Below, piece after piece: positions 1 through 64,000 of a stretch of 64,000 nt of DNA. The stretch is from positions 10,788,001-10,852,000 of the forward strand of contig OZ059896.1 in NCBI GenBank assembly GCA_964057225.1, given 5' to 3'. The stretch comes from Auanema rhodensis (taxonomy: Eukaryota; Animalia; Nematoda). The notes under the pieces were generated by a model. That model worked only from the letters and a program-made list of their open reading frames with translations. It did no database searches and was not told the DNA's origin. Positions within the stretch are counted from its first letter, which is position 1. Each line of letters starts with the position of its first letter. The position numbers were made by a program, and so were the translations under genes.

Positions 1-6
1 ATCATA

Positions 7-704
7 TTAAGCTAAAATTCCAAAACGATCAAAATGTCTTGTTACTATATAAAGTGTTAATTGAATTTCTCCCATAGATACACAACTAAGTTTTGGACGT
101 TCTTCCGGATCATTCAAAACTTCTAAATTTGATACTTGTAATCCTCCTCCAACAAAGCTTTGCATTAATTCATCACGAGTGCTGCCTTTTGGTCTCCAAA
201 TAGGGGAGCTTAACTATAAAAATTCATATGAAATGTATATGTAATGAATAATAATATTAACTGTATGTGCTCCTGGAGCCGTTGGAACAAAAATGGAGCC
301 ATACCCATATAGTTCTTGTCTATTATAGTCATCATAATGCCATATTTGAAAATGAAATTTCGGCCAACCTAAAGAATACTCTCTATAACATCATACGTCC
401 AGCAAAAAAAAAGAATAAAAATAACTTTTAATAGAATTACCTTGAATTGTTTTAGTTGCTAAATGTAAATCTATAGGCTGAGAAAAAAAACATGGCTCAA
501 ACGATGATGGTATATCTGTATGACTTTGACCACTTGTATGACCTTCTATAACTTTCCAACCACCACCTAGATGTTTAATTAAATATAAGAAATGTGTTTA
601 AGCACAACTAATTAACCTATTTCTAATGACCAACAACATGATAATCGATTGCTTTTGAAGCCTGAGCCACTTTCAAGTTGGCCACAGATGTATAATTCTG
701 CCAT
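7..704 (-). CDS. mksr-2: B9 domain ciliary transition-zone protein (B9D2/MKSR-2 orthologue), multi-exon
   Basis: Spliced translation [115 protein letters not shown] follows the B9D2 pattern; X-box upstream. Confidence 0.88.
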
Positions 705-846
705 GAGCTATAATGAAGATAACAAATAATTTATTAAACATAAAAAAATAAATTTAACAACATTTCTTAAAAAGAAAATAAAAACTCTATACATCAACGA
801 AATAACATACAACTGAAACATTGACTTATAGTGGTCAATAACAACA

Positions 847-860
847 GTTGCTATGGCAAC
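847..860. promoter_or_regulatory. X-box (RFX/DAF-19 binding site) GTTGCTATGGCAAC
   Basis: Matches the GTYNCY-AT-RGNAAC X-box consensus and lies 143 bp upstream of the ATG of a ciliary B9 gene. Confidence 0.85.
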
Positions 861-934
861 AACACGGTCCTTTTCATTAACTATTTGATACCTATGTAGT
901 TCAATTGTAAAATTTCTTATATTTATACCATTTT

Positions 935-2837
935 TTAACAATGATCCTATAATAATTTAAATGATTAATTAAATAATTAAAAAGTTTCATTTACTTTAGC
1001 GATTCCTGTATACATAGCCATTTGTGCTGAAGATTCAGTTATACCCTGTGAACGATTACGAAGCAATTCTCCCATGCACATAACCACGCCAAAATCAAAT
1101 CGAGGTAAAATTTTATTTGCTGAAAAAAAAGAAAAATATTGTTTTTATTTCAATATATGTATATATAAGTATATGAAAATTGTATCTTACCAACTATTTG
1201 ATGTAAGTCAGCGAGCATTTTGAAGTATTCCATTCCAAAAATACAAGTACCATGTCGACTATACTCACAAGGGAAAATCTCTGACCATTCGTTATACCTT
1301 TTTTTAAATAAAATAATACATGTAAATATATATTTATATAACTTACCTTGTTATATATTTGTCCTCTGTTTTGCATCCTCCTTTTAATTGGCCAGGTAAT
1401 TGTAAATCTGGGGATGAAAGAAGAGTAGGCCATAGTAATTCATCAGTAGCAAATCTCTAAAGTAATTCCAAATATATATAAAAGTTTAAAATATAATAAA
1501 GAAGTTTACATATGGTTGTTCAAATTCATTCAATAAATTTTCCAAATTCATGTTATGAATTACAAACTGAATAAGTTCACGAGACAGAAATACTTGATTA
1601 TACATTTGAGAAACGCTTAATTCAGCATTTGCTTGTCTTTTCGTAACCAATGATTCTAAAAAAAATAATTAAAATAAATTTATAATTTAATGATTTAGAT
1701 ACCATTTTTCCAAAGATTAATAGATTTAGCTGTACGAGTTCTTAAAAAATTATACCTTTTAAGATGAGCACGTTTATAACCCACTGAATGTGATCCATTC
1801 AAAAATTGAATAATTTGACTAATTTCTTTATTAGTTTTTAGAATAATATCATAATTCTAAAAATATATAATTCTAAAATTAGAAATATTAGTTTTTTCTG
1901 TACCTGTAACCACAGGATATAACTCCACTTATTATATGATTTAAACAATACTTTTGTACAATCCCAATGTCCAAAATTCATATAATGACCTAGTGAATCA
2001 TATGAATAAAGCTAAATAAGTATTTTTTAATGCAATTCTTTTATTTATATCAACAATTTACCTTTCCCGAGAGATATATGTTTGGAATACAGCTTTCTAA
2101 CTTCATCATTAATTCAATAAACTCATCTGAACTTTTCGAATCAACTGCAAAACAGTACGAATTTTTTGGAGAATATGTATGACTCAATTCTTCCATTAAC
2201 CAATAAAAATCCTATAAGAAGCAAAATCATAATAATTATTATTAAAATATTATAATAATATTACTTACTTCATGTACTACTCTACTAACAGCATAAGAAT
2301 GTTTAATATCTGGCTGCTGAATATTTGAAATGTTCAAAAAATTTTCAATTTCCGAACAACTATTAAAAAACTTATGTGATTTAAACTGAAAATAAAAAAT
2401 TACTTTAATAATATTATTATAACAATTAAATAAAATACTTACATTTAATATAAAACGTCCATCATTTACATATTCCGTAATATACTTAGTATGATCAGTT
2501 CCAAGAAAAGTTTGACAATTCAACGATGGAATTCTAAATAATATTTATACAATAATATTAAAAATCTCATAAATCATACTTATGAATAAGTGATTTGTTT
2601 ACTATAAGATTATTTTCTGATAATAATCTACGTTTGAACTGCCATTGTTCATAATCATCCTAATATACTATAATCAAATGATATAATAAGTATAAAACTA
2701 ACCCTATCATGTGTTAACCCAGTATATACATAAATTGAAAATAATAAAACTATTGATACTATAAAAAACTGATTTAAGCGTTTCCTAGAAGAAATATTGG
2801 AAGTATTTGACCCGATTATTGATATCTTCTTTAGCAT
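935..2837 (-). CDS. Core-2/I-branching beta-1,6-N-acetylglucosaminyltransferase (GT14 family), type II membrane protein
   Basis: N-terminal TM (FFIVSIVLLFSIYVY), then YSPKNSYCFAVDSKS, GHYMNFGHWDC, KWSYILWLQNYDIILKTN, FATDELLWPTL and RHGTCIFGMEY..ANKILPRFDF, all typical nematode GT14 motifs. Last exon (DHC*) is less certain. Confidence 0.82.
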
Positions 2838-3011
2838 TATCTAAACTAATACAAAGAAAAATGATATAATAGAATAGGATTAGAAAAGTTTTAGGCAGAA
2901 TATTACGTTTTAAAGTTAGAAACATGTAAGATAGCAAGCAATAGGAATGAGAAAAGGTGGAAGAGCAAATAACATCGCCAGATCGGTGCAACGAGTGCCG
3001 AGAAGAAGAAT

Positions 3012-3014
<3 letters not shown>

Positions 3015-3052
<38 letters not shown>
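3015..3052. repeat. (AG)n microsatellite
   Basis: Direct dinucleotide run. Confidence 0.95.
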
Positions 3053-3057
<5 letters not shown>

Positions 3058-3523
3058 AGGAGAGAGAGACAAAATATGATATAGTTACATCACAGGGGAG
3101 AGGAAGAGAAAACAGAAGAAGAGTATGACGATAAACTTATGAGGACAAGAGAATATCAGCAAGTTTGATAAGCAAAGTTCTTCGAATCTTTAACAATTAT
3201 ATTATCAAACTCTTTATTGTTGATTAAAAAGTGATTAAAGAACAATAGAAATATATTTATTAAAATGAAAAAGTTTTAATCAAAATTTAAAAAATATTAT
3301 TATTAATTAGCTTCTTTTTCAAAAATATATCAGTAAAAGCAAAAAATTTAATTATCAATTTGATATCTGTACGTCAGATATTGAATATCAGTTACAAATG
3401 GTTTGATCATATACAAATATAGAATTAACAGCTACATATATATTGAAACCTGTTCAAGTTTTAAATAATAATACAGTCAAATATTGAATTATGAATAAAA
3501 TCAGTTGAATCACAAAAAAAATG

Positions 3524-5870
3524 TTATTCTAAAGCAGAAATAAATGCAGCTGATATTCCAGCTCCGAAATATAAACCTGAAAATACAGTTTTGATTAGAG
3601 ACACTATTACATCACTCATATAGTTAAGAGCAATACAGAATTGTATTTTTATTGTTTTCTCTATCTAAAGTGAGAAATATATACATATAAAATAATAAGT
3701 TGGCATGGTAACAATCTAAGAAACTGATATTTATATGTTTTTCTTTACCAAATCGAAGCCTCAGTTTTATTTTTCTTCAGAAAAAAAGCAAAATGAAAGC
3801 TATTTTGTATTTTTGTTGTCTTTATTTTATCTTTGTTCTGTTTTAGAAATCAGATCAAAAAGTATATAGTTTCCTACCTGTTATCATTGAAGCTGCTCCC
3901 ATTTGTGAAGCTAAACGAGATACCGATGGTTCAACACACCTAAAACAGAATATTTTTAATTCTGCATGATCATATAAACAGTTTTTTTTTAGCAAAAATA
4001 TAGTTTACCTGGGTAATAGCGGTAGTAAGATTCCAGAAAGAACCCCTATTAATAATCCCATAAACCCATTTCCAATAAAATAAAACCATTCATTTTTGAA
4101 GATAACCTAAGATCAACAAAAAGTGTTATCTTTTCTCATTACATATACAACTATAATACCTTAGCAGTACGAACTTCTGGATAATTTGGAATGAAATTGC
4201 AATACATGAAAAATGGAATTAACAAAAGGGAAAGAATGCATGGAACACATAATAACATCCTTAATTTCTTATTTTTTGGATCCTAAATCAGTAATAAGTT
4301 GAATAAAAAATTTTTAAAACTTAACTATTTTAATAAAATTAGCTGCAATTGCTCCAATAGTAGCCATAACATAAAAATTCAAAAATGTTCCGATTGACAA
4401 GTAATATTTTTCTGAAAAAAAAAATTAAGAAGTAAAATATAAAAATGTAATGAATGATGAACAAACCTAAATGAGCAATTCCAGGTGTTGGCCATGGCTG
4501 AATTCCAATAGATAATGTTGGAAATATAGTATACATCATAAAAAACAAAATAAAAATACTAATCAGCTCACTCCACGCCTACAACACAAATTCATTTTAG
4601 TTATTATAACCTATAGTTTATTGCAAATATTTTAATTAAATTAATTATATTTTTAAAAATACTTACATCTTTAAATACATGACCAATTTGAGAAAAATAG
4701 TATGTTACTGTCAAAGATCTTTCTTGTCGGTAATTATCTCCAACTTTCATATAAACTCGAATAAAATCCTGAAAAAAACATCATATTTTCTAATAATTTA
4801 ATGGAAAAACATACAGATCTCCATAAGAACATCAGAAGATTGAGACAAAGGATTAAATAAATTGATGTAAATCCATAATAAGTTTGTGCTGTGGGTTGTG
4901 GGGTTTTTGGGTTTGCTTAAATAGTTTGTTGAACTTTGAACAACAGTTTCTAAAATTACCAGCTGTAGTAAACACATATAACAAACTGCTAATAATTCCA
5001 CCAACATTTGTTCCAATAACGACAGCATTTGTGTATTTACTTGGCAAATCACTGGTTAAACTCAGAAGAGAACTCTTAAGCATATTGTTTCAAGATTTAA
5101 AAGATTTAAGAATGAATTACTTGAAATACTCCATTACATGCCATCATAATCAGTATAACAGTAAATGTCATGTTATAAAACCATTGAAGTTCTTAAATAT
5201 TTCTTATTAATATTCAAATAAAAAATAAAAACTTACTGTAATGAGAAGGCTCTACAAGTAAAGCTATTACAAATAATATCATTATGTTAATAATATTTAT
5301 GAATATAGATCCCCATAAACGATAAAAAGGATTGCTGAAAATTATTTCATGGAAATCATGTCTTCATAACATATTTGAAATTTTACCTAATAAATGGTAA
5401 AATACATATAATAGTTAATCCAAATAATGGACTACATGCATCCATTCCAAGAGCATCCATGAATTTCATAGCATATTCCGATGGAATATAATGAGCAGAA
5501 AACCAATAATTAAAATAATACTAAACAATAAATATTATTATTAAGATTACTATATAAGCATGCTGTACCGTTGGCGATAAAAAGTTTAAAAGATTCCATG
5601 CTAAGAATATAGCAGCACTTTCTATGATAATAGCAATATAAACCAGGTTAAACTGAATTAAAATAATTCATTTCTTTAATAATGTTTGAACATCTAACTT
5701 ACAATATCTACATTAGAATCATCTTTATCTGTTAATTGCTTAACTTCCGATGTCGACGTATGAATTTCATCATATCGAGTTAATTCAGGTTGCTTAGGAG
5801 AAGAAAAAGTAAATATTTAATAAATTTCAATAAATACCTCTACAACAGGCTGTTCATGAGAACTATTCAT
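3524..5870 (-). CDS. Equilibrative nucleoside transporter (ENT/SLC29 family), divergent, multi-exon
   Basis: FNLVYIAII..FLAWNLLNFLSPTYYFNYWF, DLPSKYTNAVVIGTNVGGII, FFMMYTIFP, LIPFFMYCNF, FKNEWFYFIG and SRLASQMGAASMITGLYFGAG give the ENT TM pattern. Confidence 0.8.
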
Positions 5871-6463
5871 AATTTTAAAATTTGCAAACCTAAATGAACA
5901 GGAGCGATTTTCAGAATTCTTTTTTCTGTTATCACTGGTTATCAATCATTCACGTTGAGATAAGCATCATAAAATGTAATATGATGAAGAGTTGAAGTAC
6001 GACTGTTCCCCAAAACTCATGAGCAATTTCTTTAATCGCTTGTTGTAAGGTTCTGTTATTGTACTTCACCCCCAAATATACTCCATAATCCATTCCAGAC
6101 AATATAAAACAATTGAACACAATATATTAAAACGCAGCATTTATTTTTTACTATCATACAACTTCTCTCTATTTACCATTTCAACAATATTGAAATGGAT
6201 TATACAAAAGTAATAAAACCATGAGCTCAAAACTGTTCAGCTTGATAAAAACAACCGGAAATAGATTTTAAAATCTTACAAAAACTAGTGCAAACCATGT
6301 TAAAATTTTCACAACATCGGTAACATAAATGAGCTGAAAGATTTGTTAGGAATATTTACTTTTGAAAAACAGGATGAGAATCAGCAACGTAATGTTAGTA
6401 CTTTAAGCATGCCCACGAGGCAGTAGTTGATGAGATAGTTTTGATAAAGCAAAGGTTACATTT

Positions 6464-9792
<3,329 letters not shown>

Positions 9793-9935
9793 GTTCTAAA
9801 AATGGAAAATAAAGGTAAAGCTAAAAAAAGGAACAGTTCGAAATAAATAAATTTGCATGGCTACTAAAACTTTTTTATGAAAAATGAAAAAAAAGTATTG
9901 CCGAAATATTCAGTTAACAATACTATAGGTGTAGA

Positions 9936-9989
9936 TTTGAAATTTAACAAGGCGCGCTCGTTTTTCGCGCATAGGAGTAATTCCCGCCG
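9936..9989. promoter_or_regulatory. Clustered E2F-like sites (GGCGCGC, TTTTCGCGC, TTCCCGCC) plus a CHR-like TTTGAA upstream of mcm-2
   Basis: GC-rich island in AT-rich intergenic DNA, 145-200 bp upstream of the mcm-2 ATG; motifs resemble E2F-DP and LIN-54 sites. Confidence 0.6.
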
Positions 9990-10197
9990 AAACCTTTAAA
10001 TGTCTCTGGTTACATCTTCTTATCTATTATGAATAATAGAAACTTCATGGTAAATAGCAAGAAAGTTTATAATATTTATAAAACAATTAAAGAAAATAAT
10101 ATAATTCAATGGTTAAAACACCAGTCTTTATTCGTTCAAACGTTCACGCACATATGTTACAGGAAGAGATCACAGGTTTTCTTACGTGTTATAATAA

Positions 10198-10719
10198 TCA
10201 GATATTCATTGATCCTTTCTTGAATATTTGTAAAACCTTCGCCTTTGAGAACTGTCTAGCTGAAAAATTCAAGGAATTTCTGTTGCAAAGCTTGTAAAAT
10301 CAAATAAAATAAATCCAAAAAGAGAAATTAAATTTAACTTCCATACCTTCTTCTATTCCTAAGGTGAATGCACTGCTTTGTAAAGCTTTAATATACTCAG
10401 CTAACTGATCAGGTGTTAATCGTCCAAGTTCTACAAAAATCATGAATACGAATATAAAAGAAAGCTACATTAATTTACCGTTTACTAATTTAACATCTTC
10501 TGGCTCTAAATCTGTGCGGTACCGGTTATGATTTTGTCCAGGAATAAGAACCTAAAAATATTAGAACAAATGGCTTGAATAAAATCATACTTCGTTTTCT
10601 CTGTTTAAATCCCACGCTCCTGGTACGTTTTCTGGAAATAGTTCCGGCGACGGAGCTCTTTGAAACATTTCTGAGCATTGCAAACTATTTGACGCTGGCA
10701 AATCTGCATATTGTGACAT
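10198..10719 (-). CDS. lin-52: MuvB/DREAM subunit LIN-52, 4 exons
   Basis: MSQYADLPASNSLQCSEMFQRAPSPELFPENVPG..DLEPEDVKLVNELGRLTPDQLAEYIKALQSSAFTLGIEEARQFSKAKVLQIF: LxCxE, RxxSP and the C-terminal LIN52 helix. Not present in the ORF track. Confidence 0.88.
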
Positions 10720-11243
10720 TTTTATTTACAATCTAGATTATCAGTAACTGTTCTATTCTGAAACACTTGTTATTATAAAATTAGTTAATAGTTAATACAA
10801 CATGAGTTATATATAAATCACATTTAAATAAAATAATTAACTTTATACGTTCAAACGCTAAATTCTTTGTACGCAGAAATGCGTCGAGGTTTGTTAATAG
10901 AATATATTGTATCTAAAGTTTCAGTAAATATAAAATAAGTTAAATGACAAGCCCTGATCTATTATATATATATATTTATATATATTTATATATAATTTTT
11001 TTTAATAATGTAAAGCACTAATATATTCAAGTAATGGTCGTGTTTTGTATTCATATTTTCTTTAACTGTCTATTTGTTTTTTAACCATATACTATCTCAA
11101 CTCAATAATTAGTACACGAATAATTTATTAAGACACTTAAATACAGATAATAGTATATAATAGGAATTCAGAAGAATCGTATATAATATAATTATCAAAT
11201 GGAGGAACTATTATGGGAAGAGGAGATCATTATTTTTTTAGAT

Positions 11244-12582
11244 CTATATGTCTTTTTTTATATTTTCTTTCTGTGAAGTTGTGTTTTCTTCAGTGGTTTT
11301 GTCGGTGCTCTTGCGGAAACGACGGAATAGTTGATGACAGCAGGAAAAGTCTAGAAAAACTGATTTGCATTGTTCAGATTTTGTATCATACCTTGTGCTG
11401 AGCAACATGAAAGTTGCCCGAAAACAAATCTAGATGCTGGCTGCGCAGGTTGGAAAGCGAACTTGAAGAAATTCTTTAGTGTAATATTTTTTCAAAAAGT
11501 TACCTGTGGTGGAATGATAGACTGGCAAGCAGCACCAATACATGGTGGAGAAGGAGCTTGGAAAACAATCTGAATTTAAAATTTAAAGTTTCACTGCTCT
11601 CTGAAGTTGTTCTGACCTTTGGTGGTGGAGGAGCACAAGCAACACCTACACATGGAGGTGGTGGAGGAGCACAAGCAACTCCTACGCATGGGGGTGGTGG
11701 GGGAGCTTGGAAGATAACCTATTTAGAACGTTTAGTGTTAAATTCAATTTTAAAATAATGAGTGTTACCTTTGGTGGTGGAGGAGCACAAGCAACTCCTA
11801 CACATGGAGGTGGTGGAGGAGCACAAGCAACTCCTACACATGGAGGTGGTGGAGGAGCACAAGCAACTCCTACGCATGGAGGTGGTGGGGGAGCTTGGAA
11901 GATAACCTATTTAGAACGTTTAGTGTTAAGTTCAATTTTAAAATGATGAGTGTTACCTTTGGTGGTGGAGGAGCACAAGCAACTCCTACACATGGAGGTG
12001 GTGGGGGTGCTTGGAAGATAACCTATTTAGAAATTAATTTGTTTTATACTATTAAGCTCAATATTACTTGCGGTGGCGCTGGAGCACAAGCAACTCCTAC
12101 GCATGGAGGTGGTGGTGGGGGTTGGAAGACAACCTGAATAGAAACTTTTGTATTGAATATATTATTCTGTATAATATTACTTGAGGTCTTGGAGGACCAC
12201 AGGCAACTCCTACGCACGGAGAGGGAGGAAGAGCTTGGAATAAAACCTAAATTTAGTAAGACTTTAAGACTGAGATCCCAGCGTAGTACCTTAGGTGGTG
12301 AAGGAGCACAAGCAACTCCGACGCATGGAGGAGGAGGAGCCTGAAGAATAACCTGAAAAATCTATGAAATTGGATGTTAATTCAAACTCACTTGTGGAGG
12401 AGAGCACGCTGTTCCGAAGCATGGTGGATTCAGAATTGGAGCTGGCATAGCAAATATCTAGAAATATATAATAAATATATTTTAATATTTCATAACCAGG
12501 TGGTATGTACCCTTTGACCACAGTTATGACATGGTTGAGCTGTTACAGCAGCTACAGAAATCAACAAAAGAATGATGTTCAT
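11244..12582 (-). CDS. Secreted Pro/Cys-rich repeat protein (PPPPPCVGVACA repeats), probably cuticle/ECM
   Basis: Signal peptide MNIILLLISVAAVTA, then repeated phase-0 exons V(I/V)FQAPPPPPCVGVACAPPPPK and a C-terminal LSCCSAQDFSCCHQLFRRFRK..*. Confidence 0.8.
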
Positions 12583-13915
12583 TTCTAAAAAAACAATGAT
12601 ATACAATGAATATTTTTATAAAATTCAGTAAAAATGCTATTAATTATTTGAAAAGGAGCAGAGCCAATGAAAATTGTGGATGTGAATTTTGGCGTGATAA
12701 GCATGTCTTTTATAGTTGTCGAGGCAAGCCAAGTATCTGGTCATTCGCAAAAAAACAGGATGGACATATAGTGAAGTGAAGTAGCTCCAGAATCCGAAGC
12801 TAATACTGGATGGAATTTTCGTGTAAAATAAACAGAACAGTTTCTGTTTGCGAAAACGAATCTTTAATTATGCTGTAGTTTATTCTACCTAGGTTTATAT
12901 TATGTGATTAATTATTCAATTATGTATTTTTTTCTATCTTTATATTACTTAGAATTTCTTTTTTTTTTAAGAATTTTCGCATTCTGCTTAATCATTATAG
13001 CACATTGAAAAATTGCTAAAGTTGCTTAGCTTATTTTTTTAATTTCAAATTTTTACTATATCTTGCTTTACATTAAAACTGTATTTATTTCTGATGTTAA
13101 ATAACTTTAAAATTACACAAATTGTTCAAAGCTGGTATTTCAAAACAAAAAGCATGTCTATGGACATCTTGATGAGCAGTTTCCGTATTCTTGTCATCTT
13201 CAAAATTTAAGCATCCCTTGTTCCAACTTGAAATGTTATCATTGACCAGTCGCCTAGCTTTATTTGAACAGTTTTGCCACCCGAACTCATACATATGTGT
13301 CTCACACAATTGGATGATTTGTTTAAACATTGTTGACAGCTTAAAGAACAAATCAACCTTCGCTCGAAAATAAACTGGACAAATCTTTATGCCTATATAT
13401 TAATATTCTATTCAAAGAAAATGCTTTACTGCCCTAATGTTTTTATATAATTAATACTTTCCCAGATACACTTTCAACACTTGCGGTGCATGTTCCATGC
13501 TGCTCACTTGAACCTATTATGGCGAAGGTGATAGAAAGTGACTTAATTCAAACCTCCAGATTAATTTAATTAATTGTAACTTGTTCAGTAAGGGTATACG
13601 ATTAAATGTAATTTAGTATATATAAACAAACAAACAATAGCAATATTATTTATCACAAAATAAAAAAAGTACATTGCTTAATCATTTGAATAATCAATGA
13701 TGTCATAATTTAACTTTGAAAAATAGTTCAAATATAACAAGTTTATGATGATATTTGGTTCCACCTGTGAAATTCCCGAATTTGAGCAAGCTGGAAAAAG
13801 CGTTGTGTCAAAATAGTGTTAGTTTTCTGATAATTAAATACAAAAAAACAGGATTTATTCAATTTTCAATTGTATAATAAAGGATATTATATTTGAACTA
13901 TGCCAAATATCTAAG

Positions 13916-13924
13916 TATATAAAG
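13916..13924 (+). promoter_or_regulatory. TATA box (TATATAAAG) of the array gene, repeated in every unit
   Basis: About 40 bp upstream of ATG 13959; AATAAA poly(A) signal at 14560-14565 downstream of the stop. Confidence 0.7.
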
Positions 13925-13958
13925 GGGGACATATTCCTCAATATTCAACAACTTCAAC

Positions 13959-14477
13959 ATGAAGTTAATCATTCTATTCGTTTCCGTCCTCGGCATCTAC
14001 TCATCACCAGGTTTTTTTTGTTTCTTACCTAATTTTCATTGACTGTTTTTAGTGACTCGTGAATCCCAGAGACAAACTTCTGTCGATCCATTCGGAAGCA
14101 CTTCCAAAACCCCACTTGATGCCAGCACCGTCGATCCTTTAGGAAGTATCACTGATTTACCAATTGATGCCAGCACCGTCGATCCATTCGGAAGTATCAC
14201 TGATTTACCAATTGATGCCAGCACCGTCGATCCATTCGGAAGCACTTCCAAAACCCCAATTGATGCCAGCACCGTCGATCCTTTAGGAAGTATCACTGAT
14301 TTACCAATTGATGCCAGCACCGTCGATCCATTCGGAAGTATCACTGATTTACCAATTGATGCCAGCACCGTCGATCCAGTCGGAAGCAACTCCAACTCAC
14401 CTAGTGTTGGAACTACCGTCGATACTTTGGGAAATGTTTCTAACGGACCTGTTGATGGTACTACGATTGCAGCATAA
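13959..14477 (+). CDS. Secreted 16-aa-module protein, copy 1 (6 modules, 158 aa)
   Basis: Exon 1 MKLIILFVSVLGIYSSP(G|gt) joined across a 42-nt GT..TTTTAG intron in frame to VTRESQRQTS-(VDPxGSxxxxPIDAST)n-tail*. Confidence 0.85.
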
Positions 14478-14828
14478 ATCTGTTCATGACAAGTCTGTGT
14501 AAGAAAGCTTAGTTTTTCACTCAGATGTGATGATAATTGTATTTGAATTGTATATTTATAATAAAACGAAATCAATTTACTTTACGTTCATTTGTAAAAA
14601 TATTAATTACATAAAAACAATAAGGCAGCAAAGCGATGTATGAAGAAATATTTTAAAGTTCAGTAGCTAGTCTAATCATATATTCAAAGTAGTTAGTATA
14701 CAATTTATATCAAACCTGATATATAATAACACATAATAGAGGCAGGTTATATTTTTTAAAGCACCATCTTTGAGACAAAGCTTGAGCATATGTCAACGCT
14801 ATCGCACTCCCAAATACAAGAAAACTGT

Positions 14829-15202
14829 TTAAAGATGTTTGTATTTCAAAAAGAGAAGATGAAGAAGACGCATTGTGCTCTGAAAATTTATAAAATAGTG
14901 TGCAAAATGTAAAAGAAATAGACCTTGAGATCACCATTAGCGATATCTTGAACTCGACTTTTGGGTTTTGGAAGTCCAGCTTCTTCTATCAACTTGAATG
15001 CAAAACTAATGTTTTTAATCTTGTCCTCGAATGATTTAGCCTTAAGAAAAAAAATGTGGAGAGGAACAAAATATCCTTCCAGCAGTCCCATCAATAAAAC
15101 GAGAAAAACGCCATCTTGAAATTGATATTCCATGCTGCTCACTTGAACCTATTATGGCGAAGGTGATAGAAAGTGACTTAATTCAAACCTCCAGATTAAT
15201 TT
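14829..15202 (-). pseudogene. Promoterless 3' fragment of pat-6 (last two exons), copy 1
   Basis: Matches pat-6 30648-31021 and breaks off at CAGATTAATTT. Confidence 0.85.
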
Positions 15203-15593
15203 AATTAATTGTAACTTGTTCAGTAAGGGTATACGATTAAATGTAATTTAGTATATATAAACAAACAAACAATAGCAATATTATTTATCACAAAATAAAA
15301 AAAGTACATTGCTTAATCATTTGAATAATCAATGATGTCATAATTTAACTTTGAAAAATAGTTCAAATATAACAAGTTTATGATGATATTTGGTTCCACC
15401 TGTGAAATTCCCGAATTTGAGCAAGCTGGAAAAAGCGTTGTGTCAAAATAGTGTTAGTTTTCTGATAATTAAATACAAAAAAACAGGATTTATTCAATTT
15501 TCAATTGTATAATAAAGGATATTATATTTGAACTATGCCAAATATCTAAGTATATAAAGGGGGACATATTCCTCAATATTCAACAACTTCAAC

Positions 15594-16352
15594 ATGAAGT
15601 TAATCATTCTATTCGTTTCCGTCCTCGGCATCTACTCATCACCAGGTTTTTTTTGTTTCTTACCTAATTTTCATTGACTGTTTTTAGTGACTCGTGAATC
15701 CCAGAGACAAACTTCTGTCGATCCATTCGGAAGCACTTCCAAAACCCCACTTGATGCCAGCACCGTCGATCCTTTAGGAAGTATCACTGATTTACCAATT
15801 GATGCCAGCACCGTCGATCCATTCGGAAGTATCACTGATTTACCAATTGATGCCAGCACCGTCGATCCATTCGGAAGTATCACTGATTTACCAATTGATG
15901 CCAGCACCGTCGATCCAATCGGAAGTATCACTGATTCACCGATTGATGCCAGCACCGATGATCTTATAAGAATTATCACACCTATGACGCCTGAAGCCTT
16001 GACCGTCGATCCATTCGGAAGCAGTTCCAAAACCCCAATTGATGCCAGCACCGTCGATCCTTTAGGAAGTATCACTGATTTACCAATTGATGCCAGCACC
16101 GTCGATCCATTCGGAAGTATCACTGATTCACCGATTGATGCCAGCACCGTCGATCCTTTAGGAAGCACTTGCAAAACCCCAATTGATGCCAGCACCGTCG
16201 ATCCATTCGGAAGTATCACTGATTTACCAATTGATGCCAGCACCGTCGATCCAGTCGGAAGCAACTCCAACTCACCTAGTGTTGGAACTACCGTCGATAC
16301 TTTGGGAAATGTTTCTAACGGACCTGTTGATGGTACTACGATTGCAGCATAA
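15594..16352 (+). CDS. Secreted 16-aa-module protein, copy 2 (11 modules, including divergent DDLIRIITPMTPEALT; 238 aa)
   Basis: Same two-exon structure, open frame. Confidence 0.85.
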
Positions 16353-16703
16353 ATCTGTTCATGACAAGTCTGTGTAAGAAAGCTTAGTTTTTCACTCAGA
16401 TGTGATGATAATTGTATTTGAATTGTATATTTATAATAAAACGAAATCAATTTACTTTACGTTCATTTGTAAAAATATTAATTACATAAAAACAATAAGG
16501 CAGCAAAGCGATGTATGAAGAAATATTTTAAAGTTCAGTAGCTAGTCTAATCATATATTCAAAGTAGTTAGTATACAATTTATATCAAACCTGATATATA
16601 ATAACACATAATAGAGGCAGGTTATATTTTTTAAAGCACCATCTTTGAGACAAAGCTTGAGCATATGTCAACGCTATCGCACTCCCAAATACAAGAAAAC
16701 TGT

Positions 16704-17077
16704 TTAAAGATGTTTGTATTTCAAAAAGAGAAGATGAAGAAGACGCATTGTGCTCTGAAAATTTATAAAATAGTGTGCAAAATGTAAAAGAAATAGACCT
16801 TGAGATCACCATTAGCGATATCTTGAACTCGACTTTTGGGTTTTGGAAGTCCAGCTTCTTCTATCAACTTGAATGCAAAACTAATGTTTTTAATCTTGTC
16901 CTCGAATGATTTAGCCTTAAGAAAAAAAATGTGGAGAGGAACAAAATATCCTTCCAGCAGTCCCATCAATAAAACGAGAAAAACGCCATCTTGAAATTGA
17001 TATTCCATGCTGCTCACTTGAACCTATTATGGCGAAGGTGATAGAAAGTGACTTAATTCAAACCTCCAGATTAATTT
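16704..17077 (-). pseudogene. pat-6 3' fragment, copy 2
   Basis: As copy 1. Confidence 0.85.
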
Positions 17078-17468
17078 AATTAATTGTAACTTGTTCAGTA
17101 AGGGTATACGATTAAATGTAATTTAGTATATATAAACAAACAAACAATAGCAATATTATTTATCACAAAATAAAAAAAGTACATTGCTTAATCATTTGAA
17201 TAATCAATGATGTCATAATTTAACTTTGAAAAATAGTTCAAATATAACAAGTTTATGATGATATTTGGTTCCACCTGTGAAATTCCCGAATTTGAGCAAG
17301 CTGGAAAAAGCGTTGTGTCAAAATAGTGTTAGTTTTCTGATAATTAAATACAAAAAAACAGGATTTATTCAATTTTCAATTGTATAATAAAGGATATTAT
17401 ATTTGAACTATGCCAAATATCTAAGTATATAAAGGGGGACATATTCCTCAATATTCAACAACTTCAAC

Positions 17469-17939
17469 ATGAAGTTAATCATTCTATTCGTTTCCGTCCT
17501 CGGCATCTACTCATCACCAGGTTTTTTTTGTTTCTTACCTAATTTTCATTGACTGTTTTTAGTGACTCGTGAATCCCAGAGACAAACTTCTGTCGATCCA
17601 TTCGGAAGCACTTCCAAAACCCCACTTGATGCCAGCACCGTCGATCCAGTCGGAAGCACTTCCAAAACCCCAATTGATGCCAGCACCGTCGATTCATTCG
17701 GAAGTATCACTGATTTACCAATTGATGCCAGCACCGTCGATCCTTTAGGAAGCACTTCCAAAACCCCAATTGATGCCAGCACCGTCGATCCATTCGGAAG
17801 CACTTCCAAAACCCCAATTGATGCCAGCCCCGTCGATCCAGTCGGAAGCAACTCCAACTCACCTAGTGTTGGAACTACCGTCGATACTTTGGGAAATGTT
17901 TCTAACGGACCTGTTGATGGTACTACGATTGCAGCATAA
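17469..17939 (+). CDS. Secreted 16-aa-module protein, copy 3 (5 modules, 142 aa)
   Basis: Same structure; carries VDPVGSTSKT and VDSFGSITDL variant modules. Confidence 0.85.
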
Positions 17940-18290
17940 ATCTGTTCATGACAAGTCTGTGTAAGAAAGCTTAGTTTTTCACTCAGATGTGATGATAATT
18001 GTATTTGAATTGTATATTTATAATAAAACGAAATCAATTTACTTTACGTTCATTTGTAAAAATATTAATTACATAAAAACAATAAGGCAGCAAAGCGATG
18101 TATGAAGAAATATTTTAAAGTTCAGTAGCTAGTCTAATCATATATTCAAAGTAGTTAGTATACAATTTATATCAAACCTGATATATAATAACACATAATA
18201 GAGGCAGGTTATATTTTTTAAAGCACCATCTTTGAGACAAAGCTTGAGCATATGTCAACGCTATCGCACTCCCAAATACAAGAAAACTGT

Positions 18291-18664
18291 TTAAAGATGT
18301 TTGTATTTCAAAAAGAGAAGATGAAGAAGACGCATTGTGCTCTGAAAATTTATAAAATAGTGTGCAAAATGTAAAAGAAATAGACCTTGAGATCACCATT
18401 AGCGATATCTTGAACTCGACTTTTGGGTTTTGGAAGTCCAGCTTCTTCTATCAACTTGAATGCAAAACTAATGTTTTTAATCTTGTCCTCGAATGATTTA
18501 GCCTTAAGAAAAAAAATGTGGAGAGGAACAAAATATCCTTCCAGCAGTCCCATCAATAAAACGAGAAAAACGCCATCTTGAAATTGATATTCCATGCTGC
18601 TCACTTGAACCTATTATGGCGAAGGTGATAGAAAGTGACTTAATTCAAACCTCCAGATTAATTT
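18291..18664 (-). pseudogene. pat-6 3' fragment, copy 3
   Basis: As copy 1. Confidence 0.85.
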
Positions 18665-19055
18665 AATTAATTGTAACTTGTTCAGTAAGGGTATACGATT
18701 AAATGTAATTTAGTATATATAAACAAACAAACAATAGCAATATTATTTATCACAAAATAAAAAAAGTACATTGCTTAATCATTTGAATAATCAATGATGT
18801 CATAATTTAACTTTGAAAAATAGTTCAAATATAACAAGTTTATGATGATATTTGGTTCCACCTGTGAAATTCCCGAATTTGAGCAAGCTGGAAAAAGCGT
18901 TGTGTCAAAATAGTGTTAGTTTTCTGATAATTAAATACAAAAAAACAGGATTTATTCAATTTTCAATTGTATAATAAAGGATATTATATTTGAACTATGC
19001 CAAATATCTAAGTATATAAAGGGGGACATATTCCTCAATATTCAACAACTTCAAC

Positions 19056-19670
19056 ATGAAGTTAATCATTCTATTCGTTTCCGTCCTCGGCATCTACTCA
19101 TCACCAGGTTTTTTTTGTTTCTTACCTAATTTTCATTGACTGTTTTTAGTGACTCGTGAATCCCAGAGACAAACTTCTGTCGATCCATTCGGAAGCACTT
19201 CCAAAACCCCACTTGATGCCAGCACCGTCGATCCTTTAGGAAGTATCACTGATTTACCAATTGATGCCAGCACCGTCGATCCATTCGGAAGTATCACTGA
19301 TTTACCAATTGATGCCAGCACCGTCGATCCATTCGGAAGCACTTCCAAAACCCCAATTGATGCCAGCACCGTCGATCCATTCGGAAGTATCACTGATTTA
19401 CCAATTGATGCCAGCACCGTCGATCCATTCGGAAGTATCACTGATTTACCAATTGATGCCAGCACCGTCGATCCTTTAGGAAGCACTTCCAAAACCCCAA
19501 TTGATGCCAGCACCGTCGATCCATTCGGAAGCACTTCCAAAACCCCAATTGATGCCAGCACCGTCGATCCAGTCGGAAGCAACTCCAACTCACCTAGTGT
19601 TGGAACTACCGTCGATACTTTGGGAAATGTTTCTAACGGACCTGTTGATGGTACTACGATTGCAGCATAA
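19056..19670 (+). CDS. Secreted 16-aa-module protein, copy 4 (8 modules, 190 aa)
   Basis: Same structure, open frame. Confidence 0.85.
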
Positions 19671-20021
19671 ATCTGTTCATGACAAGTCTGTGTAAGAAAG
19701 CTTAGTTTTTCACTCAGATGTGATGATAATTGTATTTGAATTGTATATTTATAATAAAACGAAATCAATTTACTTTACGTTCATTTGTAAAAATATTAAT
19801 TACATAAAAACAATAAGGCAGCAAAGCGATGTATGAAGAAATATTTTAAAGTTCAGTAGCTAGTCTAATCATATATTCAAAGTAGTTAGTATACAATTTA
19901 TATCAAACCTGATATATAATAACACATAATAGAGGCAGGTTATATTTTTTAAAGCACCATCTTTGAGACAAAGCTTGAGCATATGTCAACGCTATCGCAC
20001 TCCCAAATACAAGAAAACTGT

Positions 20022-20395
20022 TTAAAGATGTTTGTATTTCAAAAAGAGAAGATGAAGAAGACGCATTGTGCTCTGAAAATTTATAAAATAGTGTGCAAAA
20101 TGTAAAAGAAATAGACCTTGAGATCACCATTAGCGATATCTTGAACTCGACTTTTGGGTTTTGGAAGTCCAGCTTCTTCTATCAACTTGAATGCAAAACT
20201 AATGTTTTTAATCTTGTCCTCGAATGATTTAGCCTTAAGAAAAAAAATGTGGAGAGGAACAAAATATCCTTCCAGCAGTCCCATCAATAAAACGAGAAAA
20301 ACGCCATCTTGAAATTGATATTCCATGCTGCTCACTTGAACCTATTATGGCGAAGGTGATAGAAAGTGACTTAATTCAAACCTCCAGATTAATTT
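20022..20395 (-). pseudogene. pat-6 3' fragment, copy 4
   Basis: As copy 1. Confidence 0.85.
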
Positions 20396-20786
20396 AATTA
20401 ATTGTAACTTGTTCAGTAAGGGTATACGATTAAATGTAATTTAGTATATATAAACAAACAAACAATAGCAATATTATTTATCACAAAATAAAAAAAGTAC
20501 ATTGCTTAATCATTTGAATAATCAATGATGTCATAATTTAACTTTGAAAAATAGTTCAAATATAACAAGTTTATGATGATATTTGGTTCCACCTGTGAAA
20601 TTCCCGAATTTGAGCAAGCTGGAAAAAGCGTTGTGTCAAAATAGTGTTAGTTTTCTGATAATTAAATACAAAAAAACAGGATTTATTCAATTTTCAATTG
20701 TATAATAAAGGATATTATATTTGAACTATGCCAAATATCTAAGTATATAAAGGGGGACATATTCCTCAATATTCAACAACTTCAAC

Positions 20787-21401
20787 ATGAAGTTAATCAT
20801 TCTATTCGTTTCCGTCCTCGGCATCTACTCATCACCAGGTTTTTTTTGTTTCTTACCTAATTTTCATTGACTGTTTTTAGTGACTCGTGAATCCCAGAGA
20901 CAAACTTCTGTCGATCCATTCGGAAGCACTTCCAAAACCCCACTTGATGCCAGCACCGTCGATCCTTTAGGAAGTATCACTGATTTACCAATTGATGCCA
21001 GCACCGTCGATCCATTCGGAAGTATCACTGATTTACCAATTGATGCCAGCACCGTCGATCCATTCGGAAGTATCACTGATTTACCAATTGATGCCAGCAC
21101 CGTCGATCCATTCGGAAGTATCACTGATTTACCAATTGATGCCAGCACCGTCGATCCATTCGGAAGTATCACTGATTTACCAATTGATGCCAGCACCGTC
21201 GATCCTTTAGGAAGCACTTCCAAAACCCCAATTGATGCCAGCACCGTCGATCCATTCGGAAGCACTTCCAAAACCCCAATTGATGCCAGCACCGTCGATC
21301 CAGTCGGAAGCAACTCCAACTCACCTAGTGTTGGAACTACCGTCGATACTTTGGGAAATGTTTCTAACGGACCTGTTGATGGTACTACGATTGCAGCATA
21401 A
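20787..21401 (+). CDS. Secreted 16-aa-module protein, copy 5 (8 modules, 190 aa; module 4 differs from copy 4)
   Basis: Same structure, open frame. Confidence 0.85.
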
Positions 21402-21752
21402 ATCTGTTCATGACAAGTCTGTGTAAGAAAGCTTAGTTTTTCACTCAGATGTGATGATAATTGTATTTGAATTGTATATTTATAATAAAACGAAATCAAT
21501 TTACTTTACGTTCATTTGTAAAAATATTAATTACATAAAAACAATAAGGCAGCAAAGCGATGTATGAAGAAATATTTTAAAGTTCAGTAGCTAGTCTAAT
21601 CATATATTCAAAGTAGTTAGTATACAATTTATATCAAACCTGATATATAATAACACATAATAGAGGCAGGTTATATTTTTTAAAGCACCATCTTTGAGAC
21701 AAAGCTTGAGCATATGTCAACGCTATCGCACTCCCAAATACAAGAAAACTGT

Positions 21753-22126
21753 TTAAAGATGTTTGTATTTCAAAAAGAGAAGATGAAGAAGACGCATTGT
21801 GCTCTGAAAATTTATAAAATAGTGTGCAAAATGTAAAAGAAATAGACCTTGAGATCACCATTAGCGATATCTTGAACTCGACTTTTGGGTTTTGGAAGTC
21901 CAGCTTCTTCTATCAACTTGAATGCAAAACTAATGTTTTTAATCTTGTCCTCGAATGATTTAGCCTTAAGAAAAAAAATGTGGAGAGGAACAAAATATCC
22001 TTCCAGCAGTCCCATCAATAAAACGAGAAAAACGCCATCTTGAAATTGATATTCCATGCTGCTCACTTGAACCTATTATGGCGAAGGTGATAGAAAGTGA
22101 CTTAATTCAAACCTCCAGATTAATTT
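21753..22126 (-). pseudogene. pat-6 3' fragment, copy 5
   Basis: As copy 1. Confidence 0.85.
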
Positions 22127-22517
22127 AATTAATTGTAACTTGTTCAGTAAGGGTATACGATTAAATGTAATTTAGTATATATAAACAAACAAACAATAGC
22201 AATATTATTTATCACAAAATAAAAAAAGTACATTGCTTAATCATTTGAATAATCAATGATGTCATAATTTAACTTTGAAAAATAGTTCAAATATAACAAG
22301 TTTATGATGATATTTGGTTCCACCTGTGAAATTCCCGAATTTGAGCAAGCTGGAAAAAGCGTTGTGTCAAAATAGTGTTAGTTTTCTGATAATTAAATAC
22401 AAAAAAACAGGATTTATTCAATTTTCAATTGTATAATAAAGGATATTATATTTGAACTATGCCAAATATCTAAGTATATAAAGGGGGACATATTCCTCAA
22501 TATTCAACAACTTCAAC

Positions 22518-23276
22518 ATGAAGTTAATCATTCTATTCGTTTCCGTCCTCGGCATCTACTCATCACCAGGTTTTTTTTGTTTCTTACCTAATTTTCATTG
22601 ACTGTTTTTAGTGACTCGTGAATCCCAGAGACAAACTTCTGTCGATCCATTCGGAAGCACTTCCAAAACCCCACTTGATGCCAGCACCGTCGATCCTTTA
22701 GGAAGTATCACTGATTTACCAATTGATGCCAGCACCGTCGATCCATTCGGAAGTATCACTGATTTACCAATTGATGCCAGCACCGTCGATCCATTCGGAA
22801 GTATCACTGATTTACCAATTGATGCCAGCACCGTCGATCCATTCGGAAGTATCACTGATTCACCGATTGATGCCAGCACCGATGATCTTATAAGAATTAT
22901 CACACCTATGACGCCTGAAGCCTTGACCGTCGATCCATTCGGAAGCAGTTCCAAAACCCCAATTGATGCCAGCACCGTCGATCCTTTAGGAAGTATCACT
23001 GATTTACCAATTGATGCCAGCACCGTCGATCCATTCGGAAGTATCACTGATTTACCAATTGATGCCAGCACCGTCGATCCATTCGGAAGTATCACTGATT
23101 TACCAATTGATGCCAGCACCGTCGATCCATTCGGAAGTATCACTGATTTACCAATTGATGCCAGCACCGTCGATCCAGTCGGAAGCAACTCCAACTCACC
23201 TAGTGTTGGAACTACCGTCGATACTTTGGGAAATGTTTCTAACGGACCTGTTGATGGTACTACGATTGCAGCATAA
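22518..23276 (+). CDS. Secreted 16-aa-module protein, copy 6 (11 modules, including the divergent module; 238 aa)
   Basis: Same structure, open frame. Confidence 0.85.
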
Positions 23277-23627
23277 ATCTGTTCATGACAAGTCTGTGTA
23301 AGAAAGCTTAGTTTTTCACTCAGATGTGATGATAATTGTATTTGAATTGTATATTTATAATAAAACGAAATCAATTTACTTTACGTTCATTTGTAAAAAT
23401 ATTAATTACATAAAAACAATAAGGCAGCAAAGCGATGTATGAAGAAATATTTTAAAGTTCAGTAGCTAGTCTAATCATATATTCAAAGTAGTTAGTATAC
23501 AATTTATATCAAACCTGATATATAATAACACATAATAGAGGCAGGTTATATTTTTTAAAGCACCATCTTTGAGACAAAGCTTGAGCATATGTCAACGCTA
23601 TCGCACTCCCAAATACAAGAAAACTGT

Positions 23628-24001
23628 TTAAAGATGTTTGTATTTCAAAAAGAGAAGATGAAGAAGACGCATTGTGCTCTGAAAATTTATAAAATAGTGT
23701 GCAAAATGTAAAAGAAATAGACCTTGAGATCACCATTAGCGATATCTTGAACTCGACTTTTGGGTTTTGGAAGTCCAGCTTCTTCTATCAACTTGAATGC
23801 AAAACTAATGTTTTTAATCTTGTCCTCGAATGATTTAGCCTTAAGAAAAAAAATGTGGAGAGGAACAAAATATCCTTCCAGCAGTCCCATCAATAAAACG
23901 AGAAAAACGCCATCTTGAAATTGATATTCCATGCTGCTCACTTGAACCTATTATGGCGAAGGTGATAGAAAGTGACTTAATTCAAACCTCCAGATTAATT
24001 T
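23628..24001 (-). pseudogene. pat-6 3' fragment, copy 6
   Basis: As copy 1. Confidence 0.85.
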
Positions 24002-24392
24002 AATTAATTGTAACTTGTTCAGTAAGGGTATACGATTAAATGTAATTTAGTATATATAAACAAACAAACAATAGCAATATTATTTATCACAAAATAAAAA
24101 AAGTACATTGCTTAATCATTTGAATAATCAATGATGTCATAATTTAACTTTGAAAAATAGTTCAAATATAACAAGTTTATGATGATATTTGGTTCCACCT
24201 GTGAAATTCCCGAATTTGAGCAAGCTGGAAAAAGCGTTGTGTCAAAATAGTGTTAGTTTTCTGATAATTAAATACAAAAAAACAGGATTTATTCAATTTT
24301 CAATTGTATAATAAAGGATATTATATTTGAACTATGCCAAATATCTAAGTATATAAAGGGGGACATATTCCTCAATATTCAACAACTTCAAC

Positions 24393-24911
24393 ATGAAGTT
24401 AATCATTCTATTCGTTTCCGTCCTCGGCATCTACTCATCACCAGGTTTTTTTTGTTTCTTACCTAATTTTCATTGACTGTTTTTAGTGACTCGTGAATCC
24501 CAGAGACAAACTTCTGTCGATCCATTCGGAAGCACTTCCAAAACCCCACTTGATGCCAGCACCGTCGATCCTTTAGGAAGTATCACTGATTTACCAATTG
24601 ATGCCAGCACCGTCGATCCATTCGGAAGTATCACTGATTTACCAATTGATGCCAGCACCGTCGATCCATTCGGAAGCACTTCCAAAACCCCAATTGATGC
24701 CAGCACCGTCGATCCTTTAGGAAGTATCACTGATTTACCAATTGATGCCAGCACCGTCGATCCATTCGGAAGTATCACTGATTTACCAATTGATGCCAGC
24801 ACCGTCGATCCAGTCGGAAGCAACTCCAACTCACCTAGTGTTGGAACTACCGTCGATACTTTGGGAAATGTTTCTAACGGACCTGTTGATGGTACTACGA
24901 TTGCAGCATAA
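24393..24911 (+). CDS. Secreted 16-aa-module protein, copy 7 (6 modules; same protein as copy 1)
   Basis: Same structure, open frame. Confidence 0.85.
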
Positions 24912-25262
24912 ATCTGTTCATGACAAGTCTGTGTAAGAAAGCTTAGTTTTTCACTCAGATGTGATGATAATTGTATTTGAATTGTATATTTATAATAAAA
25001 CGAAATCAATTTACTTTACGTTCATTTGTAAAAATATTAATTACATAAAAACAATAAGGCAGCAAAGCGATGTATGAAGAAATATTTTAAAGTTCAGTAG
25101 CTAGTCTAATCATATATTCAAAGTAGTTAGTATACAATTTATATCAAACCTGATATATAATAACACATAATAGAGGCAGGTTATATTTTTTAAAGCACCA
25201 TCTTTGAGACAAAGCTTGAGCATATGTCAACGCTATCGCACTCCCAAATACAAGAAAACTGT

Positions 25263-25636
25263 TTAAAGATGTTTGTATTTCAAAAAGAGAAGATGAAGAA
25301 GACGCATTGTGCTCTGAAAATTTATAAAATAGTGTGCAAAATGTAAAAGAAATAGACCTTGAGATCACCATTAGCGATATCTTGAACTCGACTTTTGGGT
25401 TTTGGAAGTCCAGCTTCTTCTATCAACTTGAATGCAAAACTAATGTTTTTAATCTTGTCCTCGAATGATTTAGCCTTAAGAAAAAAAATGTGGAGAGGAA
25501 CAAAATATCCTTCCAGCAGTCCCATCAATAAAACGAGAAAAACGCCATCTTGAAATTGATATTCCATGCTGCTCACTTGAACCTATTATGGCGAAGGTGA
25601 TAGAAAGTGACTTAATTCAAACCTCCAGATTAATTT
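25263..25636 (-). pseudogene. pat-6 3' fragment, copy 7
   Basis: As copy 1. Confidence 0.85.
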
Positions 25637-26027
25637 AATTAATTGTAACTTGTTCAGTAAGGGTATACGATTAAATGTAATTTAGTATATATAAACAAAC
25701 AAACAATAGCAATATTATTTATCACAAAATAAAAAAAGTACATTGCTTAATCATTTGAATAATCAATGATGTCATAATTTAACTTTGAAAAATAGTTCAA
25801 ATATAACAAGTTTATGATGATATTTGGTTCCACCTGTGAAATTCCCGAATTTGAGCAAGCTGGAAAAAGCGTTGTGTCAAAATAGTGTTAGTTTTCTGAT
25901 AATTAAATACAAAAAAACAGGATTTATTCAATTTTCAATTGTATAATAAAGGATATTATATTTGAACTATGCCAAATATCTAAGTATATAAAGGGGGACA
26001 TATTCCTCAATATTCAACAACTTCAAC

Positions 26028-26546
26028 ATGAAGTTAATCATTCTATTCGTTTCCGTCCTCGGCATCTACTCATCACCAGGTTTTTTTTGTTTCTTACCTA
26101 ATTTTCATTGACTGTTTTTAGTGACTCGTGAATCCCAGAGACAAACTTCTGTCGATCCATTCGGAAGCACTTCCAAAACCCCACTTGATGCCAGCACCGT
26201 CGATCCTTTAGGAAGTATCACTGATTTACCAATTGATGCCAGCACCGTCGATCCATTCGGAAGTATCACTGATTTACCAATTGATGCCAGCACCGTCGAT
26301 CCATTCGGAAGCACTTCCAAAACCCCAATTGATGCCAGCACCGTCGATCCTTTAGGAAGTATCACTGATTTACCAATTGATGCCAGCACCGTCGATCCAT
26401 TCGGAAGTATCACTGATTTACCAATTGATGCCAGCACCGTCGATCCAGTCGGAAGCAACTCCAACTCACCTAGTGTTGGAACTACCGTCGATACTTTGGG
26501 AAATGTTTCTAACGGACCTGTTGATGGTACTACGATTGCAGCATAA
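26028..26546 (+). CDS. Secreted 16-aa-module protein, copy 8 (6 modules; same protein as copy 1)
   Basis: Same structure, open frame. Confidence 0.85.
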
Positions 26547-26897
26547 ATCTGTTCATGACAAGTCTGTGTAAGAAAGCTTAGTTTTTCACTCAGATGTGAT
26601 GATAATTGTATTTGAATTGTATATTTATAATAAAACGAAATCAATTTACTTTACGTTCATTTGTAAAAATATTAATTACATAAAAACAATAAGGCAGCAA
26701 AGCGATGTATGAAGAAATATTTTAAAGTTCAGTAGCTAGTCTAATCATATATTCAAAGTAGTTAGTATACAATTTATATCAAACCTGATATATAATAACA
26801 CATAATAGAGGCAGGTTATATTTTTTAAAGCACCATCTTTGAGACAAAGCTTGAGCATATGTCAACGCTATCGCACTCCCAAATACAAGAAAACTGT

Positions 26898-27271
26898 TTA
26901 AAGATGTTTGTATTTCAAAAAGAGAAGATGAAGAAGACGCATTGTGCTCTGAAAATTTATAAAATAGTGTGCAAAATGTAAAAGAAATAGACCTTGAGAT
27001 CACCATTAGCGATATCTTGAACTCGACTTTTGGGTTTTGGAAGTCCAGCTTCTTCTATCAACTTGAATGCAAAACTAATGTTTTTAATCTTGTCCTCGAA
27101 TGATTTAGCCTTAAGAAAAAAAATGTGGAGAGGAACAAAATATCCTTCCAGCAGTCCCATCAATAAAACGAGAAAAACGCCATCTTGAAATTGATATTCC
27201 ATGCTGCTCACTTGAACCTATTATGGCGAAGGTGATAGAAAGTGACTTAATTCAAACCTCCAGATTAATTT
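26898..27271 (-). pseudogene. pat-6 3' fragment, copy 8
   Basis: As copy 1. Confidence 0.85.
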
Positions 27272-27662
27272 AATTAATTGTAACTTGTTCAGTAAGGGTA
27301 TACGATTAAATGTAATTTAGTATATATAAACAAACAAACAATAGCAATATTATTTATCACAAAATAAAAAAAGTACATTGCTTAATCATTTGAATAATCA
27401 ATGATGTCATAATTTAACTTTGAAAAATAGTTCAAATATAACAAGTTTATGATGATATTTGGTTCCACCTGTGAAATTCCCGAATTTGAGCAAGCTGGAA
27501 AAAGCGTTGTGTCAAAATAGTGTTAGTTTTCTGATAATTAAATACAAAAAAACAGGATTTATTCAATTTTCAATTGTATAATAAAGGATATTATATTTGA
27601 ACTATGCCAAATATCTAAGTATATAAAGGGGGACATATTCCTCAATATTCAACAACTTCAAC

Positions 27663-28469
27663 ATGAAGTTAATCATTCTATTCGTTTCCGTCCTCGGCAT
27701 CTACTCATCACCAGGTTTTTTTTGTTTCTTACCTAATTTTCATTGACTGTTTTTAGTGACTCGTGAATCCCAGAGACAAACTTCTGTCGATCCATTCGGA
27801 AGCACTTCCAAAACCCCACTTGATGCCAGCACCGTCGATCCTTTAGGAAGTATCACTGATTTACCAATTGATGCCAGCACCGTCGATCCATTCGGAAGTA
27901 TCACTGATTTACCAATTGATGCCAGCACCGTCGATCCATTCGGAAGTATCACTGATTTACCAATTGATGCCAGCACCGTCGATCCATTCGGAAGTATCAC
28001 TGATTTACCAATTGATGCCAGCACCGTCGATCCATTCGGAAGTATCACTGATTCACCGATTGATGCCAGCACCGATGATCTTATAAGAATTATCACACCT
28101 ATGACGCCTGAAGCCTTGACCGTCGATCCATTCGGAAGCAGTTCCAAAACCCCAATTGATGCCAGCACCGTCGATCCTTTAGGAAGTATCACTGATTTAC
28201 CAATTGATGCCAGCACCGTCGATCCATTCGGAAGTATCACTGATTTACCAATTGATGCCAGCACCGTCGATCCATTCGGAAGTATCACTGATTTACCAAT
28301 TGATGCCAGCACCGTCGATCCATTCGGAAGTATCACTGATTTACCAATTGATGCCAGCACCGTCGATCCAGTCGGAAGCAACTCCAACTCACCTAGTGTT
28401 GGAACTACCGTCGATACTTTGGGAAATGTTTCTAACGGACCTGTTGATGGTACTACGATTGCAGCATAA
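27663..28469 (+). CDS. Secreted 16-aa-module protein, copy 9 (12 modules, including the divergent module; 254 aa)
   Basis: Same structure, open frame. Confidence 0.85.
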
Positions 28470-28820
28470 ATCTGTTCATGACAAGTCTGTGTAAGAAAGC
28501 TTAGTTTTTCACTCAGATGTGATGATAATTGTATTTGAATTGTATATTTATAATAAAACGAAATCAATTTACTTTACGTTCATTTGTAAAAATATTAATT
28601 ACATAAAAACAATAAGGCAGCAAAGCGATGTATGAAGAAATATTTTAAAGTTCAGTAGCTAGTCTAATCATATATTCAAAGTAGTTAGTATACAATTTAT
28701 ATCAAACCTGATATATAATAACACATAATAGAGGCAGGTTATATTTTTTAAAGCACCATCTTTGAGACAAAGCTTGAGCATATGTCAACGCTATCGCACT
28801 CCCAAATACAAGAAAACTGT

Positions 28821-29194
28821 TTAAAGATGTTTGTATTTCAAAAAGAGAAGATGAAGAAGACGCATTGTGCTCTGAAAATTTATAAAATAGTGTGCAAAAT
28901 GTAAAAGAAATAGACCTTGAGATCACCATTAGCGATATCTTGAACTCGACTTTTGGGTTTTGGAAGTCCAGCTTCTTCTATCAACTTGAATGCAAAACTA
29001 ATGTTTTTAATCTTGTCCTCGAATGATTTAGCCTTAAGAAAAAAAATGTGGAGAGGAACAAAATATCCTTCCAGCAGTCCCATCAATAAAACGAGAAAAA
29101 CGCCATCTTGAAATTGATATTCCATGCTGCTCACTTGAACCTATTATGGCGAAGGTGATAGAAAGTGACTTAATTCAAACCTCCAGATTAATTT
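28821..29194 (-). pseudogene. pat-6 3' fragment, copy 9
   Basis: As copy 1. Confidence 0.85.
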
Positions 29195-29585
29195 AATTAA
29201 TTGTAACTTGTTCAGTAAGGGTATACGATTAAATGTAATTTAGTATATATAAACAAACAAACAATAGCAATATTATTTATCACAAAATAAAAAAAGTACA
29301 TTGCTTAATCATTTGAATAATCAATGATGTCATAATTTAACTTTGAAAAATAGTTCAAATATAACAAGTTTATGATGATATTTGGTTCCACCTGTGAAAT
29401 TCCCGAATTTGAGCAAGCTGGAAAAAGCGTTGTGTCAAAATAGTGTTAGTTTTCTGATAATTAAATACAAAAAAACAGGATTTATTCAATTTTCAATTGT
29501 ATAATAAAGGATATTATATTTGAACTATGCCAAATATCTAAGTATATAAAGGGGGACATATTCCTCAATATTCAACAACTTCAAC

Positions 29586-30296
29586 ATGAAGTTAATCATT
29601 CTATTCGTTTCCGTCCTCGGCATCTACTCATCACCAGGTTTTTTTTGTTTCTTACCTAATTTTCATTGACTGTTTTTAGTGACTCGTGAATCCCAGAGAC
29701 AAACTTCTGTCGATCCATTCGGAAGCACTTCCAAAACCCCACTTGATGCCAGCACCGTCGATCCAGTCGGAAGCACTTCCAAAACCCCAATTGATGCCAG
29801 CACCGTCGATTCATTCGGAAGTATCACTGATTTACCAATTGATGCCAGCACCGTCGATCCTTTAGGAAGCACTTCCAAAACCCCACTTGATGCCAGCACC
29901 GTCGATCCAGTCGGAAGCACTTCCAAAACCCCAATTGATGCCAGCACCGTCGATTCATTCGGAAGTATCACTGATTTACCAATTGATGCCAGCACCGTCG
30001 ATCCTTTAGGAAGCACTTCCAAAACCCCAATTGATGCCAGCACCGTCGATTCATTCGGAAGTATCACTGATTTACCAATTGATGCCAGCACCGTCGATCC
30101 TTTAGGAAGCACTTCCAAAACCCCAATTGATGCCAGCACCGTCGATCCATTCGGAAGCACTTCCAAAACCCCAATTGATGCCAGCACTGTCGATCCAGTC
30201 GGAAGCAACTCCAACTCACCTAGTGTTGGAACTACCGTCGATACTTTGGGAAATGTTTCTAACGGACCTGTTGATGGTACTACGATTGCAGCATAA
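29586..30296 (+). CDS. Secreted 16-aa-module protein, copy 10 (10 modules, 222 aa; expanded copy-3 type)
   Basis: Same structure, open frame. Confidence 0.85.
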
Positions 30297-30647
30297 ATCT
30301 GTTCATGACAAGTCTGTGTAAGAAAGCTTAGTTTTTCACTCAGATGTGATGATAATTGTATTTGAATTGTATATTTATAATAAAACGAAATCAATTTACT
30401 TTACGTTCATTTGTAAAAATATTAATTACATAAAAACAATAAGGCAGCAAAGCGATGTATGAAGAAATATTTTAAAGTTCAGTAGCTAGTCTAATCATAT
30501 ATTCAAAGTAGTTAGTATACAATTTATATCAAACCTGATATATAATAACACATAATAGAGGCAGGTTATATTTTTTAAAGCACCATCTTTGAGACAAAGC
30601 TTGAGCATATGTCAACGCTATCGCACTCCCAAATACAAGAAAACTGT

Positions 30648-32309
30648 TTAAAGATGTTTGTATTTCAAAAAGAGAAGATGAAGAAGACGCATTGTGCTCT
30701 GAAAATTTATAAAATAGTGTGCAAAATGTAAAAGAAATAGACCTTGAGATCACCATTAGCGATATCTTGAACTCGACTTTTGGGTTTTGGAAGTCCAGCT
30801 TCTTCTATCAACTTGAATGCAAAACTAATGTTTTTAATCTTGTCCTCGAATGATTTAGCCTTAAGAAAAAAAATGTGGAGAGGAACAAAATATCCTTCCA
30901 GCAGTCCCATCAATAAAACGAGAAAAACGCCATCTTGAAATTGATATTCCATGCTGCTCACTTGAACCTATTATGGCGAAGGTGATAGAAAGTGACTTAA
31001 TTCAAACCTCCAGATTAATTTTGTTCAAATGTCTGTTACAAAACGTAATAAGAGATTCTTTTACTTGAGCTAGTTTATCTGGACCAAAATCAAACAATGT
31101 GTCGAAAGCATCACGATCTCCCTGAATAAAGCAATGATAAATTAAAAAATATATATTTGTAAATACCTTTAAACCGAGTTCATCTTGTGTAGTAGTTAAT
31201 TGTTCAACAGCATTTTCAGTTTTGATATGTCCTTGCTGTTTAGAAGCAATGACCATCTTTAAATATTTGATTTATAGCCATAATAGAAAATAAAGTATTA
31301 CTTTAGCTGATACATATTCTGGAAGACGAATGGGAGCACGGAAATGAATAGCAAGAGCGATCAGAAATTGCAAAATTGCCACAAGATCCTAGAAAATTCA
31401 AAAAGTTTAAAGAAATTTGAAATCAGAACGACCTTCGAGTGGATGAGTTCTGGCGTCCACTTTTGATCATGTTGCCCTTTGCTCAAAAGACGGTTTCCGG
31501 TGGCAATAACAATTTGAAGTTTTTGTCTTTGTCCTTCCTCTGATTGCGAGACCTCAGGAACTTCAATCTGTAAAACAAAAATATGGTTCAAATCCATAAT
31601 AGTATCAAGTTTTACTCTTATGTTCCCCAATTTTTCCACAAGTTTCTGAAGAATTTGACCATCATATAAGTCTTCTTGAACATGACGTACCTGAAGTAAA
31701 AAAATATATAAAATAAAACAATCATTGGTTACAAACATAAAGAAAACAGTAGAAATTGTCAACAACTTGTAGTGTATTTTTATTTTTTAAATAAAATAAA
31801 CTTCATAAATTAACAAACTTACGACAATACGCTGATCAGCAAGCTCCTCATTGAGCCAATGCACAAGAAGATATATTAGTTCTCTCATTTTAGGATCATT
31901 ATTAGTTTCCTTCGTAATGAAACGAACAGTTTCGCCTAGAATTCATATTGATAATTATAATCAACATGTTTTCCTACCTTCATCTATGATAATATCTTTG
32001 GCTAAATATGGAACTGTGGCAGAATCCAAAGCTTCACGACCTTCAATGTCAACCTTAACGAATAAGAAAATGAAAAGTAACCGAATCAAAAATAATAAAT
32101 TTACCTCCACAGCCTCATTCTCCTCATTCTCTTCGTTATTTTCATTAACTGGCTTCTTTTTTTTTCGTGTTAAGGTTCCGGTAAGTTTCTCCACAAACGA
32201 TTCATTCTTTTCAAAATATGTAATAAATATACGCATATTATTAAAAAATTACTTTTTGGCTTTTCATGGTATCTGCAGGGCCTGTGCTTTTTCTTCCCAG
32301 AGTTGACAT
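30648..32309 (-). CDS. pat-6: Parvin/actopaxin (two calponin-homology domains)
   Basis: MSTLGRK..FVEKLTGTLTRKKK, WLNEELADQRIVVRHVQEDLYDGQILQKL, IEVPEVSQSEEGQRQKL, RDAFDTLFDFGPDKL, QFQDGVFLVLLMGLLEGYFVPL and DIANGDLKSTMRLLHLLFLKYKHL*. Confidence 0.95.
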
Positions 32310-32647
32310 TATGCTTTAAAAAAATAATAAAGAATGAGTTTCTAAATCAAGAAAAACAAAATTAAAGTAAGTAAATCTAGTCGAATCTCAAAATCATAGC
32401 TTAGTAAAACAGTCGTCCAGGCCAAACGCTGTGTAGGAGGATGTATAGAATGCATTGACATTACACTTGTGCTCTGCCTACACTAGCTATCCGATCAATA
32501 ACATCACACAACGCCTGGTCATCTTCGGCCAGCAGAACTATTTATGCATTCAGTTAGGAAACTAATTATTTATTTTAGATTTTTTAACAATATCGTTAAA
32601 GATTAAAAAAAAGTAATTTATATAAAAATAATAATTTAAAGAAAACA

Positions 32648-36703
<4,056 letters not shown>

Positions 36704-37044
36704 TATTATCTGAAGATTTTAGCTTAAATTTAATTACTTTCGAAAAAACACTAAAATAATACTCAAGAAGATAATGCTTCTAGATTTTGAAAATTCGTAA
36801 TTATATTCCATTTTTAGCTTACGTACATACGTAAAAACACGTACAAAAATAATTTGAACTATGCCCGCCCTCTTTTAAAGACTCGGAAGAAAGATCCAAC
36901 GACGCTTGTATTCTATTCTTCTTTGTACGGGAGTTTTACTCTGTTTCTGTAGTATTTAATCATTATTTTATTATTATTTATGTAAATGACCACAAATTTC
37001 TTTATATATTTATATAATTATAGTGTCTTTAGTATTATATTAGA

Positions 37045-37749
37045 ATGACTGACTATTATGATGATGTTCCACACAGTTTTCGTGAAAATATAACATATAT
37101 TAGTTTGCGTAAGCAGTCTTCAAGAATTTTGAATAATTTAAAAAAGGTATTTTGTTACAAGACAGTCTTGAATAGTATTCTATTATTTTAAGAAGGTCTC
37201 AGCTTTCGATGATTCTGTTCGAAATCGAAGAGCTTTGAGACCTTTGAATGAATCTCCTACGCCTTCTATTGCTCCAGCTACTCCGTTGTCTAGGAAGGTA
37301 TCTTATTTATTAAATATTAAGTTTATTTATTTTGATTTAAGATTACAAAAGAGTTAGAAGGCTACCATTTTGATGAGTCGAGTAATCTTTTGAAAACTCC
37401 TCCTAGATCTGAACCCAAAAAAAGTAGAAAATATAAAAAAAATCAACCGATGTTGAGGTAGTTTGAAAACTTGAGTTTTTTTCATCCTTTCATGTTTTAG
37501 AAATAGAACGCCAAAGATCGAAACATTCATAGCGGTAGATACTCCTTCAAGTTGTAGATTAGCAAAATCTCTTGCAGCATGTAAAATTTCTGCAGTTCTC
37601 ACCTCTAAGTAAGGCAATGCTGTTTTAGTTTTTTCAATTTTCATTTCAGACCTCGTAGGAAAGGAACTCCGTTGGTCACACCAAAGACACCAAGATTCAA
37701 AAAAGTTCGACGCATTTTCTCAATCAGAACTAAAAAGTTATTTAACTAA
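37045..37749 (+). CDS. Small basic uncharacterised protein with a D-box and multiple CDK-type TP sites, 5 exons (~175 aa)
   Basis: Five exons splice in frame with GT-AG introns: MTDYYDDVPHSF..RNRRALRPLNESPTP..LLKTPPRS..RNRTPK..GTPLVTPKTPRFKKVRRIFSIRTKKLFN*. Confidence 0.7.
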
Positions 37750-37990
37750 TTAAGTTATTGTTTCATATCGATAGAAATTCATAATTTTGTATTATTTTTC
37801 ATAATATTAATTTACTTATATGGTGCAATGTGCCTTTGAATTATGTTTTATAATATTCGAGAATACCAGTTTTTCACTGAAAATTAAACAAGTATATTTG
37901 AAAAGGCTTTTTAGTTTTTGTGTTTGCAACACATTTTTACCTTGTAGTTCTGAATCTTATTGTTTAATAATTTACGTGTGTATAAAGGTA

Positions 37991-40830
37991 ATGAATTCTG
38001 ATATGTTTGTTCGTCGTCCCAAACCAGGAGAAGATGAGGATGATATTATAGCATTGCAAGCACAATGGAATAAGCAGAATGAGCTGAAGGTCTCACTTGA
38101 TTAGATCTCTTCCCCTTAGTTTGAACTTTAGACATCTGTGAATATTAAAAAGTTTACAAAAAGTAAAAACATATCTCCTGGGGTTTCTTCCAAGCCACCG
38201 TCTTCCACTTCTAAGCCGGGTCCCGCTAGGTTTTACTTATTCATTGTGATCATTATCAGTACTTTCCAGATTTACTATAGATCTTGAAAAAATTGTCGAA
38301 GAGAATCCATTACCAGTGGTTTTTGATGTGAAGGTTTTGTTAATATATTTAGCTTGATCTGAAAATAGTTTTCAAGGAACAAAATCAAGATTGGTTCACT
38401 CAAGATCGATCAGAAGACATTTTGAAACAAGGGTTGGAGAGACTAAAATATTCAAAAGAAGAAGGATTTCCAGATATCATAGATCTCAGTGCATATTTTA
38501 CGTAAGGCTATATGTCAACTCAATATTGTATATTAAATTATTATTGTTATAGCGATGGTCCAGAAAGAAGGGTTGGTTCTTCTCAGAAAAGTTTTTTTGC
38601 CACAGAATTTGATAGATTACATGGAATAATAGGTAAACAACTCATTTTTAGAATTCAAACGAATCTGTTTTAAGAAGATTCAACGGTACCATTTGTTCCT
38701 ACTGAGGAACCAGAAAGTGATCAAGAAGAAAGCCCTTATGCTAGCAATGATGCGTAAGATTTTATTATAACATGTAATGCTACAATGAACCACATTTCAG
38801 ATATATTGAATCACTATCCATCGATAAAGTCAAAGAGCTGAGAAAGGATATTGAAGATAGATTAGATGGAAAAATGATTGAATTTTTGAAATCGAGGTAT
38901 AAAACAAAAGCCGATAAGCCAAAACCTAAAGGTATTTCAATAAATTTGACTTGAGCCAACCAAATTTTTTAGTATCTAAGTTTAAACAATCCATGCTTGA
39001 TAAGGTAAGGTCACAAAACGCCTGTTCCGTTGATCAACAAAATTTCGGAAAGCCAGAAAAAGAAACAGACATCAAGGAACATAAGTTCAGTTGAAACTTG
39101 TGAATTTACACGAATTCTTTTTTTTAGTATGGAAAATTTGGAATCTCAGCCTAGTTCTTTGAATGAAAACACAATATCTGATGATTTAGTGAAACAACTT
39201 GAAATTTTAGATGAATTTGCTGACAGAGCGGATGAAGAAAAGTATAATCGATTAGCCACAGTAATTTTTACTTATAATTAACAGACTATAGAAATATTTT
39301 AGGATGCAGTTCAAATTGATTTTGCTACTAAATGTCTTCGGACTATGTTGCCGCGTCAACAGCAAAATGCTGTAAAATTATTTGATAACTTAAAAAATGT
39401 TCCCATGGAGTAAGATAGCACTCATAAAATTTGAGCTAAATATTTTATTTAGTTATGTACCTAACAAGATTGTGGATCGTGCACGTGAACGAATTGATGA
39501 TATTAAACATTTATACCTTGAGGATATGTTAGTTTTTTTTGTTCTAAAACTTTCACAACTTATCAGTTGAATATGTATTATTCTTATGGAAAATATTCAG
39601 AAGCATTGACGGAAAAATTCAAACACAGTTTACGGCGGGATCCAACCCTCTTATTGATAGTTGCTGGCCTCTTAGACCTATTAGATCAGTTCTAGATGCT
39701 TTACAAAAAAGAGATGCCAAGCAAGAATATAGTTTATATATAATATTTTAAATTATTTATTTAAGTATCTTAACTGATGATGATTTGGATATTGTTCAAC
39801 TTAGTCTAATGTGGACAGTTTTACTTTTCCGAGAACGACCAACTGCATTTTATTCGTTTGCCGAACCCAACGAAATGTATGTCAGATTAGCTGAATGTTT
39901 CTTACTTGGTATATTCTACAGTATTTTAAATATTGAAAGCAATGTTTATACAGGTGATCGTTTGTTGGAACATGATGATAGTATGGAATGTATTAGTATG
40001 CTATTTGAATCTTATATCCTAAAGGTATTACATCTTTTATTGTTTCTTCAACGGGCTTTTTTCTTACAGTGTGCCTTTGAAGGAAGAATTTGTTTAAGAA
40101 TGAATGCTCGAATAGCTGATTTAGACGCATTCATGCCATTGTAAAACTTAGATATCACTCCTTATTGATTGTATGATTGAATTTCCAGTTATGAAGATCT
40201 ACTGAAGCATTTTGAGTCGTATTCAATGGGCAACAAACTGTTTTCTCAATTTATTTTAGTTGGATCTTATCTCAATAGTGGACGTTCAGATAGGTATTTT
40301 GTCTGATTATAAACCAGAATGAAATTTATTTATAGCTTAGAATGCCGTTTCGCCATTTGGAGTCCGAAGTTAAATGTTGCAAGACAAATGACCGTATCAG
40401 TTGAAGACTCTGTATGAATTTCATAATCTTTGTATTACATGAAGATTGTTTTCAGGAAAAAATAATGAATGCTATAAGATCACAAAGAGATGAGCAAATG
40501 GAAATTTTCGAGGATCAAAATTATATTTCTTATTGCTCTTTACTTGGAGTATATACTGCTGCATTAAGAGATAAAAAGGTTATCTCGAGAATGTGTTCGA
40601 ATACAGATTTTTTTTCAGATTACGCGAGAGAGAAATCCTTTGATGTTCACAATCGCTGCTGAAGAATTGGGAAAGTTTGTCAAAAAACATACGATGGTTG
40701 GAAAATACTTTATTTATTAATTTACTTTGAGATTGTTTAGGAAGCTGCATTATTGCCAGAGAAAAATCAAGAGTTTGGTAACTTAGTAGAGATAATTGTT
40801 GGTTCTCTTAAAGATATTGTATGTTTTTAA
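37991..40830 (+). CDS. RNA polymerase II-associated protein 1 (RPAP1)-like, ~20 exons
   Basis: N-terminal MFVRRPKPGEDEDDIIALQAQW resembles the RPAP1 N-terminus; also GFPDIID, KSFFA and ELRKDIEDRLDGKMIEFLKSR (RPAP1_N-like); ends GSLKDIVCF*. Confidence 0.72.
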
Positions 40831-40963
40831 ACTTGTTGAGTTTTTTTGTTAATTGTTATAAATCATTATGCGAAAACAAAAAAAGTATTATTATACGTGA
40901 AATGAGGTGTTTCAATAACTTAAGTATATAATATTATTAAAATGATCAGTAGCTTTAACAAAT

Positions 40964-43024
40964 TTAACCTTGCTTGGAAGCAAGTCCGGTTTTATAAAGT
41001 TTCTCAGGTTCGTTCAGAATAACGCGATCAACAAATTCCTTGCCTTGAATGAAGCAATGATCCTAAACAAAGTATTTTAATTATGCAGCTGTTTTTTAAA
41101 TTTACCTGGTTTGATACTTCATATTTCCATCCTCCAAATCTTCCTCTAGAGTAGATGGAATGCTTTTCCAATTCACGGTGAGCTCTAGCTAATTCACTAT
41201 CGCGCTGAAATAGAATCATGTCATTTGAACTTTACTATTATGCTTTTTTATTTTTAAAAATATTTATATTCAACTTACGTTAGTTGTAGGAATAGGATAT
41301 CCATAGGGGAGAGTTGTTGAATAGACAGATACTATAGCTTCTCTTTGAATCATGCTCTTCAACACAAGTCCATCAATCGCTTGTTGGGTAACTTGCTCTT
41401 CGGTATCCTAAAGATTACGGTATCTTTATACATTTCATTTTTTTTATAACATACAGTATCCTCCAAAGGCCGAGCACATTCGCACATGACAGACCAATAC
41501 TTGTCTCCATCTGGAGTTACCTGAAATATTGGGAATGTATAGAATTTAAGTAATTAGAATTACTAACTTAATTAAAAACTAATTTTAATATTATACATTA
41601 TTTTTAATTTTTTAAAATTTATAATTCTAACCTCTCCATATCTACTTAGAATAGTTACACGGAAGAATGGAACATTTTTGTCTGGGAAATATAGCCAAGT
41701 AAACTTTTCAAGGAATTCAGTCATTGGTTTCTTTAATCCAACACCAACAACAAATACCTATAATTAATAAAAATATTTAAAAAGTTATTGAAATTAATAG
41801 GATTTACCTTATTATGCATAACATTAATTTCTGGGCATATTTTAGTTTCTTTAATCAAAATATCAAGTGGAGCTGCATTCAAAAGAACATCATAAGACAT
41901 AGTTTTAACTTCATCAGATCCTTTTTCCAAATAATCAACTGTTTTGTTTTGTGGATTAACTCCAACAACCTGAATTCAGATAGTGAACTGAAGTTTTGTT
42001 CTCATATGAATAACCTTTGTATTAAACTTAAACCATTCAGATGGAAGCTTTTTGACCATAGATCCCCAAACATTTCCTGTTCCTCCATATTTTGGGAATG
42101 TGAAGAAGGAGTTGGGTCCCCATCCAAAATCAGCGTTCTTAAACACATATTCTTTATTAATGACAACCAGTTATTCTTACAGCAAGCTCTTCTTGGTCAA
42201 GAGCGCAAAGCTCTTCAAGCTTAGCTTGTGGTAACTTAGCAACTCGAGTTCCTACCCAATTAGGGGACATCTTAGCTGGTTCGACGGTCCAAACCTTGAA
42301 AAATTTTTGAATTTCAAATATTTATCATCTTTGTTTTGTACCTTCTTAGTGTATGGCTTGAAGAAACTCTTAAGGATAGTTGGTCCAAAATGTTGAAGAA
42401 CCCATTCATCAAAATTTTCAGGGAAACCAGTTGCTTCCTATAGTATAGATTTTGTTTTATATATCGTATAATATTTAAAAAAAATTACGTTTTCATATCT
42501 TTCCTTCAAGTCTTTCAAACATTCATTCTTAATAGCATCAGGGAAAAGAGGAACAGCATATTGAGCTGGATATGGAACAAGATGAATTCCCTTTTCTCCG
42601 TATAAATAGTTCATATCAACCTAAAAATGTTTTTTTTGTGAATTATACTAAAACATAATTTTCAGAAGACTTTCCGAAAAATTTTATTAAATTTCTACTT
42701 ACCATACAGTTACGAGCTAAACTGTTCCATTCTTCAACAGCCCAACGAACTGCTTTCTCATAGTATGGAAAGTTATGATTGAAAGTGATATGTCCTCCCA
42801 TGTCCCATAAGAATCCATTATCATCTTTAACGGTACAAGCTAAACCACCAGCATAAGACTCCTATAATAATTATTGAAATAAAGAAATTTTAATATTTTC
42901 TTACCTGTTCGAAAAGAACAATCTCTACATCTTCAGTGCTAGCATTTTTCTCTTGGATCAACTCATTCAGACGATAAGCTGCTCCAAGTCCTGTCGGAGC
43001 TGCTCCGATACAAACGATTTTCAT
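40964..43024 (-). CDS. glf-1: UDP-galactopyranose mutase (eukaryotic UGM)
   Basis: [19 protein letters not shown] (FAD binding), [54 protein letters not shown] and [23 protein letters not shown]. Confidence 0.92.
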
Positions 43025-43934
43025 TTCTATAACAGATTAAATGTAACAACAACAAAATGAATGTCAATTTTACAAACATATATCAATATAAATTAGAAAA
43101 ATAACTAATGGTAAATTAAAAATTAAATCTTCTTTCTACGTTTAAAGTAATCTTTGCTGAGAATTTAGGAATAATACATATTGTATTCACAATCCTCTTG
43201 AAAAAGAATACTAAGAAGAACGAGAAGAAAATATTTTAGCGATAAATTTCAAATCATAATGAAAATGACATAATAGAAAGAGATATAGGTGAGAAACTAT
43301 GGAAGCGACCCAGAAAAGCCACTTTCTTTGACCTAAAAAGAATAAATATATGAGAACACTAATCACGGATCTGAAAACTGATAAAATACCTCTGTTTTAA
43401 ATTAAATTTTTATTTTATTTTAAACATAATTAATATTTAAAGTTATATTAACAATTTAAACTGAAGAAACTACAAAGTTTTAAAACATTTAGATATTTAA
43501 ACAGAAAAAAAGTTTTATTCGTTCTGTACATACTTCAGATTAATAGAGAGAAGTGATAAGATTGGATATCAAATTTTCTGAAAAGATATTTGTATCCAGG
43601 TCAAAGAAAGGAAGAAGGTAGATAAATGATTAAGATGATACCTATCATATTAAATTTCAAAGATACAAATATGTACATATACATATTTATAAATTTATAA
43701 AGATATATATTAATATAATATTTTAATATTTGTATCTGTATATGGGTAGATGATCAGAATGTCAGAATAATGGTGAATATTCTCAATTTATAGAAACTAT
43801 AATTTACTTAATTTTCTCTAAGAAACAGATCTCTGATATGACCTGATTGATGAAGAAGAAACAAGTAAATTTGTTTTCGTAGCTTGTCTCGAATTCCCTT
43901 CGTCATCGTCTTCGTCATCTTCTTCTTCTCCTTA

Positions 43935-43956
43935 TCTTCTTCTTCTTCTTCTTCTT

Positions 43957-44017
<61 letters not shown>
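43935..44017. repeat. Compound (TCT)n(TAT)n microsatellite
   Basis: Direct trinucleotide runs. Confidence 0.95.
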
Positions 44018-44018
<1 letters not shown>

Positions 44019-44382
44019 AAATAATTTAATAAATGATTAGAATAATTATATTTTCTTCTTATTTGTCATTCAACTAAATAATCAGTATATCCTTGTTTTT
44101 ATATATTGTAATAATTATTTCATTATAAACACTATGTACTACTAAATTGTTTTATTTGAAATATAACATAAAAAAAAAGAATTTTATCAAATATAAAATG
44201 AGGACAAGCATATAATAGTCTATGACATAAGCTTTTTGTTTGAAAAAAAGTGATAAAGAAATGTCAAATATGAACATTTCACCCGAAGTTGTGATGATAC
44301 TAGATACAATAAATTGTATTTTAGCAAACAATATTAAAATTCCAACCAGCTGAGTACTGTTGTAAAGAGAAATTAATAAAGC

Positions 44383-45979
44383 TTAAAGGCTTGTGCGAAG
44401 TTTTGGATCTCCGTGAGTTTCACATTGTCTAGCAATGTTTTCTTCAGCAACAGACTTCAAATCAGAAGCCAAACCAAAGAAGTAGCAAGTATCAATGAAG
44501 ACTCTTGTCCAGTTAAACTTCAAAGAGTACTCAGAGGTGCGATAATCTTGAGGGAATGTATGATGATAGTTGTGTCCACCTTCTCCGATTGCTGTGACGG
44601 TAGTCCAGAGAGATTCAACTGGGCTGATCTTGGAATCATATGGCTTGTATCCAAATCTGAAAGAAAAAACCTTGTACAAGCTTATTCTTTAAAAATTAAA
44701 TTTTCATTGATTCAAAACGGAAATAATCACTTTGTTATCTTTTTCTCATGAATTTTGATAAGAAAGAACACTTGGAATTTTTCTTGTTCAAATGAAAGAG
44801 AAAGATCATAGATAAAAGAGAAATTTGATAAAAGAGCATGTGGTGATCTGAATCATGACGAATACTTATCCTATAGATAACATGTCATAGTCGAGAAATT
44901 AGAAAAAAGTCAAAAACTAATTAATATTTCAAAATTAAACGAGATTTGCAAAACTTTTCAACTATCTATTAATATTTTTGTATGAAATAGAAAGAAATCA
45001 ACTTACGCATGAGCTGCACTGTTGATGAACCAGGTAGCATGGAGAAGGAGGCAATAACGTGCCAATCCAGCGGTATAGAAAGCTACAAAAGCACTTTCAC
45101 CCCAGAACCTTAAATTCAAGTTATGATTATGATGGTTTATGCTATATGTCACATACTTGACTGGAATAGCAGTTGGCAAGAGGAAACAGAAAATAAGAAC
45201 AAGTTCCTTGTAATATCTAAAGCAAGAAATGAAAACTGAACATTTGAATGTAAAGAAATTCTTACTTTCTTTGGAAAGCCAATACAGGGTCAGCGTGAAG
45301 ATCAGATAAGTCCAACTTAGCTCCTTGTTCCTTGATTTGAGGATGTTTACGAACTAAAAGCCAACCCATGTGAGCAAAAAAGAATCCTCTAGTAGTATTA
45401 TGAGGATCAGCATGAGTATCAGTCCATTTATGATGACAACGATGATCTCTAGCCCATTCAATAACATCATTCTATACATGATATATATTATTATAGTTTT
45501 AACTATAAAAATAGTATTTACCTGAAGAGCGGAACTGTTCATAATCATGAGAAGAATACGGACTGGCAATGAAGCCTTGTATGAGCGATGAGACCAAAGA
45601 CGATGAGCTCCAGCGGTAATTCCAAGGCCACCAAATATATGAAGGAAGAACACTGAATGTTATATATTATTAAGTAAACTATTTCATTGTTGACTTACTG
45701 AATGCAAGAGTTTGCCATTTGGCAACAGTGAACATTTGATAAAAACCAAGTAAAGCTCCAAGATGAAGAGCAACAAAAAGCAAAACGTTTCTCCATACTA
45801 TAACTGATTCGAACTTAATCTAAAAAAAATTGAAAATATCTTTATCATTTCAACAGGAAACTCACTTTTTTGGCTTCTTCTTGAAGTTTAGCCATTTCTT
45901 CTAAATCAGCAGCCAAGAATTGCTCGGCTATTGGCTTGTCAGCCTTGACAGCCATTTTACGAGAGGTAACTACAGTCAT
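44383..45979 (-). CDS. Stearoyl-CoA delta-9 desaturase (fat-6/fat-7-like)
   Basis: His boxes GITAGAHRLWSHRSY, WARDHRCHHKWTDTHADPHN and GEGGHNYHHTFPQDYR; also TWFINSAAH. Confidence 0.95.
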
Positions 45980-46261
45980 AATGTAGATTCAAGTTCTGAA
46001 AACAAGAAACAGTTAATAGCAATCACTTATTTTCAAAGAACATTCGAGAAAACATGTAAACTAGAATAAAAGTAAGCAAGCACCAGTGAATGGGAGTGTG
46101 AGATATTAAAATGATCAAGCAATACGAAGATAAAACAATGTTCGATGGAGAAATTGTAGGAAATGCTCATCTTCTGTGATCGCGAGGTTTTTAGCTTTAA
46201 GTGGCAACTTCTAACAGAATCCTTCAAAGGGCAGAGGAGGCGGAGCATACATTATTCGGCT

Positions 46262-46567
46262 ATGGCGTGATGGCACCACCCGACCAACGAGACGAATCAG
46301 ATAGAGTACAGGGTGTAGCCCATAAGATTAGAGAGTACAAGCAGTAATAGAGAAAAAAAGAAAAAAAGGATTTCAAAAGAGCAGAAATAGAAAATGAAAA
46401 GAATGAGGGAGAAGAGAAGGAATTTAATAAGAGCAGAGAAATAGTGGATAGGAACTGCAAAAAACGATGAGAGAAATGAATAAGTATGATGAAGCAGAAA
46501 GAGTTATGTTTGTATCAGATGTTTGCGTTGATCAAACGAATGATTTGCTCTGATCATCTGGGGTGAG
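46262..46567 (-). promoter_or_regulatory. Two SRE-like motifs (ATCACGCCAT at 46262-46271, CTCACCCCAG at 46558-46567) upstream of the desaturase
   Basis: Resemble the TCACNCCAC sterol response element; delta-9 desaturases are known SREBP/SBP-1 targets. Confidence 0.45.
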
Positions 46568-47687
46568 GTTGCAGAATTCAACCTAAATCAAAACATTTTT
46601 ATTTAGTATTGATATCTAAAAATTTTAATGTTATAACAAAATTAGTTGTCAATACAGTTTTATAATCGAGTTTTCTTTGTTGTAACATGTTTTTTTTCTA
46701 AAAACTATAAATGATTTAAGCTCTTAGACTCTTCAATTGAACAAGAAATTAAAACATAATTGAAAGAATGAAACCTTAATATGACCTACGTGTTCATGAG
46801 ATCATGAGACTAAAAACATGCCATCTACTGATATAGTTGAACTTTCAACTATGATGATGATGCTGATCATCATTATTAGAATATAAAATTATTATTTTTA
46901 TAAATATTTTGTCTTTTTTTACAAGAAAAAATAAAAAAAAACATAATATATGAAAAGGATATAATATTTGTGAAAGAATGAATTTGCAACGAATGCAGAT
47001 TCCTTATATACTCCATATTTTCTATCATTAGTTATCGAGTCAAAAGCATTAATAGGAGGAGTCAAGAAAATCTTGGTTACGATGTGTAGCTAGGCCACGT
47101 TATTTTGCTCGAACTGGACATACTTTTACTTTATACTTTGTACTCAAATATAGTATATGATGATGTTTTTCTTTGAAATGTCCCTGTTTTAGTGAAGTTA
47201 GTACAATAGAAGTGAAAAAGATGACTCATATACATCTTATTCCATTAAAGTTTTCTACCCCAACTCTTCATGTTGGAAATGACGTTATAGTAATTTTAAT
47301 GATTTTCTCATTGAACGTACACATTGTTCCTCTATTTGTGAACTGAGTTTATAGTGAAATAGAGTTTATCGAATGTTGTTAACCAAACATTTAGTAAGTA
47401 TATTGCTCAAAGAATAATCTCAATTTTTCTAGAATAGTCTGCAAAATAAAAAAAAATATGAGAAAGCATTTTTAATCTGAAAACATTGTGTAGCGGACAA
47501 TGCTGATAATGTCAAAGTGCGAGGTAAATGCTATACTGTCAAAACTGTGTTTACGTGTAATCATACAGTAATCCCAAGAAATATAGTTAAAAAAATATTT
47601 TTATTTTAATTATTATAAAAATAAAAATAAATTACTTATATACATAATAATTATATAAATGAATTAATTTCAAATTCAAATTTATAA

Positions 47688-50600
47688 TTATCTTTTCATA
47701 TGTCGAATTTTCTCTAACCATGACTTCTTTTCTGTTTTTTCCGGCTTCGTATGTACGGAGGCTATTTCGATCGGAGTACAAACAGCATAGGTGTTAGGTT
47801 CTTTTGCATCATTCAAATCTAATGTTCGTGTTCTTTCAATTATTTTTACTGTTTCTTGATTACGTTGACTATTCTCTAAAGTTCTCTAAAATTAAAATAA
47901 TTTAATATAATGAAAACATTTCTTTTACTTACCGCTTTCATTTGAGTTGTTGAAATGGATGGAGGACGTATTCGACTACCTTGGACAGGTTGAGACCTCT
48001 GTAAGCGTACACTTGGTTTGCTTTCTGACAACCGTTTCTCTTCTCGTTGTGAAAACTATAATATCGGCTAAATTTAGTATAAATTATGATTTACCAATAC
48101 TTTTCTATCTTCACGCTCTTTTACTAATTCATCTCGTAAACGTAGGACATCTTCTCGACGCTCCATTAGATTGCGTTCTTCATAACGACTTTCAGAACTA
48201 AATCCTCGTTCTAGTTTTCTACTTCGAATGGGCTGATCATTCAGTGAATCATGCACTTTAATAAATATTTTCTTATTTCCGGACTAATATCGAATGTATA
48301 TGCTTACATCTACTGGAGCATCGTTTTTCCGATGCAAAAACTCGACGAGCGCTTACAGGAGTTGAGTTCGGACTACGTACAGTATGCACATCTTGAAGTG
48401 AGCTGACCACCGATCGTAGATCACGTCCCCTGAAGGTTTAACTCGTGAAGATTAAAATTGCTTATATGTCACGTACTGAATATTATCATTATTGATATCT
48501 CGTTCTCGAACATATTTAATACTTCGACGATTTTCTTCAAAACGTGGCCATTTAACACCATCCTCTATTTCCACCAGACTAATTAGAAAAAATTTGTATA
48601 AGTAGTTAATCACAATTAATATGAAAACCTGATTGGGCGTCTGTCCGGACGATTGTTATAACTATTTTGATCATAAATGGGTGATAATTGCTTATTTCGT
48701 TGACGTCCTCCTGACATTTCTTTCATCATTAGTTCAATACGTGATGCTGGTAAAGCATAATTAGTTTGAGGATGTTTTTCTTGAGAAATTTGAGCTAAAA
48801 AGTTTGTTTTCCATTTACATATTAGGGTTTCATATTACAAACCTCGATTATTTGATCCAAATAATGATAAAAATTCATCTTCAATTGATTTATCTAAAAC
48901 ATCATCAACATTTTTTCTTTGAGCACGCCTCATATTTTCCACTCGAGATCCTTGTAATTTAAATGGAAGATAAAAATTAAATTCATTTCTAATCTGAATA
49001 AAGAATGAATTATTAATTATATTAATCATTAAGCTCAACTAATCGATCAGTATATGGTTCACCATGATATGATGCAGGACGCTTTCTTTTTCTTTTTTTA
49101 GTTTTCCAACCTATTCTTAACCTCTCAATCTGTAATATTTAATAAATATTAATGAATATAGTTTAATATAATAGTTTTACTAAATAATAATAATAATAAT
49201 AAAATTAATTAATATAGTTTTATTTCTACCTGTCCATGTGTAATCAGTAATGAAGTTTGTGTAGCTATTAATTCCATTTCAGCTTTATTAACTTCAGATG
49301 ATTTTTCAAGTACAGTCCATCTATATATAATAATAGTTAATTAAATATATTTTAAGTATTAAAATACCGTAATTCATTCAATTTTCGAACAATCCCACTT
49401 GTAAATGAATATAATGCTTCATATGATGGTAATGAATCTATTTTTCGACGTATACTAGTATCCATTGATCCGCATTCTAAATTCAAATATTATTAATTTT
49501 AGTTTTCAAAAATACAAAAAAACCTTTAAAACGTTCTTTAAGAAGAGCAAAATTTTCTTTTTGAATTTTATCCAATTGCTCTAAACATGTCTGATGTACA
49601 ACTCTTTCTTGTGCTGATTTATTTAAAATCTAAATAAAATATTTTTAAAATTATACAAATTATATATTTATATTTAATTTAAATATTTTTTTTATAAATA
49701 TCTTCTCAAGATCTATTGGTTAATGGTCAGTGAACCTATATCTATACATATAATGTATTAGTGAAAATGATTTTGATCAAAGGGCGAAGGTTCAACAACA
49801 ATTCGTAGCTGAACTATCAGACCATATGAAAGTACGTCAGCCATGTGTTTCTCTTCATTTAACATTCTATTTTCTCTGTCTTGGTCACCTGATAAAAGGT
49901 ATTCGGACAGTACGTCAGTATGTATGTACATCATATCTTGCAACAAGCATTTCTCTTTTGGAACTTTTATGTTTGGCATTATATTTAGTTATTCTTTTCT
50001 TTTTTTTTTCAAAATTTTAAATATTATAAATAAGTAAATAAGTAAATAAATAGATAAATACATACATACATACATATATACTATATATTTATATATTATA
50101 TATGTTTTAAGATTTACTTATCAAATTGATTTTAACACAAAAAAAAAACCTTTTGATGTTGATTAGCTGATTCAATTCTAGCTGCTTGCATACGACTATC
50201 TACTTTTCTCAAATTATCATCAATCTAAATAAATAAATAATATAATTAAATAAAAATAAATAATTTACCTTATCTAGAAATATCATAGAATTTTTAGTTA
50301 ATCGTTCATCTATTGTTAATTTATCTAATGCTTCATTATAAGTACATCGTTTAACAAGATGATCAGTCTTAAATTATATTATATAATTAATATTTATTAT
50401 AACTCAATTTTCTTTCTTATTTATATTCATATTTGTACTTATTTTCAATCATTTTCAATCACTGGTATCACTACTATACGTTTTTTTTGTTCTTAAACAA
50501 ATTTTTTCAAACTTCTTTACGAACACTTGTAGTAACATAATTCACAAAAATTACACTCGAAATACTTCTATTTTAAAAAAAATTTTTTCTCTCATTTACT

Positions 50601-52497
50601 GGATAACGTTTCATTTCACAATCCTATCTACACTTGAACTTCAATCTCTCATTACATTCAAAGAGAATCACTCTTACCTGTTGCTCTAAGCGATTTAGAT
50701 GTACTTGAAGCTTGCTGTTCTGCGAACTTTTTTCTCTTAACTGTTCAACTAATCGCTGGTTCCTGGTCTAAATTTGAAATAGATTATTATTTTTCTTATT
50801 ATTTATATCATCATTGGAATAAATAATGTAAATTGTTTTTTTATAAATTATAAAAATAACCTTTAATTCTTCAATTTCAGCAGCAAGTCCATCTTTTTCA
50901 TGACGTAATCGCTCTTCACGATCAACTCGTAACATTGCTTCTATAATTCAATATATATATGAAAATTATAAATTATTGAGTATTCTTCATGTTATACTTA
51001 TTGTTAATAAAATTTTCTTATGAATTTCTATACATACCGTTACTAGAATATGGATTATTTACACTTAAAAAGGAACTTGTTTGTCTTGCCCTCATATTAT
51101 CAGAATCTTCACTATCATCTCGAACATAGTAAGATGCTGGTCTGATAGACTAAAATAATTTTTAAATAAAACAATAAAATAATAATATAAGTTACTTTAT
51201 GATGTTGACGAGGTCGATGACTTTCTAAATTAAAAATAAATAACAGTATATATTATATATTAATAATAATAATATAATTTACCTGTTAAATCATTTTGTG
51301 ATACACGACGTTTTCTTTTTTTTAATGCTGGTTTTACAGGAGGTAAATGAGTAACTGATTGTTTTCCTCTTAATCCAAACATTTCTAAGAATGATAATCT
51401 ACTTGAAGCTGAAAATAATATTTTTTTCCAAATAAAACTAATTTATATTTAGAACATACTCATGCCTTCACTTGGATCTCTACTAGATGATGCTGAAGAT
51501 GGTGATGTACATTCACTAAGCGACATTTCACAACGACGTTGTGAATTTCGTCCTCGATGTTGTTGATCATAAGATGAATGATCATCCTTAAACAGTTTTT
51601 TTTCAATTTAAAGCTATAATTTTTAAATTATATGTATATAGTCTATATTATAATATTTATTTATTTTTATAAAAAAAATATACTAATACTCTTACCGAAA
51701 ATAAATTTTCATCTAAATCGCTATCACTCAATTCTGGTTGAACTAATGGTGGACCACGCGTTCTTGAATCTAATGACAAGTCAGTTGAGATGGATGATGC
51801 AGTCAAGCAATCCTGTTGTTACTATTTTGCACAAATATTGTTGTTGAAGAGTTTACCTTTCTAGGGGGTGTGCACATACGTTCTCTTGCTCCTAATCGAA
51901 CTTCGCTATTAGCTGGATGTTTTCGAAGTTTAGGAAGAAAATTAGTTCGATTATCAAATATAGCCGACATTCGTTGAACCATATTCTAAAACAAGAATGT
52001 TGTAATAGTTTGTTGTGAATATTCTTTTATATTTTTATTTGAAATTACTTACTTTTGTCCTGCTTGGACCAGGTGCAAGACGTGTTTTAAGCTGACGATT
52101 TTCATTCCTCAATGAACCAATTTCATCTACTAAACTGCATAATACGCCTTAAATTAAAAATTTACATATATACATGTTTTATAAAATAATAATAAAATAT
52201 ATTAATGTAGAAATCTAACTAAGTATAGGAGCTGGATCTTGTGGAATATCTTCTTCTTGTTCATTTTGTTGAATAGATTGTCGCATATCCTCCAGTTCAC
52301 GCATAAATTCTTCTTCTTCCGATTCATATCTAAAATAATATAAATTATTATATAAAAATAACATGTATATTTGCTATAAATCATAGAAAAATTTGTATTT
52401 ATTGTTATTTTATAAAAAAAAATAAATTATATTAAACTACAAACCTTCCAATAATATCTCGTACAGAATACGCACCAGTTACTGGTGATGAGGACAT
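47688..52497 (-). CDS. Uncharacterised multi-exon coiled-coil protein
   Basis: Exons splice in frame: MSSSPVTGAYSVRDIIGRYESEEEEFMRELEDMRQ..SLVDEIGSLRNENRQLK..LRHEKDGLAAEIEELKTRNQRLVEQLREK..LPSYEALYSFTSGIVRKLNELR..RPASYHG..KKSWLEKIRHMKR*. Family not recognised; an upstream alternative exon is possible. Confidence 0.7.
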
Positions 52498-54088
52498 GAT
52501 AGTATAAGTTAACTGATGGAATATCTTTATTTTTACTATGTTATATATTCATCTTAAACTTCTCTATCTTTCTTCATCTATAACTATGGTGTTATCGTTT
52601 TAGCCTATTGGTTGTATTGCAAATGAGCAACTGTCTATATAATTCTCTATATTTCCTTCTACTGACTTTCTAAGACAATCTCTCTTTCTTTAATGATCAT
52701 TTCACATATATCTTTTTTTCTTTATATCTCTTATAGTTTATTCTATATTTACTATGCTATTTCATTAACCATCTTTTTCTTATTTTGCTTCATCGTTGAC
52801 CCAGAGACCAATATGCAGTGCAATAGCATCAAAACATAAAAGATTTGGTGACAAGTGTAATAAATAAGTTGAAACCATCTCATCTTATCCTTATACTTCT
52901 CTTATCTCTCGTTTATTCACTATATATTAACTATATCTCTAGAAGCTTTCTATCCAATCTGTGTGATACGTAGCACTAATCGGAATTAAATCTCAAAATT
53001 GACATATTCTTTTTCAAATTTGTCGTTTTCAAAAGATGGAATAACAAATTATTCTTTGAAATGAGAACTTTTCATAATACAAATGAAACCAAAACAATTT
53101 GTTATAAATATTAATAATAAAATAATGAAAATAAGAAAATGAATGATTTTTTAATTTTCAATAATTTGCACTTATTTATAAAAATATATCGTTTAGCACG
53201 TTATCCCTTATTATTCTTTTCTCTTTTTTGTATAAATATCTACTTTCTTGTTCAGTCATGCTTGTCAGTGAGCAGCAGAAGAACCTAGAATCTGACATTA
53301 CTTGACGTAAAACAGAAAGCTTTTCCGGTTCCGGAAATGCACTGCTCTCGCATGGATGCGCAAGATATTCTTCGGCAAAAGACTTCATGAAATGGACCGT
53401 AAAATACGAATAACCTTCTCTCATCATTCCATAAATGAAGTAATTCTTGAAAAGGTAAAACAAAAAATGGGATGGATGATGATTGTCAAAGGAAAAGGAA
53501 GAGAAAACTGGAAGAGAAAATACATATATGGAAGATATGTCAGAAGAGAGTGCGAACAATGGGATTATGTATACGAGAAGAAGCACCGAAACTTCACACT
53601 TTTCAGCTTCATTTCAAATTATCTTGTCCAGTTCAGCCTCATATTTTCTATTTTAAATTCTAAAAAGTTTTTTTTTTTAAATTCCTCTTTCTTATACAAT
53701 TTAAATGATTTTGTTATGATTTCTAACAAATAGATATATATTATTATAAATATGTATGTATGTAAGTATCATCTGATTGAATAACTTTCTTTTCATACAA
53801 AGTTTTATAAAAAGATATTTGAACACATAATGAACTTTTAAAACATTATTCTTGCCAATCAAACTATTTTTACCATGAAATAATAGAAAATGCCAGTTAT
53901 CGATCATTAAGATTCAGAAGCCGGATACATGAAGTATAATAACAATCTGAAAAAATATTATATACTATATATATATAGATATGTATATATATATATATAC
54001 ATATATTCTTTAAATACTCTTAGATTTTACTAGTATATGCACTTGATTGTTTTCTCCACATGTGTCATTCTAAAAATCGTATTATAAC

Positions 54089-54092
<4 letters not shown>

Positions 54093-54126
<34 letters not shown>
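54093..54126. repeat. (TA)n microsatellite
   Basis: Direct dinucleotide run. Confidence 0.9.
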
Positions 54127-54130
<4 letters not shown>

Positions 54131-57100
54131 AAGTCATATAAGCAATTGAAAATCATAGACAAATAATAATCGGAAATGAATTGAATATCTTTAAAGAAAC
54201 TTTGAGAACAAGAATAAGAAAATTTTAAATATATTTACTATAAGTTTGTAATATATGTATCTATGTATGTATGTGTTCATACATATCCATATGCATATTT
54301 AGAAGATTTATAAGAAAATCATCTTCTTTTTTTTTTGAATAGAAATATTCATTTAAATACATAAAAACATATATATAAACTATATTTAACTATATAATAT
54401 AATATATGTTTTTTTTTTCAAAATATTTATTCATACATATGTATATATGCATATATCTATATGATATTCATTTTCTTTCGCTCCATCTTCTCAAATTCTC
54501 CAAAATCTACTTACAACTCTTGAGATATTTCTCATTTAAGTAGGCGTTAAAGTTTCCAATTTAAACCTTGTTCAACAAACTGAATTTGTTTGATTTCTGA
54601 AATGAGCCATGCTCCTCTGTTCAATGTTCCATTTCAAATTTTAATAGCTTTATAATGAATTATAAGTTTAAATAAATATTTTTAAATAAAATTCTTTATA
54701 TAATATTATAATTTATTAAATAATTATAAAATAATCTAACTGTTCCAAATATTTTTATTTAAAAAAAAATGAATTTGGATATAAATGATTTTCACGCAGA
54801 TATACATACATACATGTACATGTATATACATACACCCGGATCTATGATTTTCTCTTACAACTTAAATCCTCCACTAGAAACGATTACGTCACAAGCATTG
54901 ATGTAGGTTTTAAAAACCGAAAAAAGAAATATTTTTTGAGAAAAAGGTTTCTAAGAAGCAAGACCATACATTGTGTGTATATATAAGTACTCTTTGATTT
55001 TGAGAAACAATAATACTTCCTTATGTATTCAAATAATCTTTGAAATTTCTTTTTTATAAAATGAAGTTATTTAATTTCTTATTTATATTATATAATATTA
55101 ATTATTTGGCAATATTTGATTAATTAATTAGTTTGCCATTATAGAATCTTGAGCTCTACATAAGGTTAAGACTTTTCATGTTGTGAAAGTTCAATGTTTC
55201 TGTTCTTTCTTTCTCAATTCACCCTCTATGTTTTTATCTTTCTTTTCTTTTTTCTCTACATGTCTTATTCTCTTACTCCCTTACTCTCTCTCACTCTCTC
55301 TCTCACTCTCTCTACCTCTCTCTCTCTCTACCTCTCTCTCAACCTCCCTGTCAGAACATGTCTTTTACAATCTTTAGTTAAGGACAAAGTATATTAAGAG
55401 AACTAAGTTCAGTCACAACAAAAGACTATGGAAGACGTTCAAACTATTTTTTTTTCAAAACTCAATGTTGAAATCTAGGAGATATCTGATATATTTTCTG
55501 CTTGATGAACACCATACTATCTTATATAATTCTGCAATATATACGTTTCCTTTTGTTATTTTTACAAAAGATTTATATTTATTTATTGTTGCGTATAGTC
55601 TATTTAAAATTCAGAAAACAAAAATCTTTTAATTTTTCTGTCTATTATAATTGGAATGTTATTATTATTCGTTTTTTTTCTTAAATCAATTGTTGCATCA
55701 CATAAAATTTATATATTTTAATATTAATATATATATATATACTTTTTTTATATTTTATATAATATATTTATATATAAAATTATAAATTTATATGTTTTTA
55801 TCTCATTACATTAGTGTTTAAATACTTATTCTTTGAAAGTAAAAACATGAAAAACAACATTTACTTTATGACCTACTGCATAACCTTGTTGGGATATGAT
55901 ACAAGTTTTCAAGAATTTTAAATTTACCATAAAGCTATAGCATTGTGTGTGTGTGTGTGTGTTCCAAGTTTTCAATATGTATATTTATATAGAAATCTAT
56001 CTAACTATATAATATATTTCTAATATTTAAGATTAAGATGAAATATATATTTGTATAAAATTTTAAAATCGAAGAAAATTATTGTCTGATCTTTATTGAA
56101 ACAGCTAAAACATTTTTTTTTGTTTTCAATACTTTTCTTCTAAACTCCCACATGAGCTATTTGCCGATTTCCATTTGGTTCCTGACGGTTCTGAACAACT
56201 AATTTATTATTCAAAGCTAGATATGTATATATGTATCCTTTTTTTTTAAATATTTTTATCTCATTTTCACTTTGTATTTGCTTCAAATAATTATATATAT
56301 ATACATATATATATATGTATATACATAGTTTCATAAAAGGTAAATTTGTATATTTGTAATATACACATATAGTATATAGTATATTATACATAATTATCTA
56401 TTTAAATATAAATTAATAAATATTATTAATATGTTATATACTTACTTGTACATACTATAACATTTTATATTTATATTTAAACATTTTCTGTGGTTAACTT
56501 GTATTTTATATTAATTTTATGTGACGATCAGCAGAGTTCTTTCTTAAGTGGCTCAAGATTTTTGGCTCATTTTCTTATACCAAACTTCTCTTCTTTTTCT
56601 TTATTTCACTTTTTCGATTTTCTCCTTTTTTATTAATCTTTTCCTTCTACTTTTTCTTTCAATTTTTTCTTTTTCTTCTTCTCTTATATCTTAGTTGATC
56701 TATCTTCTGAAGCTTATCCAATAGCCCCCAGGAGAACAAGCATTTTTCTGATTCTAAGTTAAAGCTTTATCTTATTTAAATTCAACTTCAATACATGTAA
56801 AAGTTCATTTTCATAAATCAAACTTTATAAGAATTTTTGTCTTTGTAAACCATAAATGAAATATTTCAACAAAGATAGACATTCTTCATAAACAGTTTGC
56901 TCATCTATGTCTACACATATTATTAATATAATCAATAACTATATATTCTATACTATAAACTATATTATTATTATTATTATTTTAAATAATTTTATATAAT
57001 TTTGAATTAATTATTATTACAAAAGCTTCAAAAAATAACTTATTATACATCTAAAGAATTGATGTTGAATTTTGAAAAAAAAAGTTATGATCATTTTTTT

Positions 57101-59015
57101 TTTCAAATGATGTGGTCATCTTCTGTTTTCTGGTTATGATTCTATTTTTTCTTTTGTTTATCAAATCTTATTCATTACTATGAATGTTGTTATTCTTTCT
57201 TCTACTTTTGGTGGTACTCTTTCTCTTTACCCCACCCCCCACCACCTCTTTCCACTCCACTCCACTCCATTCTTTTGCCATCTATTTCGGCTCTCATGCT
57301 CATCCAATCTCCTCCTCATGTCAGAAGAACGTTTCTTGATCATACAGAAGTTTTTAGTTTTTAATTTATCCATTTTCTATTTGATCTCCAGGGACACGAT
57401 CAAATATCTCCCATATGGCTTTAACTTCTTCAGCATTTTTTTTCCTGAGACTTTGTCGTTCATCTTTAATTTTTCTCACAATATTTTTTGCATCATTCAA
57501 TATTTGCAAGAAATAAGGCTACATATTTGAAGTTTTAGTTTTTTGTAAGAAATAGTAAAATTTTACAAACAGCTTTGAACTTTTTTTTTCGTTTATTTTT
57601 AGAAAATACATAATTTTTTGCACTTAATTTGGATGACAATGACAAGAATATACGAGAAAACTTCCTTAAATACTGCATTGAAGTATTTACTTTCAGAGAT
57701 ATGAAACAATGTTTTATTTGTTTTTAAATATCTTTCAATAATAATTTCAATTTCTTTATTATTATAGTTCTTATATTTATTAATTGGATCTTGCTCTTCT
57801 TCTTCAAGAAACATATGAATGCTTAAACTCATGTTTATCTCAACATTCGTTTCCTTTCTATTTCATATATTCGTGATAAAGAGGATGAAAGCAATATGAA
57901 TAAAATACAACAAACTTTGAAAAGTGGATAAAAGCCTTGAATTGCCTACCCAATTTTCAGATAAAAAAGTGAGCAAAATTGGTTCTGGCTGTACTTAGTG
58001 CTCTCACATCGACATGGCATGAACTGGTGCACAAACTCACTCACAACCAGCCATTGAACGATTAATTTGCTCTAATTTTTCTATGTGCCTTGTCTCAAGT
58101 TCTTACTCCCTTTTTGATTGTTATGTCCAATTTTGACTAAGAGCTTCGTTCATTCAACCTTGACTGAACATTTAAAAATCTTATAGAAAAGAAATTTTTC
58201 CTATTAATCTGTTTTATACTTCATTTGTACATTCGATGTCTACTAAGAGACATATTACTATAACTATGTACACACTTTTTTTTTCGCCAAAAACGAAAGA
58301 GTATAGCACATCAGGCAAATAATTTTTTTTGTTGTTATATTTTCTTTTACTATACTATGTTATTTTAAATTCTTTAATTAACTATATATATATATAGACA
58401 TATAGACATATAGACATATAGACATTATTTAAATATTAAAATTATTTATAAGAATATATGAAATTTTAATTTAATTAAATGAGAAATCTTTTGCGGGTCA
58501 TCTTCTTACCTCGTTTTCATTTTCTGACATGTACATACATATCCAGATATTATGTATATCTGTATATACACATATATACTCCAATAATTTTATATAAAGC
58601 TAAATATCTACATATACATGTATATATCTATATATATATATAGATAAATAGATAGATTGATATATCTTGTACACATGTATATGAGCATGATGATGCAAGA
58701 TGTAATAGCATAGCCTATGTACCTTAACAATGAACAAAAAATTATAAAATCCATTTATTTTAGAAGATAGTATGTAAACAATTTCTTAAAATTTCTATTA
58801 ATTTACTTCCAGAAATTTATTCTTTTTCAAAATTATTCTTATAATTTTTCAAACTAATTGACAACTATTCATTAAAATTTTAATTTAACTATAACGTCAT
58901 CTTCTAATTATGAATATTTTTTTTTATTTTATTCTTTTTTGATTTAATATTTTCTTATAAATCTAATTATTTCATTTATTATTTCTTTATAAATAATTTT
59001 ATTCACATTTAAAGG

Positions 59016-62000
59016 ATGTCGAATTCAACTCAAGCACGTTGCTATCCTGACGACCATCTGCTTCTTATGGGAAACCTAGAGAAATATATAAATAATGTTT
59101 GTTCTGATTCTTGAATAATGAAAAATAAAATAATGAAATCAAATTATTTGATACTATATGTTCATTAATTTATTTGATTTTTGATCAAATTTGGCTGTAT
59201 TTCTTAGATACTGTTGGCTTTTTTTTTGATGCAAAAGATATATCAAGCGTATATGATTAGTATATATAAATATAAGTTTATATATATATATATATATATA
59301 ACTATATATAAATATATATATATATATAAGTTTAAGTATACAATATAATATGGATTTAGTTTGAAAACTTTCGTTTAAATATCTGTATGCAATCATTCCT
59401 TGTGTGTCCAATTCTGACAGATAAATTGCTATTTAAAATATCTTCGTTGATGATACATCATTGACAGGAGACAAGCGAATTAAATTAGATGAAAAAAAGA
59501 CAAAAATTAGAAACTATTTTAGATTGAAGCATTTCACTTTTTACTTGGTAATAAATTAAACAATAAAATGAAAAAGTAATTAATTTAAATTGACAATTTT
59601 TTTCTTTTCAGTATATTTTTCCCATTCAATTCTTCATCACAGTTATTGGAAATCTGTTAACCATGTCAGTACTTTTAAGTGCTCATATGAGAAATAGGTA
59701 AGAATAGAACTCATTTTTATTTTTTAAAACAAACAACAAGTAATAGAAATTATATATAATAAACAAAAAAAAACATAATAACGTCATATTTAATTCTCTT
59801 AATGTGATGTTTGACGTTCAACCATTTGCAACATCAATTGAATAAGTTTAAAAATAATTCGTATTTAACTATATACATATTATTGATAATTAATAATCAT
59901 ATTTATATTATTTATTCTATTTTTCTGCAACTTTTCGTATATACATATATACATATTAATAGTATATAGTTGCATATGTGATTCTTAATGCGGTAAATAC
60001 AAAAGGAAAGTAATAATTCGATCATTTTTTACTTCAGTGATCGCCAAATTCAAAAAATGTCTTGTAAAGATGAAATAAAAAATGGAAAAAAGAAATCTCT
60101 TTATTTTCAGGGCCAACCATATACTCGCATGCTTAGCATTATGCGATATTTTGGTTTTTGCCATGATGTTTTCACACTACTTGGCTTCAATTGATCTTTT
60201 TTCAAGGAGTGTGGATTTTCGATTATTCCATTTTCATACAAAAGTACATTTTGCTGCTTTAACCAATTGGTTTTCAGCTGCAGCTATATGGTTCTAATAA
60301 TTTTTTTTTCAAAAAAAAAAAACAAATAAAAGTATTTTAGGTTTATATTGGCAGTATCAATTGAACGTTTAATGATTATTAAATATCCATTTAGATCATT
60401 AGAAGGATATAATGTATGTTATTATTATTATTCAAAAATAAATAAAAATTATATTTTTATAGAGTAAAAGGGTAGTTTTACTCACTTCATCTATATTTGC
60501 TGTTACATTTATTCTTACTAGGTATTTAATTATATATTATATACAGTATACAGTATACTATACAGTCATGTTGCTATGAAAGTCGGACACTCCCCTTTTT
60601 GAGGCTTCAGAAAGCCACTTCAAACTACAAAAAAACAGTTCTAGATCTTTGTAGTTTGTGTAAAAAGATACACATGTATCTAGTGAGTGTCCGAGGTTTA
60701 TCGCACATCACTGTATATATAAACATACATTTAGTTAATTATATAATATAATTTATAGTTATCATCATGTATCTCACACATGTATGGCTTGGATAGTATG
60801 TAACAATACTCAAGCTGTTGGAATATGCTTTCCTAATGTAATGGACTCATTCGGAAAACGTCCAAATCCGACATCATCACTTGTCAAAACTTGGATTAAT
60901 ATTTCCGTTTATTTGAATGCTGGTTTTGCAGTTTTACTTCCAATAATAGCTGTAGCTATCATTAATATTTCGTTGATACGATTATTGAAACGGAGAAATA
61001 ATGAGGTGAGAAAATTTCTTTTTTCAGATTCTTTGTATGAAAATTTGATTTTTTTAAGGAATTAATTATGAATAATGTTAGTTTAAATTCAACAACTTTA
61101 CATGAACAAGAAAAGAAAATGACAAATACTGTATTAGCAATCGTTTCATGTTTTTCTTTAACTCAAGGACCATCAGCTTTAGTTTTTACATTACATCGTT
61201 TATACCCAAATGCTCCGTAAGTTTGTATATATGCATAAAAGTCTATTTTTTTTTAATTTCAGTGCTATGAGAGATATATCAATAATAGCAAATCAATTGG
61301 TCTTAACAGGAAAAATGTTAAATGTTGTTCTATTCTGTTTAACATCTGAAAGCTTCCGCAAGAAAATGATGCATACATGTCGATGTTGGATGCTAATGAT
61401 TTTCTATTGTGATCGTTCAAAAGCTCGGTATGCATCTATATCTATATATTATATAATAATATATAATTAAAATAATTAGTTTTGTTACTGTATTGAACAA
61501 AAAATATTTTTTTTTACCAAAACGAATGAAATGTTCAATATTCGTATTGACTTTCTCTACATGAAAATGTAAATTTTGTGTAAAAAAATTCACTTTTCTA
61601 TCTTGTGATATTGATTTAAAACACGAAAGTATAGTTATATTTCTAGTTATAAAAATAGTATTGAAAGAAAAAATAATTATTAAGCAACAAATGTTTTCTA
61701 AAGGCTTATCTTTTTTTTTTCTTTTTATGAATAAGCATAATAAAAAGAAAAGCTGTAGATTATATCAAAAATAAAATTATAATTTGATAAATAGAGTCAA
61801 AAAAACATAATTGATTCACATCGTCATCTCACTTTAAACATCTTCATTCTTTAAAAAAAAATGAAATTATTTTAATATATCTGATATGCTTAAAGATTAT
61901 AATAATCACACAAAAATATATTAAATCTATCTTATGAAAACAATAATAAGTTTATATGAGGAAGTAAAATATATTTTACTATATAACATATAATATTCTT

Positions 62001-62201
62001 TTAAAATTTATTAATTTTAGATGGAGAATATCTCGTGAACAATCAAAATCTATTGTAACACAGAAGACTTCAATCGTGTATTCACCGTCAGGAAGAACTC
62101 GACGTGTATCAGCTTTATCGGATTCCATTTCAATGCGAACACAAGTACAACGTGATATATCTGATTCACCTCTTGTATCCTCCAGAAGTCAAAATTCATA
62201 A
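59016..62201 (+). CDS. Class A peptide-type GPCR (FMRFamide/myosuppressin-receptor-like nematode group)
   Basis: YIFPIQFFITVIGNLLTMSVLLSAHMRNRANHILACLALCD, NWFSAAAIWFILAVSIERLMIIKYPF, FAVLLPIIAVAIIN, CFSLTQGPSA and TGKMLNVVLFCLTSESFRKK. Confidence 0.88.
60563..60713. mobile_element. 151-bp Tc1/mariner-type MITE in a GPCR intron
   Basis: Imperfect ~30-bp TIRs (CAGTCATGTTGCTATGAAAGTCGGACACTC vs reverse complement CAGTGATGTGCGATAAACCTCGGACACTC) flanked by TA on both sides. Confidence 0.75.
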
Positions 62202-62644
62202 ATATTTATTTCAAGATATCATTTATGTACAATTTGTTTTTTTTTTTTTTTGATTAATTAGTTACAAATTATTTTTATAAAAATCTGTTATTTCTCTTAT
62301 CCAACTGATACTTTCATCAATTTCATACACAATTTTCGCTTTTGTTTTTTAATAATACATGTATATGTACAAACAATCATTTTAATTATTTTAATTTATA
62401 GTCTATATCTAGAAAGATTTTCTCCTATTGTTTTTTTTTATATTTAAAACTAATTATTCTATTATATACTTATTTAATATTTATTTATCATTTTTATAAA
62501 ATGATATTCATGTATGTACATGCTTGCATATTATTTTCATTCTCTTTTGTTTTTTTTTTCAATTAAATACATTATTTTTTTTTAATTTATTACTTTTCTT
62601 CTTGTTGGCGATGAAAGATATTTTTTACAATTTTCAACTTTTTT

Positions 62645-64000
62645 TTACTCGTCAATACCCTGAACTGAATGAAGTTTTTGTGTTTCTGTTCTGTCCTGTG
62701 ATCGATTCTCACGAATCGGAGCATTAGATCCACGACGTGAACGCAATGTGCGCATCGAACCTCTAGTATCGGCTGATGAACTGAAGGCAAATTCCGATAA
62801 CCGTTTGCCAAAGCTGCTTCGCGTTAACTGGAATAGGAAAATTTAAAAATTCAAAAGTTTTGGGAAATAATGTTATAGATACGATGAAACACATACTCGT
62901 GGAAATTTTTTGAGCAGCATGACGAAACATTTCCGCCGAAAATATTCTGATGATAGACAGAACAGAATAAAATTAATTGTTTTGCCTGTTACAACTAAAC
63001 TGTTCGTTATACTAAAAATAGCTTTATGAAATCATATCAATAATATATATAAAATACCTGAAAACACTATAAAATGTTGTTCCGAGATGGCCGTAGCCTT
63101 CTAGAAGCTCCCAAATTACCATAACTGCTGATGGGCCTTGGGTCAGTGAAAAGCATAATCCAATGGCAATGACGGTTACAGTAACTTTTTGGCGTTGTTT
63201 CTGAAATTAAAATGAATTTAAGTAAAAAGAAACGAATTAAGATGATAAGCTTAACATGTTGATTGCGATTAAGAGGTCCACCACGTGCAGCTTCCCATTC
63301 AGCTAGGCTTGAATCAGAATTTCGAAGTTCTCGTATCATTAATATATTTAATAAAATAACGACAAGAATTGGAATGAATACAACCTAAAATGTGTTTTTT
63401 GAATATTTGAAATAATAAATGAGAATATACTAGAACAGCATTAAATATGGTTGATACTCTCATATATAACTTCTTTACAGGACTTGGAAAAATCTAGAAA
63501 TTAATCAAATTACTTAAATTACTTGAATTAACAGTTATAAATATATAAAAATAAGAATAAAATAAAATAATTTACTTACTATATCAATTTTTTTGTAAGT
63601 TCGTGGATGTTGATCACCAGCATAGTAACAAAAATCATAAAGTTGTGTACCATTGCAAAATGTCATGATTTCACAGTCGTATTCAAAATGATGATAAACA
63701 GTTAGTAAGCCTGTAAAAATATTTTTAAATTATAATTATATTCATATAACTTTTAAAAAAAGAAAGAATTACCTGTAGCAAAGAAGATAGAGCTTAATAC
63801 AAGAACCATCTTACCCCGTTGCCAATATAACTTGGAACGTAATGGCTGACGAATAATAAGAAATCGTTCAATTGAAACAGCTAATATAAGCCTATAATAA
63901 AGAAGTTATTCATATTTTTCAAATATAATAAATGAACCAAATAGCAGCTGCACTCATCCAATTGGCTACAGCAGCTATATGTTGTTTACTTTTCAAATAA
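62645..64000 (-). CDS. Second peptide-type GPCR of the same family (5' end outside the window)
   Basis: NWMSAAAIWLILAVSIERFLIIRQPL, VVFIPILVVILLN, CFSLTQGPSA and VVTGKTINFILFCLSSEYFRRK; ends VQGIDE*. Confidence 0.88.

Follow-up and report, generated by a model that had tools for sequence, protein, structure and literature searches.

Positions 13493 to 31021 of the window, the 64,000-nt stretch of Auanema rhodensis DNA analyzed here, hold a tandem array of ten genes for a modular, putatively secreted protein. This is probably a lineage-specific orphan gene array that was recently amplified or homogenized and whose copies were diversified by ordinary repeat recombination. Carrying this reading are the observed anatomy of the array, its copy number, the identity of its spacers, the grammar of its modules, the absence of homologues, and the transcription of modules, tail, and 3' untranslated region (3'UTR). 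The earlier note on this DNA proposed a candidate new diversification system, which was not borne out: the units consist of a gene and a dead fragment of its neighbor pat-6, and the copies differ in the manner of unequal exchange and conversion. As a coding minisatellite, the array is a commonplace case of a familiar kind; the orphan gene is new, and no new diversification system is needed.

Anatomy of the array and its pat-6 fragments

In each unit, a TATA box precedes a signal-peptide exon of 52 nt, which a predicted intron of 42 nt separates from an invariant head; then come 5 to 12 variable 48-bp modules, two invariant tail modules, and an AATAAA signal. Successive units are spaced by 1635, 1875, 1587, 1731, 1731, 1875, 1635, 1635, and 1923 bp. 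Exact matches to exon 1 number ten, all on the plus strand, and exon 1 and the predicted GT..TTTTTAG intron have the same sequence in 10/10 copies. After the predicted splice, the frame is open in every copy, and the ten copies encode eight distinct proteins, with copies 1, 7, and 8 alike. Head and tail show no variation across the ten copies, and Tandem Repeats Finder (TRF) reports ten 48-bp arrays with a higher order of 144 bp. The anatomy given in the earlier note was therefore confirmed by exact matches and module counts, and its tally of eight proteins by the predicted-splice translations. Beyond the gene and the 3' piece of pat-6 the units hold nothing else: the spacers showed no other open reading frame of at least 90 aa, no further full or partial gene copy was found elsewhere in the window, and the minus-strand open reading frame across the repeats has no ATG. 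The features are as follows; the first coordinate of each copy is the ATG of its exon 1, and letters denote module types.

13493..31021, plus strand: tandem array, ten head-to-tail units of 1587-1923 bp and an extra 75-bp bracket (10.05 units)
13493..13567, minus strand: first of 11 identical 75-bp brackets, with positions and junction sequences as evidence
15128, 17003, 18590, 20321, 22052, 23927, 25562, 27197, 29120, 30947, minus strand: starts of the other brackets
13916..13923, plus strand: TATA box of unit 1, TATATAAA, 36 nt upstream of the ATG; the same in every unit
13959..14477, plus strand: copy 1, exon 1 13959-14010, predicted intron 14011-14052, exon 2 14053-14477; 158 aa, ABCDBCEF, 6 variable modules
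14560..14565, plus strand: AATAAA of copy 1; RNA contigs of two runs both stop at 14567
14624..15202, minus strand: dead pat-6 3' fragment of unit 1, with identical repeats in units 2-9; 3'UTR 14624-14828, last coding exon 14829-14879, intron 14880-14923, penultimate exon 14924-15150, intron 15151-15190, then 12 nt of the preceding exon
15594..16352, plus strand: copy 2, 238 aa, ABCCGHIBJKCEF, 11 variable modules, private variants G and K
17469..17939, plus strand: copy 3, 142 aa, ALMNOEF, 5 variable modules, private variant O
19056..19670, plus strand: copy 4, 190 aa, ABCDCCNDEF, 8 variable modules
20787..21401, plus strand: copy 5, 190 aa, ABCCCCNDEF, 8 variable modules
22518..23276, plus strand: copy 6, 238 aa, ABCCJHIBCCCEF, 11 variable modules
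24393..24911, plus strand: copy 7, 158 aa, identical to copy 1, 6 variable modules
26028..26546, plus strand: copy 8, 158 aa, identical to copy 1, 6 variable modules
27663..28469, plus strand: copy 9, 254 aa, ABCCCJHIBCCCEF, 12 variable modules
29586..30296, plus strand: copy 10, 222 aa, modules ALMPLMNMNQEF, 10 variable modules, private variants P and Q
30443..32230, minus strand: functional pat-6 (right limit about 32230), colinear with a relative's pat-6

Every unit also includes, on the minus strand, the two final exons of pat-6, a parvin gene; the earlier note overlooked them. Nine of these pieces are dead, promoterless fragments, while unit 10 has at its right end (30443-31021) the 3'UTR and two final exons of the functional gene. 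A spliced pat-6 mRNA contig continues into the sequence at 31022 and beyond, and an RNA contig supports the splice 14879^14924. The bracket spans a 40-nt pat-6 intron together with the start of the penultimate exon on one side and 12 nt of the preceding exon on the other; a loose RNA end at 15150 reflects splicing of this 40-nt intron. The identity of the neighbor is evidenced by a CH domain (Pfam CH, 27.5 bits; cut-off, 26) that matches parvin CH2 and by phmmer matches in the PDB to alpha-parvin (E 4e-27) and beta-parvin (1e-24). Nothing like the array was found within 3.5 kb downstream of a relative's pat-6.

Copy number, transcription, and the encoded protein

Copy number was assessed in a 2019 DNA run (X1), possibly of the source strain, by contig word depth, which is a rough measure only. 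The single-copy flank contig had a word depth of 61.5, and the unit contigs had depths of 635.4, 666.8, and 677.8, or 10.3 to 11.0 times the flank; the 75-bp bracket stood at 11.0 times the flank. Depths of module-type unitigs agreed with the counts in the assembly (A, 12.1x versus 11; B, 15.2x versus 14; B/C/M core, 39.8x versus 45), and spacer contigs had no branches. Read depth, a check named in the earlier note, thus upholds the copy number. It is extremely improbable that a one- or few-copy gene, or a set of allelic variants, was falsely expanded to ten units during assembly. Perfectly identical spacers are unusual, and the order of units comes from the assembly rather than from spanning reads; however, a separate DNA run reproduces the excess depth of units and bracket, the module-type depths concur, and the published Auanema assembly, if it is the same one, used PacBio HiFi reads from an inbred line.

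RNA contigs from two runs cover the module core and positions 14352-14567, which span the tail, stop codon, and 3'UTR, and they end 2 nt beyond the AATAAA. A gap of 56 nt lies between this end and the 3' end of convergent pat-6 at 14624. Exon 1, the intron, and the head lie outside all RNA contigs, with a depth of 0 across 13920-14095 in both runs, so both the splice and the signal peptide that depends on it are predictions. The pat-6 contig is also incomplete, falling short of the expected mRNA by about 140 nt (summed from exon matches), which makes the loss of 5' ends in the RNA assemblies a plausible cause of the missing exon 1. Tail depth was about 23-25, compared with about 190-208 for pat-6 (about a ninth), and the supposition of a "high-dose" product is not supported in the RNA runs examined.

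The predicted signal peptide, MKLIILFVSVLGIYSSP, follows the pattern MK, a 12-residue hydrophobic core, and SSP: its n-region leads into the core (mean Kyte-Doolittle, 2.3-3.4), after which comes a polar c-region. The mature protein would be small (125-237 aa), Cys-free, and acidic (pI about 4), with 28-35% Ser plus Thr, 10-11% Pro, and 13-15% Asp. It contains Pro/Thr/Ser-rich 16-residue tandem repeats and regularly spaced hydrophobic residues, and its composition is at the low end for mucin domains. AlphaFold2 gave no confident fold (mean pLDDT, 40.7). Searches for the array protein found no Pfam family, PDB relative, or atlas match; a word-index search gave no matches; and a HMMER scan of 1.84 billion representative proteins matched unrelated repeat linkers only. 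By these sequence searches, the protein is a true orphan, without a relative among the 1.84 billion representatives. The earlier description of an acidic, Ser/Thr/Asp/Pro-rich modular protein with no anchor or recognizable domain agrees with the sequence analysis, and the homologue search that the earlier note listed as a check returned no true homologue.

Module variation and its causes

Modules take the 16-residue form VDP[FLVI]GS(ITDL/TSKT)P[IL]DAST. Two slots vary (F/L/V/I at positions 9-12 and, at positions 18-30, ITDL or TSKT), and a few variants differ by single bases. All length differences between copies are multiples of 48 bp, and the copies differ by in-register gain and loss of 48-bp modules, conversion between the two slots, and a few point changes. 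Module strings fall into four groups, {1,7,8}, {2,6,9}, {4,5}, and {3,10}, and there is likeness among neighbors (7 equals 8, and 4 is close to 5). A minimum spanning tree of the strings requires about 25 module edits. "Hypervariable," as the earlier note had it, holds among paralogues inside one genome (eight proteins from ten copies), which is the only scope where it holds.

Outside the variable modules, there are 0 differences in 13,470 bp, nine promoterless pat-6 fragments included. This identity of the flanks, dead fragments and all, indicates that the array is either very young or homogenized. Because nonfunctional pat-6 sequence is part of the invariant flanks, their identity speaks of recency or homogenization and not of a contrast produced by targeted mutation. 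With a C. elegans-like mutation rate from the literature, the lineage age of the array is at most roughly 8e4 generations, and by our estimate the rearrangements would require a rate of about 1e-5 per gene per generation or more, which lies within ordinary minisatellite rates. Some modules have a longer history: module H differs from module C at 21/48 positions and is thus older than the amplification, and the tail modules E and F differ from C at 15 and 18 of 48 positions.

We propose that the duplicated segment comprised the gene and the 3' end of its convergent neighbor pat-6 and that unequal exchange between identical 1.1-kb spacers expanded it to ten units. Some steps would have copied several units together, as units 1-2-3 and 8-9-10 share the same order of array types. 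The product would start with a signal peptide and a 10-residue head, continue through repeated 16-residue modules, and close with the fixed pair of tail modules; in mature form it is most likely intrinsically disordered and mucin-like, i.e., O-glycosylated. Differences between copies may have arisen from replication slippage, unequal exchange between sisters or homologues, and short gene-conversion tracts within the 48-bp coding minisatellite. Such events stay in register and so keep the reading frame automatically; being far commoner than point mutation, they would diversify the repeats while the spacers remained unchanged. In this account, we infer the splice, secretion, disorder, glycosylation, and the mechanism and rate of recombination.

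Might the "gene" instead be a young, functionless de novo open reading frame, weakly transcribed and carried along when an inbred laboratory line underwent a segmental duplication that was neutral or driven by the pat-6 region, so that its variation means nothing biologically? We regard this as unlikely, though it merits consideration. Open frames in 10/10 copies are uninformative about selection, since 48 is divisible by 3 and the array is too young for decay, and among the module variants nonsynonymous changes number about 7 and synonymous ones 2, a near-neutral ratio. The lack of any homologue, the lack of similar sequence near the relative's pat-6, and the low RNA depth with its unseen 5' end are likewise compatible with a functionless frame. 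Nevertheless, one strand of the units displays a complete and coherent gene grammar. A TATA box, an ATG, and a textbook signal peptide are followed by a 42-nt intron that is in the correct phase and has the TTTTTAG acceptor of nematodes, by a head and a tail that are not repeats, and by an AATAAA at which the RNA contig ends. The degeneracy of tail modules E and F also implies an older, structured gene.

The distribution of point changes bears on two further explanations. The private single-base variants G, K, O, and Q all fall within the 3,984 bp of variable modules (0 in the 13,470 bp outside), a 4/4 clustering with P = 0.003 under uniform mutation. It is a hint of selection or of mutation elevated in this tract; the uneven loss of older variants is another possible cause. 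We consider it doubtful that the 48-bp tract is a genuine local hotspot in which rearrangement and point mutation are both raised relative to spacers 30 bp away, through recombination-associated mutagenesis or selection for diverse surface or recognition paralogues. Very unlikely is programmed diversification, the "new diversification system" of the earlier note in the sense of HVD editing, by which a locus-specific mechanism shuffles or mutates modules into a repertoire of recognition or coat variants. The same clustering, the perfectly invariant flanks beside rearranged module arrays, and an orderly grammar of two combinable slots, with constant first and last modules, that recalls the HYP "rules" (PMC11228951) would all accord with such a mechanism. 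However, no enzyme, template, or asymmetric donor/acceptor copy was found in or beside the units; spontaneous homology-directed rearrangement reproduces every feature; the model case, HYP1, was withdrawn by its own authors (PMC13577501); and the data come from one inbred genome and from contigs of pooled worms, in which no between-individual or somatic variation is seen.

Read as a recently amplified or homogenized coding minisatellite, the locus shows cleanly how fast such sequences diversify, with about 25 module changes against 0 substitutions in 13.5 kb of linked sequence, and the ratio of rearrangement rate to point-mutation rate is directly estimable from the array. It also cautions that "invariant flanks plus variable repeats" or "all frames open" are not signs of a diversification system or of selection. 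If secreted and functional, the protein would be a lineage-specific product of the probably three-sexed Auanema, with possible roles in surface coat, mating, or eggshell. If the hotspot is true, the array would be a tractable counterpart of the HYP locus in a culturable free-living nematode, and the dead pat-6 fragments would be an internal clock calibrating the neutral rate.

Comparison with known systems

No machinery resembling diversity-generating retroelements (DGRs), HVD editing, or cassette switching, and no donor or template copies, was found at or beside the locus. SELF-1 of Pristionchus pacificus, an analogy drawn in the earlier note, is a kin-recognition peptide with a hypervariable region; the array product may resemble it as a small, lineage-specific, partly hypervariable nematode product, but the array data carry nothing bearing on recognition.

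Concerted evolution maintains arrays of rDNA, histone, snRNA, and macrosatellite genes, usually keeping the product identical. The present array shares their head-to-tail units, near-identical spacers kept by unequal exchange or conversion, and multiunit duplications. However, its product varies because of the internal minisatellite, and its unit drags along a dead fragment of an essential neighboring gene.

Coding minisatellites also occur in secreted proteins such as human MUC1, the C. elegans plug mucin plg-1, and the Drosophila Sgs glue genes. In mucin-type genes with variable numbers of tandem repeats, slippage or unequal exchange alters the repeat count without breaking the frame, and the genes are fast evolving and often lineage specific. 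The array protein would resemble them in its predicted signal peptide, its Ser/Thr/Pro-rich tandem repeats, its disorder, and the O-glycosylation expected of it. In contrast, it is small, has unusually high Asp (13-15%) and regular hydrophobic residues, and its gene is itself amplified tenfold.

The closest analogues are the hyper-variable (HYP) apoplastic effectors of potato cyst nematodes, Globodera HYP1 and HYP3 (PMC4177990, PMC11228951, PMC13577501), above all HYP1. The earlier note claimed no homology to them, and the HMMER scan, in whose library the presence of HYP is unconfirmed, gave unrelated repeat proteins only. The authors of PMC13577501 call HYP1 a parasitism gene and rank its expression during parasitism above that of every other secreted-protein gene, whereas expression of the array is modest in the RNA runs. 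According to PMC11228951, HYP loci are single genes with allelic variation across the population and with a hyper-variable domain of 5-6-residue motifs (YERGGG, SDRGGG, RDRGD, and others); the array, in contrast, consists of ten tandem paralogues in one genome, with modules of 16 residues (48 bp). Nevertheless, both are nematode secreted proteins (by signal peptide prediction here) with conserved ends and a single-exon run of short motifs, in which motif number and order vary by flawless in-frame rearrangement with preferred first and last motifs. In-frame rearrangements of HYP1 motifs arise spontaneously by homology-directed repair, as evidenced by a yeast assay and by accurate long reads (2026; PMC13577501), and homology-directed rearrangement, favored for HYP1, is what we propose for the array.

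Anatomy of the array and its predicted secreted product

Ten units lie head to tail in the region 13493-31021, each with one copy of a gene for a modular protein. Exon 1 occurs exactly ten times, always on the plus strand and at a spacing of 1587-1923 bp, and a predicted intron of 42 nt (GT...TTTTTAG) is the same in every copy. Removal of this intron yields ten open frames of 142-254 codons that encode 8 distinct proteins, those of copies 1, 7, and 8 being the same. TRF resolves ten separate 48-bp tracts, each with a 144-bp higher order. Because a 75-bp bracket at 13493-13567 is an eleventh copy of the right end of the unit, the array comes to 10.05 units; no further gene copies were found elsewhere in the window. 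The number of units and the module counts are exactly those of the earlier note. Every copy has the same first module, A, and the same two degenerate tail modules, E and F.

Gene signals of unit 1 and module strings of the ten copies (each letter is a 48-bp, 16-residue module type)
13916-13923, TATA box of unit 1
14560-14565, AATAAA of unit 1
Copies 1, 7, and 8: ABCDBCEF
Copy 2: ABCCGHIBJKCEF
Copy 3: ALMNOEF
Copy 4: ABCDCCNDEF
Copy 5: ABCCCCNDEF
Copy 6: ABCCJHIBCCCEF
Copy 9: ABCCCJHIBCCCEF
Copy 10: ALMPLMNMNQEF

Minus-strand open reading frames of 179-275 aa also cross the repeats; these begin with TTG, have no ATG, signal peptide, or gene signals, and were rejected.

The predicted signal peptide consists of MK, a 12-residue hydrophobic core, and SSP. 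The mature part (125-237 residues; pI of ~4) is rich in Ser plus Thr (28-35%), Pro (~11%), and Asp (13-15%), lacks Trp and Tyr, and is essentially without Cys, while the tail carries one NVS sequon. Neither Pfam nor PDB has a match to this protein, exon 2 of copy 4 found none in a word-index search, and the ESM atlas returned nothing (best score, 0.78). An exhaustive HMMER scan of copy 3 against 1.84 billion representatives gave 58 matches at E <= 0.001, 5 of them at E <= 1e-10. We rejected these as homologues: the best eleven of the 58 are unrelated D/P/G/S-rich repeat-linker proteins, including a matrixin protease and a T9SS-sorted protein, most have other periods, and the head and tail are absent from all eleven; the scan gave no self match. 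Single-sequence AlphaFold2 gave a mean pLDDT of 40.7, which is consistent with disorder but is not proof of it. Ice-nucleation proteins have 16-residue repeats too, and a beta-solenoid fold was considered for the present repeat, with nothing found in its support. The product is taken to be an orphan, mucin-like protein that is predicted to be secreted and is probably disordered and O-glycosylated.

Pieces of pat-6, copy number, and expression

Overlooked in the earlier note, the 3' end of the neighboring gene pat-6 (parvin) lies on the minus strand of every unit. The open reading frame at 14888-15142 matches the alpha-parvin CH2 domain (Pfam CH; PDB phmmer E of 4e-27), and RNA contigs reveal a splice at 14879^14924 (GT..AG, minus strand) that leads into the last exon, which ends at 14829 and is followed by a 3'UTR that runs to 14624. 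Functional pat-6 extends upstream from unit 10 only, from 31022 to ~32230; it is colinear with the pat-6 gene of a relative, and its mRNA contig continues into the same sequence from 31022 onward. Since the upstream exons lie only beyond unit 10, the duplicated segment comprised the secreted gene, the last two pat-6 exons, and 12 nt of the preceding exon. The pat-6 pieces in units 1-9 are promoterless and dead.

The stretch 14624-15202 and its eight copies in units 2-9, which hold the last two exons and the 3'UTR, are identical to the 3' end of functional pat-6, an essential gene. These nine fragments retain intact splice acceptors and the 3'UTR and stand tail to tail with the plus-strand genes, separated by 56 nt. 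A pat-6 exon search of metagenomes, Logan, and other assemblies found only relatives that are 53-75% identical, with colinear pat-6 genes, and these are too distant for dating the secreted gene, of which no homologue was found within 3.5 kb downstream of the relatives' pat-6. An ENA metagenome scaffold of 5950 nt (L001) and a Logan contig (L003) carry complete or partial nematode pat-6 orthologues whose CH2 exon is 67-75% identical and whose exons come in the same order.

Read depth upholds the reality of the array described in the earlier note. Contigs of a 2019 DNA run (X1) were compared with the left flank and unit 1. The single-copy flank contig has a word depth of 61.5, and three unit contigs have depths of 635.4, 666.8, and 677.8, or 10.3, 10.8, and 11.0 times the flank; the last of these is the 75-bp bracket, which is present 11 times in the assembly. 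Unitigs specific to module A (12.1x versus 11 expected) and module B (15.2x versus 14) agree with the assembly, and the core unitig shared by B, C, and M stands at 39.8x, versus 45 expected from the assembly. Spacer contigs of 577 nt and 810 nt show no branching. Although contig depth is a rough measure only, and X1 may come from the source strain, a single-copy or few-copy artifact is ruled out. A 2026 A. rhodense assembly was made with PacBio HiFi reads from the inbred line APS4.

X1 contigs match the unit up to 13969, 14566, and 14819 and then run into sequence missing from the window; 14566 is also the place where RNA contigs end. These loose ends may be chimeric contigs or partial copies elsewhere in the genome, or some units may carry a structural variant. 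Another run, X16 (organism D; word share, 0.06), has only one identical contig, of 151 nt at depth 2, plus a match of 36 nt that contains 5 differences; both are read as carry-over rather than as a sign of a relative.

Two further runs were treated as RNA since spliced pat-6 is present in them. Both contain a 216-nt contig (14352-14567) that comprises the tail modules, stop codon, and 3'UTR and ends 2 nt past AATAAA, as well as a 78-nt module-core unitig; the gap from the RNA contig of the secreted gene to the convergent pat-6 3' end is 56 nt. These contigs support a plus-strand transcript with the predicted 3' end. No contig in the RNA runs covers exon 1, the intron, or the head, and thus the splice and the signal peptide are predictions. 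Loss of 5' ends in the RNA assemblies is a plausible cause, given that the pat-6 RNA contig, at 1219 nt, is ~140 nt below the mRNA length estimated by summing exon matches. The "high dose" proposed in the earlier note is not evident in these libraries, where the depth of the tail is ~1/9 of that of pat-6. The core is 6.6-8.0 times as deep as the tail, where the array average is 4.5; this hints at expression mainly from the long copies 6 and 9, but contig depth is too crude a measure for such a reading to be relied on.

Age of the array and origin of its module variation

In 10/10 units the coding region has identical flanks, 466 bp on the upstream side and 650 bp on the downstream side, and together with exon 1, intron, head, and tail these make up 13,470 bp without a single difference. 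Because selection cannot act on nine pat-6 fragments, the identity of the flanks reflects recency or homogenization rather than constraint. Assuming a literature value of 2.7e-9 for the mutation rate (C. elegans-like), we obtain a 95% bound of ~8e4 generations for the mean age of the lineages. That all ten frames are open is therefore uninformative: the array is too young for decay, and lengths change only in multiples of 48 bp. The spacer-module contrast is one of rate and does not reveal mechanism. A 38-bp inverted match (13423-13460 with 14597-14634; 87% identity; E of ~1e-6) joins sequence just left of the array with the in-unit spacer between the convergent 3' ends. The match may be a relic of the array's founding rearrangement, or both sites may share a small element.

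Regular modules vary at two slots, positions 9-12 (Phe/Leu/Val/Ile) and positions 18-30 (ITDL or TSKT), and show a few single-base variants besides; recombination among slot states accounts for most module types. By their module strings, the copies form four groups, namely, copies 1, 7, and 8; 2, 6, and 9; 4 and 5; and 3 and 10. Among neighbors, units 7 and 8 are identical and units 4 and 5 are one conversion apart, while the same group order in units 1-2-3 and 8-9-10 suggests a three-unit duplication. A minimum spanning tree of the strings needs ~25 module edits, which by our own estimate require at least ~1e-5 events per gene per generation. Such a rate is inside the range of ordinary minisatellite instability, and no dedicated machinery or donor cassette was found in or beside the units. 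Of the interpretation in the earlier note, one half is supported, namely, a secreted and modular orphan protein with ten intact gene copies; the other half, a new diversification system, is not.

Private single-base variants number four: copy 2 has G and K, copy 3 has O, and copy 10 has Q. All of them fall within the variable modules, which total 3,984 bp, and the other 13,470 bp contain none (P = 0.003 if mutation is uniform). This clustering could stem from recombination-associated mutagenesis or selection and could equally come from older variants lost in other copies. Module H, with 21 of its 48 positions different from those of module C, must be older than the amplification. Over all module variants, ~7 nonsynonymous and 2 synonymous changes are unremarkable.

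Genomic setting and known systems

Upstream of the array lies MCM2, with N-terminal exons at 9100-9760 on the minus strand (Pfam MCM2_N). Beyond pat-6, at 33500-36300 on the minus strand, ORF translations point to a DEAD-box-like helicase, one exon of which gave no family in Pfam. On general grounds, these housekeeping neighbors suggest an ordinary, gene-rich setting for the array. Another gene-like structure made of modules occupies 11430-12350 on the minus strand, between mcm-2 and the array, and TRF finds there 36-bp repeats nested in 111-188-bp units. Read on the minus strand, these look like short exons with AG/GT borders that code for a Pro/Cys-rich repeat (PPPP-CVGVAC type), so the structure may be a gene whose modules each consist of an exon plus an intron.

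The closest precedent for a new diversification system has itself changed. A 2024 article proposed programmed "HVD editing" for the HYP effectors of cyst nematodes (PMC11228951). In a 2026 article, the same group showed that HYP1 alleles are germline alleles of spontaneous origin and that, in yeast carrying the HYP1 repeat, homology-directed repair generates the same kinds of motif deletion, insertion, and conversion, flawless and in frame (PMC13577501). With HYP1 rearrangement spontaneous, the main precedent for such a system at the array is gone. The locus belongs to an already known kind, young tandem arrays of a gene that contains a coding minisatellite. It is of value mainly because it offers a clean natural calibration of how fast repeats rearrange relative to point mutation, and as a possible free-living counterpart of the HYP loci.

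Follow-up and report, generated by a model that had tools for sequence, protein, structure and literature searches.

The window analysed here, a stretch of 64,000 nucleotides, contains a tandem macro-array of ten units on the + strand (13493..31021), with periods of, in order, 1635, 1875, 1587, 1731, 1731, 1875, 1635, 1635 and 1923 bp (a unit length range of 1587–1923 bp) and a 73-nt overhang. Every unit carries a two-exon gene, consisting of a signal-peptide exon, a 42-nt intron and an exon of 48-bp repeats. Outside the 48-bp arrays the sequence is the same in all ten units, with zero variants in 13,545 nt of spacer, lead and end modules, a length made up of nine 1347-nt segments (spacer plus end modules) and two partial segments at the array ends. 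Units 1, 7 and 8 are identical over the whole unit, and the type order of units 1-2-3 is the same as that of units 8-9-10. Near-identical non-coding spacers and exchange among units (copy 4 as a recombinant of copies 1 and 5, and copy 5 of copy 2, 6 or 9 with copy 4) were thus both found, as in tandem gene families under concerted evolution. No second copy, alternative contig or second haplotype of the locus was found in the 181-Mb assembly. The macro-array overlaps, on the − strand, the final two exons of a pat-6-like parvin gene with a CH domain (30648..30967, exons at about 30743-30967 and 30648-30698; alpha-parvin match, E 4e-27), which extends upstream from 31008 to about 32300; exact copies of these two parvin exons occur in all nine other units, e.g. 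at 14829-15148.

The gene signals are alike in the ten units and comprise a TATA-like box, an ATG, a hydrophobic signal peptide, an in-frame splice across a phase 1 GT..AG intron of 42 nt, a stop codon 12 nt past the last module and an AATAAA. In gene copy 1 (13959..14477, +), the TATA-like box lies at 13916-13923 (+), exon 1 with the signal peptide MKLIILFVSVLGIYSSP (judged by inspection) at 13959-14010, the intron at 14011-14052, the repeat exon, which ends in TAA, at 14053-14477 and the AATAAA at 14560-14565 (+). Copy 1 has six internal modules (CBAFBA, each letter a module type) and two end modules, and copies 7 (24393..24911) and 8 (26028..26546) lie in the units identical to it. The remaining genes, all on the + strand, are copy 2 (15594..16352; 11 internal modules, CBAAMIJBKNA, the most mosaic array), copy 3 (17469..17939; five, CLHGO, a beta-type array), copy 4 (19056..19670; eight, CBAFAAGF), copy 5 (20787..21401; eight, CBAAAAGF), copy 6 (22518..23276; 11, CBAAKIJBAAA), copy 9 (27663..28469; 12, CBAAAKIJBAAA) and copy 10 (29586..30296; 10, CLHPLHGHGQ). 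Eight distinct module strings and 15 internal nucleotide types occur among the ten genes. The period of 48, the 5–12 internal units per gene, all in frame, the few interspersed variant units and the differences in copy number by whole units are those of a coding minisatellite; TRF reported period-48 arrays at ten places and period-144 arrays in most of them. No transcript, protein or homologue of the repeat gene was found in any searched collection, and its coding status and expression are therefore read from sequence signals alone.

The ten exon-2 ORFs were cut into 48-nt rows, which gave 103 modules, 83 of them internal (first-to-last span 14083-30188), and a 22-nt constant block was found 80 times on the + strand with ≤3 mismatches, with 0 occurrences expected by chance. 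Alignment of the rows confirmed the anatomy described for these 83 modules in the first-pass annotation, namely a constant block, slot A (ATTC=F, TTTA=L, AGTC=V, AATC=I), a constant GGAAG and slot B (ITDLP or TSKTP), with the 16-residue pattern VDPxGS..P[IL]DAST at the protein level. Counts over the 83 modules likewise bear out its statement that F and L are both found with either slot-B type and V with TSKT: F stands with an ITD-type slot B in 30 and with a T-type in 21, L in 14 and 7, respectively, V with the T-type in 3, and SF (4) and I (1) with the ITD-type. Beyond that description, there are minor slot-B variants (ITDSP in four modules, SSKTP in three, TCKTP in one), a Pro-to-Ser variant immediately before slot A (VDSF, four modules) and variation between PL and PI after slot B. 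The five L/TSKTP modules (type G; 19467..19514 and starts at 17736, 21198, 29997 and 30093, all +) provide the fourth gamete, and a one-base derivative of this type starts at 16149 (+). Other modules are divergent over their whole length. The DDLIR/DDLIRIITPMTPEALT module of copies 2, 6 and 9 (15957..16004, 22881-22928 and 28074-28121, +) differs from the common ITDLP module at 21/48 bases, and the two degenerate end modules of all ten copies (VDPVGSNSNSPSVGTT and VDTLGNVSNGPVDGTT) likewise differ throughout and not in one segment, though they retain V-D..G..SN.P..GTT in the coding frame. The modules at the two ends of each array, type C in first place and D and E in the last two, are fixed and more divergent, as is usual for the edges of arrays that undergo unequal exchange.

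Exchange did occur with breaks inside modules, as several observations support. All four combinations of F or L with ITDLP or TSKTP exist, and slot A (positions 9 and 12) is accordingly four-gamete incompatible with slot B (positions 18-30), as it is with position 34; no other pair of sites is incompatible. The recombination test thus detects exchange between the slots, of which Rm requires one event and the haplotype bound at least two, and about two suffice. Module P (29853..29900, +) is a chimera that has slot A of an L/TSKTP (G-type) module and C34 of the first module, and it lies exactly at the junction of a three-module (144-bp) duplication in copy 10, which yields that copy only if the duplication begins at 12-33 nt within a module. 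Between ITDLP and TSKTP modules, 10/13 bases of slot B are different and 0/35 elsewhere, synonymous sites included (p about 1.6e-6). Modules that are truly old diverge along their entire length. No intermediate slot-B haplotypes occur among the modules. The slot-A variants V, SF and I, although copied 3, 4 and 1 times, are each found on a single slot-B type. Whether a module has F or L shows no association with its own slot B (odds ratio 1.07), whereas the tie between slot A and the slot B before it is tighter (odds ratio 6.2, p 0.009); the within-module lack of association follows from a three-module higher-order repeat (F/T, L/I, F/I) in the arrays.

Most differences between arrays are gains and losses of one or several whole modules. 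Copies 4 and 5 are, as previously described, equal in length (exon 2 of 522 nt and a unit of 1731 nt in both) and differ by a single slot-B swap in module 4 (F/TSKTP at 19323..19370, +, in copy 4; F/ITDLP at 21054-21101 in copy 5), which amounts to exactly 10 bases (19340-19352) and is the sole difference between the two units. The pair had been presented as a showcase of slot swapping, but it is explained by one crossover between paralogs in the constant block: copy 4 equals the copy 1 prefix plus the copy 5 suffix, copy 5 combines a prefix from copy 2, 6 or 9 with the copy 4 suffix, and the breakpoint lies past slot B of module 4 (lower bound, array base 175). Because both copies have F in slot A, the pair does not probe slot independence. 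Between copies 1 and 4, module 5 differs in slot A alone. Copies 3, 4, 5 and 10 have a common 3' block of G followed by F (or a one-base F variant), D and E, and runs of identical modules differ in length among copies 5, 6 and 9. In base-level checks, duplication of one module converts copy 6 into copy 9; two deletions and one base change convert copy 6 into copy 1; a CLHGF founder becomes copy 10 by a three-module duplication, which creates P, a two-module duplication and one base change; and copy 5 results when copy 9 crosses over with a beta array and one duplication follows. Explicit paths of duplications, deletions, paralog crossovers and single-base changes thus lead from two founders to six of the seven other distinct arrays with no break in GGAAG. 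The event history called for by the first-pass annotation is explicit to this extent, whereas its total of about 15 events is an upper bound and not a proven minimum. Copy 2 differs from copy 6 by in-place replacements at modules 9 and 10 that were not derived by crossovers and of which short conversion patches are the simplest reading.

The product is predicted, from its sequence, to be a small secreted, strongly acidic protein rich in Ser, Thr, Pro and Asp (Ser+Thr 28-35%, Pro about 11%, Asp about 13-15%). Its net charge ranges from -9 to -33 among the copies; that the slot-B switch alters charge, as had been noted, is a real effect, and charge or glycosylation may have a role. The protein is probably disordered, with a low-confidence AF2 fold (pLDDT 41.6). 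Pfam returned no family at the cut-off, including no WD40 or STAND NTPase domain, and a search of 1.84 billion proteins gave compositional matches only. Point changes in the arrays, read by eye, number about eight non-synonymous and three synonymous, and neither clear purifying nor clear positive selection was seen among them.

The reading we favour, and consider likely, is that the locus holds ten copies of an orphan nematode gene with a 48-bp coding minisatellite that has been changed by homology-driven misaligned exchange. The ten copies would stem from a very recent amplification or homogenisation, and misaligned homologous exchange would act both within an array and between gene copies, probably through unequal crossing-over, sister-chromatid exchange and break repair with gene conversion. 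Breaks could fall anywhere that two misaligned modules match, which would mostly be the 26-nt constant block, so that most events would look as if whole modules, or blocks of two to three modules, had been gained, lost or transferred, and an occasional break elsewhere would generate a chimeric module. The slots may be the differences that remain, after homogenisation, between two old lineages (ITDLP-type and TSKTP-type), together with a two-base F/L variant, and a single old exchange ending in the 5-nt GGAAG would suffice for all four combinations. Array differences would mostly reflect ordinary repeat gain, loss and between-copy swapping and no special two-slot code.

The first-pass reading, taken to its full extent, would have slots A and B exchanged often and independently by short-tract gene conversion, making each gene a free barcode of charge and glycosylation sites. 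Its core, exchange within modules, stands on the chimera P, the four-gamete failure and the contrast of 10/13 with 0/35, and its wider form might draw on the four combinations, the lack of association between F/L and slot B, the slot-B difference between copies 4 and 5 and the slot-A difference between copies 1 and 4, the in-place patches of copy 2 against copy 6 and a constant block that is homogenised where slot B is not. However, frequent or free swapping is unsupported and, in our judgement, unlikely: about two exchanges suffice, V, SF and I remain confined to one slot-B type each despite repeated copying, no intermediate slot-B haplotype exists, the non-association is explained by the three-module repeat and copies 4 and 5 reflect one paralog crossover. 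The opposite extreme, whole-module duplication and deletion with point mutation from one ancestor and no exchange inside modules, matches the many whole- or multi-module gains and losses and the varying runs in copies 5, 6 and 9, but it needs both CCA TTC to CCT TTA and A34C to arise twice and leaves unexplained both P at its duplication junction and the mosaic divergence of the two lineages. This account, which the annotation had named as the one that would overturn its own, is disfavoured and highly improbable.

Instead, the arrays might be diversified by a targeted or programmed process peculiar to the locus, through editing, hypermutation or directed conversion, an idea formerly put forward for the cyst-nematode HYP effectors. 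Invariant spacers beside rearranged arrays, with first and last modules fixed, do recall the HYP 'rules' (PMC11228951), and private single-base variants are in excess in the arrays (4, compared with 0 in 13.5 kb of spacer; p = 0.003), which plain neutral unit turnover does not predict. Yet homology surrounds every rearrangement examined and ordinary misaligned exchange reproduces each of them, the diversity of HYP1 itself was later ascribed to spontaneous germline homology-directed events (PMC13577501), and the window shows no associated enzyme gene, template array or inverted donor, so that we give such a mechanism hardly any credence. Mis-assembly of unit number or array strings from a shorter or differently ordered locus would be invited by perfectly identical 1347-nt spacers and three wholly identical units, which are hard to assemble; it is nevertheless very unlikely, given arrays in clean multiples of 48 nt, sharply defined variants, the ordered recurrence of array types in units 1-2-3 and 8-9-10 and the single occurrence of the locus in the assembly. 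Just as slight is the chance of a non-coding minisatellite beside a chance ORF whose protein is not made. The databases lack homologues and transcripts, two further reading frames are also open across the arrays and the point changes look neutral, but splicing joins the signal-peptide exon to the repeat frame in the right phase, the stop directly follows the array, each of the ten units has promoter and poly(A) signals, the arrays are considerably richer in G+C than their surroundings and the diverged end modules keep their residue pattern in frame. A purposely diverse germline repertoire, with rearrangement at a rate measurable per generation, selection for both slot-B types and a secreted mixture of isoforms of differing charge and O-glycan density, seems a long shot; if true, the arrays would perhaps mutate faster than the spacers, and the cluster would correspond, in a free-living nematode, to the HYP effectors.

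The potato cyst nematodes' hyper-variable (HYP) effectors (PMC4177990, PMC11228951, PMC13577501) resemble the present genes in being secreted nematode proteins (here predicted), with in-frame arrays of short motifs in one exon, variable motif number and order between constant flanks, fixed starts and ends, non-random neighbour rules and rearrangements embedded in homology. HYP1 motif arrays show the same behaviour, yeast included (PMC13577501). However, HYP motifs span 5-6 residues (15-18 bp; YERGGG, SDRGGG, RDRGD; PMC11228951) and not 16 (48 bp), our modules have no sequence similarity to the HYP motif set, and HYP variation is allelic, at single-gene loci expressed in the gland cells of plant parasites, in contrast to ten paralogs in one assembly. 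SL1 arrays show the present organism to be a nematode. For the conserved flanking regions, the search of 1.84 billion proteins gave no significant non-compositional match. Shuffled repeats with the same behaviour are also known from the hnwd (het-d/e/r) WD-repeat genes of Podospora anserina, in which repeats are homogenised within and between paralogs, few positions per repeat vary, loss, gain and shuffling of repeats are frequent and rearrangements create new chimeric units (PMC2873952). Those genes encode intracellular STAND proteins, in which the WD40 repeats are folded and positive selection at the binding positions is proven, whereas the product here is short, predicted to be secreted and apparently disordered, and its slots show no sign of selection. 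The hnwd WD40 repeat measures 126 bp.

Mucin-like secreted glycoproteins with Pro/Thr/Ser repeats include the nematode surface-coat mucins. A predicted signal peptide, predicted disorder and variable repeat number are shared with them, and the tandem repeats here are rich in Ser, Thr and Pro, but the repeat protein has a Ser+Thr content at the modest level given above, is very Asp-rich and strongly negative, has conserved hydrophobic residues and is quite unlike a genuine mucin of the same genome. Coding minisatellites and variant repeats are exemplified by human MVR analysis and by the yeast FLO/ALS adhesins. The 48-bp unit, the interspersed variants, the diverged, polarised edges, the length changes by whole units, the occasional conversion-like patches and a repeat string that serves as the 'digital code' of each copy all recall coding minisatellites (reviewed in PMC3899988), with the difference that the code here marks tandem paralogs with base-identical spacers. 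The gene family is an orphan, and its kind is already known: a coding minisatellite in a tandem gene family.

The DNA is AT-rich and eukaryotic throughout the window, and positions 13493-31021 hold a tandem array of ten units, 1587-1923 bp in period, each carrying a two-exon gene on the plus strand. In unit 1, a TATA-like box read from the sequence (13916-13923, +) precedes the start codon at 13959 (+); exon 1 (52 nt, +) encodes MKLIILFVSVLGIYSSP and is separated by a 42-nt GT..AG intron (+) from exon 2 (+), which opens with VTRESQRQTS, continues in 48-nt modules and reaches its stop codon 12 nt past the last module, with AATAAA 83 nt beyond the stop (+). Everything outside the module arrays is invariant: nine full segments of 1347 nt and two partial segments, together 13,545 nt, are identical across units, and units 1, 7 and 8 are identical over their whole length. 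The arrays are also open in an antisense frame (14036-14575, -, and the equivalent site in each unit) and in a second sense frame (23011-23301 and 28204-28494, +), with ORFs of 163-275 aa and 96 aa. These frames are a by-product of the repeat, and ORF length by itself is no proof of coding here.

Every unit also contains the two 3'-terminal exons of a pat-6-like parvin gene, which correspond to the C-terminal part of the CH domain (14829-15148 and the equivalent site in units 2-9). The copy at about 30648-30967 (-) is the functional one, with the remainder of its gene from 31008 to about 32300, and the other nine are orphans that repeat the parvin 3' end base for base. On its right side the array breaks off (31021/31022) 14 nt inside the third-last parvin exon, and beyond the ten units there is a 73-nt overhang (13493-13565 = 30949-31021), composed of 14 nt of that exon, a 40-nt intron and 19 nt of the exon that follows. 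Such identity at both ends is what we would expect if the first duplication came from exchange between two short direct repeats. Adjoining the cluster, at about 11440-12585 (-), a second repeat protein is encoded exon by exon: its gene specifies a signal peptide (MNIILLLISVAAVTAQP...) and then, in many small exons, a Pro-rich unit with two cysteines (..APPPPPCVGVACAPPPPK..) that each exon carries one to three times (TRF periods 36, 111 and 188 bp). DEAD-box helicase exons with DDX46/PRP5-like motifs (34800-36300, -) and stearoyl-CoA desaturase exons with HRLWSH and HNYHH histidine boxes (44380-45650, -) were recognized by eye in the ORF list and, by the same inspection, look like ordinary flanking genes.

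The ten arrays comprise 103 modules, namely 83 internal ones and two degenerate end modules per gene, and a constant 22-mer matches 80 times against 0 expected. Cutting and reading all 83 internal modules bore out the anatomy described in the first-pass annotation, in which a slot A, a constant GGAAG and a slot B follow one another, and the module listing confirms that F and L in slot A occur with both slot-B types, ITDLP and TSKTP, while V is seen with TSKTP only. The annotation had also described slot B as switching an acidic and hydrophobic segment for a basic, hydroxyl-rich one; with each change from ITDLP to TSKTP one negative charge is lost, one positive charge is gained and two hydroxyl residues are added, which agrees with that description. 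Beyond the variants it had listed, there are ITDSP, SSKTP, TCKTP, VDSF, a PL/PI site 3' of slot B and, in copies 2, 6 and 9, a DDLIRIITPMTPEALT module that diverges strongly. Seventeen nucleotide types were given letters: A (F/ITDLP), B (L/ITDLP), C (the fixed first module), D and E (end modules), F (F/TSKTP), G (L/TSKTP), H (VDSF/ITDLP), I (the DDLIR module), J (F/SSKTP), K (F/ITDSP), L (V/TSKTP), M (I/ITDSP), N, O and Q (one-base variants) and P (a chimera). In these letters, the internal strings are CBAFBA (copies 1, 7 and 8), CBAAMIJBKNA (copy 2), CLHGO (copy 3), CBAFAAGF (copy 4), CBAAAAGF (copy 5), CBAAKIJBAAA (copy 6), CBAAAKIJBAAA (copy 9) and CLHPLHGHGQ (copy 10); copies 3 and 10 are termed beta arrays, copies 1 and 8 short alpha arrays and copies 2 and 9 long alpha arrays.

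Most of what had been proposed as a two-slot combinatorial code comes down to turnover of whole modules and exchange among the gene copies, and the mechanism is ordinary. Exchange within modules is nonetheless real, as indicated by site incompatibility, a chimeric module and mosaic divergence, but it is rare. In a four-gamete test for recombination over 80 alignable internal modules with 19 variable sites, slot A (positions 9 and 12) is incompatible with slot B (positions 18-30) and with position 34, and incompatibility arises nowhere else; the Hudson-Kaplan Rm is 1, and six haplotypes over three 'loci' place the lower bound at just two events. One of them is visible in module P (29853-29900), which combines an L slot A, as in the G module, with C34, as in the first module. 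Copy 10 can be reached from the beta founder CLHGF in three steps: a 144-bp duplication, for which only starts 12-33 nt inside a module work, a 96-bp duplication and a single base change. Because copy 10 needs the 144-bp duplication to start inside a module, P marks where two TSKTP-type modules were joined by unequal exchange; these parents have 21 nt in common and the breakpoint may lie anywhere within them, so it is not placeable specifically between the slots. The second event is the origin of the fourth combination of F/L with ITDLP/TSKTP, which needs either an end point in the 5-nt GGAAG or a repeated two-base change. It is old, since the G-type module sits in one 3' block (G, F or a one-base variant of it, D and E, in that order) common to copies 3, 4, 5 and 10. 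Between the common ITDLP and TSKTP modules, 10 of the 13 slot-B bases differ and none of the 35 others do, synonymous sites included (p about 1.6e-6), whereas old modules have diverged all along, with 16 (DDLIR), 8 (D) and 11 (E) differences at the 35 positions outside slot B. This mosaic divergence argues, as a third and independent line, for exchange below the module level: either two old module lineages came to share a homogenized constant block, or slot B was at one time replaced en bloc. Aligning the two slot-B types with a codon shift was also tried and gave an origin no more economical than block divergence.

Freely combinatorial slots are not supported by the comparison of arrays. Units 4 and 5 have the same length (1731 bp) and, as the first-pass annotation had noticed, a single slot-B swap separates them: ten bases differ, all within slot B of module 4. 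Copy 4 equals a copy 1 prefix joined to a copy 5 suffix, and copy 5 a prefix of copy 2, 6 or 9 joined to a copy 4 suffix, with the breakpoint past slot B in the fourth module, within a window that runs from array base 175 to at least 201, so the difference can be explained by one paralog crossover. The pair is, moreover, uninformative on slot independence because both members carry F in slot A. The young slot-A variants V (three modules), VDSF (four) and I (one) each remain on a single slot-B type although they have been copied, and reassortment is therefore slower than duplication. Within the same module, F/L and slot B show an odds ratio of 1.07, whereas slot A and the preceding slot B show one of 6.2 (p 0.009, on non-independent data). 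TRF detects a three-module higher-order repeat with period 144 (F/T, L/I, F/I), which accounts for the lack of association within the module. The association test is thus confounded by this higher-order repeat and by the non-independence of modules, and it was counted neither for nor against exchange.

Base-by-base paths from two founders derive the arrays, copy 2 excepted, without any break in GGAAG. Copy 6 leads to copy 9 by one duplication and to copy 1 by two deletions and one base change; copy 9 crossed with a beta array, followed by one duplication, yields copy 5; copy 1 crossed with copy 5 yields copy 4; and one base change converts the beta founder into copy 3. Compared with copy 6, copy 2 has single-base changes at two sites, ITDSP in module 9 through a two-base patch, and a G-derived module in place of the whole of module 10; short conversion patches that moved both slots together are the simplest reading. 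The scenario totals about 15 events, an upper bound that is explicit and partly verified. Since the spacers are identical in all units, the deep differences between module types cannot postdate the amplification. The economical reading is that a single ancestral array, longer and mixed, or two alleles of it, already contained these types, and that the copies then retained different subsets through deletion, duplication and paralog exchange. The same order of array types, a short alpha, a long alpha with DDLIR and a beta, recurs in units 1-3 (13493-18700) and 8-10 (25900-31021), which suggests that a three-unit block was duplicated and that its arrays changed further while the spacers did not. 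The 3,984 nt of array contain four private single-base variants (M, N, O and Q) and the 13,545 nt of spacer contain none (p 0.003), a mild excess for which mutagenic repair, selection or homogenization of spacers by conversion are possible causes.

Protein searches and folding were all performed with exon 2 alone. Pfam gave no family above cut-off, a word-index search with exon 2 of copy 4 gave no match, and ESM Atlas gave no match scoring 0.9 or more. A full HMMER scan of 1.84 billion representatives returned 185 hits, every one a compositional match to a repeat protein of a sea urchin, of green or brown algae or of bacteria; the best-looking was a sea urchin protein with a 12-residue repeat, and the 16-residue unit was found in none of the 185. 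Rfam found nothing over the window, and the collections searched held no expression evidence. Within the 181-Mb assembly (G000) the family is confined to the cluster, which lies on contig C4. One outside match (contig C6, E 2e-4) was rejected as a relative, being weak and through the antisense frame only of an unrelated, classic mucin-like gene (6315500-6321500) with an open frame of at least 1413 codons and Ser/Thr/Pro/Gly repeats of about 31 residues. In the same assembly, contig C3 carries, at about 6.74-7.10 Mb, SL1 spliced-leader RNA genes in a very large tandem array, spaced at multiples of 252 bp, with the exact canonical 22-nt SL1 and Rfam scores of 54-62 bits, just below the cut-off of 75. 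These arrays identify the genome as that of a nematode; a cyst-nematode or root-knot origin, considered in view of genome size and base composition, was set aside, in part because the assembly has no homoeologous copies. Judged by sequence, the cluster gene is an orphan without known relatives. Its mature products have 125-237 residues, a net charge of -9 to -33, 28-35% Ser+Thr and about 11% Pro, and AlphaFold2, run on the single sequence of copy 9 exon 2, gave a low-confidence model (pLDDT 41.6). Our best guess is a secreted, disordered, possibly O-glycosylated component of a matrix or surface coat, whose dosage tandem amplification may have raised.

The locus is a natural example of known behaviour that calls for no new mechanism and no new kind of system, and we file the cluster as an orphan case of a coding minisatellite in a tandem gene family. 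Coding minisatellites in general behave in the same way (reviewed in PMC3899988). As a compact case of a coding minisatellite and a tandem gene family evolving together, it displays ten units, base-identical spacers, eight repeat strings, a datable chimeric module and a directly readable paralog crossover, and, if the species is culturable, it could serve as a tractable system to measure rates of repeat rearrangement in a nematode. Chimeric repeat units are likewise made by rearrangements in the hnwd WD-repeat genes of Podospora (PMC2873952), but the motifs and domains differ, and the cluster is no member of the HNWD family. In the HYP effectors of cyst nematodes the flanks are constant, the motifs at either end are fixed and motifs are rearranged in frame (PMC11228951), and the diversity of these effectors is now ascribed to spontaneous germline homology-directed events that have been reproduced in yeast (PMC13577501). 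Their arrays behave alike, although here too motifs and domains differ and the cluster does not belong to the HYP family; it could provide a counterpart from a free-living species against which to set the debated HYP effector loci.
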